NCBI GenBank assembly: GCA_965202625.1
Contig: CBDBBI010000010.1
Span: forward strand, 640,001-704,000
Length of the DNA: 64,000 nucleotides
Origin: a bacterium
GTDB lineage: Bacteria; UBA8248
Direction of reading: 5' to 3'
Positions 1-64,000 of this stretch are shown piece by piece. The position numbers were made by a program, and so were the translations under genes. Within the stretch, counting starts at the first letter, position 1, and each line of letters starts with the position of its first letter. The notes under the pieces were generated by a model. The model did not search any database. It saw nothing but the letters and a program-made list of their open reading frames with translations, and was not told the DNA's origin.

Positions 1-114
1 GATATAGTAATTATATTGGTGCGTTAAAGTTGGTGTCCGTTCCCAAATCACATCGGTTATTTAAGAGACTACAGTTCGTCCATTTAAAGTGAGGCAGTTC
101 ACCAGAGGATATCT

Positions 115-870
115 ATGAGGAATGCGAAAGCGACTATTCTTGTCATACTGACGATCTTCATGCCCCTTCAATTTCCCGGGCTTGCTTTTGCTCAGAAGCA
201 AAAAATAGTTGTGATGGACCTGACCGTGAGTCGGCCTAAAAAGAATTTCAATGAATTGCCGAAGGGTTGGAGACTTAAGGTATGGCAAGGAAAAGCTGAT
301 ATTCAATTGGTTCAGGATGAAGACGAGGATGCAAAAGTGCTTCGGATGCGCAGCGAAAAAGCATCTTTTTATATTTACAGGGAAATGAACATGGACGTCA
401 GGAAGTTTCCCCTGCTCTCGTGGAAATGGAAAATTACGAAGCTTCCCGAAGGTGCGGATGCAAGAAAGAACACATCTGACGACCAAGCGGCAGGTATTTA
501 CGTTATCTTTCCTAAATTTCCCAGTTTCGTCAACAGTAAGTTGATCGCGTATGTTTGGGAAACGAGTGCTCCCGTAGGCGCGATTGTCAAAAGCCGCAAG
601 AATCCAATGGTTCACTATATCGTCGTCAGGAGCGGCACGAGAAATCTCGACGAATGGATAACTGAGAAACGAAATGTATTGGATGATTACCGAAGGGTTT
701 TTGGCTCTGAGCCGCCGGAACTTGGTGGCGTCGCATTAGCCGTAGATGCAGACGATACCTTTTCGAACGCAGAGAGCTATTTCGCGAAGATCGAGTTCAA
801 CAGTCATCCCTCAAGAGTTGCTGCTGCTCCTGAATATACCCGCCTCGCTCAACTGACCAAGCTCCCTTGA
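115..870 (+). CDS. DUF3047 domain-containing exported protein
   Basis: 251 aa ORF with signal peptide; motifs LSWKWKI..LPEGAD, DDQAA.IYV.F, YVW, W.TEKRNVLDDYRRVFG, AVDADDT typical of DUF3047. Confidence 0.75.
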   Translation: MRNAKATILVILTIFMPLQFPGLAFAQKQKIVVMDLTVSRPKKNFNELPKGWRLKVWQGKADIQLVQDEDEDAKVLRMRSEKASFYIYREMNMDVRKFPLLSWKWKITKLPEGADARKNTSDDQAAGIYVIFPKFPSFVNSKLIAYVWETSAPVGAIVKSRKNPMVHYIVVRSGTRNLDEWITEKRNVLDDYRRVFGSEPPELGGVALAVDADDTFSNAESYFAKIEFNSHPSRVAAAPEYTRLAQLTKLP

Positions 871-975
871 TGGGTGCTCCTATTACTAAAAAGTTTACTT
901 GCATGCTCCCTTGCTCTCGTGGAGGGGGGGGGATACATACTCATGCAACTAGAAAGATCCGAGGTTTTCTTATAA

Positions 976-1914
976 GTGCCTAGTGCTGAGATAGAGATAT
1001 ATGCTGGCTTTGATCTTGGAGGCTCCTTTCTTAAGGCGTCATCCTTTAGACTGGATGGAGCATTGCGGCAAAATTGCTCTATGGACGCGACGCAATGCCG
1101 CAAAGCAGAGGATTATATCGCTCTTTTTGAGAATGCGAGAGAATTCCTCGCCTTGAATGAGCGCATCAGAGGCGTCGGGATCGCTGTTGCGGGCGTGCTT
1201 GATCTGAATGAGGGGCGAATCGTTGACTCCCCCAATTTACCCCATCTTCGTGACGTTTGTCTTTTAGAACTCTTAAAAGACGTGTTTCCCCTCGTTCCGA
1301 TTCATATGATGAACGATGCAAATGCCGCTGCTCTGGGTGAATATTTCGCGGGCTCGGGCTCAGGATATCAGAGCATGTTCATCATAACGTTAGGCACGGG
1401 CATCGGCGGAGGCTTTATTCAAAGCGGAGAAATTTGGAAGGGCGCATCAGGGATGGCGGGGGAAATTGGCCATATGGCCATTGAACGGAATGGAGAGATG
1501 TGCAATTGTGGTGCTCGAGGATGTTTGGAGGCATATTTTTCGAGCTGGGCGCTGAAGAGAGACGCGAAGGCGTATGCAACGCGACATCCAGATTCCACCA
1601 TCGCAATGCGAGACAAAACATCACCCATCTCTTTATCTGATCTCGCCAGATCCGGAGACCATGCTGCAAAAACAATATGGGAAGATGGAGGACATGCACT
1701 TGGCGTCGGGATCGCCAACATAATGAATTTAGTGAATCCTGAAAGTATCGTTCTGACGGGAGGATTGATGAAGGCGAAAGAACATTTTCTGCCGGCTGCG
1801 CAAAGGGCTTGGGAGGTGAACTCTTTTGAGCGAGCGAGTGCTTCGTCCAAAGTATCTTTAGGAGAGTTAGGAGAGTGGGCGGGCGCGAGAGGCGCCATTC
1901 AGCCTTTCTTATAG
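976..1914 (+). CDS. ROK family sugar kinase (glucokinase-like)
   Basis: DLGGS, NDANAAALGE, GTGIGGG, AGEIGH and CNCGARGCLEAY zinc motif. Confidence 0.9.
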   Translation: MPSAEIEIYAGFDLGGSFLKASSFRLDGALRQNCSMDATQCRKAEDYIALFENAREFLALNERIRGVGIAVAGVLDLNEGRIVDSPNLPHLRDVCLLELLKDVFPLVPIHMMNDANAAALGEYFAGSGSGYQSMFIITLGTGIGGGFIQSGEIWKGASGMAGEIGHMAIERNGEMCNCGARGCLEAYFSSWALKRDAKAYATRHPDSTIAMRDKTSPISLSDLARSGDHAAKTIWEDGGHALGVGIANIMNLVNPESIVLTGGLMKAKEHFLPAAQRAWEVNSFERASASSKVSLGELGEWAGARGAIQPFL

Positions 1915-2093
1915 AAAGACCGATGCAAGCAGCTTGCGAGTCGTTTTCTCTTGATTTTCATCAGAAATGGATGACAAGAATAAATTAAATAGCGGTTTAT
2001 GATATGTGAATGAAAGCAATATCTATCCATCTCTCTCCCTCCGTGTTGGACACTATCCGGTTGTGAATCTTTGAAAATTTTCTACTTTTACTC

Positions 2094-2123
2094 TTGACAT
2101 ATACAATAGAAACGCACGATAGT
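2094..2123 (+). promoter_or_regulatory. Putative sigma70 promoter of dtxR-fut operon
   Basis: TTGACA (2094-2099), 18-nt spacer, GATAGT (2118-2123). Confidence 0.55.
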
Positions 2124-2139
2124 GTTAATCTGAATTAAC
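2124..2139. promoter_or_regulatory. Putative DtxR/MntR-family operator
   Basis: Inverted repeat GTTAAT-CTGA-ATTAAC directly after the -10 box, upstream of a DtxR-family gene; resembles SloR/ScaR-type TTAA-N-TTAA boxes. Confidence 0.7.
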
Positions 2140-2191
2140 TTTATTCTACGCAGATAACAGTTGGATTTTCAATTCATAAGGAATTTACGCT

Positions 2192-2740
2192 ATGGATTCA
2201 CAACGTTCTCATGAGGCGCTCTCGCCAAGCTTGGAGCACTATCTTCGCGCCATATACGAGCTACAGGAGAGGAAGGGGTATGCACGCGTGACGGATGTTG
2301 CGTCCATTCTGGGCGTCGCGAAACCGGCCGTTTCAGCCGCAGTGAAAACCCTTCGCTCAAATGGTTTCGTGTCCCACCGTGTTTACGAAAGTGTTCTATT
2401 GACGGAAGAAGGCGCAAAACGCGCAAAGGGAGTATCCGGAAAATTCTCCGTTTTAATGCACTTCCTCGTAAATGTTCTCGGTGTTCAAGAAGAGCAAGCC
2501 CTCATAGACGCTTGTCTAATGGAGCACTACGTCAGCGGGAACTCGATAGACAGATTTCTCGATTTGCTACGCTTTTTCGAGGAGCCGTGCAATCAGGAAA
2601 TTTTGGAGAAATTTCATCTGTTTCGTCGTTCATGCGAGAGCACTAATACATGCCCGACATGTTCTTACCACTGCGATATCAGCGTCATCGACTTCGACGA
2701 CATGGCGAAGAAAACAAATAAAACGCGCCAACGGGTTTGA
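2192..2740 (+). CDS. DtxR/MntR family metal-dependent transcriptional regulator
   Basis: LEHYLRAIYEL, ARVTDVA..LGVAKPAVS HTH, LTEEG, DACLMEH metal site; Cys-rich C-terminal tail. Confidence 0.9.
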   Translation: MDSQRSHEALSPSLEHYLRAIYELQERKGYARVTDVASILGVAKPAVSAAVKTLRSNGFVSHRVYESVLLTEEGAKRAKGVSGKFSVLMHFLVNVLGVQEEQALIDACLMEHYVSGNSIDRFLDLLRFFEEPCNQEILEKFHLFRRSCESTNTCPTCSYHCDISVIDFDDMAKKTNKTRQRV

Positions 2741-2849
2741 ATCTGCTGGCGTCATAAAGATTTATTCTCTTCTCCCACGACTCAAACTGAAGTCGAATTC
2801 ACGGGAAGTAGGCCAAATGGCTACCATTCTCTAAAAGGAGGTAGAACCA

Positions 2850-3920
2850 ATGTTTGTAGCGTTCTACAGAAAAAAACAGGCGAGATTATGTCTGTGGATT
2901 TCTATGCCCGCTATCCTGATCGCGCTCACCCTAGGCAAAGCCACAGCAGGCACCGAAGAGAGCGTGAACCTCTACTCTTACCGACAGCCTTTTCTCATCC
3001 AACCGATTTTGAAATCGTTTGCTGAGAAAACGGGGATCAAGGTCAACATCGTTTTTGCAAAAAAGGGTATGCTGGAGAAAATCAAGGCGACGCCCGGGGC
3101 GGCTGACGCGGTCCTCACTGTGGACATCGGACGTCTACATGATATGGACGAAGCTGGATTGCTGCAACCGGTGAAGTCGAGAGTGTTGGAACGCAACATC
3201 CCTTCGGCCTATCGCCATCCCAAGGGACACTGGTTTGGCCTCACACTTCGCGGAAGGGTCATATACGCCAGCAAAGAGCGCGTAAAGCCGGGGGAAATTT
3301 TTCGCTATGAGGACATGGCCGCTCCGAAGTGGAAAGGCAGAATTTGCCTGCGCTCGGGCAAGCACGTCTATAATATCTCCTTTTTCGCTTCCATGATAGC
3401 GCATCGGGGCGAGGCGGAAACCAGGAAATGGTTGTCCGCGCTCAAGTCCAACCTAGCCCGCAAACCCAGTGGGAACGACCGTGCACAGGCGAAGGCCATT
3501 TACGCGGGACAATGCGACATCGCTGTGGGCAACACCTATTACATGGGAAAAATGTCGACAAATCAGAAAAAGAAAGATCTGAGAAAATGGGCGAAAGCGA
3601 TATACCTCGTTTTTCCCAATCAGAAAGATAGGGGCGCACACGTTAACGTTAGTGGCGCCGCCGTCACAAAGCATGCGAAAAATCGTAAAAACGCGGTTCA
3701 ACTCATCGAGTTTCTAAGTGGAGAATATGCGCAAAAATTGTATGCTGGTCAGAATTTTGAGTATCCGCTGAAAAAGGGAGTGAAAACCCATCCTTTGGTC
3801 GCATCTTGGGGGAAATTCAAGGCGGATAATATCAACCTCGCCAAGGTGGCGAATTTTCGGGCCTTGGCCTCTCGGCTAGTGGATCAGGTAGGTTTCAATA
3901 GCTTCAGGCCAAGCAATTAG
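2850..3920 (+). CDS. futA: Fe(3+) ABC transporter substrate-binding protein (FutA/FbpA/IdiA type)
   Basis: VNLYSYRQ, TVDIGRL, RSGKHVYN, GNDRAQ, NTYY (Tyr pair iron ligands), GAHVNVSG; AGGAGG RBS. Confidence 0.9.
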   Translation: MFVAFYRKKQARLCLWISMPAILIALTLGKATAGTEESVNLYSYRQPFLIQPILKSFAEKTGIKVNIVFAKKGMLEKIKATPGAADAVLTVDIGRLHDMDEAGLLQPVKSRVLERNIPSAYRHPKGHWFGLTLRGRVIYASKERVKPGEIFRYEDMAAPKWKGRICLRSGKHVYNISFFASMIAHRGEAETRKWLSALKSNLARKPSGNDRAQAKAIYAGQCDIAVGNTYYMGKMSTNQKKKDLRKWAKAIYLVFPNQKDRGAHVNVSGAAVTKHAKNRKNAVQLIEFLSGEYAQKLYAGQNFEYPLKKGVKTHPLVASWGKFKADNINLAKVANFRALASRLVDQVGFNSFRPSN

Positions 3921-3989
3921 CAATAGTATCAAGCCCCCCCAATATCCGCATTGCGTGTGCGGGCTTGGGAGCACCTTACAATAAAGCCA

Positions 3990-5690
3990 ATGAGCACAGA
4001 CGTCGAATTTTACACAGACGCCTCTCCGAGGCGTTTCAAAAAGTGGATTCATCTGGATTTTTGGACGAGCGTATCTCTTCTGCTCACATTTCTCATTGCG
4101 ACTCCGCTCCTGTCTGTGGGTATCCTCGCGCTCAAGCCTAGCGGCGACATCTGGCGTCACCTAATCATGACTGTACTATCACGCTATATGAGCACCACCA
4201 TAGGCCTAATGGTGGGTGTAGGCACTGGCGCGTTGATCATCGGAGTGTGCAACGCGTGGCTTGTGACAATGTGTCGCTTTCCGGGACGACGAATTTTTGA
4301 ATGGGCGCTTCTCCTGCCCTTAGCGATGCCCACATACGTGGTGGCTTACGTCTACACGGATGTTTTTGAGTACGCGGGTCCCGTACAGACACTGTTGCGA
4401 GACATCTTCGGGTGGGAATCAGGTCGAGATTACTGGTTTCCGGAAATACGCTCTCTCGGCGGTGCGATTTTCGTGATGACGATTACGCTTTATCCATACG
4501 TGTATCTACTTGCGCGCGTCGCTTTCATCCAGCAATCGGTTTGCATATTGGAAGTGAGCAGAACTTTGGGCAAAACCTCGTGGCGAAGCTTTTGCTCTAT
4601 CGCCCTGCCCTTAGCGCGCCCATCTCTCATCATTGGGGTGAGTCTTGTCTTAATGGAGGTGCTGAATGATTTCGGAACGGTTGATTTCTTCTCTGTGGAA
4701 ACGCTCACGGCCGGCATCTTTGACGTATGGCTCAACTTAAACAATATCTCGGGTGCCGCCCAACTTGCCGTTGTCGCTCTGTGTTTTATTTTACTTCTTT
4801 TGTGGGCAGAGAGAAAATCGCGCAGTAATCAGAGATACTTCCACACTTCCACCAAGTATCAGACGCTCCCAAGTTATCAACTGGTTCGCGCGAAAACGTT
4901 GGGTGCGGTGATTTCATGCCTGCTACCGATTGGATTCGGATTTATCCTGCCATCTTGTATCTTGGCTTATTACGCTTGGATTTTTTATGAAGAGAGTATT
5001 TCGCGGCACTTTTATTCGATTCTTTCCAACAGCCTGATTTTGTCATCCCTTAGCGCAATCTTGTCCCTTTGTGCAGGCTCTTTTCTAGCCTATGGAGTCC
5101 GCCTGAAGAATAATGCGGTTCTGAGGTCAGCCGCTAGGTTCGCCCACACAGGGTATGCCGTTCCAGGGGCGGTTCTCGCCGTCGGCGTCCTGATTCCAAC
5201 GGGAAAGCTCGACGTCTTCATACAAGTATTTCTTAAAGACATCTTTGACATATCCACCGGCTTATTCTTTAGCGGCACGATCATGGCTGTTAGTTATGGG
5301 TATCTGGCGCGTTTCCTAGCACTTTCCTATGGTGCCGTAGAAGCCAGTCTGATGAGAATCACTCCCAACATGGATGGGGCCGCTCGAACGCTGGGTATGG
5401 GGCCCGCCAGAACTCTAAGACGCGTTCATCTGCCCATGATCAGGGGCGGCATTCTGACGGCGGCCATATTGGTGTTTGTCGACACCATGAAAGAACTTCC
5501 TATGACGCTCATCTTGCGCCCATTCAACTTCGAAACCTTGGCTACCCATGTGCATCAAATGGCCTCAGATGAGCTCCTGGAAGAGAGCGCGCTCGGTTCG
5601 TTGAGCATCGTGGCGGCCGGACTGTTGCCTGTCATCTATTTGAGCCGCACCATCCGGGGATCGCGCCCGGGAGGAGAAAAACAAGGATGA
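3990..5690 (+). CDS. futB: Fe(3+) ABC transporter permease
   Basis: Duplicated permease with LPLAMPTYV, DFGTV, KELPMTLILRPFNFETLA; start placed at ATG 3990 (ORF track 3951). Confidence 0.9.
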   Translation: MSTDVEFYTDASPRRFKKWIHLDFWTSVSLLLTFLIATPLLSVGILALKPSGDIWRHLIMTVLSRYMSTTIGLMVGVGTGALIIGVCNAWLVTMCRFPGRRIFEWALLLPLAMPTYVVAYVYTDVFEYAGPVQTLLRDIFGWESGRDYWFPEIRSLGGAIFVMTITLYPYVYLLARVAFIQQSVCILEVSRTLGKTSWRSFCSIALPLARPSLIIGVSLVLMEVLNDFGTVDFFSVETLTAGIFDVWLNLNNISGAAQLAVVALCFILLLLWAERKSRSNQRYFHTSTKYQTLPSYQLVRAKTLGAVISCLLPIGFGFILPSCILAYYAWIFYEESISRHFYSILSNSLILSSLSAILSLCAGSFLAYGVRLKNNAVLRSAARFAHTGYAVPGAVLAVGVLIPTGKLDVFIQVFLKDIFDISTGLFFSGTIMAVSYGYLARFLALSYGAVEASLMRITPNMDGAARTLGMGPARTLRRVHLPMIRGGILTAAILVFVDTMKELPMTLILRPFNFETLATHVHQMASDELLEESALGSLSIVAAGLLPVIYLSRTIRGSRPGGEKQG

Positions 5691-5695
5691 TATAA

Positions 5696-6769
5696 ATGGC
5701 CAAACTTGAGATCAAGAATGTATCGCATTCATACGGCACAAAAGAAATCATCAAGGATTTATCTTTCACCGCCGAGCTGGGAGAAATTGCATGTCTACTG
5801 GGCCCTTCTGGATGCGGCAAGACGACTCTTTTGCGTCTGGTGGCTGGACTCACTCCGCTACAGTCAGGACGGATTCGCCTCGACGAAAAGGTCGTATCTG
5901 AACCTGCGCGCGGAATCGAGACGCCGCCGGAGAAGAGAAACGTGGGCTTCATGTTCCAAGACTATGCTCTTTTTCCGCACTTAAACATTTTTCAGAACAT
6001 CGCTTTTGGGGTAAAGAACCCCTCGCTAGAAAAGCTTGCCGAAATACAAAGAAGCATGATTCAAATGGATATCGTGGAATTGACCGACGCATATCCACAT
6101 ACTCTTTCCGGTGGCCAACAGCAGCGTGTCGCCTTGCTTCGGGCGTTGGCACCCATCCCCCGGCTCCTTCTTTTGGACGAACCGTTCTCCGGTCTTGATA
6201 TCAATCTCCGAACCCAAGTGCGCGAGGATACACTGGGATTACTCAAGCAAACAGGCATCACTACGCTCATGGTCACACATGACCCACAGGAAGCGATGTA
6301 TATGGCCGACCACATATTGGTCATGAAAGATGGAAGAATTGAACAAAGCGGATCGCCGCGTGAAATTTATCAATTTCCCACCACCGAATTTGCTGCTCGC
6401 TTTGTTGGCCAGACCAACATTTTGCAAGGCATCATTCTATCGACCAATTACGATGAAGTGATGACAACCATTGGGGCCGTGCCGTGCCTCTCTATGCGCG
6501 GTCTTGAATTCGGCACAGATGCCTTCATTTCCATTCGGCCAGAGAGCTTTGAAATTGACCCGAATGGACCCTTTCGAGCCAAGATTTGCAGCATTCGCTA
6601 TGTAGGACAATCCATGTTGCTAGAAGTCGAGATAATCGGCGAAATCGGTAAGGGACACCGGTTAAAAATAGGCGTGCACCCCAATTCAAGGGTAGATGTT
6701 GGAGAAGAGATCCGATTCCGCATTATGCCAGATTTTGTCACGGTGATTGAATATCCGCTCGATGACTAG
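5696..6769 (+). CDS. futC: Fe(3+) ABC transporter ATP-binding protein
   Basis: GPSGCGKT, FQDYALFPH, LSGGQQQR, LLLDEPFS; C-terminal TOBE-like domain. Confidence 0.9.
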   Translation: MAKLEIKNVSHSYGTKEIIKDLSFTAELGEIACLLGPSGCGKTTLLRLVAGLTPLQSGRIRLDEKVVSEPARGIETPPEKRNVGFMFQDYALFPHLNIFQNIAFGVKNPSLEKLAEIQRSMIQMDIVELTDAYPHTLSGGQQQRVALLRALAPIPRLLLLDEPFSGLDINLRTQVREDTLGLLKQTGITTLMVTHDPQEAMYMADHILVMKDGRIEQSGSPREIYQFPTTEFAARFVGQTNILQGIILSTNYDEVMTTIGAVPCLSMRGLEFGTDAFISIRPESFEIDPNGPFRAKICSIRYVGQSMLLEVEIIGEIGKGHRLKIGVHPNSRVDVGEEIRFRIMPDFVTVIEYPLDD

Positions 6770-6854
6770 TCGCCTCTCTCAATGTCGCTTACTTTTTTCG
6801 GTGAGAGACTACGTTTGGCATTCCCCCTGAATTTTTGATGAAGGTCTTCGTCCG

Positions 6855-7858
6855 TCAGCGAATTTTCAGCACATCCTTGTTGATGTTCTTTTTCAATGAA
6901 GGCGTTTCCGTCATAGAGTCGAACTTCCACGCTCCCGGGAAAAGGTGAGGAAAACCCTGCGCGTCATCTTGAACGTAAGAGACTTTATTCGTCAGAGTCA
7001 GCACATCGCGATCTTCTATGCACTTCCTCGAAGTCATCCACCCCTCACCAAAATGCTCGCTCAACAATACGCAAGGAGAGTTTGGCTTCATATTCACCTC
7101 TTAGTTTTCGGAATCAGGTCAAGAACCCAGTCTATCGTTCATTCGCAGCGTGGCAGATGAGGCTTTAGATTTTTGCGCGATATATTTCTTCTTGATTCCT
7201 GAGCCGAATACAAGCGTCCATAAATACATTGATCACATGGCCGCAAGGATAGGATTTGAAGCCACCAGACAGAGTTTCTCATATGTCGCCAAGATATTTA
7301 TTTGGTGAAAACCTCGACCTTGAATTCCTCATCGGCGATGATGCGCCGAAGGTTCCGGCAATAGCGGTCATGTGAAAATCCCAAGCGTGGAATTTACCGG
7401 AGGTGGTTCATCCGATTCGAATCTATGATTCAAACCCCGCCCGCAAGCGCGAATGAAATCTGGCCTGTTTTTGGAGAATGCTTCATCTACCGAAAAACCG
7501 CAGGAACGACCGCCGCTGCGATTCGGATGATCGATTTGCACGTTTATACTTAAAAGGCAGAGCATGGTCAGAGTGCATTCAAAAAAGCGGCGTTCGCCGC
7601 GAGGATTCAAGATTTCTCACCTATCGCACTGCAAGGATCCAAGTCATGGAAGGAGTGGTTTTCGTACTCTGGTATCTTTCCTATGATGTTTTTCGTCATC
7701 GCCGCAGGGCACATCAATTTCCATTGAGCGGGCAGCAAGAGTGATTCCGATGAAGTCAAGGGTCAGGAATTTTGCTTGGTGGGCCATTCAGCGAAGAATG
7801 TTATTGAAGTCCAAAGTTTTGGGAAATTAGCACAGAGCCTCACTGGGCGTCGGAGACA
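6855..7858 (-). pseudogene. MmgE/PrpD family pseudogene (many stops and frameshifts, internal deletion)
   Basis: Manual translation of the minus strand gives ordered fragments HQAKFLTLDFIGITLAA, AANAAFLN, AAVVPAV, FHMTAIAGTFGA, GFKSYPCGH, IEDRDVLTLTNKVSY; boundaries approximate. Confidence 0.7.
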
Positions 7859-7872
7859 CGTTATTTCAACTC

Positions 7873-8877
7873 TTATGAAATTTTGGGGAACACTTCCTCC
7901 GCCATCATCTGCATGGTCTCCAGAACGAGCGACTGAGGCATCCCCGGCCACTGCATACTCATGACAAGGTGATTGACGCCAAGACTAGCCAGCTCCAACA
8001 TGCCCTCTGAAACTTCATCTGGCGATCCAAGGAGAAACCGTTTTTGTAATAGATCATCAAACTGTTGGCCCAAGTCGTCATCTCCTTTGGGCATGGCCTT
8101 ATCTTGTCCCCAACGATGATATTCTCGATATTTAATCTCCAGATATGGTTTAGTGAGCCGAATGGCCTCCGCCTTGTCGCGCGCGACAAACACTTCGCGC
8201 CGCATCGGAAATTCAGCGGGAAAAGGTTTGCCGAGATCTTCGAGAGTCTGGCGATAAAGCGCGATTTGACGCCTGGTCGTGTCAAGCCGATTGTGTGGGT
8301 TCACATAGTAGCAGTCGCCCAACCTAGCCGCCCGACGAATGCCTGCATCGCTGTTCGCCCCAATCCAAATGGGGGGATGCGGCTTCTGAACGGGTTTAAG
8401 AGGACACGACGCCTCAAGCAATTCAAAGTGAGAGCCTCGCATCGAAACCTTATCTTCTGACCAAAGACGCTTGATGGCCTCGAGATTCTCCTCCAGGCGT
8501 CTCGCCCTCTCCCTCTGCGTCGTGCCAAATCCCCTGAATTCCACTTCTCGGTAGCCGAGACCCGCGCCAAATATGAGTTTCCCATTCGACATCACGTCAA
8601 TCGTTGCCAACTGCTCCGCTATGTCCATAGGTTTATGAAGCGACAACAACACGATGCCAGCATTGAGCCGAAGAGCTGGTGCCTCCGCGTTCACTCGGGC
8701 GAGAAAAGGTAGCTGCTGAAAATCCTGAAGAGGATACGCACTATAGTGATTTCCTTTAGTGATCGAGGCGAACCCTAATTCCTCCGCCCTTCTCGCTTGC
8801 TCCATCAATTCATGGAAGCGAACCCGCATGTCATCTTCTAAGGTGAATTGACCTCTCAGCATTATGCCGAATTGCAT
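7873..8877 (-). CDS. LLM class flavin-dependent oxidoreductase (luciferase-like)
   Basis: AEQLATIDVMSNGKLIFGAGLGYREVEF, PVQKPHPPIWIG, AARLGD. Confidence 0.9.
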   Translation of the reverse strand: MQFGIMLRGQFTLEDDMRVRFHELMEQARRAEELGFASITKGNHYSAYPLQDFQQLPFLARVNAEAPALRLNAGIVLLSLHKPMDIAEQLATIDVMSNGKLIFGAGLGYREVEFRGFGTTQRERARRLEENLEAIKRLWSEDKVSMRGSHFELLEASCPLKPVQKPHPPIWIGANSDAGIRRAARLGDCYYVNPHNRLDTTRRQIALYRQTLEDLGKPFPAEFPMRREVFVARDKAEAIRLTKPYLEIKYREYHRWGQDKAMPKGDDDLGQQFDDLLQKRFLLGSPDEVSEGMLELASLGVNHLVMSMQWPGMPQSLVLETMQMMAEEVFPKIS

Positions 8878-9064
8878 TTTTCTTCCTTCGCCATAAGAAA
8901 ATTTTTCATTTGGATAGGATGGTTAACAGCGCCATGATTGGTACATTATGGTTGCGTATTCGACGATGCTAAGCGATACTTATCGAGTAAGCTACCGCAT
9001 CGCATGCCGCTTGACAAGCAGGTTGTATTTTCATAATCGGAGATTGTCATTCGATTTTCTGCAA

Positions 9065-9604
9065 TCAAACTAGGTGTTGGTTCTCATTTATCATCTCACC
9101 AGCGAAATCGCGCTTGTAAAGTCGTTCGTCGTATCCTCGGTAGTTCACTTCTGCTGGACTCGGGTTATAGAATTCACAGATCAGAACATACTTGTTCGAC
9201 AATTCGTATAAATTTCTATAGAAGGCAAAGAGATGATCCGGATTGATGTGAATGAGAACGGTCCTCGTGGACGTGAGGTCGTATTTTCTATCAGCTGGAA
9301 TGGCTTTAAGAATAGAATTGTTTACAATTTCAGCGATGCTACGGGACCTTGCGATGTTCGCGGCGGTTTCATTAATTTCATAGCCGCGAAGATCTAGGTT
9401 CGGATAAATTCCATAAAACGCTTGCGGATTAATACCGATATTACAGCGGAGCTCAAGAGCTGACTTCACATTCAGAGCGCACTTTAGAATGTTCGCAAAT
9501 CGAACCATATGGGTTGTTACAAGGTTTTCCTCTTGATTCCGAGTAATGTATTCATTTCCGAACTCACCCGCCCAAAATGCTTCTTGTTCGGTCTGATATT
9601 TCAT
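9065..9604 (-). pseudogene. Pseudaminic acid biosynthesis-associated methylase, degenerate and C-terminally truncated
   Basis: TEQEAFWAGEFGNEYITRN, VLIHINPD, EFYNPSP..V.YRG...LYKRDFAGE; SAM motif reads ELRCNIG instead of ELGCNIG; usual C-terminal segment absent. Confidence 0.65.
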
Positions 9605-9785
9605 CGCTCATTCCTATGTTAGTGACATTGGCGGCATCTAAAAAATCGCCAACCCCGTCGTTCCTCTTTTGAGATATTCTCTCTTAGGCATATCCGGGAA
9701 GAGACAACGCTGCTGATACGCCATATTCATCTCTTTTCTTTCCGGGGAGACACCTACAACAAGAAAATACGCTTTGCATAGGGCG

Positions 9786-12608
9786 TTATGACCTTCCGTG
9801 GCAATACTTGTATTTTTTCCCACTTCCGCAGGGGCACGGCTGGTTGCGGCCAACCTTGGGCGTGGCGCGCCTTACCGGAGTAGGTGTTTGTATTGCCTCT
9901 CCGGCGGTTTCATTTCTAAATCCCGATGCGTCTGAATGGGAGAATACCATCTCTTCCTCCTGGCGGGATTCTTCCAACGCGATATCCTCGTCTGAGACAT
10001 CAAGCCGGTACATATACAGAACCGTCTCCACTTCAATCTTTTCCGTCATTGCCCCGAACATATCGAATGCTTCTTGCTTGTATTCATTCAAGGGATTCAC
10101 TTGCGCATAGCCCCTCAGGCCGATTCCTTCTTTGAGTTGCTCGATGTTGGTGAGGTGATCCTTCCATTGCGTATCCAGTATTTGGATATAAACGAGTTTT
10201 GCGAGTTCCAAAATGTTTTCAGGATCAAAATCTCTATATTTCTCATCCAAAACGACTCGTATAAGATCCCGCACCCTCTGGACAAGTTCATCTCTCGGTT
10301 CTTTCGCTACATCCACCACTACCGGCGCGAAAGCAGAAAAAATGACCTTTTCCCCCTCTACAGTTGCGGGGATGCCATATTGTCTCTCTACGGCACCTGC
10401 AAAGATTTCTATGTCCCAATCCTCAAAATGTTCGGATTCCGGCAAATGCAAGTCCGCGATGGCGTCGAGTATCGTGGAGGCGGTTTCCTTGATTTGGTCG
10501 AGTGCGTCGGAGGATTCCAGAATCTCTCGCCGCATCGAATAGATGACTTCGCGCTGTTTGTTCATCACGTCGTCATATTCGAGAAGATGTTTTCTCATCT
10601 CGAAGTGATGCGCCTCAACGCGCTTCTGGGCGTTTTCGATGGCGCGCGTCACCATCTTGGCCTCAATGGGCACGCCCTCCTCCATTCCCAGTTTCTCCAT
10701 CAAGCCTTTAATCCTGTCGGAGCCGAAGATCCGCAATAGGTCATCTTCGAGAGAGAGGAAGAATCTCGAACTTCCCGGGTCTCCTTGCCTGCCCGATCGA
10801 CCACGTAGCTGATTGTCAATGCGACGACTTTCATGTCGTTCGGTCCCCACCACGTGAAGCCCGCCCAATTCGACTATTTTGTTATGCTCCTTTTCGCAGA
10901 GTGCCTGAAACTCCTTCAGCGCATTTTCATATTCAGTGCCTTCGTCCGCGCCCGCTTTCGACGAGGCAAGAAAATCCGGATTGCCGCCAAGTAGGATATC
11001 TGTTCCACGCCCCGCCATATTGGTTGAGATGGTGACGGCGCCCTTGCGTCCCGCTTGGGCGATGATCTCCGCTTCTTTACTATGGTTTTTTGCGTTGAGA
11101 ACGTGATGCGGAATGCGTCTTCTTTTGAGCATTGAGGCAAGTTTTTCGCTCTTCTCGATGTTGATTGTTCCTACCAGTACCGGCTTTCCACTTTTATGAC
11201 ATTCGAATATCTCGTCCACTACAGCATCCATCTTTTCTCGCTCCGTGCGATACACCACATCAGGATTTTCGACCCGAATCAATTCACGGTTCGTCGGCAC
11301 GATGGCCACGTCTATTTTATATGTGGAATTAAACTCCGCCGCCTCGGTGTCCGCCGTCCCTGTCATGCCGGCCAATTTATCGTAAAGCCTGAAATAATTC
11401 TGGAACGTGATAGTCGCTAGGGTCACGTTTTCTTCTTGAACCCTGACACCCTCTTTCGCCTCAAGTGCTTGGTGTAGGCCATCGCTGAAGCGCCGCCCGG
11501 GCATCATGCGGCCCGTGAATTCATCGACAATGATCACCTCGCTGTCCTTCACCACATAATCAACGTCTTTGGTGAACAGCACATGCGCCTTGAGAGCCTG
11601 CTCCACATGATGGAGCACAGTGATGCTGTTCATGTCATATAAGCTTTGATCATCCGCCATAATGCCAAAGCGACGTAAAAGCTTTTCCGCCTCATGCCCG
11701 CCTGCTTCTTTTAAGTTTACCGTGCGGCTTTTTTCATCGACAATGAGATATTCATATTTTTTCTTGCTGACGATATCTTTGCCGCCTTCAACGTAGCCAT
11801 CATCCTCTTCTACTACACCTTCCTCAATTATGCCTTGTTGTTCCTTGAGCAACGGGCATATGACACGGTTCACGATGCGGTACAAGCGCGTAGCCCCATC
11901 CGCCGGCCCGCTGATAATGAGAGGAGTTCTGGCCTCATCTATCAGTATACTGTCCACCTCATCCACGATGGCGTAGTTCAATTCGCGCATGACGCAACTG
12001 CCGGGTTCAAGCTTCATGTTGTCTCTGAGATAATCAAATCCAAACTCATTGTTGGTGCCGTATGTGATGTCGCAAGCATAGGCGCAACGACGCGCTTCAT
12101 CATCCATCTCGTGTTGAATGCATCCGACAGTAAGTCCGAGCGATCTGAACAGACGACCCATCCACTCAGAATCACGACGCGCGAGATAGTCGTTTACCGT
12201 GACGATGTGAACGCCCTTGCCTTCCAAGGCGTTCAAATACGCGGCAAGCGTGGCGACGAGGGTTTTTCCTTCTCCGGTTTTCATCTCGGTAATCGTTCCG
12301 CTATGGAGGATGACACCCCCGATGAGCTGAACATCGAAATGCCGCATCTGGAGGCGACGCCAGCCTGCTTCACGCACCAAGGCAAACGCTTCCGGCAAAA
12401 TGTCATTCAAAGTCTTACCAGCGGCGAGGCACTTCTTGAAGCGATCGGTCTCCTCGCTCATTTGCACGTCCGTCATTTTTTGAACACGGGGTTCGTGAGA
12501 ATTTATTTCCTCGACTATCGGTTGTATCTTTTTGAGGAGGCGGTCATTCGCCGTCCCGAATACGGACTTAAAGAGCAACATGCCTGACTGAAAAACCGAC
12601 CCTATCAT
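9786..12608 (-). CDS. secA: Preprotein translocase subunit SecA
   Basis: [47 protein letters not shown]-terminal SEC-C motif [13 protein letters not shown]. Confidence 0.99.
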
Positions 12609-12722
12609 TTATCACTCCACTGGGATTTATTCACCCGAATCAGCTTCCTTAATTAGGTAGGTTATCATGGTGTTTTAGGGGGAAAAAGCAAATGTCTCAT
12701 GCGGGCTGGCGCGTTATTCGAC

Positions 12723-13590
12723 TTACTCTACAATATAGAGTTGGGAATTGACGGCGACTTTGTTTACTTGAATTTCATAGTGGAGATGCGGACTGGTCGC
12801 TCTACCCATAGAGTCGACTTTGGCGATGATATCACCTCTTTTTACGTGCTGGCCGACTTTCAGCAGATTCACGCTATTGTGGACGAATTTCGCAACAATG
12901 CCCTGTATGTGCCAAATTGCAACAATTCTCACATGCCCGCCCTTTCTGCTGGCCAGAATGACAACACCATCCGCCGGGACGAATATAGGCGTTCCTTCTC
13001 TCGCGACAACATCAATGCCCTGATGAAATTCTCGCTGATTCGTAAATGGGGAGCGCCTGTATCCAAAACCGGAGGAGAGCCACCCTTTGACGGGCCATAT
13101 GGAGGGCGTGTGAGAGAGCAATACGTTTTTGTCTCGAAAGGCTCTCAGTAAGCCATTGAACCCGTTTTCTTGTTCAGAGGCGCGTCTTTCAATGCCCTAA
13201 AACTGACGATTTAGACTCCGTATGAACCTTTGCACAGACGGAGTGAGTTGTCCAAGTTCATCAGGTAGCGGACCTTTCGTAACGCCTCCTACGCCCGGAG
13301 TGTCATTTCGCTTGCCCAGATTCAATGAAGCCATAATGCGAAGATGGCATTTAAATTGATGGAGTTGGGTCCATCTATTATGGAAGGATCGGAGTTGGCA
13401 CTGAATGTCTCCAGCAGTCGCTTTTGTGTTTTGTTTTAATGTTTGAGGAGCGAGAGTTCGGCCACATGTATCTCACTAAGAGTATCCTATATTTCGTAGG
13501 GCTATCATTTCTCGTGATGTTAAAGAGTCGGGTAACACTGGAATTACTTGGTATCACGATGATGGTGTCCTTCTTGCCCATCGCAGGCAT
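12723..13590 (-). pseudogene. M23 family metallopeptidase pseudogene
   Basis: C-terminal TPSIWPV.GWLSSGFG, HQGID, PHLHYEI; in-frame TAG at 13197-13199 in the coiled-coil; separate N-terminal fragment (KKDTIIVIP) at 13378-13590. Confidence 0.8.
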
Positions 13591-13700
13591 TCCCAGAAGC
13601 TTCCCGAAATCTTTTTTTATTCAGAGTCGCATATAGCTATTGAGGATCAAAACCCTAAGTCAAATGACCCCTGAAGTAAAGAATCGGCGAAGAAATAAAT

Positions 13701-14531
13701 TCAACGCATCACAGCCCCTGAGTCGACCAGAATCGCTTGACCCGTGATAGTTTTCGCATCATCACTCGCCAGGAATGCGACTGCACGCCCAATGTCCTCA
13801 ACCGATTGCTCTAATCCCAAAGGCGTTTGTTCCACAAAGTGATCGAAAACTTCTCTTGGCGTTTTTCCGCTGAAGTTTGGGAACTTTTTGATGAGCTGAG
13901 CGGATAGATTCTTCCACATCGCGCTCCAAATCAAGCCCGGACAAACCGCGTTCACTGTAATGCCCTCGCGCGCTACCTCGCGTGCGAGGGCCTGAGTGAA
14001 TATGATAACCGCCGCTTTGCTGGCACTATAATGGGGTATGGTTTCTCGGCCATCGCGTCCGGCACGCGAGGAAATGTTTATCACGCGCCCCCAGCCCTTG
14101 CCCTTTACTTTATCAAGCGCGGCTTGGCACAGCAAAAAAACGCCCTTCACGTTCACGCTATACGTGTCGTCCCAATCATCCTCAGTGATGTCGGACAAAG
14201 GCGGACCAAGTTTGAAGTCCACCCCACCGATGACGCCCGCGTTGTTGACTACAATATCGAGGCCGCCGAATTCCTTGGCGACCACATCCACGACTTCCAC
14301 GCACTCGCTTTTGTTCGTTACGTCAAGGGCGTAAGGGATGGCGCGCACCCCCAATGTTCTTACCTCCTTCGCCGTCTCCTCCGCAGCGGCCGGCGAGATG
14401 TCGGCCAACGCCACATGCGCGCCCTCTTCCGCCAGGCACCGGGCGATACCGCGCCCTATTCCTCCTGAGGCGCCAGTGATGAGCGCGACTTTTCCCCTCA
14501 AGCCTCGCTCTCTGGGTAGAGGAGAAACCAT
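13701..14531 (-). CDS. SDR family NAD(P)-dependent oxidoreductase
   Basis: TGASGGIG, NNAG, YSASK. Confidence 0.92.
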   Translation of the reverse strand: MVSPLPRERGLRGKVALITGASGGIGRGIARCLAEEGAHVALADISPAAAEETAKEVRTLGVRAIPYALDVTNKSECVEVVDVVAKEFGGLDIVVNNAGVIGGVDFKLGPPLSDITEDDWDDTYSVNVKGVFLLCQAALDKVKGKGWGRVINISSRAGRDGRETIPHYSASKAAVIIFTQALAREVAREGITVNAVCPGLIWSAMWKNLSAQLIKKFPNFSGKTPREVFDHFVEQTPLGLEQSVEDIGRAVAFLASDDAKTITGQAILVDSGAVMR

Positions 14532-14534
14532 CGT

Positions 14535-14930
14535 TTATTTTCCGTATCCCGTCATAGTCCCGCCCGTTTCCAACCAATCCTCAAATACTTGGAGGCTTTC
14601 CAGAACGGCGGGAACGCCACCGTAGGGCGACATCTGAAAGATGACCTCCATGATCTCTTCGTCTGTCGCGCCATAACTCCTCAAGGCCGTGAAATGAGAG
14701 CGCATCTGGTTGAATCGGCCCGTTACGCACAAGGCCGCCAGCGCACAGAGCTCTCGCGTTTTGTGCGGGAGTACATTACGATCATACAAGCCACCATGAA
14801 CGAATCGTTGAAACAACATGGAGAAATCAGGGTCGAGTTTATTCAAGCGACCAAACAGTTTTTCCGTATAGCCTTCTCCATACTGCGTATTGCCGCGTCT
14901 AATCGCCGGCGGGTAGAATTCTCCGGTCAT
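14535..14930 (-). CDS. Carboxymuconolactone decarboxylase family protein
   Basis: KTRELCALAAL, GATDEEIMEVIFQM..YGGVP; no CxxC. Confidence 0.85.
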   Translation of the reverse strand: MTGEFYPPAIRRGNTQYGEGYTEKLFGRLNKLDPDFSMLFQRFVHGGLYDRNVLPHKTRELCALAALCVTGRFNQMRSHFTALRSYGATDEEIMEVIFQMSPYGGVPAVLESLQVFEDWLETGGTMTGYGK

Positions 14931-14964
14931 TTATGACTCTCCTCAGTTGGCACACGAAAATCCG

Positions 14965-15894
14965 CTAGTCGGCTTCGATGATTTCGTTGCGCAATCGACC
15001 CAGGCCGCCAATTTCCACTTCCACCACGTCGCCCGGAGTGAGGAACGAGGGCGTTTCTCGTGCATAACCTACGCCCGAGGGCGTACCCGTCAAAAAGATA
15101 TCGCCCGGCTCCAAGGTAAAACCTTCTGAAAGGACTGAAATCATGGATGGAATATCGTGAATCATCATGTTCGTGTTGGAATCCTGGCGCGCTTTGCCGT
15201 TCACCCAGCTCTTGATGGTTTGGTTCATCGGATCGCCATAGTATTCTTTTGGAACGATGTACGGCCCAAGAGGGCACGTGCTATCAAGGGTCTTGCCCTT
15301 GAAAATCTGTTTGTGTCGCCTCTGAATATCTCTTGCGGAGATGTCGTTTGCGCAACAATAACCAAAGATGTGCTCATAGACTTTATCTTGATGTATGTTT
15401 TTTCCACTTTTACCGATAATGACGGCGATTTCGGCTTCATAGTCGAGCTTTTCGGTCACCCCCCGGTGGGCGGGTATGCCCTGATTATGTCCGATGAGCG
15501 CACTTTGCGCCTTGGTGAAGAAGATGGGATGGTCGAGGTTGACCCTTGTCGTCTGCGCATCCTTCGCTTGCAACCCCTCATTCACATGATCCTGATAGTT
15601 GAGTCCCATACACAGAACGTGCTTGGGGGGAACGGGAATCGGGGAGATGTGTTGGACGTCCTCAGGGAGCATGAGAATGGGTGCCAACTCTACGGCGTTC
15701 TCTTCGGCTTGTGATATCAAATTGTGCAACGCCGAGCTATGAGCTTCCCACGTCTTGATGATTTCAATCATGCTGTCGAACGCCAGCTCTTTTTTTCCCA
15801 GAACTCCGGCCAGACGCGAGATGTGAGCGATTCTATCGCCCACATAAACGCCGACTCTCTGAAGACCCCTGTAATTGTATGACAACAGTTTCAT
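14965..15894 (-). CDS. Fumarylacetoacetate hydrolase family protein
   Basis: GLNYQDH, LDYEAE, NDISARDIQ, KGKTLD, TGTPSGVG. Confidence 0.92.
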   Translation of the reverse strand: MKLLSYNYRGLQRVGVYVGDRIAHISRLAGVLGKKELAFDSMIEIIKTWEAHSSALHNLISQAEENAVELAPILMLPEDVQHISPIPVPPKHVLCMGLNYQDHVNEGLQAKDAQTTRVNLDHPIFFTKAQSALIGHNQGIPAHRGVTEKLDYEAEIAVIIGKSGKNIHQDKVYEHIFGYCCANDISARDIQRRHKQIFKGKTLDSTCPLGPYIVPKEYYGDPMNQTIKSWVNGKARQDSNTNMMIHDIPSMISVLSEGFTLEPGDIFLTGTPSGVGYARETPSFLTPGDVVEVEIGGLGRLRNEIIEAD

Positions 15895-15942
15895 ACGTAT
15901 CTCCTATTCATGCGGCTCTCCTGGAGGTGGTGATTTTGAGAT

Positions 15943-17031
15943 TCAGGAAACCTTGTAGCGGGCAAGCGCATCCGACGTGAACTCGACGCCATGCCCTGAC
16001 ACTTCAGGAACGTTAACGCACCCATCGCGCACGGAAAAATCTTCCGTGAGATCATCTGACGAGAAGAATTCCATATATTCGACCATATATCCCCTAGGCG
16101 TCGCGCCTACGAGGCTGACCGACAGTTCATGGACCAAATGACTGCTCAGGGAAACGTTGAAAGCATCGGCTAGGTGCGCAATTTTGATAAACTCCGTCAC
16201 GCCCCCGCAGCGACAAACGTCTGGCTGTAAGAAACCCACCGCCCGGCGTTCACATATTTCTCGAAATCCCCAACGCATGTAAGCGTTCTCACCCGCCGCG
16301 ATGGGGACCATACTCCTCTCAGCCACTTCGGCAAGATCGTCGACACAATCGGCAAGGACGGGTTCCTCAAACCAGGCGACGCCGTGTTCCGCCAACATAG
16401 TGGAGACTTCAATCGCCTCGCGCACGTTGTAGTTTTGGTTCGCGTCGCAGAAGAAGATAAAATCCTCCTCTACATTTTTTCTGAGAAATGCGATACGCTC
16501 CTTATCCCTCTCCGTTCCGATCTTCAGTTTATAACCTCTCATGCCGAGTGCGGCGGCCTCTTCGGCTTCTTCGAGCAGTTCAGCGTCCGAAAGCGTATGC
16601 CACCCGCCACTACCATATACTGGCACTTTTTGGCGAAATCCACCCAAAAGGCGATTCAACGGCAGACCAGCAGATTTCGCCACCACGTCCCAACAAGCGA
16701 TGTCCACCGCAGAGAGAGAATATAAACCTAACCCCCCGCGCATTCTCGCTTTGTTTGGCGCCCACATTCGGTGCCAAAGCGCCTCAGGGGCCAAAGCGTC
16801 TTGCCCTATCGCCAACGGGGCCAATTCATTGTCAATGTAAGGCCGCATCGCAGCGGTGCCCTCCCCGCCCAGACCCATCGTAAAACCCGTGCCGGTTGGG
16901 CCGCCTTCGGTATGAAGATGGACCACAATGACGTCAAGGTGCGTATAAGCTCCAAGCGAACTTTGAAATGTTTTCTTAAGAGGAACTTTAAGGGGAATAG
17001 AATCAAGGGAGCGTATTTTTAGTTTTGACAT
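15943..17031 (-). CDS. Mandelate racemase/muconate lactonizing enzyme family (enolase superfamily)
   Basis: SAVDIACWD, KLK, DANQ, EEP, GEN, QPD motifs. Confidence 0.92.
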   Translation of the reverse strand: MSKLKIRSLDSIPLKVPLKKTFQSSLGAYTHLDVIVVHLHTEGGPTGTGFTMGLGGEGTAAMRPYIDNELAPLAIGQDALAPEALWHRMWAPNKARMRGGLGLYSLSAVDIACWDVVAKSAGLPLNRLLGGFRQKVPVYGSGGWHTLSDAELLEEAEEAAALGMRGYKLKIGTERDKERIAFLRKNVEEDFIFFCDANQNYNVREAIEVSTMLAEHGVAWFEEPVLADCVDDLAEVAERSMVPIAAGENAYMRWGFREICERRAVGFLQPDVCRCGGVTEFIKIAHLADAFNVSLSSHLVHELSVSLVGATPRGYMVEYMEFFSSDDLTEDFSVRDGCVNVPEVSGHGVEFTSDALARYKVS

Positions 17032-17043
17032 TTCCTCTCCTGT

Positions 17044-18219
17044 CTACAAAAACCGCATGGAGCGAATGCGCATGGCTTGGTTCGTCCCGTCTGAGTGCAA
17101 AAAGCTGGTTACGTCTCTTAAATATTTTTCCATTGGCGCGTCCGTCATATAGCCAGTACCGCCCCAGACCTCTAGGGCGCGCGTCGCGATTCGGTATGAT
17201 GACTCGGACACGAAACATTTGGTCATAAAACCCATTTTGGGGTCATACAAACCCTCTTGGCCTGCTGTCCAGGCCGCATAATGGAGCAATCGTCTGCTCG
17301 CTTCATATTCGGCGAAACAATCCGCGAGCAAGAAACCGACCGCCTGGTGCTCGATAATCGCTTTGCCCCCTTGAATTCGATTTCGAGCGTGTTCGAGGGC
17401 GTCTTCGTAGGCTGCCCTGGCGGTGCCGAGAACCGTGGCGGCGGCCTCTATATTCGAACCCGGGACGAAATTTCGGCGCACCGCCATAGCATTGTTCACT
17501 TCCGAGATGCGATTTTCATCGGGTATCCTACAGTTCTCAAAAACAAGCTCTGCGTTCAAAGAGAGCCGCTGTCCCATTTTGTCATGAAATTTTCCGTAGC
17601 AAAAACCCTCCATGTCAGGTGTGATGAGGAAATACGTCATCCCTGCCGACACGCCTTTTGTCGTGTCCGTTCTCATGGCGACGATGCAAAGTTTAGCGAT
17701 GCCGCCGTTGCTGATATATCGCTTCTTCCCGTTTCCTATCCAATCATCTCCATCGCGCACTGCGGTCGTGCGCACGCCAGCGTCAGGGCTGTCGTAGGGA
17801 ATGATGTTATCCGATCCGCCCGACTCCTCCGTCATCCCAACGGCTAGATGAAAAAGATGATCTTCCAGAAAAGGTCTCAGGTAACGTTCTTTTTGCCCTT
17901 CATTCGTCAACTTTTCAAACAGATGGGTAATCTTCCACGTTTGGTCAAATGTGACGGCCGTGCCCAGGTCTCCCCAGGCGAGTTCCTCGCCCACGATGCA
18001 TAAGGTGAGAACATCGCAGCCGCCACCCCCTATCTCCTTGGGCGCAGCGAGAGTCCTCAAACCCAGTTTGCTCCCCTTCTCTAAAACATCCCATGGGAAG
18101 CGCTTTATGGGGTCGGGTTCTTTGTCCAGAGTAGCGGCGACGGGGCGAATCTCCTGTTCGGCAAAATCGCGTGCTGTTTTTTGCAGTTTTTTTTGCTCGG
18201 CAGTGAGCGTGAAATCCAT
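17044..18219 (-). CDS. Acyl-CoA dehydrogenase family protein
   Basis: MDFTLT.EQ, MTEESGGSD, NGKKRYISNG, R.QGGKAI, GGTGY; start placed at ATG 18219. Confidence 0.9.
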   Translation of the reverse strand: MDFTLTAEQKKLQKTARDFAEQEIRPVAATLDKEPDPIKRFPWDVLEKGSKLGLRTLAAPKEIGGGGCDVLTLCIVGEELAWGDLGTAVTFDQTWKITHLFEKLTNEGQKERYLRPFLEDHLFHLAVGMTEESGGSDNIIPYDSPDAGVRTTAVRDGDDWIGNGKKRYISNGGIAKLCIVAMRTDTTKGVSAGMTYFLITPDMEGFCYGKFHDKMGQRLSLNAELVFENCRIPDENRISEVNNAMAVRRNFVPGSNIEAAATVLGTARAAYEDALEHARNRIQGGKAIIEHQAVGFLLADCFAEYEASRRLLHYAAWTAGQEGLYDPKMGFMTKCFVSESSYRIATRALEVWGGTGYMTDAPMEKYLRDVTSFLHSDGTNQAMRIRSMRFL

Positions 18220-18266
18220 TGTTTCGCCCTTTACTTTGTGCAAAGTTGTCCATGAGATAATAGAAT

Positions 18267-18306
18267 ATGCCTATGCGCCAAAATTCATTCAAAATAACAT
18301 AGGCAT
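18267..18306. promoter_or_regulatory. Inverted repeat upstream of the catabolic cluster (possible operator)
   Basis: ATGCCTATG-N22-CATAGGCAT in the AT-rich intergenic region. Confidence 0.35.
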
Positions 18307-18428
18307 GTTGAATAATATCTTTTCATTCTTTTGTTCGCAATAGTGAGCAAGGTGAGAATAGGCGAGCATTTCTACATATCGTAATTATAATCTGTGGATG
18401 AAAGTCGCTTAGTTTCAATTGGTTATTA

Positions 18429-19211
18429 TCAATATGAGCCTTTGTCTTCTCCTTTCCACATACGCCATCTCACGATGATGGCGCCAAAAACGATGAGGAG
18501 GACAGCGCTCGCAAGATATGCGGCGCGAACCGAACCAATCAAAAGACTATCCGCGCGAAAACCGCTTACCGAGGCACGGCCAAATGAATACAAAACAAAA
18601 TAGAGACAAAATATAAATCCGGGCTTGTGATTCGTCAGCCGCAATCTTCGGAGGATAAAGAACCACAACAGATTCAAAATCAGCTCGTATAGCATCACGG
18701 GATGCGTTGCTTGGCTAGGGAACTCCCTGCCCGCAATAGAGATTAGGGGAAACTCAACGCCCCACGGCATCGTTGTCGGGACGCCGTGGGCGTCGCCATT
18801 CATGAAATTTCCAAATCGCCCAAACGCCTGCCCGAGCACCACGGCGGGAGCCACTGCATCGCTAAATTCCCACATAGAGACGGGGTGTTTTCGGAGATAG
18901 ACGTATCCGGCCAGGGATCCGCCCAGTAGGCCGCCATGTATCGCGAGACCGCCATGCCATACGGCGATGATCTCCCACACATTTTTGCTGTAAAATTCCC
19001 AGTTGAACAAGACGTAATAGATTCTGCCGCCGGCGATGCCAGCGAACATCGCGATGAGGCCAAAACTCATCACCTCATCCGAGGTGATGGGCATATTTTT
19101 CCGTTCTGCCTCTTTGCTCACCAGCTGCGCTCCGACTAGAACAGCAGCGACATACATGAGTCCGTACCAACGCAACGAGAACGGACCAATTTCAAATATA
19201 ACGGGGCTCAA
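18429..19211 (-). CDS. lgt: Prolipoprotein diacylglyceryl transferase
   Basis: RWYGLMY, GGRIYYV, GGLAIHGG, GRFGNFMNG, HPVMLYE. Confidence 0.96.
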   Translation of the reverse strand: MSPVIFEIGPFSLRWYGLMYVAAVLVGAQLVSKEAERKNMPITSDEVMSFGLIAMFAGIAGGRIYYVLFNWEFYSKNVWEIIAVWHGGLAIHGGLLGGSLAGYVYLRKHPVSMWEFSDAVAPAVVLGQAFGRFGNFMNGDAHGVPTTMPWGVEFPLISIAGREFPSQATHPVMLYELILNLLWFFILRRLRLTNHKPGFIFCLYFVLYSFGRASVSGFRADSLLIGSVRAAYLASAVLLIVFGAIIVRWRMWKGEDKGSY

Positions 19212-19335
19212 ATGTTTGATTCCTCATCCGATTGGAGATGAGCGCGAAGCGGCATCTTTGAGCAAAGGGCGACTTTGCGCTTCTGATACGAATGGCGTCG
19301 CTTGATTCCATTCCCGATACGATGTGTCGGCCCGA

Positions 19336-20427
19336 TTATTTTGGGTGGCGATAGATATAGCTTTCCGGATAATAGTCCTTCCACCCGAACCAAAACGAGA
19401 GCGTACTGGGGAGCTGACGCAACCGAGCGCCTTTTAGCGGCCCATGAACCGCAAGGCCGGTTAAGCGTTGCCAACGTGAACCCGTTTTTGTGTCTTTCAT
19501 GAACCGGCAAACGGTGGAGTCTTTCCCATCGCTCTCTTCAAGAACCGCGAATTGTAGTATCTCTCCATTCAAAGAACGATCAAAAACAACGCCTGAGCCC
19601 GCACTGTCGCAATAGGTGACCAAAACTTCTCGCCCAGAAAAATGGTCGTTCACTAATCCGGCGCGATTCAAATCAGCAAATGGATATACCTTGGCCACCT
19701 GTTTTTCATTCTCCTTTGGAACGTCAAGGACAAGGCCAACCAGCAAGGTTTTCGGATGCAGACGATCGTCTCGATATTTAGAGGGGATAACGCCCGTTTT
19801 CGAGCTGTAGTAGTAGCCTTCATAGGGATCTCGAGAAGCACCGCGAAACATTCCACTAAGCCCGTTACCCTCTTTTTTCAAGACCAGGGTGTCGGGATAA
19901 AGTTGCTTCCATTCAGAATAGCGAAGCATGGCTGCGGGATAAATTTCTAGGCGCTTGCCCTTCAGAGGACCAATAACAGCCTTGCCCGTGAGATGGCTCC
20001 ATAGAGAATCCGTTTGCCGATCATACATGATGAGGGCGTTCTTCCAAAGTTTGCCCGAAACCCCAAAAGTGAGTTTCTTGCCTTCTAAATCACGGCTATA
20101 CACGATGGCCGTATAGCAAAGCGGTCACCACGTAACGGCTATGGATCGTCCCCCTACAACGTCGTTGACAATCTCGTGAGAACTGAGAAGGGGAACCGAA
20201 TAGGCCCTCTTATCTCCTTTGATATTGACGCCGATGACCATTTCACTGGGCTGCATGAACTTGTCCGCATCTTTCGCCTTAACGAATTTTGGTGCATCAA
20301 TTGAGGGTATCGCATCTTTCGGCAATAAGGTGCGGATTTCACCTTCCGGATTGGCAGCACCAAAAATCGGAAAAATGAGGAAAACGAGGAAAAATGAAGA
20401 GAAAGAAACGCATCGTATCAGCGTCAT
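19336..20427 (-). CDS. DUF3179 domain-containing selenoprotein (Sec at TGA 20125-20127)
   Basis: ORFs 20125-20427 and 19336-20103 are in one frame and join as ...HEIVND...AVTW-TGA-PLCYTAIVYSR...FGVSGKLW...MYDRQTDSLWS; the TGA occupies the first Cys of the family CPLC motif; signal peptide present. Confidence 0.88.
20095..20117 (-). promoter_or_regulatory. Putative bacterial SECIS element of the DUF3179 gene
   Basis: GCUAUAC-G-GCCAU-CGU-GUAUAGC hairpin at +8 to +30 after the UGA; apical loop starts with G. Confidence 0.65.
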
Positions 20428-21852
20428 GAGCTCAACCTCCGCAAGCAGCGAAAACTATGAAGGACCGCAAAGAAAGTCCGTTCTCCGAGGGGTGTTCCGC
20501 GCACCATCTGGGCTAAAACATCTACGCCTATAGGAATTTCTTTCAATAAATGTTCGATATCTTCTAATCTTTTTATCGTCACGCGCCTCCGCGTTTTTTC
20601 GTCCCCGGGAACGCGATACGATAGTTCCCTAATTACCATACCCGCGCGCGCAAGCCATCGGCGAAGGCCCGGCTCCCTGTTTTCACCTTGCGTATGTAGA
20701 CGCCGCTTGCTTTTAACCTGTTTTTCTCCCGCAGTTCATCCGTGAGATTCCCTAGCTCCATTCCGTAACTTTTATGTTTTCCCAGTCCATCAGTTTTTCT
20801 CTCAGGCGCTTTTTTCGCCGCAACTCCAAAATCAGGCAAGTGGACCATTTTGACCGAAAATCTCCTCCTGCGGGCATTGCGCACCACTTCCACAGCCACA
20901 GTTTCTCCCGGCGGCGTCCAGCCAACGAGGCGCTGGAGATGAGACGTATTCAAGACAGACGTGCCATTGAGGCTGACGATAACGTCTCCCGTCTTGATGC
21001 CTACTCCCTCGGCCGGCCCATCCTTTAGCAGTGAACCCACGAGTTCGCCTTTTGGTTTCGACAACCCCAACAGGTGGGCGATGTCCTGGGTCACTGGCTG
21101 TATTGTCACCCCTAAGTACCCGCGTGGAAAATTTCCGCTTCGCTTCAGATATTTGACGACGTCTTTCGCCATGTTGACGGGAACGGCGAAACCAATGCCG
21201 CTGCCAGGCATTGGAATGGCGGTGTTTATGCCAATGACTTCGCCGTCGATGTTGAATAAAGGCCCACCGCTGTTGCCCCGGTTTATGGCAGCATCGGTCT
21301 GGATGAAGTCCTCTATAACGGGCGACGCCAACACCGGTGCGTCCGATTCCACTCACAACGCCCACCGTGAATGTTCTCGTAATGCCGAATGGGTCTCCGA
21401 CAGCTATCGACCACTGCCCCACCTGCACTTTATCAGAGTTTCCCAGAGCCGCCACAGGGAGCGGACGATGTGGATCAATTTTGAGAAGTGCGAGATCCGT
21501 ATATTTGATCCGTCCCGATGACCTTCGCCGAATATGTGGACCCATCAGAAAGCCGCACGCGTAATCTCTCTGTGTTAGCCACCACATGATTGTTCGTCAA
21601 AATATAGCCTTCTGGATCGATGATCACGCCTGAAGCAGACGAATATTGCGGTATATCCGGGTGTGGTATTTTTGGGTCCCGTTGGGCGGGTTTCTTTATC
21701 CTCTCTGAGCGTATGCTTACAACCGTTGGCTTTACTCTTTCTGCAATGCCCGTGAATACCGTTTCGATTTTCTTCATGAAATCAATGCCAAGGCTCGCAT
21801 AAGCGGATGCGCCTAAATTGAGGGAAAATACGAAAAAGATGGACACAGACAC
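20424..21852 (-). pseudogene. degP: HtrA/DegP (Do family) serine protease, three frameshifts
   Basis: [30 protein letters not shown] and two PDZ domains spread over four successive ORF fragments. Confidence 0.88.
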
Positions 21853-22020
21853 AATGCTTTGATAAATTATCGATCCCTCTTGCCTTACTTCAAGATCAGA
21901 GAATTTTCTTACAAATTATACAGTGATGTTTGTATCTTTGGGGAAGCGCGCGCGAGAAATATAAAACGCCTTAAAGAGGACAATGCGGCTCCCAGAAGCC
22001 GGTAACGGAGAGGAGCCCGA

Positions 22021-22806
22021 TTAGAAAGAAATCGTATTGCTTTTGAATATATCGCTCATCAAATTTTTCTCGCCCGCAAAGTCCTCTACGATGAAGGCGA
22101 AAAACCACGCGCCCTTTTTCCAAAAAGCCAAGCGGTAACCATCTTTTTCAGCTTCATACACATTTTGCCCTTGCACTCGAAAACTGGCCAGCATAGGCAT
22201 GGGATAAGTGATGCCTTTGCTATCTCCGATAAGCAGGGCTGTATTCCTGCCCCCAACTCGGTAGCGAACAAATGCTCCTTTTTGTCCTGCGAATGGGCAT
22301 AGGCGCACACCGATTAGCCTCCCCTGCTGAAATTCAACTGGTCTCACCTCCTGCTGGAATTTTTCATGTAGCCAAGAGGCTACTTTGTTGATATCAGAAG
22401 ATTTGAGGTCGAGTGGATTTTGGATTTCCACCTTATAAATTGTCATTGTTGCAGCAACCAAGCCAGCAGGCATTGTAGCGATGCGGCTATATGTCGTCCA
22501 TCCTCCTATCACCAAGACAAATACAGCAGCTACTACCAGGACAATTCTGCGTGTCGAATGGTGTTTCCGCCATTCGGCTCCCATTGCGCGATGCGCGCGT
22601 TTTTTAAGCATTTCGGAGGCTCTTGGCACGGAATCTCGCATTGCTTCACGAAAAATACGCTTTTGAGTAACTACCCGGTCATGTTCGGCTCGGCACTCAG
22701 CGTCTCTTCGTATCCAAGCCTCTACATCAAGGGTATCCTTGACGTTGAGTTCATCATCAACGTAGGCATCAACGAATCTCATGGCATCTTCACGGTTCAT
22801 ATTCAT
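22021..22806 (-). CDS. Transmembrane anti-sigma factor
   Basis: N-terminal degenerate zf-HC2-like region (AYVDDEL...C), a single TM helix and a periplasmic domain; directly follows the ECF sigma. Confidence 0.8.
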   Translation of the reverse strand: MNMNREDAMRFVDAYVDDELNVKDTLDVEAWIRRDAECRAEHDRVVTQKRIFREAMRDSVPRASEMLKKRAHRAMGAEWRKHHSTRRIVLVVAAVFVLVIGGWTTYSRIATMPAGLVAATMTIYKVEIQNPLDLKSSDINKVASWLHEKFQQEVRPVEFQQGRLIGVRLCPFAGQKGAFVRYRVGGRNTALLIGDSKGITYPMPMLASFRVQGQNVYEAEKDGYRLAFWKKGAWFFAFIVEDFAGEKNLMSDIFKSNTISF

Positions 22807-22942
22807 CTATCCAAAATTGAATCTATTTCATTGTGCCAAAACTTCTTTCGTCAAAGCCAGCGTAGACGAAATTCATCATTACTGTTATCAACATGATGAT
22901 TTCAAAATAATTTCCTGCGCATGCGATATCTCATGGATTTTG

Positions 22943-23488
22943 CTATCCCGAATTATCATAGGTGCTCAAAATGCCGCGCAGCATCCTTCTCGCTCGATAC
23001 AATCGAGACATCACCGTGCCGAGTGGACAATCCTCTATGTCGGCAATCTCCTTGTATGAAAACCCCTCGACATCGGATAAAATAACGACTCTTTGAGATT
23101 TTTCTGGCAAACTCGACAAGGCATTTTTGATTTCTTCACTCGTTCGTCGATTGAGGAAATCCGTCTCCGGCTCTTGCCTTAAATGAGATTGGACGACTGC
23201 ATCAAGTTCGTATCTATGAAACTCGGGCTCGTCGATCCCCACCGTATTCGGTGTTCGCGCGTGTTTCCTGAATTGGTTGATATAAGTATTTTTCAGTATT
23301 TTGAATAGCCAGGCGCGGAGATTCGTCCCAAGTTGAAATTGTTGATAGAATCGAATAGCTTGCACGTACACATCCTGCACCAAATCCTCTGCATCCTGTT
23401 GGTTTCCCGTCATGTGGACGGCACTGCGATAGAGCGCATCTATATGTATTAAGGCTTGGGCTTCAAAATCTTTTTTTGATCTAGTCAC
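22943..23488 (-). CDS. ECF sigma-70 factor
   Basis: DAEDLVQD, GTNLRAWLFKIL, GFSYKEIA..CPLGTVMSRLYRAR; start placed at GTG 23488 (ORF track 23515). Confidence 0.93.
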   Translation of the reverse strand: MTRSKKDFEAQALIHIDALYRSAVHMTGNQQDAEDLVQDVYVQAIRFYQQFQLGTNLRAWLFKILKNTYINQFRKHARTPNTVGIDEPEFHRYELDAVVQSHLRQEPETDFLNRRTSEEIKNALSSLPEKSQRVVILSDVEGFSYKEIADIEDCPLGTVMSRLYRARRMLRGILSTYDNSG

Positions 23489-23960
23489 TTCGGGCGAACA
23501 ATCTACTAATTTCAAGTATTACTTCAAGTTCTACAGGGGCTCCCAACGGGAGTTCAGCTACGCCGACCGCTGTTCTGGCGTGTCGGCCTTTCTCTCCGAA
23601 GATGTCGATAGCCAAATTGGACGCCCCATTCAAGACAAGGGCTTGATCTGTAAAACCTTCCGAAGAAGCCACATAACCACTTATTCGGACGATTCTCTCT
23701 ACATGCTCCAGATCGCCGAGAGCCGCCTTCGCCTGGGCCATAGCATTCAAAAAACAGACCCTGGCACATTCTTGGGCCTGAGCCACGTCGATGACATGCG
23801 AAACTTTTCCCATATAAAGCAATTTGCCGTCTTTTAGTGGAATTTGGCCTGAAATGAACATCAAAGATTGAGAGATGACATATGAAACATACGCCCCGAC
23901 AGGTGTTGGCGCATCGGATAGTTCTATTCCCAATTCATTCATTCGAGTAGAGACGTTCAT
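23481..23960 (-). CDS. RidA family protein (YjgF/Atu1372-like)
   Basis: PVGAYV, ISGQIP, NGASNL...FGEKGRHARTAVGVAELPLGAPVELE; ATGA overlap with the mobA stop. Confidence 0.88.
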   Translation of the reverse strand: MNVSTRMNELGIELSDAPTPVGAYVSYVISQSLMFISGQIPLKDGKLLYMGKVSHVIDVAQAQECARVCFLNAMAQAKAALGDLEHVERIVRISGYVASSEGFTDQALVLNGASNLAIDIFGEKGRHARTAVGVAELPLGAPVELEVILEISRLFARSD

Positions 23961-24580
23961 TTCGTTTTTCCTGTTGCCCACATTGCTTGTATCTTTTCGA
24001 ATTCTTCTTTTGTGTTCGCGTTTAAGAAAGACGCCGCATTTGGATCCCATACTCTCCATGTCGCCTCGTCCACCTTTCTGACACGCGCCTCGGTGTGAAA
24101 ACCTACCATTTTCAAGTCTCCTGTCGAAATGGATTTTTCAATATACGTTTTACATTTTTTCCCGTAAAAAGCACAAAGTGGCTCAGGGTGATTATTTTTT
24201 ATGGGGATAACCACATCCCAATCGTTCACCATGGAGGCGATGCCAGATATGAGATTAGGTTTTAGCAATGGCATATCACATCCCACCACGAAAACATGGG
24301 AGCCTTTAGCGATCGCCACAGCCGAATGCAGTCCCCCCAACGAGTCATAGCCCGGATAAATGTCCCCCACTACGGAAAAACCCATTCGCTGATATTTTTC
24401 TTTTTCGTTTGCTATGACGAAAACTTCTGAAAATATCTCGTCCAAGATGTTTGCTATGTGTTGAATGATGGGAAGTTTCCCAATCTTGAGCATCGATTTG
24501 TTTCGGCCCATTCGGCGACTCTGTCCGCCCGCTAAGATAGCAGCCGAAAAAGGTAATTTACCCTCTGTTTCTGTGCTCAT
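23957..24580 (-). CDS. mobA: Molybdenum cofactor guanylyltransferase
   Basis: ILAGGQSRRMGRNK, LGGLHSA, CDMP, EPLCAFY, FLNANT. Confidence 0.92.
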   Translation of the reverse strand: MSTETEGKLPFSAAILAGGQSRRMGRNKSMLKIGKLPIIQHIANILDEIFSEVFVIANEKEKYQRMGFSVVGDIYPGYDSLGGLHSAVAIAKGSHVFVVGCDMPLLKPNLISGIASMVNDWDVVIPIKNNHPEPLCAFYGKKCKTYIEKSISTGDLKMVGFHTEARVRKVDEATWRVWDPNAASFLNANTKEEFEKIQAMWATGKTK

Positions 24581-24626
24581 GATATGTTTCAGGCAGCGGA
24601 CACACGATCCTGAATCAAATGGTATT

Positions 24627-25898
24627 TCAGGTATGCGTCCGCTCAAGGGAATCCACTTTGAGGCGCTCCACAGGTGTTTCAGTAGATGATTCATTCAACA
24701 GAATCACCTGGACGCGACTCCCAGTGGCGAGTTCTGTTTCAAACTCCGGGAATATGACCAGCCCATTCGCGCGAACCATGGAATGCAATATATTGGAACC
24801 TTGAGCTTCGATTGCTCGGACCACCCACCCTCCTTGCTCTCGGTATGCGACAGAGCGCACATAGTGGCGCCTCTCGGGCGATTTGGTAAGCGGATGAAGA
24901 AGACGCGCCTCTACTGTCGTGCGGAACAACCTTTTTTTGCGTTGCATTTTTAAGAGGGCTGGCCGGACAAACAATTCAAAGCTGACCATTGTGGAAACGG
25001 GATTTCCCGGCAAGCCGAACACAGGCTTGCCATTTAACGTTCCAAAAGCCATCGGCTTACCGGGTTTCATGCGGACACGCCAAAACCGCATATCGTTGCC
25101 AAGACCGCCCAATGTTGATTTGACCAAGTCGAAATCGCCTACCGACACACCGCCACTTGTTATCATCAGATCAGCGACTAGCCCATCATTGATGTGGCGC
25201 TTTAAATCTTCCGGGTTGTCCCGGGCAATGCCCAACAGAGTAGGTATGCCCCCGGCCTCAATAACCTGGGCAGCTAGGGCATAGGAATTAGAGTTGAATA
25301 TCTGCCCAACACGAGGGACATCTCCAAGATCGATCAACTCCTCTCCCGTCGCCAGGATCGCCACCCTTGGTTTTTGATAAACATACGCGCTTGCCCGGCC
25401 GATGTTCGCCAGCATACCAACTGATGCCGGCCCTAAGCTCATTCCTTCCGCGAGAACGGTTTCACCTATCTTCACATCTTCGCCCGACGGCCTAATCGCC
25501 TCTCCTCTCTGAACCTCAAAAAAAACATGAACTTCATCGCTTGAAATTCTTTCCGTCTCCTCAATCAATACAACAGCATCTGCTCCATCGGGAATAGGGG
25601 CTCCCGTCATAATTTTAATTGCATCGCCTGGCCCAACTTTATGCCCCGCTATGACGCCAGCTTGAATCTCTTCTATTACTTTCAACTTCCTGGGAGTTTT
25701 ACGAGTGGCGTTCCTGACGTCCTCCGCCCGCAAAGCGTATCCATCCATCGCCGAATTATTCCACGGCGGGATGGGACTCAATGAGCGCACATCTTCCGCT
25801 AGCACCCTGCCCAAACAATTCAGCAAACCTACTCTTTCTCTACCCATCGGTTGAATGAATTCTAGTATGGCCCTTTGGGCATCTTCTACGCTAATCAT
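24627..25898 (-). CDS. moeA: Molybdopterin molybdotransferase (gephyrin-like)
   Basis: SAMDGYA, IMTGAPIP.GADAV, TGEEL, SGGVSVGD, KPGKP, LPGNPVS. Confidence 0.96.
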   Translation of the reverse strand: MISVEDAQRAILEFIQPMGRERVGLLNCLGRVLAEDVRSLSPIPPWNNSAMDGYALRAEDVRNATRKTPRKLKVIEEIQAGVIAGHKVGPGDAIKIMTGAPIPDGADAVVLIEETERISSDEVHVFFEVQRGEAIRPSGEDVKIGETVLAEGMSLGPASVGMLANIGRASAYVYQKPRVAILATGEELIDLGDVPRVGQIFNSNSYALAAQVIEAGGIPTLLGIARDNPEDLKRHINDGLVADLMITSGGVSVGDFDLVKSTLGGLGNDMRFWRVRMKPGKPMAFGTLNGKPVFGLPGNPVSTMVSFELFVRPALLKMQRKKRLFRTTVEARLLHPLTKSPERRHYVRSVAYREQGGWVVRAIEAQGSNILHSMVRANGLVIFPEFETELATGSRVQVILLNESSTETPVERLKVDSLERTHT

Positions 25899-26459
25899 CC
25901 ACAACTCCAAGCACTCAAAAGAAATCGGCACCATCCTAAATGCAACTATTATAACCTAAGGCGGTCAAGGAACAATCGAAACAACATGCAATTCTAAAAC
26001 GAAACTTCACGTTTGCGAGGTAATGAAATTTTGATTTGAAATGCTCTATGCCCAAATAGGAATTTAAATTTAGATACAAAAGTGAAATACGTGTTCGGTT
26101 TGGAAGGGAGTTGTGTTTACCCATTGGGAAAAGTACGAAAGTGCCCGTCCCTGCCTACATTCACGATGCAATTAGAGAATCCGAATCACAAGCAGACTTT
26201 GAATAGACGTAATCACCTCAAGCGGGGGAGAAAAACACCCAATTGTTCGTATTCCATCACGTAACATTATTAACCAAACGACAACTTACAAATCTCTTTT
26301 CTTTTCAAGTTGTCATGGTCGCTTGCTATAAAAGGTGTTTGGGGCGCAAAAGAGAAAACAGAAGGGGTTGAGTTCGTCTTTGTTTAACGTTAGATAGGGA
26401 TAATGTCTTTTGCGTCGGAGCCGCACAGTATCCCGCAACATACAAAAGGAGGAAGCACT

Positions 26460-27458
26460 ATGAAACTGCTCCAAAGTTCGAGGGGGACCATTAGGATTCT
26501 TACTCTCGCGCTGAGTCTGTTCATCACTGCTGCCCTTGGAGCGGGACAGGCTTTCGCTGAGTGGAAGCCGATGCGCCCAATCGAGTTCATCATTATGGCG
26601 GGCAAAGGTGGCGGTGCGGATCGCATCGCTCGCTTGATGCAAAAAATTGTTACCGAGAACAAATGGTCGCCACAGCCCCTAGTTCCAATCAATAAAAAAG
26701 GAGGGTCTGGTGCTGAGGCCATGCTCTATCTTTACTCCAAGAGAGGTAACCCCCACGTGATTCTCGTTACCTTGAACAGCTTCTTCACCACTCCCGCCTT
26801 GCGAAAACTTCCCGTCAATTACACGAAACTGACGCCAGTCTACAGGTTGGCTATGGACACTTTCCTTCTTTGGGTGAACCCTAAATCAAGGATCAAGAAT
26901 ATCGACGATTTCGTGAAGGCTGTAAAAGCCAAAAAAGGGAAATGGACGATGGGCGGCACAGGGAAAATGCAGGAGGACCAGCTCGTCACCAACATGTTGA
27001 TGCAGGCGTATGGTCTTGAAGGCATGATCACTTACGTGCCTTTCCGTGGTGGGGGCACCGTCGCGAAAAATCTTGCAGGTGGACATATCGATTCCACAGT
27101 GAACAATCCATCCGAGGGACTTCCCCACTATCCGGGCAAAATGAGGCCGATCGCCGCATTGACGCCGGAACGGATTCCTGCATTCGGCGAGGTTCCCACT
27201 TTCAAAGAATTGGGGAAGCCACAACTCGTGTATTTCATGCAACGCAGCATCAATGCGCCTGGAGGCATCTCGAAAGACGCTCTGAACTGGTATGGTGATT
27301 TGTTCTCCAAGCTCTGTAATTCTGACGAATGGAAATCTTATACGAAAGAGAAATCGTTGAATCGCGCTTGTTTGAGCGGCGCTCCCCTCGGGGCATTCTT
27401 CGCCTCTGAGGATGTAAAACACAAGCAACTGCTCAAAGGCATGGGACTGCTGAAATAA
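26460..27458 (+). CDS. tctC: Tripartite tricarboxylate transporter substrate-binding protein
   Basis: Signal peptide, AG.GGGAD..AR, NKKGGSG, VPFRGGG, VPTFKELG; AGGAGG RBS. Confidence 0.9.
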   Translation: MKLLQSSRGTIRILTLALSLFITAALGAGQAFAEWKPMRPIEFIIMAGKGGGADRIARLMQKIVTENKWSPQPLVPINKKGGSGAEAMLYLYSKRGNPHVILVTLNSFFTTPALRKLPVNYTKLTPVYRLAMDTFLLWVNPKSRIKNIDDFVKAVKAKKGKWTMGGTGKMQEDQLVTNMLMQAYGLEGMITYVPFRGGGTVAKNLAGGHIDSTVNNPSEGLPHYPGKMRPIAALTPERIPAFGEVPTFKELGKPQLVYFMQRSINAPGGISKDALNWYGDLFSKLCNSDEWKSYTKEKSLNRACLSGAPLGAFFASEDVKHKQLLKGMGLLK

Positions 27459-27475
27459 CTTGGAGAAGAATGTAG

Positions 27476-27967
27476 ATGCAACGGGCGGATAGGGTTGTCG
27501 CCGTTGGACTGATTCTTCTATCCCTTGGCGTCGCCTGGAAATCAACGGAGCTACCCGTTGGCATCCTCCCCAAAGAGGGGCCAGGAGGAGGATTCCTCCC
27601 CTTCTGGCTCTCTTTGGGGATAGCTGTCGTGTCGTTGCTCATATGGCTTGAATCGCTTTTTTTCTCGAACCGAAAAAAATCCCAAAGAGATGACTCGAAA
27701 ATTTTCGTGAGTAAAGAAGGTTTGCGAGATTTATTGCGCGTTGGCATCCCCAGCATGCTTATGATTCTTCTCGTCCCCATCATCTCCGTGTATTTCTCCG
27801 CATCTCTTTTTATCTTTTATTGCTTGTTCCGCGTCGGACGACACGGATACAGCACAAGCCTCGCCGTATCGGTAAGCGTTCCTGTCGCAGTGTATTACAT
27901 GTTTGAGAAGTTTTTGATTATCCCCTTACCAAAAGGATATTTGGATTTCTTATTTTATTGGAATTGA
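27476..27967 (+). CDS. tctB: Tripartite tricarboxylate transporter small TM subunit
   Basis: GPGGGFLPFWLS, four TM helices, FEKFLIIPLPKG. Confidence 0.88.
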   Translation: MQRADRVVAVGLILLSLGVAWKSTELPVGILPKEGPGGGFLPFWLSLGIAVVSLLIWLESLFFSNRKKSQRDDSKIFVSKEGLRDLLRVGIPSMLMILLVPIISVYFSASLFIFYCLFRVGRHGYSTSLAVSVSVPVAVYYMFEKFLIIPLPKGYLDFLFYWN

Positions 27968-28055
27968 TGATTGTATTCTATTTGCTTCCTTACCATTGAA
28001 AAAAAAGATCTGCGACCGGAAAGGAAAGCGAAATTTATCATAAGGGCCAAACAAG

Positions 28056-29588
28056 TTGGAAATTCTTGGAAATCTATTTTACGGCTTAGGAATTGCACTT
28101 TCTCCTCAAAATCTTTTGATGGCTTTGTTCGGCGTTATCTTGGGCGTTGCTATTGGCGCGATGCCAGGACTGGGTTCTGTAAACGGGGTTGCCATCTTGC
28201 TCCCCATCACTTTTGCCGTTCCTCCTACTAGCGCCATCATATTCTTGGCGGCTATCTATTATGGCGCCATGTATGGAGGCGCGATTAGCTCAATCACTCT
28301 AAATATTCCGGGGGCATCTACCGCCGTTGCGACTACGTTCGACGGTTACCCACTGGCGAGAAAAGGAAAAGCCGCCGATGCCCTTGTCACCGCTGCGGTG
28401 GCCAGTTTTTTGGGCGGAACGTTGTCCATTGTCCTCTTCACTTTTTTTGCACCGCCCCTAGCGGACTTCGCTCTGCGCTTCGGTCCGCCTGAGGAATTCG
28501 CCGTCGTGCTATTGGCCTATGCCACATTTGCGGGATTAGGGGGTGAAAATCCTCTAAAAACGATAATCGCCACCATGCTGGGTCTACTCATGTCCACCGT
28601 GGGTACCGACATCGTGAGCGGCTCGCCACGCCTGATATTCGGAGGCATTACAGGCTTCTATCACGGTATCAATTTTCTCGTTTTAGCGATCGGAATTTAT
28701 GGTATCGGCGAAATTTTTTACACCCTAGAAGAAGGGATGTCCAAAAGAGAAAGGTATCAGACAAAACTCGGGGTCAAAGAGGTCGTCTCTACCTTAAGGG
28801 AACTTTCTAAGTACTCTACCACTATCTTGAGAGGGTCTGTTTTGGGGTTTTTTGTCGGAATGCTTCCCGCCGCCGGCGCAACGCCGGCGAGTTTCATGAG
28901 CTACAGCATCGCCAAAAGATTTTCAAAAAATCCAGATGAGTTCGGTCGAGGCACCATCGAAGGAGTCGCTGCGCCTGAGTGCGCCAATAATGCTGCGAGT
29001 ACAGGGTCGATGCTCCCTATGCTGACCTTGGGAATTCCAGGCTCCCCGACCACGGCAGTGATGCTCGGAGCTTTGTTTGTATGGGGGCTTGTGCCAGGGC
29101 CCCGGTTGTTTGTCGAAAACGCAGAGTTTGTTTGGGGTCTTACCGGGAGCCTCTACATCGCCAACACGCTGGCGGTCATAGTCGCCATTTTCGCCGTTCC
29201 TATTTTCATCTGGATGCTCAGAATGCCCATGACGATCCTTGCTCCGGTCATTCTGGTTGTTTGCGCCGTGGGGGGTTTCTCGCCGACTCAGGATATGTTT
29301 GACGTCTATCTAATGTTCATATTCGGCGCGGTTGGATATGTGTTCCGAAAGCTGGACTATCCCCTTGCGCCGATGGTGTTGGCTTTGGTTCTAGGAGGCC
29401 TTACCGAACGCACTTTTCGGCAGAGCATGATCATGAGCCATGGGAGTCCCGGCATTCTTTTCGATTTTGTGGGACATCCCATCGCAGCAACACTCATGAT
29501 GATTTCCATCGCCTTATTCATCACACCGCTCGTGCCCGTGATTTTCAAACTCAAAATTTCTCGCAAAGGCACGACATCCTCATCCTGA
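28056..29588 (+). CDS. tctA: Tripartite tricarboxylate transporter large TM subunit
   Basis: GAMPGLG, YYGAMYGG, NIPG, APECANNA, LTLGIPGS. Confidence 0.93.
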   Translation: MEILGNLFYGLGIALSPQNLLMALFGVILGVAIGAMPGLGSVNGVAILLPITFAVPPTSAIIFLAAIYYGAMYGGAISSITLNIPGASTAVATTFDGYPLARKGKAADALVTAAVASFLGGTLSIVLFTFFAPPLADFALRFGPPEEFAVVLLAYATFAGLGGENPLKTIIATMLGLLMSTVGTDIVSGSPRLIFGGITGFYHGINFLVLAIGIYGIGEIFYTLEEGMSKRERYQTKLGVKEVVSTLRELSKYSTTILRGSVLGFFVGMLPAAGATPASFMSYSIAKRFSKNPDEFGRGTIEGVAAPECANNAASTGSMLPMLTLGIPGSPTTAVMLGALFVWGLVPGPRLFVENAEFVWGLTGSLYIANTLAVIVAIFAVPIFIWMLRMPMTILAPVILVVCAVGGFSPTQDMFDVYLMFIFGAVGYVFRKLDYPLAPMVLALVLGGLTERTFRQSMIMSHGSPGILFDFVGHPIAATLMMISIALFITPLVPVIFKLKISRKGTTSSS

Positions 29589-29602
29589 TAAGGACCATAA
29601 CG

Positions 29603-30496
29603 CTAGATGTCCGTTGCACAGCGAAAACCAATGTTAAAATTCTTATACCATGGCTCGAAACCCTCTCGTGCCGAACATCGTAAACTGTCTTCGATATAAT
29701 CCCAGCCGCAACCACGTGCGACTTTAGCAGTCCAGGCATAACCCGCCCTGCGCGGGAGCCAACCTTCATTATCTCCAAAGCGAATCTTGTAGCTGTCTTT
29801 GTCTCGCTGGAGGATTTCGTAACGCTCACCCCTCTTGACTTCACCGATCCTCAGCGTTCCTCCACCTGGAACCGCAAATACGGGAACCTTCGACATCGCC
29901 ACTTCAAAGGTTGGCCGATCAAGCCCTCGTGGGTTTTTCGAGGGGCCTGTCTGATAATAGAAACCATCAAACCAATCTGAGACCCACTCAAATACGTTCC
30001 CCGCCATCTGCACACACTTATAGGGAGAGGCGTTTTCTGAGAATTCATGCACATTTACGGGGCAATGGATATCAATTCCCGTATAAACAGCTCGTTGATG
30101 AGTAGGTTCATCTTCTCCCCACGGATATTTTCGTCCATCCGTTCCTCGAGATGCTTTTTCCCATTCCGCCTCAGTAGGCAAACGCTTGCCCACCCATTGA
30201 GCATAAGCGTTCGCCTCCTCCCAACTAATGCTGACGATCGGCTGGTTTGGTCCCACGAAATCATCTTTTGAAAATGACGGGGGGGGAGGAAACGCGCTGC
30301 TTCCGTCCAAAAAGGCGCGATACTGCGCATTGGTTACGCAATATTTGTCGATCCAAAAGGCGTCAAGCGTGACCTCGCGTTGTGGTCGCTCGTCTGCGTT
30401 TCCGGTATCTGAACCCATCAAAAATGGACCGGCTGGCACATACAACATCGTAGAGCCGTTTTTCCCTCTTACCTCAGATATTTCATTCATCTCCAT
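29603..30496 (-). CDS. FGE-sulfatase (SUMF1/EgtB/PvdO) family protein with SH3-like insertion
   Basis: F.MGS, VTNAQY, RLPTEAEWEKASRG, MAGNVFEWVSDW, GFRC; about 55 aa beta-rich insert ending EGWLP. Confidence 0.85.
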   Translation of the reverse strand: MEMNEISEVRGKNGSTMLYVPAGPFLMGSDTGNADERPQREVTLDAFWIDKYCVTNAQYRAFLDGSSAFPPPPSFSKDDFVGPNQPIVSISWEEANAYAQWVGKRLPTEAEWEKASRGTDGRKYPWGEDEPTHQRAVYTGIDIHCPVNVHEFSENASPYKCVQMAGNVFEWVSDWFDGFYYQTGPSKNPRGLDRPTFEVAMSKVPVFAVPGGGTLRIGEVKRGERYEILQRDKDSYKIRFGDNEGWLPRRAGYAWTAKVARGCGWDYIEDSLRCSAREGFEPWYKNFNIGFRCATDI

Positions 30497-30531
30497 CCCT
30501 ATGTTCTATCCGTTCGTGTTTTCAGATTAGG

Positions 30532-30563
30532 AGAAAAAGGACGGGGCCCCTCCAGGCCCCGTC
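30532..30563 (-). terminator. Rho-independent terminator after the oxidoreductase operon
   Basis: GACGGGGCC-TGGAGG-GGCCCCGTC followed by CTTTTT on the minus strand. Confidence 0.75.
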
Positions 30564-30598
30564 TCAAAACTTGCTCGTGAATATATTTCCACATACCA

Positions 30599-31627
30599 CT
30601 ACTTTTCGCTGGGGTCATTCACCTTAAAGGGAATCACTCCGGGAACCATCCAGTCGTTCCACATTTTATCGACTTCCTCTTGGAAGTATTCGTAGTCTTG
30701 ATCCTCGAAATGATGGAAGCGACCCTGCGTCTCCAGATATTCACGAACCAGCTTGCGGGAACGCTTGCCGTATACTTGCCGCGCGGAAATACCTGTATAG
30801 GTGAGCTCCCCATCCATCATCTCCCACAGCGGGAAAAGACCAGTTTCCACCGCCAATTCGCCGAGTTTGTGAGAATAAAAAGGATCATAATCCCAACCCT
30901 TTGGACATGGATCCAGTGTGTGTACGAACGCCGGGCCCTTCACGGCGAGTGCCTTGCGCACTTTGTCAATTAAGTCCGCGGGATAAGAAGCATCTGCTGT
31001 CGCCACATAGTTGCAACGCGTATGTCCGACAGCATACATGGCCGCAATGTTCTTTTTCCAGCAATCATGCATGATGCGAAATTTTTTGCCCGGTGGCGTG
31101 AAGGTCGTGTTCGCACCCCATGGGGATGCTCCTGAAATTTGGATGTCTGTGTTCGCATATGATTCGTTGTCGTAGCAAATGATCGCCAAGTTGTATTTCG
31201 CGTGCATCAGCGCCGCGGATATGGACGATACGCCCATATCGATACCGCCTCCATCTCCGCAGAAAGCGATGACGTTAATCGGCTCTTCCTTCATTTTTCC
31301 CTTTCGCATCAACGCCCGAAGGGCCGCCGCCGTGCCCGTCGCGGCTGAACCAGAGGAGCCCAACTGCGTGTGCATCCACGGCACCACCCAAGGGGTGCTG
31401 TAATACGTGGTATTCGCCACGTACATACACCCCGTGCTTCCCAGGATAATAGAGCGAGGGCCCGCCGCTTTGGCCATGAGGCGCATGATGAGAGCACTCT
31501 CACAACCCTGGCAAGTTCTGTGCCCACTGGTAAAATACTCTTCTACCGCTTTCTGCGGGATTGCATTCACTTTCCCCATCAAGGGAAGTTCTTGTGTTCC
31601 AATGTTGTACTCAGAGGTTTCCGCCAT
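30599..31627 (-). CDS. 2-oxoacid:ferredoxin oxidoreductase beta (TPP-binding) subunit, oxalate oxidoreductase-like
   Basis: GHRTCQGC, TGCMYVANT, GDGG, YDNESYANT, GANTTFTPPG, PCPKGW. Confidence 0.9.
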   Translation of the reverse strand: MAETSEYNIGTQELPLMGKVNAIPQKAVEEYFTSGHRTCQGCESALIMRLMAKAAGPRSIILGSTGCMYVANTTYYSTPWVVPWMHTQLGSSGSAATGTAAALRALMRKGKMKEEPINVIAFCGDGGGIDMGVSSISAALMHAKYNLAIICYDNESYANTDIQISGASPWGANTTFTPPGKKFRIMHDCWKKNIAAMYAVGHTRCNYVATADASYPADLIDKVRKALAVKGPAFVHTLDPCPKGWDYDPFYSHKLGELAVETGLFPLWEMMDGELTYTGISARQVYGKRSRKLVREYLETQGRFHHFEDQDYEYFQEEVDKMWNDWMVPGVIPFKVNDPSEK

Positions 31628-31629
31628 GA

Positions 31630-32844
31630 TTAATCCCTCACTCCGATCCAACCGACTTCGTTGTCGGCGCTATCGTTATGGACGATGGAAAATACTTTAT
31701 CAGCCATCAATTTGACGTCTTCAAGCAATACTTCTCGGCCACCGAGGCCACAAACAAATCCTTTCATGTAAGGCGCCTTTTCCGCCCCATACATAGCGGC
31801 TTTCACTTCATTAAAAAGGATACCACCATGATAGGGTGAACCGAAAGAATAGTCGCGGTCAATAACGCCGACTGCCTTGAAGCGCGAAAGCGATTCTCGC
31901 AACTCTTCCGTCGGGAATGGGCGAAACCATTTTAGGCGAACCAGTCCAACTTTTTTGCCTTCTTTGCGCATTTCACGGATGGCGACTTTCACCGGCAGGC
32001 TGAGTGTCCCCATGCCGCAAAACACCACATCTGCATCGTCAGTCATATATTCGTCAAGGAATGGATTCGTGTCCGCACCAAAAATTCTATTAAAATCAGC
32101 ATGGGCTTCCTTCAACACGGTGTAAGCATTTTTGGCCGCCTCGCTGCTTTGACGTCTCACTTCCATGAGCCAGTCTTCATTCGCCTGAGGCGCGATGGTG
32201 ATGGGATTGTCTGGATGAAGGAGCAAGTCGCCCCTATCATAGGGAGGAAGGAATTGATTGACTTCTTCTTGGCCAGGCAACCGTACCGTCGCCTGGCTGT
32301 GCGTCAAGAACGCTCCGTCCATCGCAATGGCACATGGCAGATAGACCCTAGGGTCTTCTGCGATGCGATACGCCAATAAACCAAGTTCGACGACTTCTTG
32401 TGCCGTGTCCGGAAAATTGATCATCCAGCCCAAATCACGAACGAGCATAGCATCATTGTGCTCGGTGCCAAATGCACCCGGATCATCTAAGGCGCGACAA
32501 CCCACCAACGCCACCATGGGCAGACGTAAGCCGGCCGTGACAGCCAGCGGCTCCATAGCATAGAGCCATCCCACGCCGCTCGAGCCTGTGAATACGCGCG
32601 CGCCGCAGGCTGATGCGTGTTTTACAATTTCAAACTGGCCATGCTCGCTCTCCGCCGGAATATAATCCGCGTCGAAATCACCCTCCGCGATAAACTTGGA
32701 AACATATTGCATCACCGTATCATACGGCCTGATGGGATATGCCGTAATAACATCCACGTCGGCAAGGCGGCAAACATGCGCCATAACCTCACTTCCAGTG
32801 AGGAGATGTACCCCCGCACCTTTTTGTTCAGTTGTCGTCGTCAT
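31630..32844 (-). CDS. 2-oxoacid:ferredoxin oxidoreductase alpha subunit, oxalate oxidoreductase-like
   Basis: AYPIRPY (Arg replacing the PFOR Thr of YPITP), ESEH, TGSSGVG, FRPFP, GLGGRE. Confidence 0.9.
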   Translation of the reverse strand: MTTTTEQKGAGVHLLTGSEVMAHVCRLADVDVITAYPIRPYDTVMQYVSKFIAEGDFDADYIPAESEHGQFEIVKHASACGARVFTGSSGVGWLYAMEPLAVTAGLRLPMVALVGCRALDDPGAFGTEHNDAMLVRDLGWMINFPDTAQEVVELGLLAYRIAEDPRVYLPCAIAMDGAFLTHSQATVRLPGQEEVNQFLPPYDRGDLLLHPDNPITIAPQANEDWLMEVRRQSSEAAKNAYTVLKEAHADFNRIFGADTNPFLDEYMTDDADVVFCGMGTLSLPVKVAIREMRKEGKKVGLVRLKWFRPFPTEELRESLSRFKAVGVIDRDYSFGSPYHGGILFNEVKAAMYGAEKAPYMKGFVCGLGGREVLLEDVKLMADKVFSIVHNDSADNEVGWIGVRD

Positions 32845-32857
32845 CTGTTCGCTCCTA

Positions 32858-34045
32858 TTAAAGCTCTTTTAGAGATTTTGTTTTCGCCGTCTCTGAGTTG
32901 TGTCCCGTGTCGAGACCCGCCCCCGAGAACGCTTCCGCGAGGCCGGTGATCGGGTGCCGGCCATCTATCTTTCCATTGCTGATTTTCTCGTCCATATATT
33001 TTGTGTATTCGCCTTTGTCCTCGCACCACATTTGGTATTGACTATCCCGTTCTTCAAAAACGACCTCATTCACCATCGTGATGCAATCCTTGACAGGACA
33101 AATGGCTTCGCATACGCCGCAGCCGCAGCAAGCTTCCATGTTGGCGTCGAAGAAGCCATCCGGAGTTACATCGAAACAAGTGTCTGGACATGCAATCCAG
33201 CAAAGGGTGCACTTCGTGCATTTGTCAAAAGACACTATGGGGCGCATGGTTCGGGTCGACCATTTTTTGAAGTAGGGATTACGGCCCGGTTCATAGCCAC
33301 CATTACCGCCCCTGAAACCCTCATGGCCCCCTACCCCGTCAATGACGACGCCTTGGCGCATTTCGTGCCACTTCAAAAGCTCAAACGTGAAGGGAACTTC
33401 GTCGTTGCCTTGGCCCGGTTCTATTTCCACGGGCCGTAAGTCCTCATAGACCTCGCGCGCGGCCTCTACGTGCGTTTCGGAGCCGATGTTCTCGCGAATG
33501 GCCGATTCCAAAGACGCCATGGAGCACATGCTCGGCTCGGCCTTAAGAGCCGCCCCTAAACACCGCGCGTCGGTGCCGTCATCTTTATACACCCAGAGGC
33601 CGGCAAAGCTTGGGTCACTGTTGATGACCGCAAGTTTATAAGGTGCTTCTCTACGATGAATATGTTTGACGAGTTCATCTTCCTTTTTTGTTGACGTAAC
33701 GATAAGCGTGCCGCCGGGTTTTGTCACAGCGTTGATTGGCTGAAGCCCATACCACGCCCAGGATTCCACGCCTTTACAGAGCGTATCGTCTACGCAGATG
33801 GAAATATCTACTTGCTTAGGCTCATATTGCGCTGCCACGGACTCGAGCTCTTCCTCATTATCCGCGATGTACCCAAATTGCTTTGCCGGAATTCCATTTC
33901 GTTCGGGCGAATCGCTGTATCGTCCGAATGAAATTCCTGGTTTACCTTCCTTCACAGCCGCAAGAATTAAGGAGCGAGAAATGTTCACTGCAAGTTTTTT
34001 CTGAAAAATACCTCGGTAGATCACTTCAAATGATATTACGCTCAC
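32858..34045 (-). CDS. 2-oxoacid:ferredoxin oxidoreductase fused gamma/delta subunit (2x4Fe-4S)
   Basis: N-terminal domain III (YSDSPERNG.P) fused to CTKCTLCWIACP and CCGCGVCEAICP. Confidence 0.88.
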   Translation of the reverse strand: MSVISFEVIYRGIFQKKLAVNISRSLILAAVKEGKPGISFGRYSDSPERNGIPAKQFGYIADNEEELESVAAQYEPKQVDISICVDDTLCKGVESWAWYGLQPINAVTKPGGTLIVTSTKKEDELVKHIHRREAPYKLAVINSDPSFAGLWVYKDDGTDARCLGAALKAEPSMCSMASLESAIRENIGSETHVEAAREVYEDLRPVEIEPGQGNDEVPFTFELLKWHEMRQGVVIDGVGGHEGFRGGNGGYEPGRNPYFKKWSTRTMRPIVSFDKCTKCTLCWIACPDTCFDVTPDGFFDANMEACCGCGVCEAICPVKDCITMVNEVVFEERDSQYQMWCEDKGEYTKYMDEKISNGKIDGRHPITGLAEAFSGAGLDTGHNSETAKTKSLKEL

Positions 34046-34057
34046 ATTCGATACCCC

Positions 34058-34903
34058 CTACTTGGAAATTGATGAAATGAAACTTTTTGAAGATTTCCAC
34101 GAAATCGAGTTGCCCGTGTTGCGGTTGCGAATTCGTCGCATGTTCTCATTTGGACGCCTTTCGACCTCATTGCCTTCAGCCTCAACGAGGTGGCTAATCA
34201 TTCCGGCACTCGCCCTGTTTCTATCGCTAGTGAGAACGGCTTCCAAAATCTCTTCGTGCGCTTCCCATGAGCGGAAGCGAACGCTTTTATCACGAAGCGA
34301 ACGCTCTCTGATCTCACTTAGCGAATTTAGCAAGGTACTCAACAAATGGTGCAAAAATTTGTTTTTGGCGGCTTGTGCAAGGCCCAAGTGAAATTTGGTG
34401 TCCTCCTCCAAACCAAGGCCCCCACCTTCTATCTCATCACGTTGATGCCGGAGCGTGCTCTTAAGTTTTTCCACTTCCTCATTTGTTATACGCTCAGCGG
34501 CTAAAGTGGTGATTTGAGGCTCCAGAACCATGCGCGCCTCGAAAAGATGGTGGACTCCATCCTCTGTGTCGGATGACATTTTTTCAGAAATCATAGGAAC
34601 CATGGATTCGGGTTGCGCCGTGACGAATGTCCCTTCTCCTTGTCTCGTCTCTACCAGCTTAGCGGATTCCAATGAGCGCGTTGCCTCTCGAACTGAATTC
34701 CGGCCAACGCCAAATTGTTCACACAGCTCCCTCTCGGATGGCAACTTATCGCCGGGCTTGATTTCACCTTCCAGTATCAAGGACGTGAGTTGAGCGACTA
34801 TGGCCTCATAGACGCGAGTTTTTTTTACTATCTGCAACCTCTCGTGAATGACCAAAACAAATTCCTCGGACACATATTGTAAAAGCATATTATAGACTAT
34901 CAC
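34058..34903 (-). CDS. FadR/GntR family transcriptional regulator (true start probably downstream)
   Basis: KPGDKLPSERELCEQFGVGRNSVREA, GEGTFV, FCD domain (D..FH, H..I). Confidence 0.92.
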   Translation of the reverse strand: MIVYNMLLQYVSEEFVLVIHERLQIVKKTRVYEAIVAQLTSLILEGEIKPGDKLPSERELCEQFGVGRNSVREATRSLESAKLVETRQGEGTFVTAQPESMVPMISEKMSSDTEDGVHHLFEARMVLEPQITTLAAERITNEEVEKLKSTLRHQRDEIEGGGLGLEEDTKFHLGLAQAAKNKFLHHLLSTLLNSLSEIRERSLRDKSVRFRSWEAHEEILEAVLTSDRNRASAGMISHLVEAEGNEVERRPNENMRRIRNRNTGNSISWKSSKSFISSISK

Positions 34904-34910
34904 TTATGGG

Positions 34911-34922
34911 ATTGTCCTACCA
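34911..34922 (-). promoter_or_regulatory. Possible FadR-type operator
   Basis: TGGTAGGACAAT on the minus strand resembles the TGGT-N3-ACCA FadR-subfamily box; TATAAT at 34889-34894. Confidence 0.35.
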
Positions 34923-35103
34923 GCTATTTTAGAACAAGTCAACAAGTCTCAAAGGTAGTCAATCTGAAATAGAGGAGTTTTCGATCATTCCTGAATTTTG
35001 TTTGATTACATTCCTGTTGGCTTTGATGCTAGAGTTCTCCTTTCCCGCTTTGCTATGTTTCCCTCTCCGACAAAAAACAAAAAAGATGTGAAGCCTTGAG
35101 AAA

Positions 35104-36203
35104 ATGGCAAATTCTCACTTTGCTTACTATCGGGCACGCTTTTGAACATTGGTACTAAGGCGTTTTAGGGCCTATTATCCCTATCTGACAGCAGACTTGG
35201 GTCTTACGTTGAACCAGGTGGGACTACTATTTACTGGCAGAGCCGTGATGAGCGCTTTTAGCAGTGTGGGTACAGGCTACATCATCGATCGTTACGTTGG
35301 ATGTATGGCTTCCGTTGCGTTGTTTTATGGCGGAGCAAGTTTTGCGAATGGATTTCTCACGGTGGCCCCCGTCATATGGTTGAGCGGATTGGCGACGCAC
35401 ACCTGGCATCCACCAGCCATGGGTCTACTGGGAATACGCTTTAAGAACCGAAAAGGCTTTGCGCTAGGCGTGCACGGAACGGGCGCGAACATGGGACAGT
35501 CCCTTGCCCCCATCATCGCAGGTTTCCTGCTCCTGGTGATGAACTGGCGAGGGGTGTTACTATTGAACACTGTTCCCTTGTTCGCCACGGCAATGCTTTT
35601 GTGGATTTGCCTAAAATCCTTTCACCTCAATGGAAATCAAAAGCCTAACGTCTCCGTTCATCCGAGCAATTTCAAGAATGCGCTCCAAGAATGCGCTCAT
35701 CAAAAACCCAGGCATAATTCGTATTTGCTTCTTATAGAGCATAAGGATACTGGCGCATAACGTGACGTTGATTTTTACTTCCGATATTGCTACTGAGGAA
35801 ATATAGGGTAGGGCCAAGCTTCTTGGGCATTGCGATTGGCGTATATTCGGCGGCGTCCATATTTCCAGAAACAATCGTTGGCTATCTCTCTGACAGGATG
35901 TCAAGAAAACTGATTTTGTCTGTGGGAATCGCCGCCGGTGGAATATCGATGCTCATGACTCCTCGTATGGGCACAGGAATTGTATTATACGGTTGCCTTG
36001 CTTGTGTCGGTGTTTTTCTCACCTCTATGCGCTCCGCTATTTTTGCATACGGATGCTCATGGCTTCGAATTCGCTTTTGGGGCGATCGGCATATTGTGTC
36101 TGGGAAGTTTATCTGCTTTTTTATGGTTGCCTGGAATAGAGGGAGAATCAGGTTTTCGACGCCCAGCCGTCAGCCAAGGAGATTCTGCACACCCATTTCT
36201 TAG
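35104..36203 (+). pseudogene. MFS transporter pseudogene
   Basis: Fragments LLTIGHAFEHWY*GVLG, LGLTLNQVGLL, HTWHPPAM...GFALGVHGTGANMG, GYLSDRMSRK in different frames; boundaries approximate. Confidence 0.8.
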
Positions 36204-36224
36204 GCCATTTCGAGGAGATGTCAT

Positions 36225-39200
36225 GTGAACGGGCAGATTCACAAGCATTTGGTGGTTGCTCATATAGAGAGATTATTGGCCGGTGGCGCGCTTACTCCAA
36301 CGGCGAAAGATATCCTCATTTCCATTGGCGTCACCGACCCAGCAAGCATAATCAGAAACCTCCAATCTTTAGCATTGCACCCGGCTTTTCCACGTAATAA
36401 CTCTAAGTTTTTAGAGCAGCTGTTATGCTCTTTGAGCGATACGTTCGACCCAGAACGCGCTCTGAGCAACTTTGAACGAATTTTAGCGACTCTCGATAAG
36501 CCAGATTCGTTTCTGAAAACCCTCAACCGCTCGGATGAACGCCGAACAGAGTTCTTCGCATTAGCAGGTGGAAGTCAGTTCTTGACAGAAACAATCCTGC
36601 GGCATCCTCGTTTTCTCGACTGGCTCTTGCGACCAAATACATTAAAAGCCGTTCGCACCAAAGAAAAAATGGAATCTGATCTATGGCGCTGGGTTTGCGA
36701 TAACAACGATTCCCTGAATGGGACTGAGAATGCAATGCGCCGATTTCGCCAGCGGGAATACTTAAGAATTGCGATATTGGATTTGATGCGTCAGGCGTCT
36801 CTCCAAGAAATCACCTCCAGCCTTTCTCATTTGGCCGACGCTTGTCTAGAAGTGGCGGTTCGAATTGCCAGTAATGAGCTTCAGAAAAAATATGGAAAGC
36901 CCCAACATAAAGACATAGGCGGGAGATGGAGAGATACCAAGTTCAGCGTCATAGGTTTGGGCAAACTCGGTGGGCTCGAGCTTAACTTTAGTTCAGATAT
37001 CGATTTGTTGTTCATATATTCATCAGATGACGGTCAAACGTCCGGGGCTGTAGATCCATTGACGGGGAAAAGAAAAAGAAGGATCACGAATCACGAATTT
37101 TTCGCCCACCTGGCTCGACGCATCATATCCTTGATGGGCAAGAATACCGAAGAGGGTCATGTATTTCGAATAGACATGCGTCTGCGACCCGAAGGCGCCC
37201 AAGGGGCATTGGCATATTCGCTTAGGAGCTGCGAGGTCTACTACGAGTCTTGGGGAGAAACATGGGAGCGGCAGGCGTTCATCAAAGCGAGACATTGCGC
37301 GGGTTCTGCCGCCTTGAGCCATTCATTTTTGAAAATGATGCGTCCCTTCATATACCGGCGAACACTAGACATAAGCGTCATCACGGAAATCGGAATCATC
37401 AAAGATCGCATCAACAGAAACTTGAAGGGTTCGGATGCAACCACGCGAAACGTAAAACTCGGCGAAGGCGGCATTCGGGAAATTGAATTTATTACCCAGG
37501 CTCTACAAATCATCTACGGCGGACGAGAAACCCTTCTTCAAAACTCAAATACATTGGAGAGTCTCTCCATCATAGAGGCGATTGGCCTTTTACCCAAGAA
37601 TGAGTGCGATGCGCTTTCGCGCGCTTATATATTTCTCAGAGGTGTCGAGCATCGCGTGCAAGTCACGCACGGGCTTCAATTGCACGAGGTGCCAACTGAT
37701 GAGAAAGATTTGACCGTGCTCGCCCGCAAAATGGACTGCGCGGGGAGCAAAGACTTCAAATCCCAACTCACATATCACCAAAATAATGTGTCAAGAATAT
37801 TTGAAAACATGTTTCGCAATGGGAATGAAGATGAACAAGCAGACGCAACGAGCGATGAGCAATCCCCGGCGCTTACTTTAGGAGATTCCCTATCTACCGA
37901 AGAGCTGGCCTCATATAATTTTGCAGACCCAGAAGACGTGAGCAGGCATCTAAAACTCTTGAGGAACGGCGCATCGCTCGAACATGTCAGCGCCAAGGCG
38001 AAGCGGATATTCGATGAGCTCCTCCCTCGCCTTCTCCATCAAACCCTCGAACTCCCGGAACCGGATAGAGCTGTCGCACACCTCAACAAATTTGTGGACC
38101 AGGGAGGAGGGCGTGAATCTATCCTCGGGTTTATGGCTGAGCAAGAGGAATCGCTGGAAATCATTCTTAAACTATTCGCTTCAAGTAATTATTTGTCTGA
38201 AATTCTGATTTCCCAGCCCGGACTACTTGAAACCCTCTTTCAAACCGAAACCCTCTCCAGGCCGCGCTCAAAAGAACTCCTCGCCTCTGAAATGGAGAAA
38301 ATAAGGGACGCGAAAATCTCGACAGAGGATAAATTTAACCGTCTGCACGTTGCGAAAAAAAGCGAAGAACTCGCGATAGGCATCAGAAGCCTCCTTGGGG
38401 CGGCAGATATTTTAGAAACTTTATCTGCCCTCTCTCATCTTGCGGAGGAAATTCTGAAGAGTGGCTATGCGATAGCACGCGAAAGAATGCTCAAACTCTA
38501 TGGCACTCCGATTGAGTCAGAGACGGGAAAGGAAGCACAATTCGTGATTATCGGCCTCGGCAAGTTAGGAAGCGGAGAGATGAATTATGGTTCAGATTTG
38601 GACTTGATATTTGTTTACAGCGCTTTAGGGAAAACGAATGGGCAAATCAATGGGAAAAGTTCTAAATACAAGCCCATTATAAATCATGAGTTCTTCATCA
38701 AAATGTGCACGTGTTTACGCGATGGCTTGGCCGCGTCAAGCGGTCGAGAACGAACTTACGAAATAGACTTTCGATTACGACCTGAGGGGAAAAAGGGGCC
38801 ATTGACGGCGCCGATGGAAAGCTTCACAAATTACTTTATGGGACGTGCCGAAACTTGGGAAAGACAAGCGTTTACAAGAGCAAGTTATGTTACAGGATCG
38901 CAAATGTTCGGCTCAGAATTTATGAGGCTTGTTGACGAATTCGTATATGAGAAGGAGGTCCCTGAACAATTTTCCGCACAGGTTCATCATATGCGCAAAC
39001 GCATTGAAACGGAATTGTCTCGTGAAGACGAGGCAATCATGGACATTAAGCTCGGGCGTGGCGGGATTATCGATATTGAATTTTTGACTCAATATCTCCT
39101 TATTCAAAATGGAAAGGCGCATACCGAGATTCGGGTTCCAAATACCTATCTTGCTCTCCAAGCGCTAAATAAAGCGAGGATACTCACGGACAAAGATAGC

Positions 39201-39461
39201 GCTGCATTACTGGATGGCTACCGCTTCTTACGACTTGTTGAGAACCGCCTCCGCATAGGCAACTCCCAGTCCATCAATATATTCCTCAAAGCACCGCGCT
39301 CGATGAGTATGTTGGCGCGGCGAATGAACTTTGTGGATGATATTGATGGAAGCGCTCACGCCAAGTTCCTGGCTGCATACGAGAAAAAAACAGGTCTTAT
39401 AAGAGAAGTATATGAAAAAGTGATGCTCGGAAGAAACAATCATTTCACGGACATTGTCTGA
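36225..39461 (+). CDS. glnE: Bifunctional glutamine synthetase adenylyltransferase/adenylyl-removing enzyme
   Basis: Two NT domains: GLGKLGGLELNFSSDIDL...DMRLRPEG and GLGKLGSGEMNYGSDLDL...DFRLRPEG; KLG.GGI.DIEF twice. Confidence 0.96.
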   Translation: MNGQIHKHLVVAHIERLLAGGALTPTAKDILISIGVTDPASIIRNLQSLALHPAFPRNNSKFLEQLLCSLSDTFDPERALSNFERILATLDKPDSFLKTLNRSDERRTEFFALAGGSQFLTETILRHPRFLDWLLRPNTLKAVRTKEKMESDLWRWVCDNNDSLNGTENAMRRFRQREYLRIAILDLMRQASLQEITSSLSHLADACLEVAVRIASNELQKKYGKPQHKDIGGRWRDTKFSVIGLGKLGGLELNFSSDIDLLFIYSSDDGQTSGAVDPLTGKRKRRITNHEFFAHLARRIISLMGKNTEEGHVFRIDMRLRPEGAQGALAYSLRSCEVYYESWGETWERQAFIKARHCAGSAALSHSFLKMMRPFIYRRTLDISVITEIGIIKDRINRNLKGSDATTRNVKLGEGGIREIEFITQALQIIYGGRETLLQNSNTLESLSIIEAIGLLPKNECDALSRAYIFLRGVEHRVQVTHGLQLHEVPTDEKDLTVLARKMDCAGSKDFKSQLTYHQNNVSRIFENMFRNGNEDEQADATSDEQSPALTLGDSLSTEELASYNFADPEDVSRHLKLLRNGASLEHVSAKAKRIFDELLPRLLHQTLELPEPDRAVAHLNKFVDQGGGRESILGFMAEQEESLEIILKLFASSNYLSEILISQPGLLETLFQTETLSRPRSKELLASEMEKIRDAKISTEDKFNRLHVAKKSEELAIGIRSLLGAADILETLSALSHLAEEILKSGYAIARERMLKLYGTPIESETGKEAQFVIIGLGKLGSGEMNYGSDLDLIFVYSALGKTNGQINGKSSKYKPIINHEFFIKMCTCLRDGLAASSGRERTYEIDFRLRPEGKKGPLTAPMESFTNYFMGRAETWERQAFTRASYVTGSQMFGSEFMRLVDEFVYEKEVPEQFSAQVHHMRKRIETELSREDEAIMDIKLGRGGIIDIEFLTQYLLIQNGKAHTEIRVPNTYLALQALNKARILTDKDSAALLDGYRFLRLVENRLRIGNSQSINIFLKAPRSMSMLARRMNFVDDIDGSAHAKFLAAYEKKTGLIREVYEKVMLGRNNHFTDIV

Positions 39462-39484
39462 CGTCCATTTTCAAGCGCGCATGT

Positions 39485-40741
39485 GTGTTTGTCCCCCTTG
39501 AAACCAGAGGCTTCGAGTTGATAATCAATACCGATCGTTTTCGCAAGTCCATGGAAGACATGGCGAGTATCGGAGCGACGAGCAGAGGCGGTGTGCACCG
39601 CCTCACCCTTTCGGAGGAAGATAAAAAAGCCAGGGAATTATTCGCTCATTGGGCAAATGATGCTGGGCTCTCTGTGCGGGTCGATGAGATGGGCAATATG
39701 TTCGCCAGACGGGCAGGTCAAAACGATGATGCCTATCCAATCATGGTTGGAAGCCACCTCGACACTGTGCCTAAGGGGGGGCGATTCGATGGATCCTTAG
39801 GCGTTTTGGCTGGATTGGAAATCATACGCACTTTGAAGGATAAAAAGATATCGACCAAGCGCCCGATAGAGATCGTAAACTGGACAAACGAGGAGGGGGC
39901 CAGATTTCCACCGGCTATGCTTGGAAGCGGCGTATTTTCGGGTCGGATATCACAGGAATTCGCGTATGAATTAAGAGATAAGGAAGGAGCAAATTTTCTT
40001 GGCGAGCTAGAATGCATCGGCTACCGTGGAAATATGCCTTGCGCACCAAGGCCCATTGCGTCCTATGTTGAACTCCACATTGAGCAAGGCCCCGTTCTTT
40101 TAGAAGAGGGCAAACAAATAGGTATTGTGGAAGGAATTTTTGGTATCTCGTGGCTTCGCGTCACTATGCGGGGAGAACGAGACCATGCAGGCCCCACGCC
40201 GATGCGCATGAGACGCGATGCTTTGGTAGGCGCGGCGCGCGTAATTTCGGCGATTCGCGATATCCCTAGAAAACTGCATCAGGACTTCGTGGCTACAGTT
40301 GGAGAACTATTTGTGTCTCCCAACGCCATAAATGTGATTCCTGACGAAGTGATATTCTCAATCGATTTTCGACACAACCAGCCAGAAATGCTGGATGTCG
40401 CATTCGAACTCGTCAAAGAAGCCGCATTCAGAGAAGCAAAAAAGGAAAACCTGAAAATCGAGATTGAGGACATCGGCTCATCTACTCCCATAGCATTCGA
40501 CATGAACGTTAAAGAAGCGATCGCAGCTGCATGTAGGGGGGCAAACTATAGCCATCGATACTTGTGGAGTGCTGCTGGCCATGATGCCCGCTATGTGGCT
40601 GAACTTGGGCCGACTGCTATGATTTTTGTCCCTTGCGTTGCCGGAAAAAGTCATTCAGAAGCAGAGGACATGGATTGGGAGGACGCGCATAGGGGTTGTG
40701 AAGTTTTAGCGCAAACATTGATAAAATTGGCTAATTCGTGA
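39485..40741 (+). CDS. Zn-dependent M20 hydrolase (N-carbamoyl-amino acid/allantoate amidohydrolase family)
   Basis: GSHLDTVP.GGRFDG, NEEGARF, ELHIEQGPVL, HAGPTPM, SAAGHDA, GKSH. Confidence 0.92.
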   Translation: MFVPLETRGFELIINTDRFRKSMEDMASIGATSRGGVHRLTLSEEDKKARELFAHWANDAGLSVRVDEMGNMFARRAGQNDDAYPIMVGSHLDTVPKGGRFDGSLGVLAGLEIIRTLKDKKISTKRPIEIVNWTNEEGARFPPAMLGSGVFSGRISQEFAYELRDKEGANFLGELECIGYRGNMPCAPRPIASYVELHIEQGPVLLEEGKQIGIVEGIFGISWLRVTMRGERDHAGPTPMRMRRDALVGAARVISAIRDIPRKLHQDFVATVGELFVSPNAINVIPDEVIFSIDFRHNQPEMLDVAFELVKEAAFREAKKENLKIEIEDIGSSTPIAFDMNVKEAIAAACRGANYSHRYLWSAAGHDARYVAELGPTAMIFVPCVAGKSHSEAEDMDWEDAHRGCEVLAQTLIKLANS

Positions 40742-40765
40742 TCAAAGATGGATGAGGAGAATTAA

Positions 40766-41641
40766 ATGCCAAGTATACGATGGGAAAATAGCGCACGATG
40801 CGCTGTGTGCTTCACTTTTGATGTGGACGGGGAAACGGTATGGATGGCCAGGGACCCATCGCTGGGACACCGGCCCATTCATAATTCCATGGGCGCATAT
40901 GGTCCTAAGGTGGGCGTCCCTCGGATCCTAAAATTTCTCAAAAAACACAGTCTACCCGCCGCCTTCTACGTACCCAGCTGGACGGTGGAAAAATGGCCCA
41001 AAATGACGGAATCCATCGTGAAGGCAGGGCATGAAATTGGGCATCACGGCCACATTCATGAAAAGCCATATCAGATGGCGAACATGGAGAGAGAAGAAGA
41101 GTTACTGGTGCGCGCCCTCGAGATTTTACGACGCGCCACGGGGCAAGAAATTCTAGGTTCCCGCACGCCTTCGGCAGACCCGAGCGTTCACACCATGGAC
41201 TTACTGAAAAAATATGGGCTCCTTTACCATTCCAATATGATGGATGATGATTGGCCTTATTATCATGGTTGCGGATTGGTCGAACTGCCCACGAAATGGA
41301 GTCTTGATGATTTTATATTCTTCGCCCACAGCACAAATCCCCCATTCGGCCACGGCATCCGGGACGCAGAGTCGGTTTATTCCATATGGGTCGAGGAATT
41401 TGAAGGCACGTATGAAGAGGGGGGATACGTCAACTTCATGTGTCATCCCCAAATTATCGGTCAACATCACCGAATGAGAATGCTGGAAAAACTTGTCCTG
41501 CACATTTTAAGTAAAGGCGACGTGTGGCTAGCGGCGCCTGGCGATGTGGCGAAATGCTGGGCATCGCAAAACAAAGCGCCAAAGACAAAAAGAACGAAGA
41601 GAGATGAGGTATCTTCAATGGATGATATTGGGGGCGCTTGA
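40766..41641 (+). CDS. Polysaccharide deacetylase (CE4) family, PuuE/HP0310-like
   Basis: TFDVD, YGPKVGVPRIL, HEIGHHGHIHE, HPQIIG. Confidence 0.85.
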   Translation: MPSIRWENSARCAVCFTFDVDGETVWMARDPSLGHRPIHNSMGAYGPKVGVPRILKFLKKHSLPAAFYVPSWTVEKWPKMTESIVKAGHEIGHHGHIHEKPYQMANMEREEELLVRALEILRRATGQEILGSRTPSADPSVHTMDLLKKYGLLYHSNMMDDDWPYYHGCGLVELPTKWSLDDFIFFAHSTNPPFGHGIRDAESVYSIWVEEFEGTYEEGGYVNFMCHPQIIGQHHRMRMLEKLVLHILSKGDVWLAAPGDVAKCWASQNKAPKTKRTKRDEVSSMDDIGGA

Positions 41642-41744
41642 ATTTGAATAGGCATTCAAGGGTTTGACAAGAGCGCAGATTGGCGAGGGAAACCACCCGC
41701 TGGCGCGCGAAGAAAACGTCAAAAATTCAGGCGAGCGCCGATTC

Positions 41745-42182
41745 TTACAGTATGGGAGATAGCCATCCGAGCAGCCCACCATAAATGGCGTGGGCGACTA
41801 CCGCGGTTTGCCATGCTCTCGGGTGCATTTTACGGCTGAAAAAGCCGTGCCCAGTAATGAATGGATTAAAGACGCATTGGGAAAAAACCAAAAGCGCGCC
41901 ACCCCAGACCAACCCACGAAATACAGGCGGACCTGAGATGTGCCCGGCGGCGACCGTGGCGTATAGCAAGCCTAAAATGACGCCATTTAGATGAACGGCG
42001 ATGACTCCAAGCACATAAGGTGGTTTTCCTTCATAAGATTCCCCGAAGAAGAGCATCGCCAAACCCTTACCAAAATCAAGCTTTACCATACCCACCCTGT
42101 CGGCAATCAAAGCAAACGCCATATGCGCGTACGTAGCGAAAAACGAAGTCACACATATAACGAGCAAATCACCTGGCGCCAT
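41745..42182 (-). CDS. Hypothetical 4-TM membrane protein with intramembrane His residues
   Basis: Hydrophobic 145 aa ORF; VHLNG...LLY and AHAIYG motifs; follows the LVIVD gene. Confidence 0.7.
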   Translation of the reverse strand: MAPGDLLVICVTSFFATYAHMAFALIADRVGMVKLDFGKGLAMLFFGESYEGKPPYVLGVIAVHLNGVILGLLYATVAAGHISGPPVFRGLVWGGALLVFSQCVFNPFITGHGFFSRKMHPRAWQTAVVAHAIYGGLLGWLSPIL

Positions 42183-42249
42183 AAGATGTTTCCTCGCTCC
42201 GAGAGACTACACCCAGAGAATCAGTATATTGGCTTCAATTCAATGACGA

Positions 42250-43431
42250 TTATCCAATGTACTCCAATATGTGCATCCCCGCTCCATTCCGATCGATCAA
42301 ATACAACAAGCCATTCTCGTCCATCCCGATGTCGTTCGACTGGACGTAATCTTTCCCGAAATTAAGCGCAGGTATGTAGTGCCCTACTTCCTTGGGCCGA
42401 AATGGATCGGAGAGATCGATGGCCCTCAGCCCCGAATTAAAGTAGGTGAGGAAGACAATATCTTTCCAGGGCCCACCCGCAGGGGTATATTCTAGAATGT
42501 TGTGGGCACCAAACCGACCGCCTCGGCCCATGTTTTCATCTCTATCCGGAATATATGTCGATATGGGAATGGGGTTTGTCTCCTCTCTGATATCCACCAC
42601 CCACATAAACTGGCTATTCTCATAATTTTCATGCGCGCGCGCCTCGTCGGTTACGATCAGATACGGCCTGTCGCCAAGCGGCCAGACGGTGTGCGTAGAA
42701 CCGATGAAAGGTGGTGACCAACACAGATGCCCCACGAACGTGATGTTTCGCAAATCCGTACAATCAAAGATACCCAGACCCCCTCCCCAGAATCCAGCGA
42801 ACATGCGGTTCCCTCGAATGGTAGCGGGGCCATGGCATGTCCACGAACGCTCGAATTCATCCGGTTCTTCGTATGCCAAGCCTAGACTGAGGTCTTGTCG
42901 AGGCAGACCAACAATGTTGAGCACCTCTGGCTTGAGGGGGTTCTTGATGTCTACAGTCCACATGACCCGATTTCTCCAGCCATCGGCATCATTCGGAAAA
43001 AATGCGATATGACGTTCATTGTCTATTCCAAATCGGTGAGGTCCTGATCCGGGCAGATCGTAAAACCCCACTTCCTTTGGTTCGGATGGGTTGCCGATAT
43101 CAAAAATGCCTACGCCAGCCCTCGCCTTTTCTCCTTGCGGCGTATTAAGACGTTCGTAGTTCACGTAGAGAAGATTGTCTCCTACGATTCGAACTTTATG
43201 GTTATGCGTTCCAGGGGGAGCAAAAACCTCGGCAATTCGTCTTGGTTTTTGGGGATCTGACACGTCGTGCACAGTCCAGCCTTCGGGCCCTTCGTAGCTT
43301 GCCGTCCCTACTGCACCTACGTAGGCGTATCCGTTTTTCACGTCAACGAGACTGCCGCCTCCCCACGCGGCATCCGGGTCGTGTCCAATCAGTTTGAAAT
43401 TCTTAGATTCAGCAGGCGCGCCTTTTGCCAT
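42250..43431 (-). CDS. LVIVD repeat-containing beta-propeller protein
   Basis: Repeated [VI]xDVSDPxxP units, YFNSGLRAIDLSDP.RPKEVGHYIP, conserved His (THNH, GPH, CH, THT, GAH). Confidence 0.85.
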   Translation of the reverse strand: MAKGAPAESKNFKLIGHDPDAAWGGGSLVDVKNGYAYVGAVGTASYEGPEGWTVHDVSDPQKPRRIAEVFAPPGTHNHKVRIVGDNLLYVNYERLNTPQGEKARAGVGIFDIGNPSEPKEVGFYDLPGSGPHRFGIDNERHIAFFPNDADGWRNRVMWTVDIKNPLKPEVLNIVGLPRQDLSLGLAYEEPDEFERSWTCHGPATIRGNRMFAGFWGGGLGIFDCTDLRNITFVGHLCWSPPFIGSTHTVWPLGDRPYLIVTDEARAHENYENSQFMWVVDIREETNPIPISTYIPDRDENMGRGGRFGAHNILEYTPAGGPWKDIVFLTYFNSGLRAIDLSDPFRPKEVGHYIPALNFGKDYVQSNDIGMDENGLLYLIDRNGAGMHILEYIG

Positions 43432-43767
43432 CCTCTATTCCTATAGAATTGCTACAGCAGTCTATTATAAGCACGAGATTGGCCTTTCCTCGCACCCTTC
43501 TGAATGTGTCGGCTTTTGGCTTCTGCGCAACGCTACGTTTCGAGCCTGAGTTCTGTCATGTGTCCATCAAATCCTTTCTCGAGAGCGAGGTCAACGTAAA
43601 GGCCACTACTTTTCCCCACACCGGCATGGGGCGTGAAATCGCAATCAAAGACATTTCATGATCGCTTCACCTTTTTCTCGATAAAAGCGTAGAATGACTA
43701 CTCTTGAAATCACTAACGATGGTTTGCTTTACGCCCTTCAATCAAGACATGGCCGGAGAGAAAAACA

Positions 43768-44841
43768 GTGTCAAACACACCACTGCTCGCTCTACATCAA
43801 GATGCAAAAGCCCAATTCATAGAAGAGGCTGGGTGGCAAATTCCCGCCGCCTTTGAAAACGCGGTATCCGAACATCTAGCCTGCCGAGAAAGCGCTATCG
43901 TGGTCGACCTGTCTCACTGGGGAAACCTTCGGTTCAGTGGGCTGGACAGGGAAGAATTCCTCCACCGAATGCTTTCCAACCGCATAAAAGAACTCCAACG
44001 TGGCGAGGGCGTGTATAATACCTTCCTCACACGCTATGGAAAATTCATATCCGATTTATATATGTACAAACATGAAACTTTCATTGCCGCCATCCTAGCC
44101 CCGGGAATGGCGGATACTCTCGCCAACGAAATTAACAAATTCATTATTATGGACCAGGTAAAAATAACGAATGAGACGAAAACTTCATTTTGTTTCGGGC
44201 TTTTCGGCCCAGATTCACGAAAAGTCATTTCAAGAGCGGGCATGGTCGTGCCTTCTTTGAATGAACATGACCACATAACGTGCGACAACGTGATGATAGC
44301 CCGTGAGATGTGGACTGGGGAAGATGGTTATCTACTCGCAGGGCCTCGTGAGGCGGCAGAGTCTGTTTGGCAATCATTATTGCATGGAGGAGCGAATCAA
44401 GCAGGTGTTAGTGCGTTCGAATCACTCACCCTTGAAGCCGGCACACCACTATTTGGAAAAGACCTCACTTCAGCGGTCAATCCCATGCAGGCTGGACTAG
44501 AGGAAAAGGCCATCGACTTCGAAAAAGGCTGCTATATCGGTCAGGAGGTCATCGCTAAGATCAAGTACTTGGGCCGTGTGAATCGGGGAATTGCAGGACT
44601 CAGAATCAAAAGCGAGGTTGTTCCTGAGCAAGGGGCTGGTGTGTTTTTCAATTCACAACATATCGGATCAATCACCCGTTCGGCGTATTGCCCCACCGTC
44701 GGTGGCGTTTTGGCTTTTTCTTATTTACCACGCGCCCAAATGGAGCCAGGGACTGATGTGAGGGTAGATTGCAGAGGATACGACGTGAGGGCGATAGTCG
44801 ATACCATACCTTTTTATCAACGAGAAAATTTGGCCACCTAA
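43768..44841 (+). CDS. ygfZ: YgfZ/GcvT family folate-binding protein
   Basis: KGCYIGQEV signature, DLSHWG, G.DREEFL. Confidence 0.85.
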   Translation: MSNTPLLALHQDAKAQFIEEAGWQIPAAFENAVSEHLACRESAIVVDLSHWGNLRFSGLDREEFLHRMLSNRIKELQRGEGVYNTFLTRYGKFISDLYMYKHETFIAAILAPGMADTLANEINKFIIMDQVKITNETKTSFCFGLFGPDSRKVISRAGMVVPSLNEHDHITCDNVMIAREMWTGEDGYLLAGPREAAESVWQSLLHGGANQAGVSAFESLTLEAGTPLFGKDLTSAVNPMQAGLEEKAIDFEKGCYIGQEVIAKIKYLGRVNRGIAGLRIKSEVVPEQGAGVFFNSQHIGSITRSAYCPTVGGVLAFSYLPRAQMEPGTDVRVDCRGYDVRAIVDTIPFYQRENLAT

Positions 44842-45304
44842 AACCCCCGGAGCGTTCGAGGAAACACGAAAAATTGCGCGGCGGATGAGACCAAGACGTT
44901 ATAGCAGGTGCCCTGCTCTCACCTGATAAAACTGGGATGATGAGGTTGGTGAGCACTCTCTGAGACAAGGCGATCCCCGGCGATTAAAAATAAGTAGACT
45001 GAAATCGAAAAATACCGATTCTACATTAACGTATCGCCGCCAATGTGCTGCGCAATCAATCTGTTCCCACCCATCAACGAATGAAAAACGCTCCTCCATT
45101 GCCAAGGGTTCATAGGGAATCATAAACCCCTTGTTCATTGTGATAATCTGCTATCCAGCTTTTGACTTCTTTGATGCGGCGAGGCATTATTGCAACCTCT
45201 CTTTGCATCGAGTTACATGGGATTAGCAAAAAACCTAGGGGACACACCGAGGGGAAAAGAATGTTCTATTTTAGAAACTTGGATTCCTAGGAGGAAGCAA
45301 CGGC

Positions 45305-46936
45305 ATGGCACAAGCCGAGGGAGGAGGAAAAGTTGTCTTCTCTTCTGCAAAAATAGGGACGGAGAAAACGTTTGGCCTTCATGAAATAGGTCTCAAAAAC
45401 ATCGGGACGGTATATCGGAATCTTCCCATTGCAACGCTCAAGGAAATGTCCCTTGCGCGCAGGGAGGGATTCCTCGCCCATAATGGCGCACTCGTCGTCA
45501 ATACGGGCAAATTCTCGGGTCGCTCGCCAAAGGATAAATTCACGGTAGATCAAAACCCTTCCAACAAGAAAATATGGTGGGGGCCCATCAATCAGAAAAT
45601 ATCAACAGAAAACTGGAACCATATCCTTCAAAAAATGGCCAGTTACGCCCAAAAGCGCGATCTTTTCATATTTGATGGCTTTGTGGGCAATGACCCACGA
45701 TACAAACTGCCTGTGCGAATTATTTCAGAACTGGCGTGGCATTCCATGTTCTGCCAGACCTTGCTCGTTCGCCCACAACCTGGAGAACTCAAACGCCATA
45801 AAAACCCTTTCACGGTGATTGATCTGGGCAGATTCTTGGGAGAAGGACCAGCCGAGGGCCTTAGACAAGAGAATTTTACGCTCGTGAATTTTGAGAAAAA
45901 CATGGCGCTTATCGGCGGATCAGAATACGCCGGTGAGATGAAAAAATCCGCCTTTTTCATCATGAATTATCTGCTCCCGCAAAAAGGGGTTTTTCCGATG
46001 CACTGCTCAGCCAATATGGGTGATGAAGGTGATACGTCCCTTTTTTTTGGCCTATCCGGTACAGGAAAAACCACTCTGTCCGCCGATCAGAATCGAAAAC
46101 TCATAGGAGATGACGAACATGGGTGGACGGATTCTGGCATCTTTAATTTTGAGGGTGGCTGTTATGCAAAAACCATCAATTTGACGAGAGAAAAAGAGCC
46201 CCAGATTTGGGATGCGATTCGGTTCGGTTCCGTTCTGGAAAATGTCATTGTTGATCCGCATACGCGAGAGATTGATTATGACGACATGTCAATAACGGAG
46301 AATACGCGCGCTACCTACCCCACGCACTTCATTGACAATTGTGTCCTCTCGGGGATGGGGGACCATCCGAAAAATTTATTCTTTTTGACTTGTGACGCAT
46401 TCGGCGTTTTGCCCCCGATAAGTAAACTGACGCCTGAACAAGCCGCTTACCATTTCCTTTCCGGCTATACCGCCAAGGTCGCTGGCACGGAAGCCGGAGT
46501 GGATAAGCCGAGGGCTACTTTTAGCAGTTGCTTTGGCGCGCCTTTTCTTGCCCTTCATCCCAGCGAATACGGCGAAATGCTGAGGGCAAAGCTCAACAAG
46601 CATAGCGCGCAAGTCTGGCTGGTCAATACAGGCTGGATCGGTGGTGCTGCTGGTGAAGTAGACAGGATACCATTGGTTCACACTCGAACTCTGTTGACAT
46701 CCGCCATGACGGGACGGCTTTCCGAGATTCCTACGCAAAACATATCTATTTTTAATCTACATGTTCCGACAAGTTGCCCTGGCGTTCCCTCAAAATTCAT
46801 GATTCCCATAAAACTATGGAAAAATGCTAACGAATATGACTTCAGAGCGCGCGAATTAGCAGACGCCTTTCAAAAGAATTTCAAGCAATTTGAAGATCGT
46901 GTGACTTCGGACATCATAGCAGCTGGGCCAAAATAG
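45305..46936 (+). CDS. pckA: Phosphoenolpyruvate carboxykinase (ATP)
   Basis: GRSPKDKF, YAGEMKKS, GLSGTGKTTLSAD, IGDDEHGW, NFEGGCYAK. Confidence 0.97.
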   Translation: MAQAEGGGKVVFSSAKIGTEKTFGLHEIGLKNIGTVYRNLPIATLKEMSLARREGFLAHNGALVVNTGKFSGRSPKDKFTVDQNPSNKKIWWGPINQKISTENWNHILQKMASYAQKRDLFIFDGFVGNDPRYKLPVRIISELAWHSMFCQTLLVRPQPGELKRHKNPFTVIDLGRFLGEGPAEGLRQENFTLVNFEKNMALIGGSEYAGEMKKSAFFIMNYLLPQKGVFPMHCSANMGDEGDTSLFFGLSGTGKTTLSADQNRKLIGDDEHGWTDSGIFNFEGGCYAKTINLTREKEPQIWDAIRFGSVLENVIVDPHTREIDYDDMSITENTRATYPTHFIDNCVLSGMGDHPKNLFFLTCDAFGVLPPISKLTPEQAAYHFLSGYTAKVAGTEAGVDKPRATFSSCFGAPFLALHPSEYGEMLRAKLNKHSAQVWLVNTGWIGGAAGEVDRIPLVHTRTLLTSAMTGRLSEIPTQNISIFNLHVPTSCPGVPSKFMIPIKLWKNANEYDFRARELADAFQKNFKQFEDRVTSDIIAAGPK

Positions 46937-46986
46937 CAGGGGCTTACTTTGCCAAAACCGACATCACATTTCAAGGAGGTATTCCA

Positions 46987-47172
46987 ATGCCTGTCGTTCA
47001 AGTAAGCCTGCTGGAAGGCAGATCAAAGGATCAGAAAAGCGCGATGGCGGATGAGATTTCAGATGTGGTTCACAAGCACTCAGGCGCTCCGAAAGAAGTC
47101 GTCATCGTTATATTCAACGATATAGCGAAGGACTCCTGGGCGGCTGGTGGAACACTCTATGCAGATAAATAG
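46987..47172 (+). CDS. 4-oxalocrotonate tautomerase family protein
   Basis: 61 aa with catalytic Pro1 (MPVV), EGRS..QK, W..GG; GGAGG RBS. Confidence 0.9.
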   Translation: MPVVQVSLLEGRSKDQKSAMADEISDVVHKHSGAPKEVVIVIFNDIAKDSWAAGGTLYADK

Positions 47173-47184
47173 GAGGAGAGCCAG

Positions 47185-48042
47185 ATGAGTGCCGATCATT
47201 TCAGGCTGGCGCTTGTACAGCCGATGGGACACCCCCCGCCTGATGATGAAAAAAATGTGGCTAACGCCATTCGATACGTCGAGGATGCTGCTGCACAAGG
47301 AGCCAATTTTATCGCCTTTCCGGAGTCATATCCCGGCCCTTGGCGCATGCCCGCCACGTTCGACCCCTCTGCAGCGATGAAAGAAGTGGCGAATCGTTGC
47401 GGCGTGTATGTGCAGTATGGGACTCTCGAACCGCTGGACAACGAAAAAAATACAGCGCATAACCTCTTGAATCTTGCCCGACCCACGGGCGGCGCCCCAG
47501 GTCGCTATCGTAGAACCCATCCACCTGGTCCTTGGATTTATACGGGCGGCGGCATTTGGGAGTTTCAGTACGTCGCCGGGGACGAATACCCTGTTTTTGA
47601 GACCCAATATGGACAAGTCGGCATGGCGATGTGCAGCGAAGTATATATGCCCGAGGTGACGCGCGCCCTTTCGTTGCGGGGGGCTGAGGTCATATTCCTG
47701 CCTGCCGGCGTGGACAAGAAAAAGCTGTGGGCCACCTGGCGAAATTTGATTTGGTCTCGCGCGATAGAAAATCTGGCGATTGTGATAACCACGCAAAACC
47801 TTTTTCATAAAGACCACCGAGGTCTGGCGATGGTGGCCACCCCTGAGGAAATCATATTCGAGAGCACGAAAGCCGGCATGTTCATCGTAGACGTGGATTT
47901 AGAGAGAATTCGCGATCTTCGCGCGCAAAAAGACATGGTGAGTTCATCGGGAGAAAACGGGGCGAAGGCCGGTGTGCTCAGCCAATGGCAAAGACCGGAA
48001 TTGTATGAGAAGTTCTTTCCGAAAGAGGGTGCGCCCAGCTAG
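47185..48042 (+). CDS. Carbon-nitrogen hydrolase (nitrilase superfamily)
   Basis: FPES, YRRTH (Arg at the usual Lys position), MCSE nucleophile, RAIEN. Confidence 0.85.
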   Translation: MSADHFRLALVQPMGHPPPDDEKNVANAIRYVEDAAAQGANFIAFPESYPGPWRMPATFDPSAAMKEVANRCGVYVQYGTLEPLDNEKNTAHNLLNLARPTGGAPGRYRRTHPPGPWIYTGGGIWEFQYVAGDEYPVFETQYGQVGMAMCSEVYMPEVTRALSLRGAEVIFLPAGVDKKKLWATWRNLIWSRAIENLAIVITTQNLFHKDHRGLAMVATPEEIIFESTKAGMFIVDVDLERIRDLRAQKDMVSSSGENGAKAGVLSQWQRPELYEKFFPKEGAPS

Positions 48043-48106
48043 TGCTGCGCACGCCCTTCGGGCGTCCCGGGCGTATTTTGCATACAACGTTTTCCCTAGA
48101 AGAGTT

Positions 48107-48610
48107 ATGACGAGAAGTTATTTTTGGTTTCTGTATGCGCATCTTCTGGCGGCTTGTCTGTATGAGGGCGCGCTCGTTTTCTTTTGGCTCCTCATGCGAC
48201 ACCTCAGACGCAGGCTCTCTCCGGATGAATTCGCCGGAGAAGTCATCTCCATCCTGCGCTTTTATCATCCCTTCGTCCTTATATGTATGGGTGCGCTCAT
48301 CATGACGGGCGCTTGGTATCTGACGGGTTTGAAGATGGCGATGGGGCCCTCTTTCGGAAAACTTTTCGTTCCGCTTGGCCTGAAGCTGCTGACGGTCTTC
48401 TTAATGATGATGGGCATTAGCTTCCAGTTTTTCGCCATCGGTCTGAGGCTCACCCGAGGAACGGGCCCCGCTGGAAATGGACGCCCCATCAGCGCGACGA
48501 CTGAGGAGCGCCTCAAACTGCTCAAGACGCTTGAGCGGGTAAATTTGGCAAACGCCGCTCTCGCCCTGTTCGCTATCTTCTTTGGACTGGTGTTGAATAA
48601 AGGATTTTAA
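48107..48610 (+). CDS. CopD/DUF2269-like membrane protein
   Basis: Four TM helices; YAHLLAA...G, TG and LKL motifs; start placed at ATG 48107. Confidence 0.6.
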   Translation: MTRSYFWFLYAHLLAACLYEGALVFFWLLMRHLRRRLSPDEFAGEVISILRFYHPFVLICMGALIMTGAWYLTGLKMAMGPSFGKLFVPLGLKLLTVFLMMMGISFQFFAIGLRLTRGTGPAGNGRPISATTEERLKLLKTLERVNLANAALALFAIFFGLVLNKGF

Positions 48611-48674
48611 TTGGATACTTGAGGGGTGGTAGCTAAAAAACTATTCATTTAATTATTGGATGTCCCTCATCCCC

Positions 48675-49403
48675 TCAAATCGAATGCGGCGTAGATGAGA
48701 CGCAACGAAAACCGATGTAGCCGTGGCCGGTCGCCTGCCGCCCGGGCAGAACGACTTCTCGGTTCGTGGTCGTCATTTCCTGTGGCGCGCTCGCCGAGTT
48801 CCCAACCCGCAGGACGCGCGACCCCACTGCACGGAGATTTTCGCGTCCGTCTTTCGCCCGGTAAGGATATTTCATCGCCAACGAGGCCGTCCACTCCCAG
48901 ACCTGTCCCGCCATGTCGTTTACGCCGAACGGACTCGCGCCTTTCGGGTAACGCCCCACAATCGTCGTGTCGCCTCGATAGTTCCCCAAGTATAGATATT
49001 CTTCCGAAGGATTGTAACTTCCCCACGGGAACAAGCGGCCGTCGGTTCCCCGAGCCGCTTTTTCCCATTCCGCTTCGGTGGATAGCCTCTTCCCCTTCCA
49101 GCGACAATAGGCGAAAGCACCGGCCCAGGCCATCTCGGACGCCGGATATTTTTCAAAGCCCTTCTCCACCTCCCAAACGTCGCCTTTTTGCAGAATTTTA
49201 GCGTCCGGGTCGTCCGTGTCCAGATACACCTCCCCTTCGGGACCGGAGTCTCCTTTCGCCTGGATAAAAGGCAGGTAATCCGCCCAGGTCACCAGATCCC
49301 GATCAATGTAATAGGCGGGAAGAAACACGCGGTGGGCGGGCTTTTCCTTATCGGGCCCCTCGTCGCGCCCCATCGTGAACGGCCCACCCGGTATGAGAAC
49401 CAT
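48675..49403 (-). CDS. FGE-sulfatase (SUMF1/EgtB/PvdO) family protein; signal peptide apparently frameshifted off
   Basis: GPFTMG, TEAEWEKAARG, DMAGQVWEW, GFRC; upstream MKRSTRYNLPFVLLALIF in another frame across a T6 run. Confidence 0.82.
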   Translation of the reverse strand: MVLIPGGPFTMGRDEGPDKEKPAHRVFLPAYYIDRDLVTWADYLPFIQAKGDSGPEGEVYLDTDDPDAKILQKGDVWEVEKGFEKYPASEMAWAGAFAYCRWKGKRLSTEAEWEKAARGTDGRLFPWGSYNPSEEYLYLGNYRGDTTIVGRYPKGASPFGVNDMAGQVWEWTASLAMKYPYRAKDGRENLRAVGSRVLRVGNSASAPQEMTTTNREVVLPGRQATGHGYIGFRCVSSTPHSI

Positions 49404-49542
49404 GCGCGCATATTTGCCTTTGACTGCTTCCGTTGATGAAGCCGTGTATCCATCTATAAAAAATCAGAGCGAGCAAAACGAAGGGAAGATTGTAACGCGT
49501 TGATCTTTTCATCACGAGCGGAGCCTCCAGGACCCAGGCACT

Positions 49543-50271
49543 TCAGGCGATGGGCGCGTTTTGAGGCGGCCAAATGCGGCTTCCCACCAGAGGGGAGCCC
49601 GGCGGATGCAGTAAATATCCATGAACGCGCCTTGTCCATTCCGTCTCCTCGAGTGCGACATAATTCTCTTCACGCGCACTAAGCGATGTGAACTCGTATA
49701 GCACCGAATGCTTGGGTGCGCCCGTTGCCACCAGATACTTTCGCGCACCCATACAACCAGAAGTCCTCGAAACCTCCACCATGCGCTCCTGGGCATACCA
49801 CGCCTCCAGGTCCTCATCGTTCCCCTGCGCTTCGTATCGCCCCATTTGCATCGCCGGCGCCATGACGCCCGTCGCTTCCCTCTCTCCTGCGTCCGGCCCC
49901 TCCACACGCCACTCCTCACAAAGGATGAGCCCCCTCGCCTGAACCCTCATTCCCACCATCGCTTGGGTTTCAGGGCCTTGACGCTCTCTGAGTTGTGCCG
50001 TACTGGGGTCGTAGAAAACTTTTGTGTTTTCTCCGCCGAACAACGCGATGAATCCAGTACCAGATGCGAGCGCGGGATCGTCAGCGCGGTTCAGTCCTGC
50101 CTCTATCTTCTTAAACCTTTCGCCCGGATGCTTCACCTCGTAATGCGCCGCCCAGAGATAGCCCGGGCGGGAGAGCTTTTCAGGAATATGCGTCTCATGA
50201 AACCATTCCATATACACATCGCGCCCCTCATCAGGCAGATCATAGAAAATTGCCCATACCGCCCTGTCCAT
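49543..50271 (-). CDS. Hypothetical protein with duplicated EthD/DUF4286-like alpha/beta barrel
   Basis: Two similar halves (WFHETHIPE...PGY and WYAQERM....GC..ARKY); GGAGG RBS. Confidence 0.65.
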   Translation of the reverse strand: MDRAVWAIFYDLPDEGRDVYMEWFHETHIPEKLSRPGYLWAAHYEVKHPGERFKKIEAGLNRADDPALASGTGFIALFGGENTKVFYDPSTAQLRERQGPETQAMVGMRVQARGLILCEEWRVEGPDAGEREATGVMAPAMQMGRYEAQGNDEDLEAWYAQERMVEVSRTSGCMGARKYLVATGAPKHSVLYEFTSLSAREENYVALEETEWTRRVHGYLLHPPGSPLVGSRIWPPQNAPIA

Positions 50272-50637
50272 GATTCGCTCACCTCCGTTTGCGAAAAAAT
50301 CCTAAATCAGAAAGCGCGCATTCATCACCCCCTTATGCTATTATAAACTTTATTCGGGAAACATGATATTTCAGCAACCCTCCTACTCATGGACGGGACT
50401 ATTCGCCTGTGTCCTTCCATGATTCCCGATACTTTCCCCTCATCTCCAAGGCGCAAAAGGGCGGGTTCCAAACCTTTCTCTCAAGGCGGATTTATGCTGT
50501 TTGTCCATGAAGTTTCCTACCTTCATGATTGAAGATTCTGCTATATTTCCCTCTCCCTTGATTTGAGGGAGATTTCCGTTCCGGGAGATGAGTCGCCCGC
50601 ACGTTCTGAATCCGAGGTCTTTTAGGGGGACTTCTGG

Positions 50638-51267
50638 GTGATTTATGAAATTCGCACCTACACGTTCACTATTGGCGGCGCTCCTGAGGCCGTGCGGGAT
50701 TTTGGGAAGATTATCGAAGCGAGGGTGAAAATATCTCCTTTAGTGGGTTTCTTTCTCTCTGCCATCGGAGAGCTGAACAGAATCCTCCACATCTGGGAAT
50801 ATGAGAATTCAGCCCACAGGGAGGAGGCGCGCGCGGAAGCTCTCAGCCAGACATGGTGGCCTCCCCTTTCCGTAGACAAAATCCTCCATCAGCAAACAAA
50901 GTTGATGCGCCCTGTGCCGTTTCTCCTAGAACCGCGCACTGGAACGCTGGGGGGCGTCTATGAGATTCGCAGCGATCTCACCCTCACGGGAAAAATGGGC
51001 GAAATCTGCGAGGCTTGGAAGAAAAATCTGCCCGAAAGAGAGCGAATCTCCCCCTTGGCGGCCGCTTTTTCAAATCAAGCGGGGGCGTTTGAGTCCGGCA
51101 CCTTGAACGAGTTCTTGCACATCTGGCCCTACCGAGACTTGAACCACTGGATGGAAGTGCAACAAAAAGCCAGCAAGTTAGCCGGATGGAGAGACGATTA
51201 CGAGCCTTTCTTGAGAAGTGAGACCTCGGAAATTTGGTGCCCCGTGGATTATTCACCCATGAGATGA
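50638..51267 (+). CDS. NIPSNAP family protein (two domains)
   Basis: IYEIRTY, IGELN..LHIW.Y repeated, YSPMR terminus. Confidence 0.9.
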   Translation: MIYEIRTYTFTIGGAPEAVRDFGKIIEARVKISPLVGFFLSAIGELNRILHIWEYENSAHREEARAEALSQTWWPPLSVDKILHQQTKLMRPVPFLLEPRTGTLGGVYEIRSDLTLTGKMGEICEAWKKNLPERERISPLAAAFSNQAGAFESGTLNEFLHIWPYRDLNHWMEVQQKASKLAGWRDDYEPFLRSETSEIWCPVDYSPMR

Positions 51268-51342
51268 TGGAGCGGGAAACGGGATTTGAACCCGCGACCC
51301 CAACGTTGGCAACGTTGTGCTCTACCACTGAGCTATTCCCGC
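51268..51342 (-). tRNA. tRNA-Gly (GCC)
   Basis: GCGGGAATAGCTCAGTGGTAGAGCACAACGTT-GCC-AACGTTGGGGTCGCGGGTTCAAATCCCGTTTCCCGCTCCA; full cloverleaf with encoded CCA. Confidence 0.98.
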
Positions 51343-51358
51343 CAGACACCTATTCGAG

Positions 51359-51387
51359 AGCATCGCCGAACTACGCGCAAGAGTCAA
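51359..51387 (-). promoter_or_regulatory. Putative sigma70 promoter of tRNA-Gly
   Basis: TTGACT-17 nt-GATGCT upstream of the tRNA. Confidence 0.45.
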
Positions 51388-51398
51388 GAGGAAGCTCG

Positions 51399-52148
51399 TC
51401 AATCCCCGGGCTTGCGAGCGTGAATGCGAACTGAGATGACGGGGCGAAACGATGTGTGATCCGAAATTTCCACTTGCCCAAAACCCGCATCCATGAGGAG
51501 AGACTCCCATTCCCGTTCTTCGCATACGCCGCCGAGCGAAGCGTTCCACGCCTGGGGATCCTGGGCGATTTCGACAGGCAACGCCCCATCGCTAATCAAC
51601 TCACGAGCCACTAGGAGGCCGTTCGGCTTCAATATCCGATAGGCCTCTCCCAACGCTTTCTTCTTGTTCACGGTGAGATTAAACGAGGCGTTGGCCAGCA
51701 CGAGGTCGGCGACGCCGTCCCCAATGGGCAGATTCTCCATGTCGCCGGCCAGAAGACGCGCACCTGGTTCCTGAACGTCCATAAACGCCTCCCGGACGCG
51801 GCAGAGCATCTGAACGGCGAAGTCTAAGGCGAACAGCCTCGCACCATTCTCCAGTTGCTCGTGCGCGAAGCGCGCATCAAGGCCCGCACCGCACCCGAGT
51901 TCAACGGTTGTTCGCATCCCCGCCAAGTCAACCCCCTCAAGCAGATGCCCGCAACCACAATAAGAGGACGCAACCCGCCTCGGAAGACTGGCGACAAACG
52001 CTGTGGGATAACCCACTCCCCGCGCTCGATCCGCCCCGCCTTCGGGAAACGCATCCGTCGCCGCTAAATGGGCATAGCGTTTTCTCACGAAGGTCTTGAC
52101 CTGCTCCTCCCAAGTCTGCGGTTTGCTTCCATGGACGTATACGGGCAT
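51399..52148 (-). CDS. SAM-dependent methyltransferase, ArsM-like
   Basis: ELGCGAGLD, GDMENLP, EAYRILKPNG; SYCGCG upstream of motif I. Confidence 0.85.
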   Translation of the reverse strand: MPVYVHGSKPQTWEEQVKTFVRKRYAHLAATDAFPEGGADRARGVGYPTAFVASLPRRVASSYCGCGHLLEGVDLAGMRTTVELGCGAGLDARFAHEQLENGARLFALDFAVQMLCRVREAFMDVQEPGARLLAGDMENLPIGDGVADLVLANASFNLTVNKKKALGEAYRILKPNGLLVARELISDGALPVEIAQDPQAWNASLGGVCEEREWESLLMDAGFGQVEISDHTSFRPVISVRIHARKPGD

Positions 52149-52155
52149 TGGGGGA

Positions 52156-52908
52156 TTAGTGAGGCATATGGGCGGGATTCCAGAATTCTCCCGTCCTCAC
52201 CATTTTGGCGATGCGCTCGCCGTGCGGCAACCAGCCGTTCTCGTTCTTCTTCGCCTGGGTTTCGCAGTCGTATTCCACGCGCTTCGTCTCTACGCGCCAT
52301 TCACCGCCACCCTCATATTCTACGACCGAATAGACAGGTCGATAGTCGCCGTCCCAGTTCATGCCCACAGCAGCGGTGCACACTAGGGTCTGCCCGTCCA
52401 CCTCTCGAACGTAGGGGCCGTGCACGTGACCAAAAGCCATGATCTCCGCATCCGTCCCCTGTATCTTCTCCTTCACTTCCGCATCCGTGTATCTCAAGGG
52501 AATCGCATCTTCTATGTCATCCGGCGTGGCGTGGAAGATGAAAAAATCGTGCCCCTTCTCCGGCGTGATCGTCATCGACCATATCAGACTGTCGAGATAG
52601 GCGATCTGCTCGGCGGAGAGTCGCTCCCGGGTCATCTTCACCATCTCGTAAAGCCACACGTGGTGCTCATTCTTGGGCGGATCCGTCTCGTCTTTTCGCT
52701 TCGACACCCACCAGTCGAGATTTCCAGCGAGCACATCCACGTCCTTGCGCCCCATGAAGCGATCCACGACCTCGGCTGGCTCCGGGCCGAGCATGACCAA
52801 ATCGCCAATCACGATCTCCCTGTCCGCGTTTTCCCTCGCCACAGCCTCCTGGACGGCGTCCAAAGGCGCAAGCTGAGCGTGAATGTCTGAGTACAGAACT
52901 ATCTTCAC
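52156..52908 (-). CDS. Metallophosphoesterase family protein (YfcE-like)
   Basis: SDIH, GDLV, GNLD, FHATP, FGHVH; RVEYD. Confidence 0.88.
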   Translation of the reverse strand: MKIVLYSDIHAQLAPLDAVQEAVARENADREIVIGDLVMLGPEPAEVVDRFMGRKDVDVLAGNLDWWVSKRKDETDPPKNEHHVWLYEMVKMTRERLSAEQIAYLDSLIWSMTITPEKGHDFFIFHATPDDIEDAIPLRYTDAEVKEKIQGTDAEIMAFGHVHGPYVREVDGQTLVCTAAVGMNWDGDYRPVYSVVEYEGGGEWRVETKRVEYDCETQAKKNENGWLPHGERIAKMVRTGEFWNPAHMPH

Positions 52909-52989
52909 TTCAAAACCCCCTGTTCAGCGCTAAAAAGAATGCCCACGCGCTTCAAAGAGACGAAGCGGACCTCAAGTCCAGCGCACTCA

Positions 52990-53290
52990 AGGACCCATCT
53001 ATCTCGACTCTCCTTGCTCTTTTGCCGTTGCAGAGACGAAAGGGCTCAAAAACCCCATTTCTTCATGGAGCGCGAGAGGGCACGGTGCGCCGCACGACGC
53101 GTCCGATTACGTGCAAAACCAGCCCCTCCTCCCCTCGACCTCGAAGCGCTCGTCAGCATCGAGAGGATAGATAGCATCTTATAGAGTCCTCTGAGCATAA
53201 TTCAGCTCCTCTCCCGCTTCATCGCCGCGTAGAGCATCCTCCCCGCATCGGCGACGTGAAATATCTCAAGATTCGCAAATCTTCCGCACA
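52990..53290 (-). pseudogene. Possible GNAT acetyltransferase remnant
   Basis: Fragments RGLYKML and PLALHEEMGF on the minus strand between co-oriented genes; heavily decayed, boundaries approximate. Confidence 0.3.
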
Positions 53291-53330
53291 CTTCCAACTT
53301 AAAAAGCTGCCTGCCCCGGCTATGAATCCC

Positions 53331-54344
53331 TTAAATTTTCCCGGCTCTTGAGAGTGCCGCTTTCGTCACGCTGGTGTCAACGATATCCTCATAAGAGGGG
53401 ATGTCGCCCTTAATCTTTCCGAGCCGCTTCATGTAGTTAGCAGTGAAAGAAATCGAGTTTGCGGGAATGCCGTTGTTGACACCCCATATCCTCTCTTTCA
53501 CGAAAATATCGTACGTTTTCGACATCACATCCGGGTTCTTCTTGTAGACGGGACGCACCCATTTGGTCGCCGATTTGATGTAGCCCGCCTTATCCTTGTA
53601 GATGGAGCGCGTGGACTGCATCATAGCCATCGCAAAGCGCACATAGGCGCTTTTGTTCGCTTTGATTTTCGACGAGGGCGCAATAAATGCCCCGTAGAAG
53701 AAATTCGGCATTGCTTTCCACAGGTCCATCAGTTTGTTGAAGTTGGGCTTGTTCTTCTTCACCACGAGCACCTGTTCTACGTGAATCACGACAGCATCAG
53801 CCTTTCCCTTCAACAGAAAGGGAACGCGCGCCGGCGGCGGGGTCTTAATGTATTTTACGTCCTTGTCGCTTAAGCCCGCCGTCTCTAGTACGGCGAGCGC
53901 CCCGATGTGGCTGTATCCGCCGCGGCCCTCAATCCCGATGGTGCGGCCCTTCAAGTCAGAGGGCCGCTTGACCTTATCGTTCGCAGCCATCTGCGCCTCG
54001 TTCAAGTAGGCCATAGAGTGGAAAAACTTCATGCCGCTACCCTTGGTGATACCCACCATCGCAATCGGCGCGGGCACCCAGGCGGCGTCCAATCCGCTCT
54101 TTTTGCTCGTTATCGCCCGATGCGTAGCGACGCCACCACGGAAGAATTTCACCTGAACGTCCAGGCCGTGCTTCTCGAAAATCTTGTTGTCGAGCGCATA
54201 AAAAACCGGCAAATGGACCATGACCGGCGGGCGTACGGGCATTCCAAGCAATATCTTGTCCGCGGCCATGGACGGCACCGGCGCCTTCAGCGCCGCTCCG
54301 GCGAGAAGAATTGCCGCACCCAATCCCATCAGCACCTTTTTCAT
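53331..54344 (-). CDS. NitT/TauT family ABC transporter substrate-binding protein
   Basis: Signal peptide, FEKHGLDV, DLKGRTIG, LL.GKADA. Confidence 0.88.
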   Translation of the reverse strand: MKKVLMGLGAAILLAGAALKAPVPSMAADKILLGMPVRPPVMVHLPVFYALDNKIFEKHGLDVQVKFFRGGVATHRAITSKKSGLDAAWVPAPIAMVGITKGSGMKFFHSMAYLNEAQMAANDKVKRPSDLKGRTIGIEGRGGYSHIGALAVLETAGLSDKDVKYIKTPPPARVPFLLKGKADAVVIHVEQVLVVKKNKPNFNKLMDLWKAMPNFFYGAFIAPSSKIKANKSAYVRFAMAMMQSTRSIYKDKAGYIKSATKWVRPVYKKNPDVMSKTYDIFVKERIWGVNNGIPANSISFTANYMKRLGKIKGDIPSYEDIVDTSVTKAALSRAGKI

Positions 54345-54399
54345 CTTCCTCTCCTCGTTAAAATGGAAATTTAACTCCTCTCATAAAACATCAACGCTA

Positions 54400-55224
54400 T
54401 CAAAAAGTTTGCTGCACCCTCCAAGATGAGAACTTCCTCTCGCAAATGGCGACTATTTTTGTTAAGGCGATGCCAACTATCATCAATAAGACAACGGGCG
54501 CCAGCCCCTTGTCCAGATCCAAGTCACCGATATAGTCTTGGCTGAGAGCGCCAAGGCCGGAGATACTCATCAAAAATTCCGCGACGACCATCCCAACCAG
54601 CGCGCGCCCGCACGCGAGTCCGAGACCCGCGACGAGGTACGGGACCACGCTCGGGAAGATGAGATCCCGCCAGCGCTGGCTCTCGGTGGAGCAAAAAGAG
54701 CGCGTCACCTCCAGAAGCGAGGCGTCCACGTTCCGGACGCCGTGATAGACGTTCACGATGACCGGCATGATGGCGAAGAAAACCACGATAGTCGTCTTAC
54801 CGACGAAATCAACTCCGAGCACCATTGCGATCGGAAACGCCAGCGCCACCACAGGCGTGGCATAAAGCGCGAACACGTAAGTGTCCACGGCGTATTCAAA
54901 AGTTTGGAAACGACCCATGAGAATTCCCAGAACAATCCCGAATGGAATGGCGATGAGGAGTCCCGCCACCAGAATTTGCGAGCTCTCATAACCGGCGGCC
55001 AGCATCTTGCCGTTCACGAGCAGCTGCCAAAAAGCGATGGATATGGCACTAGGATAGCTGAACGTGACCGGATCGATGTTTCCGGTCTGCCCCATTAGCT
55101 CCCAGCCTCCAATGACGACCAACAAGGATATCAGGCGCACATATATGGCGGGTTGCTTGACGCGTGCCCAAAGCGCGCTCCCCTCCGTCAATGCACCTGT
55201 CACTGTCGGGGCATCTGTGGCCAA
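54400..55224 (-). CDS. NitT/TauT family ABC transporter permease
   Basis: PSAI, GILMG, TPVVAL, GVRNVD..LLE, GMVVAEF. Confidence 0.9.
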   Translation of the reverse strand: MATDAPTVTGALTEGSALWARVKQPAIYVRLISLLVVIGGWELMGQTGNIDPVTFSYPSAISIAFWQLLVNGKMLAAGYESSQILVAGLLIAIPFGIVLGILMGRFQTFEYAVDTYVFALYATPVVALAFPIAMVLGVDFVGKTTIVVFFAIMPVIVNVYHGVRNVDASLLEVTRSFCSTESQRWRDLIFPSVVPYLVAGLGLACGRALVGMVVAEFLMSISGLGALSQDYIGDLDLDKGLAPVVLLMIVGIALTKIVAICERKFSSWRVQQTF

Positions 55225-55238
55225 AGGTTTGGAACCTC

Positions 55239-56048
55239 CTATCCGACGCTCAGTTCAGGAATGGGGTCCGGCTCTTTTTCCGGGTTGCGCATCATCTCCC
55301 ACAAATAATGGCGTAACGCTTGAAAGCGCTTGCCGCCCCGGATTTCCTCGAGGTCTCGGCTGCGGCCGAACCCGGTGTCAAACCGAAAGCGTATTTTTCC
55401 GGGCCGCGGAGTCATCACCAGGACGCGATCTCCGAGCAGCAAAGCCTCGTCGATGCTGTGGGTGATGAATATCATGGCCTTCGGCTCGGCGTCGTTGATG
55501 CGCAGCAGCTCCTCCTGCAAGGTCTCCCGCGTGAGTGCGTCGAGAGCACCAAAAGGCTCATCCATAAGCAGAACGTCGGGCTGCGCGGCGAGTGCCCTCG
55601 CCAACCCCGCTCTTTGCTGCATCCCGCCCGACAGCTGCGCCGGGTAGTTTTCCTCGAATCCACCCAGACCCACCAAACTCGTGTAATGTCCCACCAACCT
55701 GTCGATCTCGCTCTGCTCCTTACCCTGTATTCGCAGGGCGTAGCCGATGTTCTGATCCAGGCGTTTCCAGGGGAAAAGGCCAAAATTCTGAAAAACCATG
55801 GCCATCTCCGGCCTCGGGCCGCGCACCGCCTCTCCTTTGAAGGATATCTGGCCCCGCTCACAAAGAATGAGGCCATTCACGATGCGAAGAAGCGTAGTCT
55901 TCCCGCATCCGCTAGGGCCTAGGATCGTCAGAATCTCGCGCGTATTCACGTCAATGTCGATTCCATCCAGCACCTTGAGGGAGCCAAACCATTTTTGGAC
56001 TCCCTCGAGTCGCAATGTCGGGTTCGCGCCGTTATCAATTGGTGGCAT
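55239..56048 (-). CDS. NitT/TauT family ABC transporter ATP-binding protein
   Basis: GPSGCGKT, LSGGMQQR, MDEPFGALDALTRE, THSIDEA; start placed at ATG 56048. Confidence 0.92.
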   Translation of the reverse strand: MPPIDNGANPTLRLEGVQKWFGSLKVLDGIDIDVNTREILTILGPSGCGKTTLLRIVNGLILCERGQISFKGEAVRGPRPEMAMVFQNFGLFPWKRLDQNIGYALRIQGKEQSEIDRLVGHYTSLVGLGGFEENYPAQLSGGMQQRAGLARALAAQPDVLLMDEPFGALDALTRETLQEELLRINDAEPKAMIFITHSIDEALLLGDRVLVMTPRPGKIRFRFDTGFGRSRDLEEIRGGKRFQALRHYLWEMMRNPEKEPDPIPELSVG

Positions 56049-56206
56049 GGATGCACGCATTCCTATCAAGAAAGAGCGGCTCGACCGCAACCCAAGAGCG
56101 GACAAAACCCATCAAGAAAATTACGCCCCCTCGTCCCTTAAACTCTATGCGATAGAATATAGGGTAGCATCGTTCCAAGGGGGTAGCAAATACGGAATTT
56201 TCATTC

Positions 56207-56593
56207 CTACCCGAGGACGGCCACAGCTTGTATTTCGACCATCATTTCCGGCCTGGCGAAACCCGCCACCGTAATGAGAGCGCTGGCGGGATATCCATCC
56301 GCAAAATACGCCTTGCGTAACTCGACGAACTTATCCCCGTGTCTTGCGTCAAGGACGAATACCGTCATCGTCACAATATCCCCTAGCGTCCCACCCGCCC
56401 TTTTTAAAATTCTCTCAATCCGGCGAAACGAGGCGCGCACCTGGGCTTCAAAGTCGCCCGCCAGGACATTTTCCCCTTCATCACGCCACACCCCCACGCC
56501 AGCTAACCATATCTGCTCGCCCCCTTTCGTCTTTACAGCGGGGGAGAACGAGCGTTCCTCCTGCCAGGCGCCCCGAAAGTATTCACGTGTCAT
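56207..56593 (-). CDS. RidA family protein
   Basis: DFEAQVR, AGGTLGDIV, YPASALITV, MVEIQAVAV; start placed at ATG 56593. Confidence 0.85.
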   Translation of the reverse strand: MTREYFRGAWQEERSFSPAVKTKGGEQIWLAGVGVWRDEGENVLAGDFEAQVRASFRRIERILKRAGGTLGDIVTMTVFVLDARHGDKFVELRKAYFADGYPASALITVAGFARPEMMVEIQAVAVLG

Positions 56594-57821
56594 TTGGCAC
56601 TCTCCTCTGATGGTCGTCCTCCTCCTTCTTCTTTCCGCCCAATCGCGCCGACGCCAAGACGGCCAGCCAACCCATGATCGCGAAACAGAAATAGCTCGCA
56701 TCCAGCCCCATTCGCTCGGCAACCCACCCGCCAAGAAGCGGTGCGAGAAAACTCAAGCCATGACAAGAGTAAATAAAACCAACGGATGAGGTCAAAATGT
56801 CGTTTGCCGAGAAATCGACCGCTGCGGTGAGAATGATCGGGCTTACGAAACCGACGACGCCAGTCAAAGCTGCCAGAAGAAGCAAGCCTGTTCGCCATTC
56901 TATGAATGGTGTGACGAAAACAAAGGACCCCAGCAGCAATAGGGGCCAGAACAAGGCGGCGCGTGCACCCCAGCGGTCATACAGAATTCCCATAAGGGGC
57001 TTGGACAGCATCCCGAACCCGAAATGAAGCGATACAGCCACTCCAATCTGCGCCGTGCTCATCCCCAATTTCGATGTCGCCAAGAGAGGAAGGAAGCCTA
57101 TCATGCCCTTGATGCACATGCTCCTTAGCGTATAGGTTACCGCCAGCCATACCGTGTTCTTGTTCGCAACGACCCGTCGGACGATGATGCCAATTCCCAA
57201 ATCCGGGTTTTTCCCTCTCCTGTCTCGTTTTGGACGCTTCTTTTCACCAAAACGAACTCCCACCAACGGCAAAAGAAGGACCGCGAGCGCAGCGCAGGCG
57301 GCGAGTGCGGCGCGCCAACCCGCCATGGCCGCTATGCCCGCCTGCACCAGTGGGATAACGCTGGTGCCTGCGTTGCCACCCAGGCTGTGCCATGAGATGG
57401 CGAACGCGCGGTCGCGCTCGAAACGGCGGGCCGTCAGCGCTGTTCCACAAGGATGATAGACTGAATTTCCCGCCCCGGCGAAAAACGACAAGACGCCGAG
57501 TGCCCAAAAGCGGCTCGCCCAGATCATGGCGATGAAAGACACTGCGGAAACGCTCATACCCACCAGCAAAATTTGTTTTCTTCTGCCCGTGTTGTCCGCC
57601 AATATGGAGAGGGGATATTGAAAAATCATCGCGCCTAGACTAACGGAGCTAAGCAGGGCGCCCGCTTCAAAGGGCGATAGGTTCATGTCTGCAATGATGA
57701 GCGCAAGAACCGGCACCAGCATGTTGCTGAACCCATCACTCAATCCATGGGTCATGCCAATCAGGCTCAAATCAAAATAATCGCCGAGCCCCCAGCGAGG
57801 TTTTCGCTCGTGACGGGTCAT
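56583..57821 (-). CDS. MFS transporter (Fsr-like)
   Basis: HGLSDG, LAD.TGRR, GNSVYHP, H..GGNAG, YDRWG; ATGA overlap with the upstream peptidase. Confidence 0.88.
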   Translation of the reverse strand: MTRHERKPRWGLGDYFDLSLIGMTHGLSDGFSNMLVPVLALIIADMNLSPFEAGALLSSVSLGAMIFQYPLSILADNTGRRKQILLVGMSVSAVSFIAMIWASRFWALGVLSFFAGAGNSVYHPCGTALTARRFERDRAFAISWHSLGGNAGTSVIPLVQAGIAAMAGWRAALAACAALAVLLLPLVGVRFGEKKRPKRDRRGKNPDLGIGIIVRRVVANKNTVWLAVTYTLRSMCIKGMIGFLPLLATSKLGMSTAQIGVAVSLHFGFGMLSKPLMGILYDRWGARAALFWPLLLLGSFVFVTPFIEWRTGLLLLAALTGVVGFVSPIILTAAVDFSANDILTSSVGFIYSCHGLSFLAPLLGGWVAERMGLDASYFCFAIMGWLAVLASARLGGKKKEEDDHQRRVPNDT

Positions 57822-58798
57822 GGCGATGAAGGTATATCTCGCCAGGCGGGTACGACTCCCCTGCCGTCGGCCAACATGACCGCGCGGCAAATCGCATGGC
57901 CGGTGGCAGCCATCGCGGCTGCGCCGAGAACGTCGAGCGACTCCTCGCGCTCCCCGTGGGAGAGGGCGAATACCATGTCGCCATCTACCGTCGTATAGCA
58001 AGGGCGAACCACGCGAATGAGCCCATTCGCCGCCAACTGGGCGAGCTTGTGCGTTTGCGGTTTCGTCAACTTAGCGTCCGTCGCCACGACAACCAGCGTC
58101 GTGTTCGCAGAAACGCCCGAGAACCCCTCGAACGGCCTCCCCCGGATACGCAAATACGCTTCGGTATCCACCAAGCCCCGCTCGGGCGGCACTGCCCTAG
58201 GTCCCGCTATGAGGTTGCCCGTCGCCGGGTCATGCACGCCCCCGAAGGCGTTTACCACGGCGACTGCCCCCACCACACCGCCTTTAGGCAGCTCCACGCT
58301 CGCCGTTCCAAAACCTCCCTTCATGGCGCGATCAAGCCCCAGCAATTTCCCGACGGTCGCCCCTGCACCCGCTCCTACACTCCCCTGTGGGCCTTCAGTG
58401 TCCAAAGCCGCCTCGCACGCGGCGCGTCCCATCACGGCGTCCGGACGCACCCGCCCGTCCCCGAAATGCAAATCGAACAGAACGCCGGCAGCCACCGTGG
58501 GTACGCGAAAACGTCCGGCGAAAAACCCCCTGCCCTTCTCCTCCAAGAAAGACATGACGCCATCGGCCGCGGCGAGACCGAACGCGCTTCCCCCCGTCAG
58601 AACGATCGCATCCACGTTACCCACGAGGTGTTCCGAGCGAAGAGCGTCCAACCCGCGCGAGGCCGTCGCCGTGCCGCGCAACTCGCATGCGCCAACGGTT
58701 CCCGGGGGGCAAAACACCACGGAAACACCCGTCCCGGCTTGCTCATCCTGCGCGTGTCCCAAGCGAAAACCCGAGACGTCCGTGATACAGCCTTTCAT
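57818..58798 (-). CDS. P1/S58 family peptidase (DmpA-like)
   Basis: ITDV.G..LGHA, LTGGSAFGL, GAGAGA, VNAFG, NTTL.VVATDA, DGD.VF. Confidence 0.92.
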   Translation of the reverse strand: MKGCITDVSGFRLGHAQDEQAGTGVSVVFCPPGTVGACELRGTATASRGLDALRSEHLVGNVDAIVLTGGSAFGLAAADGVMSFLEEKGRGFFAGRFRVPTVAAGVLFDLHFGDGRVRPDAVMGRAACEAALDTEGPQGSVGAGAGATVGKLLGLDRAMKGGFGTASVELPKGGVVGAVAVVNAFGGVHDPATGNLIAGPRAVPPERGLVDTEAYLRIRGRPFEGFSGVSANTTLVVVATDAKLTKPQTHKLAQLAANGLIRVVRPCYTTVDGDMVFALSHGEREESLDVLGAAAMAATGHAICRAVMLADGRGVVPAWRDIPSSP

Positions 58799-58858
58799 GT
58801 AGGCGAGATTCAGATGGAGAACTCCTCAGTCGTCTTTCCGGCGCGCGTCCGTCATTTT

Positions 58859-59527
58859 TCAATCCGGCATGGTGGGTTCGGCATACGCCCGGCCAGGAAG
58901 TTCGCCGGTCTCCAGAACACTGTTGATGACGCGTCGATATTGTTCAACCGGTACTGCGCCCACGAGAACCGCCCTGTCATTCACCACGACGGACGGGATG
59001 CCCGTGATGCCCATGGTCGTGGCCTCGGCGTATTCCTTGAGTGCTTTTTGCCTCAAACCCCCGCTTTCGAGGGCGTCGTGGAATCTATCCATGTCCAGGC
59101 CGCTTTCCTTCGCCACGTCGTGGACGACTTCCTTGTCCGAGATATTGCGGTTTTCAGTGAAAAAAGCGACCAACAAATTGTCATGAAACCTGTCCCACGC
59201 CTCCGCTCCCTGGAATCTCGCGGCGAGGCCGGCTTCCGCCGAGGGCATGGAGCAGTTCGGAAATTCCTCCTCGTTATTCTCCCACATCGTGAAGTCTCCG
59301 GAATCCAGATGGGCGTTCGCGTTTCTCCAGTTGTTTTTGCGATAATCGTTGAACACCGTCGACGGGTCGGGCGCGGGTCTGAGCATGAAAACCCGATACT
59401 GAATGTCCACCTTCTCCCTATATTCCTCCTTGATCTTCTTCAGACGCACGGCCGAATTGAAGCACCAAGGTCACAAAAAATCGCTGTACACCGTGAAGCG
59501 CACAGGCGCGTTGGCGTTATTATTCAT
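58859..59527 (-). CDS. DsbA/FrnE-like thioredoxin-fold selenoprotein (Sec at TGA 59471-59473)
   Basis: AAGGAG RBS, then MNNNANAPVRFTVYSDFL-TGA-PWCFNSAVRL in frame with ORF 58859-59449; matches the family motif SD.xCPWC; cis-Pro GITGIP and GA..VE motifs. Confidence 0.9.
59428..59470 (-). promoter_or_regulatory. Putative bacterial SECIS element of the DsbA-like gene
   Basis: CCUUGGU/AUCAAGG and CUUCA/UGAAG stems enclosing CG-GCCGUG-CG, +1 to +43 after the UGA. Confidence 0.6.
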
Positions 59528-59699
59528 CTCGTCTCTCCTTTGCCTCCGCCATCAACTGGAATGCCTCTGTTCCAAGAGCTCGGATTCTGGGATAAGGCAG
59601 TAAAAAGCGTGGACGCCAAAGTTCTCGCCTTCATCGCTTGGCGCCGATCTCGCCCAGGGACGCGCTTCCCCTCCCTCTTCGATTCTTGTTCCCTCCACT

Positions 59700-59938
59700 T
59701 GATGGTCGCACCCTTAGAAATGCTTCGTCAACGTGTACAAATCCTCTCACTTCAAACGATGCGACGTTGCTTGAGCGCACACCACCTGAGCGGGGCTCTT
59801 TGCGAGGTCTCCCAGAAGGAGGTGGGAAAGATCATATCCTGCTGGATTGACGCACCGAGCGAGGGGACGCCCAGGCCGGTCGCTCTCAGAAGGGCGGAGG
59901 TGTTGGGAGAGGTGCGCTGGATGGCGCGGAGTTTTTGA
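59700..59938 (+). pseudogene. Possible S24/LexA-like phage repressor C-terminal remnant
   Basis: Ends ...RPVALRRAEVLGEVRWMARSF*, resembling S24 domain termini; no intact start. Confidence 0.3.
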
Positions 59939-59951
59939 GGGAGGAGGTGGC

Positions 59952-60503
59952 ATGGGACGGACGACGAACGGGTTGCTCGCCATCGTTATGATGCTGACTC
60001 TCATCTCCGGGTGCGCGGCCAGGCGCGCGCTTACGCGGGCGCAATATATGACAATGGTGAGCAGAACGTATGAAGGCGTGAAGCCGAAAGAGGCCATCGC
60101 GGCGGCCGAGAAACTGTTAAGACTCGCGGACGAGGAGGACATCACCTTTCAGCATTCCGAGCAAGGCTTCCGGGCACACAGGGCGTGGCTCCTGTACTTC
60201 GTGCTCGCCGCGGCCACCGGCACGGATATCTGGACTGTGACCGCCGCGCCGGTTGAGGGAGGAGCAAAGGTCACCATGTATCTTCACCGGGTGGGCGGCG
60301 GCATCATTCCCAGCGGAGTGTTTCCGGCCGATACGATGGCCATCTACGACCTGTTCTGGGGGCGCATGGATTATTTGCTCGGCCGGCGTGATAGATGGAT
60401 GACCTGCGAGGAAGCGCAATCCCGCGTGAATCAAGGGATCACGTTTGGCTCCCTGGAGTATCTGTGCCTGTTCACGGACGACAAAAAGCCGGAAGGAAAG
60501 TGA
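59952..60503 (+). CDS. Hypothetical lipoprotein
   Basis: GGAGG RBS; MGRTTNGLLAIVMMLTLISG-C lipobox; 183 aa. Confidence 0.75.
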   Translation: MGRTTNGLLAIVMMLTLISGCAARRALTRAQYMTMVSRTYEGVKPKEAIAAAEKLLRLADEEDITFQHSEQGFRAHRAWLLYFVLAAATGTDIWTVTAAPVEGGAKVTMYLHRVGGGIIPSGVFPADTMAIYDLFWGRMDYLLGRRDRWMTCEEAQSRVNQGITFGSLEYLCLFTDDKKPEGK

Positions 60504-60732
60504 CTGTAAATGGAAGGGGAATCCATGAAAAGATGGATGACGTTTGTTTGCGCGCGCGGGTGAGGTGCGCTGCCATTACGACGGAAGCGGCCAATCGATG
60601 AGTATGGCTATGATGTTCTTGTTCTTGCTTTTCTCCCCGCCAGGTCGCGCCCAGCGACACCTGGCGCGGCCTCGTGGTCGCCCTCCTCATATCCAGGGGC
60701 ATCCCCTCATGAAACGGGTTTGGCGGGAGGAC

Positions 60733-62136
60733 TCACCCGTCACTGAGAGGTTCTCCCCACAAAACGTCCGACCTTGGGGCAACGCGATGGATCCGGGCTT
60801 TTTCAGGAGGAGAACCGAGGCGCATCCGAACCGTGCGACCCACCCACTCGTCTGCTCCTAAGGCTAGCACTCTCACATAATTGTCCGACAAACCGGTGAG
60901 AAAACCATCTTCCGTTCGCCTCCCCTCGAACAATACGTCTGCTTCTTTCCCCGTTTGCGAAGAGACGAACGCGGCCCACTTCCTGCACCCCAATGCCTGG
61001 AGGGCGCGGACGCGCTTTTTTCGCTCGCCGTGAGGAATTTCTCCCGACATCCGCAGAGCTGAGGTTCGCTCGCGCGGTGAATACGGAAAAACGTGCACAT
61101 ACGCCAAAGGAGACTCTCGCACCCATTCCATCGTCCGCCCGAACGCTTCCTCACTCTCGCCGGGAAATCCAACGATGAAATCCCCCCCAAGACATGCCCC
61201 GTCTATCTTGCCGGCAATTTCCTTGAAGCGACGCGCACATCGGGAGGCGGTGTAGTTGCGATTCATCGCTTCGAGAACTCCATCGTCTCCGCTTTGCACG
61301 GGTATGTGGAAATGGCGACATACAGAAGTTTGACGCCTCCCCGCGCTGGGGGCACAAGCCTTGGCCGCTACAACTCGAATGAGCTCCCGAGTGAATTCGC
61401 CCGGCTCCACCGAGGAGAGCCTAAGCCTGAACCCACCCTCGATTTCCAGCAGTCGCCCCACCAGTCGACTTAAAGTGCCGCGCGGCTTCAGATCCCTGCC
61501 ATACGCTCCGAGATGCACTCCGGTGAGCACCAACTCCTCGTGTCCGTTCGTCAGGAGCGCATGGGCGCGCCTCACGCATGACTCCACATCCAGGGAGCGA
61601 CTTTTGCCACGGGCGATGGTCGTCGCGCAAAAAGCACAAGCGAAATTACACCCATCCTGCACCTTGAGGTACGCCCTCGTCTGGTTCTCGAATGCGGGCA
61701 GGATAACGCTTTCGACGTCGAGGGCCTCCTCTATAGGAGCGACCCGAGTCTCAGGCTTTTCATTTCTCAAAAGTGGTTTCGCCAACTCATCGGGAAGGTT
61801 TAGTTTTTCCCTGTTTCCAAGCAAAAGGTCCGCCTCGGGAATCAGCATTTTCTCCATGTTCGCCTGAGCGGAGCATCCCGCTATTACCACCCGGGCGTTC
61901 GCGCCGCCGATTCGTCTGGCCCGGCGCGCCAATCGCCTGCCCTCTCGGTCTGCCTCCGCCGTCACAGTGCAACTGTTCACCACGTAAACGTCCGCTTCGC
62001 CGTTAAACGGGACGAGCTCGAACCCCGCTTCGGCACACAGGTGCTTCATGGCCTCACCTTCGGCGTGATTCAACTTGCAACCCAGATTTGTGAGGGCAAG
62101 GCGAAAAGGTCTAGTGCCTTCGCTTGTCGCTTTCAT
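60733..62136 (-). CDS. mtaB: tRNA t6A37 methylthiotransferase
   Basis: LGCKLN..E, NSCTVT, GC, LKVQDGCNFACAFC radical SAM motif, VGFPGE, HVFPYS.R, TRAM-like end; start placed at ATG 62136. Confidence 0.93.
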   Translation of the reverse strand: MKATSEGTRPFRLALTNLGCKLNHAEGEAMKHLCAEAGFELVPFNGEADVYVVNSCTVTAEADREGRRLARRARRIGGANARVVIAGCSAQANMEKMLIPEADLLLGNREKLNLPDELAKPLLRNEKPETRVAPIEEALDVESVILPAFENQTRAYLKVQDGCNFACAFCATTIARGKSRSLDVESCVRRAHALLTNGHEELVLTGVHLGAYGRDLKPRGTLSRLVGRLLEIEGGFRLRLSSVEPGEFTRELIRVVAAKACAPSAGRRQTSVCRHFHIPVQSGDDGVLEAMNRNYTASRCARRFKEIAGKIDGACLGGDFIVGFPGESEEAFGRTMEWVRESPLAYVHVFPYSPRERTSALRMSGEIPHGERKKRVRALQALGCRKWAAFVSSQTGKEADVLFEGRRTEDGFLTGLSDNYVRVLALGADEWVGRTVRMRLGSPPEKARIHRVAPRSDVLWGEPLSDG

Positions 62137-62225
62137 GCACGCTACCTCAAGAAACGTTGGAAAGGCGGTGGTCTCCACGACGAATCTTACGCCTTGCACA
62201 AATCGCCCAGCAAGGGTTCTCTCGC

Positions 62226-62254
62226 TTGACTTGAGCCAGAAGCAGTTATAGAAT
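62226..62254 (+). promoter_or_regulatory. Putative sigma70 promoter of the molybdoenzyme operon
   Basis: TTGACT-17 nt-TAGAAT. Confidence 0.6.
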
Positions 62255-62411
62255 GTAGTTGCTCGCGCCAGAGTCATGGGGGGACTGTCCGGTAATTTCG
62301 TTCCGAGCGCTTTATTCATCCCCCTAATTTGAAGGTATCACTCGGCGTCGTTTCACTTTTATTGTAGGCGTTGCGACATTCTATTCAGATGCTCAGGGAG
62401 AGATTCTGTCT

Positions 62412-63278
62412 ATGCGTGGTTTCGACTTCGTAGCTCCGACGACCATATCGGCAACCCTAAAAGCGGCAAAAGGCAAAAACGCTAAGTTTATCGCCGGCGG
62501 CACTAACTTCATGCCTGATCTCAGACACCAGCATGACGGTCCGGCGAAACTTGTTATCGACCTGATGAGGGTTTCCACCCTCCATGGTATATCCTCCACC
62601 AAGGGCGTAGTAAAAATGGGCGCTCTCACTACGATGACGGATTTTTTAGCCGACAAGACTATCCGCAGGGAAGCGCCAATTCTGACGGCGATGTCGGCGA
62701 AGTTTGCAGGGCCGATCATACGCAACCGCGCCACGGTGGCCGGCAACATCATTGATGGCGGGCCTGCAGCCGACGCCGTCCCTCCCCTCCTCGCCCTCAA
62801 GGCGAAGGTAAACCTCGCTCGAGAAAAAGGAAGAAGGACGGTCGCCCTAGACAAATTCCTCACCGGATACCGCCAGACGGCCATCAGGCCAGGTGAACTA
62901 ATCGCCAGCGTAAGTTTCCCCGCCCCAGGCAGAAACCACAGATGGGGCTATTACAAACTCGCGCGCCGAAACGCCATGGCGATCACCGTGGTTGGCGTAG
63001 CCATCGTGTTAAAAATGAAGCGCAAAAAGGTGGAAGAGGCGGGCATTTCGCTAGGCTCCGTCGCGCCGGTGCCAATCCGTTGCTACGAAGCTGAACGAAT
63101 GCTGGAAGGCAACGTGGTGGATTTCGAATTGGCGCAAAGGGTCGCAGAGGCTTGCGCCGCCGTGGCGACGCCAATTGACGATATTCGGGCGTCAGCGGAA
63201 TACCGCAAGCTGATGTGCGAGGTTTTGCCGCGGCGCCTTATCTGCCAATCTCTGGATATCCCTCAGAACAACGAATAA
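62412..63278 (+). CDS. Xanthine dehydrogenase/CoxM family FAD-binding subunit
   Basis: AGGTN, IRNRATVAGN, PAAD, PIDDIRASAEYR. Confidence 0.92.
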   Translation: MRGFDFVAPTTISATLKAAKGKNAKFIAGGTNFMPDLRHQHDGPAKLVIDLMRVSTLHGISSTKGVVKMGALTTMTDFLADKTIRREAPILTAMSAKFAGPIIRNRATVAGNIIDGGPAADAVPPLLALKAKVNLAREKGRRTVALDKFLTGYRQTAIRPGELIASVSFPAPGRNHRWGYYKLARRNAMAITVVGVAIVLKMKRKKVEEAGISLGSVAPVPIRCYEAERMLEGNVVDFELAQRVAEACAAVATPIDDIRASAEYRKLMCEVLPRRLICQSLDIPQNNE

Positions 63279-63322
63279 GTCGACCTTCATCGTCTTTTGA
63301 AAATTCATTGGAGAATCTCCAG

Positions 63323-63895
63323 ATGCCTACAGCGAGCAAAACGAAACGAACCGCGAAGAAAAGGACGGCGGAAAAATCGAGCGCGCCCATATACAAACCA
63401 CCCAATAAAGTACCCATCACTTTTTCGGTAAACGGGCAGGAAGTGCGTACAGAGGCGCCCGCACACACCAGTTTGCTTTATTTGCTGCGCGACCTCGGCT
63501 TCACGGAGGTCAAGAACGGCTGCGAGGCGGGCGACTGCGGTGCCTGCACGATTCTTCTGGACGGTTTGGCGATGAACGCATGCTGTGCGCTCGGCGTGCA
63601 GGCGGAGGGACGGGAGATCGTCACCGTCAAGGGCATCGGAACAGTGGGCAACCTCCATCCGATACAACAAAAATTCATCGAGCATGGCGCGATACAATGC
63701 GGCTTTTGCACGCCGGGGATGATAGTCGCCGCGAAGGAGTTGCTCGACATCACGCCCAATCCCAGTCGGGAGGAAATCAAGGTAGGTATCTCTGGCAACC
63801 TTTGTCGCTGCACCGGTTACGTGAAGATCATTGACGCGATCGAGGCGGCCGCAGCAGAGCTTTCCCTTGGAAAAGGGAAAAGGAAATCATCGTGA
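63323..63895 (+). CDS. Xanthine dehydrogenase/CoxS family 2x[2Fe-2S] subunit
   Basis: GCEAGDCGACT, QCGFCTPG, GNLCRCTGY; start placed at ATG 63323. Confidence 0.93.
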   Translation: MPTASKTKRTAKKRTAEKSSAPIYKPPNKVPITFSVNGQEVRTEAPAHTSLLYLLRDLGFTEVKNGCEAGDCGACTILLDGLAMNACCALGVQAEGREIVTVKGIGTVGNLHPIQQKFIEHGAIQCGFCTPGMIVAAKELLDITPNPSREEIKVGISGNLCRCTGYVKIIDAIEAAAAELSLGKGKRKSS

Positions 63896-64000
63896 CTGCT
63901 TCATCAAACGCCCCCCCCCTGACAAAGCCTCCCACGTTCGGATTCAAGCATGTGGAAGATGTTCAGGAGTCGTTCCGAAAACTGGATTATATCTCCGACA
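63892..64000 (+). CDS. Probable molybdopterin-binding large subunit, 5' end only
   Basis: GTG overlapping the CoxS stop (GTGA), frame open to the window edge; identity inferred only from M-S-L gene order. Confidence 0.5.
   Translation, partial: MTASSNAPPLTKPPTFGFKHVEDVQESFRKLDYISD

Follow-up and report, generated by a model that had tools for sequence, protein, structure and literature searches.

The window (the whole 64,000-nucleotide stretch of DNA that was analysed) encodes what is, as judged from its sequence, a heterotrimeric, thiamine-diphosphate-dependent 2-oxoacid:ferredoxin oxidoreductase (OFOR) with three [4Fe-4S] clusters, of the same type as the Moorella oxalate oxidoreductase (OOR; EC 1.2.7.10) and probably assembled as a dimer of trimers. 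It belongs to a clade distinct from both OOR and pyruvate:ferredoxin oxidoreductases (PFORs), in which a key aspartate of the OOR active site is replaced by alanine. We somewhat favour the reading that the enzyme oxidises oxalate by means of a rearranged electrostatic switch, a reaction that would be independent of CoA.

The locus and its relatives

The three enzyme genes occupy positions 30599-34045 on the minus strand, where the ORF list gives three intact and adjacent ORFs. The preliminary description had placed the enzyme at 30599..34045, which matches these ORFs exactly, and all of the motifs that it listed were found in them. The locus and its surroundings comprise the following features:

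34058..34903, minus strand: GntR-family regulator with an FCD ligand domain (Pfam GntR 6e-25, FCD 3e-24)
32858..34045, minus strand: delta subunit, fused domain III and ferredoxin domain V with a C-terminal tail (395 aa; Fer4_21 and 5c4i_B match)
31630..32844, minus strand: alpha subunit, domains I-II (404 aa; Pfam POR_N 2e-58, PFOR_II 4e-29)
30599..31651, minus strand: beta subunit, domain VI, thiamine-diphosphate binding and proximal cluster (350 aa; Pfam TPP_enzyme_C)
30540..30563, minus strand: terminator-like hairpin (10-bp stem with 8 G-C pairs, T-rich tail; 36 nt past the beta stop)
26403..29588, plus strand: TctC-TctB-TctA tripartite carboxylate transporter (Pfam TctC, TctB and TctA; convergent with the operon)

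The beta start codon is likely to be the ATG at 31627. The regulator gene lies 12 nt upstream of the delta gene, the first of the enzyme genes, on the same strand; the NCBIfam models closest to its product, NanR, LldR and PdhR, all score under cut-off, and the protein probably acts as the operon's sensor and repressor. The hairpin, which comes from a consensus scan only (8 sites found versus 5.9 expected in shuffles), probably marks the operon end. TctABC is a candidate substrate importer in the window's own lineage, presumably associated with the enzyme.

Among solved structures, the best relative of all three subunits is the Moorella OOR (5c4i). Alpha matches 5c4i_A by phmmer at E 9e-100 (337 bits), beta matches 5c4i_C at E 3e-83 (283 bits), and delta matches 5c4i_B at E 4e-21 (78 bits, residues 8-331), and thus the resemblance is not due to chance; the corresponding PFOR scores are 214 bits (9bt4_B), 204 bits (9bt4_C) and 58 bits (9bt4). 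Similarly, the top NCBIfam model for each subunit is the OOR model, yet each subunit falls under its equivalog cut-off (alpha 374 against 500 bits, NF045791; beta 336 against 590, NF045792; delta 98.6 against 230, NF045790). The controls P0129 (583) and P0190 (533) clear the alpha cut-off. The second-best NCBIfam matches are the PorA (328 against 550), PorB (280 against 405) and Vor models, and every Por and Vor cut-off was missed. Phenylglyoxylate dehydrogenase (Pad), which is NADH-dependent, was also considered and rejected, with all scores under cut-off (PadG 268 against 700, PadI 148 against 700, PadE 25 against 300, PadF 48 against 150).

The OOR-like architecture that had been proposed for the enzyme is borne out: alpha carries domains I-II, beta carries domain VI, and a single chain fuses domains III and V. 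The Moorella thermoacetica enzyme (PDB 5c4i, 5exd, 5exe) has the same three-subunit arrangement, and all of its cluster cysteines are kept here. As judged by column conservation, the enzyme genes are under strong constraint, with 76 of the 106 highly conserved alpha columns common to the OOR clade. However, the other 30 are fixed differently from that clade, among them T34D, T110A, P113D, D116A and T122N (OOR numbering), and alpha shares 42% identity with P0129, one of the representatives above the OOR alpha cut-off. The four-subunit PFOR of Methanosarcina acetivorans (PorABGD; PDB 9bt4) is of the same superfamily with the same cofactor set, and is the second-best solved match for alpha, beta and the ferredoxin part of the fused subunit, but its gamma and delta chains are separate, it has the Thr of YPITP where the query has Arg, and its beta pocket motifs, TGCLEVMTT and DNEAYMNT, are unlike those of the query. 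PFORs of the PorABGD type are CoA-dependent.

In the careful tree, in which P0129 (512 bits to 5c4i_A) represents the Moorella OOR, the query clade (10 of 10 rows) has support of 100/100 and the OOR clade (15 of 15) 100/99, and the branch that splits these YPIRP-type proteins from 12 YPITP-type proteins has support of 100/97. A quick tree of 66 rows, including 48 of the YPITP type, agrees, with the same split at 97. Together with P0130, which stands for one small lineage, the query clade is sister to the OOR clade (96/84). The suggestion of a separate, uncharacterised sister clade therefore stands on the 100/100 clade and the 100/97 split, and the tree does not show the grouping with canonical PFORs that had been named beforehand as the refuting outcome. 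The P0130 lineage (FPIRPYT with ...LDDPGNF...) and P0270 (LPIRPTT with ...LDQPGSF...) lie on the OOR and query side of the 100/97 branch and likewise lack Asp at position 116, having Asn or Ser; both are on long branches and fall short of the OOR cut-off, with 385 and 262 bits.

More than 100 clusters (64-89% identity) came from the first search alone, and their carriers represent at least nine named phyla. Named carriers are mostly of soil and marine lineages (Nitrospinota, Acidobacteriota, Myxococcota, Pseudomonadota), whereas the characterised OOR is from a thermophilic acetogen; many of these carrier lineages are aerobic. A literature search found no assayed enzyme from the query clade. 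It had been anticipated that such genes would be mislabelled, and indeed every named clade member is called 'pyruvate ferredoxin oxidoreductase', while all subunits of the query score below the NCBIfam OOR thresholds.

Active-site loop and subunit motifs

The sequence elements that bear on the chemistry are as follows:

32722-32739, minus strand: alpha YPIRPY, residues 36-41 (Arg39 corresponds to OOR Arg31), with the clade-specific Asp42 directly after
32470-32496, minus strand: alpha RALDDPGAF, residues 117-125, switch-loop equivalent by alignment to 5c4i_A (Arg117, Asp120, Asp121, Ala124, Phe125)
31511-31525, minus strand: beta GHRTC, identical to 5c4i_C
31409-31435, minus strand: beta TGCMYVANT, identical to 5c4i_C
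31148-31174, minus strand: beta YDNESYANT, identical to 5c4i_C
31088-31117, minus strand: beta GANTTFTPPG, identical to 5c4i_C
31139-31153, minus strand: beta NTDIQ, where OOR has NTGIQ (NTDIQ in 74 of 80 clade members)
33743..33766, minus strand: delta ESWAWYGL, residues 94-101, clade-specific domain-III insertion at a gap of about 9 residues in the OOR alignment
33185-33220 and 33095-33130, minus strand: two delta CxxCxxCxxxCP motifs
Delta residues 272-324, minus strand: two-cluster ferredoxin domain (Pfam Fer4_21), 2x[4Fe-4S]

As the preliminary description had it, the YPIRP arginine is that of OOR: Arg39 aligns with OOR Arg31. The motif reads YPIRPYD in 119 of 120 database homologues and YPIRPYN in the remaining one; the OOR clade reads YPIRPYT. 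An excerpt of the OOR literature describes Arg31 of alpha as a binding site for negatively charged oxalate, and ascribes to Asp116 an important role in a bait-and-switch mechanism (PMC5020499). The mobile active-site loop of the Moorella enzyme, which had been given as RTLDPPGDF, is confirmed by the 5c4i_A alignment, in which OOR R109-T-L-D112-P-P-G-D116-F117 corresponds to R117-A-L-D120-D121-P-G-A124-F125 of the query. The alanine reported at the Asp116 position is thus Ala124, and it is a fixed character of the clade rather than an oddity of one sequence: RALDDPGAF is present in 198 of 198 readable clade members (78/78 locus homologues and 120/120 database homologues), and all 116 readable members of the OOR clade have Asp116. 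The equivalents of OOR Arg31, Arg109, Asp112 and Phe117 are conserved in the query, and its loop still has two aspartates because Pro113 of OOR is Asp here. Additionally, the clade has gained Asp at alpha-34 (OOR numbering; Asp42 of the query) and in beta NTDIQ. The Ala124 position aligns with the Ile of an SIFG stretch in Moorella PFOR; this is Ile123 of Desulfovibrio PFOR, which touches the side group of the substrate.

The four beta pocket and cluster motifs are the same as in OOR and unlike those of PFOR; the one fixed difference from OOR, NTG to NTD, comes immediately after them. In delta, a domain of approximately 250 residues precedes the ferredoxin part, and its model matches the fused delta chain of OOR. 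The best PDB matches of the AF2 model (pLDDT 76) are OOR delta chains (E 7e-21, TM 0.72-0.80), followed by PFOR gamma subunits (E 1e-10). No Pfam POR domain (PF01558) was found in delta at E<=0.001, and the best score to gamma-type NCBIfam models was 28 bits (cut-off 335). Domain III is the CoA-binding domain of PFORs, and canonical gamma subunits carry a glycine-rich motif; at that position, delta reads YRGIFQK, which is as degenerate as in OOR. Relative to OOR, delta has a longer linker and a C-terminal tail (395 aa versus 315 aa). In the Trp-rich domain-III insertion of delta, all 30 aligned clade members share E94, W96, W98 and G100, and pLDDT is below 50 at residues 93-100 of the monomer model.

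Gene neighbourhood across related loci

Neighbourhoods were compared across 80 related loci. In 54 of them, across phyla, a GntR/FCD homologue immediately precedes the operon. An MFS transporter of the NCBIfam oxalate/formate-antiporter equivalog is near the operon in 30 loci and, in 22 of these, lies on the same strand at most 400 nt downstream. By phylum, it is present in 15/22 loci of Acidobacteriota, 11/16 of Myxococcota, 1/2 of Actinomycetota and 1/11 of Pseudomonadota, and in 0/11 of Nitrospinota, the window's own lineage. The scores of the four homologues tested are 505-528 bits (cut-off 335). However, two of the four also pass the cut-off of the L-lactate MFS transporter model (336 and 332 against 320 bits), and a third scores 327 bits; thus the substrate of the antiporter is not certain. 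A TctA homologue is present in 21 of the 80 loci, 6 of which are among the 11 named Nitrospinota loci.

Other neighbours are less frequent. At one locus (L065), the operon is flanked by a formyl-CoA transferase, which scores 712 bits with TIGR03253 (cut-off 504), together with an HACL/oxalyl-CoA-decarboxylase-type thiamine enzyme, and 54%-identical homologues of both are found at a second (L078), which brings the formyl-CoA transferase to 2 of 80 loci. An FMN-dependent 2-hydroxyacid dehydrogenase/oxidase is directly downstream of the operon at L054, and AMP-forming CoA ligases are present in 5 loci. Genes of the Oxalobacter-type OxlT/formyl-CoA transferase/oxalyl-CoA decarboxylase system thus accompany the operon in loci examined, although that system is not homologous to it and its chemistry is unrelated (CoA-thioester decarboxylation without electron output). 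No conserved pyruvate-metabolism or carbon-fixation neighbours were found among the related loci. The earlier proposal of oxalate or another small anionic 2-oxoacid as the substrate gains independent support from the antiporter (30/80) and the formyl-CoA transferase (2/80).

Proposed reaction and alternatives

If the enzyme oxidises oxalate, then oxalate would be taken up, bound by the conserved Arg39 and Arg117, and decarboxylated on thiamine diphosphate; the chain of clusters would carry two electrons to an acceptor of the ferredoxin type, and CO2 would be released with no acyl-CoA made. The electrostatic push that completes catalysis would come from elsewhere than Asp116, and the fixed aspartates at alpha-42, alpha-121 and beta NTDIQ are candidate replacement acids, possibly relocated. 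The operon is probably co-transcribed with the gene of the GntR/FCD protein, a putative small-carboxylate sensor, and presumably is under its control.

Several observations weigh against the oxalate reading. The Asp116 position is Ala in every clade member, all three subunits are under the NCBIfam OOR cut-offs, and 30 of 106 alpha columns are fixed differently. The window's lineage has TctABC in place of the antiporter, which itself needs formate to export, whereas the OOR reaction makes none. Additionally, an adjoining formyl-CoA transferase suits a formyl-CoA-forming enzyme equally.

A possible but less probable alternative is a CoA-dependent OFOR for another small 2-oxoacid, most attractively glyoxylate, which would be converted to formyl-CoA and CO2; mesoxalate, hydroxypyruvate, oxaloacetate and sulfopyruvate are other conceivable substrates. 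Loss of Asp116 would then reflect that there is no second decarboxylation to drive, and Ala at the PFOR SIFG Ile position would be a plausible specificity determinant. Domain III is strongly conserved in the clade, with many invariant columns, which suggests function, although it lacks a Pfam POR match and its YRGIFQK is as degenerate as in OOR. The formyl-CoA transferase and HACL/OXC-type enzyme of L065 and L078 fit glycolate, glyoxylate and formyl-CoA metabolism, as do the FMN enzyme of L054 and the CoA ligases of 5 loci, and a formyl-CoA product would supply formate for exchange by the neighbouring antiporter. However, the invariant YPIRP arginine would be without a partner in glyoxylate, the beta pocket motifs are identical to those of OOR, and what most often neighbours the operon is an oxalate/formate antiporter equivalog, not a glycolate or glyoxylate system.

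That the enzyme is mainly reductive or redox-balancing, for instance in CO2 reduction or carboxylation by reduced ferredoxin, is highly improbable. OFORs are reversible in principle, and many carriers are autotrophs or belong to lineages with ferredoxin-dependent CO2 fixation; Nitrospinota, for example, are named among rTCA users in an excerpt of a published study (PMC13147460). Against this, the conserved pairing with a ligand-sensing GntR/FCD regulator and with importers (the antiporter, TctABC) is the hallmark of a catabolic module induced by its substrate, and conserved carbon-fixation genes do not adjoin the operon. An ordinary pyruvate (or 2-ketoisovalerate):ferredoxin oxidoreductase, as source labels of clade members would have it, is scarcely credible, even though PorA, PorB and Vor are the second-best NCBIfam models and the regulator has sub-threshold similarity to PdhR and LldR. 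The 100/97 branch places the query with OOR, apart from all 12 and all 48 YPITP-type proteins sampled in the two trees; it has Arg for the conserved YPITP Thr, misses every Por/Vor cut-off, has a fused III+V chain without a POR-domain match as its third subunit, and lacks conserved pyruvate-metabolism neighbours.

OOR is so far represented by one characterised enzyme from one thermophilic acetogen, and its proposed mechanism gives Asp116 an important role. The sister clade is at least as abundant in public data and lacks Asp116 in every member, yet is linked to oxalate transport genes. Either Asp116 is dispensable or replaceable, or the enzymes of the clade do different chemistry, and the mechanism is therefore testable by natural variation. 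One could imagine, though it is doubtful, a mechanistically distinct and oxygen-compatible oxalate (or glyoxylate):ferredoxin oxidoreductase that serves soil and ocean bacteria, most of them aerobes, as a direct source of electrons of very low potential. Nitrospinota that oxidise nitrite and fix CO2 by means of ferredoxin-dependent rTCA enzymes would obtain from a scavenged C2 acid the reduced ferredoxin that nitrite cannot supply, and turnover would depend on relocated acids (alpha Asp42, Asp121 and the Asp of beta NTDIQ) and the domain-III Trp loop instead of the Asp116 switch.

Annotation is also affected: metagenome surveys take genes of the clade for pyruvate synthase when carbon fixation and fermentation are assessed, and surveys of oxalate degradation miss them; one survey explicitly excluded OOR (PMC8062136). 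Should oxalate prove to be the substrate, soils and oceans would have a much wider capacity for its one-step oxidation than is now recorded.

Organization of the enzyme genes

The preliminary description had placed a three-subunit 2-oxoacid:ferredoxin oxidoreductase (OFOR) at 30599-34045. Three tightly packed minus-strand ORFs match these coordinates exactly, and every motif quoted for them is present in the ORF translations. Pfam searches identify the second ORF as an OFOR alpha subunit (POR_N, 2e-58; PFOR_II, 4e-29) and the third as a beta subunit that binds thiamine diphosphate. In the first, a two-cluster ferredoxin domain occupies the C-terminal third; the N-terminal 250 residues of this fused (delta) subunit had no match in the Pfam search.

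Features of the operon (window positions; enzyme genes from the ORF listing)
34933-34948, minus strand: tandem direct repeat GACTTGTT GACTTGTT, seen by eye
34918-34889: promoter-like match, the best before the regulator gene (10/12)
34058-34903, minus strand: GntR/FCD regulator
32858-34045, minus strand: fused subunit, 395 aa
31630-32844, minus strand: alpha subunit, 404 aa
30599-31651, minus strand: beta subunit, 350 aa counted from TTG
30540-30563: strong terminator-like hairpin (consensus scan only)

A likelier beta start is the ATG at 31627, which lies two bases after the alpha stop and has a GGAG-type ribosome site. The regulator gene ends 12 nt before the delta gene on the same strand, and the hairpin follows the beta stop. 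Therefore, the transcription unit is likely to be regulator-delta-alpha-beta. The tandem repeat lies just upstream of the promoter-like match and may be an operator; an inverted repeat was searched for upstream of the regulator gene and none was found.

Placement among solved, curated and sequenced relatives

Among solved structures, each of the three subunits has its best match in the oxalate oxidoreductase (OOR) of Moorella thermoacetica, 5c4i. Alpha scored 337 bits (E 9e-100) against OOR versus 214 bits against the pyruvate:ferredoxin oxidoreductase (PFOR) 9bt4, and beta 283 versus 204 bits; the fused subunit matched 5c4i with 78 bits over residues 8-331 and 9bt4 with 58 bits over the ferredoxin part only. 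For fold comparison only, the fused subunit was modelled as a monomer with AlphaFold2 from 30 clade sequences (pLDDT 76, pTM 0.68). OOR delta chains took the first eight places among the PDB matches of the model (E 7e-21 to 3e-17, target TM 0.72-0.80); the next were isolated PFOR gamma subunits, matched in domain III only (E 1e-10 and weaker). A domain III search of the Protein Atlas gave leads below 0.9 to POR-domain clusters only, except for one unnamed cluster at 0.93. Among NCBIfam models, the OOR equivalogs were the top match for each subunit, all below the curated cut-off (374/500, 336/590 and 99/230), and the Por, Vor and Pad models scored lower. Placement with OOR-type enzymes, and not with PFOR, is secure, and the window enzyme is outside the characterised OOR family as defined by NCBI.

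The window-type alpha proteins (the query clade) are widespread. A word-indexed search returned more than 100 clusters at 64-89% identity, which their sources assign to Nitrospinota, Tectomicrobia, NC10, Binatia, Deltaproteobacteria and Armatimonadota; wherever a protein name is given, it is "pyruvate ferredoxin oxidoreductase (alpha subunit)". Scanning one genome per species gave 487 encoding stretches, the best 80 of which (L001-L080) are all from MAGs; the nearest of these 80 are 92-94% identical and belong to Nitrospinota/Nitrospinaceae or to records named only "bacterium", so that the window very probably derives from Nitrospinota. The loop RALDDPGAF is present in 78 of the 81 alpha ORFs from the window and these best 80 of 487 loci, the remaining three being fragments of 208-283 aa without the loop region. 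It is also present in 120/120 database homologues, of which 119 carry YPIRPYD and one YPIRPYN. Two of the loci, L027 and L053, are contigs attributed to one MAG, each with an operon copy (alpha 66% and 64% identical to that of the window), and therefore some genomes may hold two paralogous copies. In L058 (~7971-9201) and L075 (~7944-9084), both from Acidobacteriota, alpha is divided between two overlapping ORFs, owing to a frameshift or an assembly error.

An exhaustive search of representatives at 50% identity gave 107 matches of at least 360 aa, among which an Arg at the YPITP position occurs in four groups only. These are the query type (P0121, P0122, P0136 and P0153, with P0155 carrying the loop only), the OOR type with ...DRTLDPPGDFG... 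(P0129, P0190, P0217 and P0230), P0130 (FPIRPYT, ...LDDPGNF..., with Asn at the Asp116 position) and P0270 (LPIRPTT, ...LDQPGSF..., with Ser at that position). Two of these representatives, P0129 (583 bits) and P0190 (533 bits), exceed the cut-off of the NCBIfam OOR alpha model; P0121, P0130 and P0270 fall short of it, as do the alpha subunits encoded in L056 and L060 (262-399 bits). P0129, which aligns to 5c4i_A without gaps at 512 bits, was used in the trees as a stand-in for the Moorella OOR sequence. A search with it returned 119 sequences, with Asp116 in 116/116 readable loops and three loops unread by the pattern.

A quick IQ-TREE analysis covered 66 alpha rows: the window, 12 loci, P0121, P0129, P0190, P0130, P0270 and the first 48 full-length YPITP-type representatives, with fragments, P0136, P0153, P0155 and P0211 omitted. 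A branch with 97% SH-aLRT separates all 18 Arg-type rows from the rest, and the 14 query-clade rows group together (99%). A more careful tree contained 39 rows (10 of the query clade, 15 of the OOR clade, P0130, P0270 and 12 YPITP outgroups). Here, with support given as ultrafast bootstrap/SH-aLRT, the split between Arg-type and YPITP rows received 100/97, the query clade 100/100, the OOR clade 100/99, the query clade with P0130 100/95, and the sister relationship of that group to the OOR clade 96/84. Long branches lead to P0270 and P0190. P0130 and P0270 represent two further xPIRP lineages on the OOR side of the tree.

Substitutions in the switch loop and around the active site

In the alignment to 5c4i, OOR R109-T-L-D112-P-P-G-D116-F117 pairs with query R117-A-L-D120-D121-P-G-A124-F125, without gaps through the region. 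The Moorella loop is given correctly in the preliminary description, and the alanine proposed there at the Asp116 position is indeed Ala124. PMC5020499 describes Arg31-alpha of YPIRP as providing the binding site for negatively charged oxalate, and assigns Arg31 and Asp116 important roles in the bait-and-switch mechanism of OOR. In the alignment to 6cin, Ala124 is opposite the Ile of ...SIFG... in Moorella PFOR. This Ile presumably corresponds to Ile123, part of the lining of the pyruvate-methyl pocket in the Desulfovibrio enzyme; if so, the Ala124 position contacts the variable group of the substrate.

Fixed differences were determined by comparing 191 query-clade with 93 OOR-clade alpha sequences. 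Of 106 alpha columns at least 95% conserved in both clades, 76 are the same and 30 differ. The latter include, in OOR numbering, T34D (after YPIRPY), T110A, P113D, D116A and T122N, as well as S64E, G68H, I175S, P214E, Q216W and Q221R. The beta pocket motifs of the query align as identical to those of OOR. After them, the NTGIQ common to OOR and PFOR 9bt4 is replaced by NTDIQ in 74/80 query-clade betas, the remaining six being outside the pattern used. Compared with OOR, the query clade therefore lacks one acid of the active site and carries three additional ones close to active-site motifs, any of which may reach the cofactor. In the fused subunit, the eight residues ESWAWYGL fall in a gap of OOR, and 30/30 clade sequences share the E, W, W and G of this stretch; its pLDDT below 50 in the monomer model is as expected for a loop ordered only in the complex.

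Gene neighbourhood and candidate substrate

Neighbourhood counts refer to the best 80 of 487 loci, 66 of which continue for at least 1.5 kb downstream. Beta follows alpha in 79/80 and the fused subunit precedes it in 73/80, the missing subunits mostly reflecting contig ends; a GntR/FCD homologue is directly upstream of the operon in 54/80. When all ORFs were clustered, one other neighbour proved widespread: an MFS protein of ~520 aa. Four of its representatives score above the cut-off of the NCBIfam oxalate/formate antiporter equivalog TIGR04259 (505-528 bits versus 335), and three of these also attain or come close to the cut-off for the L-lactate transporter (288-336 bits versus 320). Homologues occur in 30/80 loci, 22 of them less than 400 nt downstream on the operon strand.

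Loci with an antiporter homologue, by phylum
Acidobacteriota: 15/22
Myxococcota: 11/16
Actinomycetota: 1/2
Pseudomonadota: 1/11
Loci without a phylum name: 2/13
Nitrospinota: 0/11

Other neighbours are restricted to few loci. Just upstream of the operon, L065 encodes a formyl-CoA transferase (TIGR03253, 712 bits versus 504) and a thiamine enzyme of the acetolactate-synthase/HACL/oxalyl-CoA-decarboxylase family that is below all cut-offs; L078 has homologues of both proteins, 54% identical. A GltD-like (glutamate-synthase small-subunit type) flavoprotein adjoins the operon in five proteobacterial loci (L065:5075-6457, L067:10957-12333, L071:2-1117, L074:5192-6589 and L080:10642-12018), and could pass electrons of the enzyme to NAD(P)+ instead of free ferredoxin. 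In L054 (Dehalococcoidia), an FMN-dependent 2-hydroxyacid dehydrogenase/oxidase lies directly downstream of beta (10435-11532, plus strand; Pfam FMN_dh, 5e-120) and an AMP-forming CoA ligase is near the operon, which hints that glycolate or lactate is converted to a 2-oxoacid that feeds the enzyme.

We infer oxalate as the substrate because of the conserved arginines, the identity of the beta pocket to that of OOR, and the repeated presence of oxalate/formate antiporter and formyl-CoA transferase genes near the operon; OOR-type oxidation of oxalate is slightly more probable than not. A different substrate or CoA dependence, such as a CoA-dependent glyoxylate-type reaction or turnover of another small anionic 2-oxoacid, appears rather unlikely. 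In its favour are the missing Asp116, the heavily conserved domain III, the antiporter's requirement for formate, and the absence of the antiporter from the window's own lineage. The database label, pyruvate ferredoxin oxidoreductase, is very improbable as a description of the activity of this OOR-type enzyme, and so is a reductive role. No description of the query clade, or of an OOR without Asp116, was found in the literature searched (subscription papers and the primary OOR papers lay outside the search). The query clade is abundant, phylogenetically coherent and mislabelled, and constitutes a natural test of the mechanism proposed for OOR.

The operons of the window and of its close relatives have other neighbours. 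A convergent TctCBA transporter is beside the operon (21/80 loci overall), and an FGE-sulfatase-domain gene follows the terminator-like hairpin. Homologues of the latter occur in 18/80 loci, mostly of Nitrospinota, Tectomicrobia or close relatives of the window. Upstream of the operon are an MFS gene of another family than the antiporter and then GlnE.

Flanking genes in the window
23957-25934, minus strand: MoeA and a MobA-like molybdenum-cofactor gene, beyond the Tct genes
29603-30496, minus strand: protein of 297 aa with an FGE-sulfatase domain (residues 15-182) and an unassigned C-terminal part
35090-36183, plus strand: broken MFS gene, between the regulator and GlnE
36225-41641, plus strand: GlnE, M20 amidohydrolase and polysaccharide-deacetylase-family genes, upstream of the operon
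48675-49403, minus strand: paralogue of the FGE-sulfatase gene, 18 kb away

Each of GlnE, M20, MoeA and MobA accompanies the operon in ~10-14/80 loci, mostly close relatives of the window, and the polysaccharide-deacetylase gene had no match in any of the 80 loci; the association of the former four is probably lineage synteny and not a functional link. The MFS gene aligns by tblastn with the intact L001 orthologue as five pieces in frames 2-1-2-3-1, and is either a multi-frameshift pseudogene or affected by indel errors; the adjacent enzyme genes are intact.
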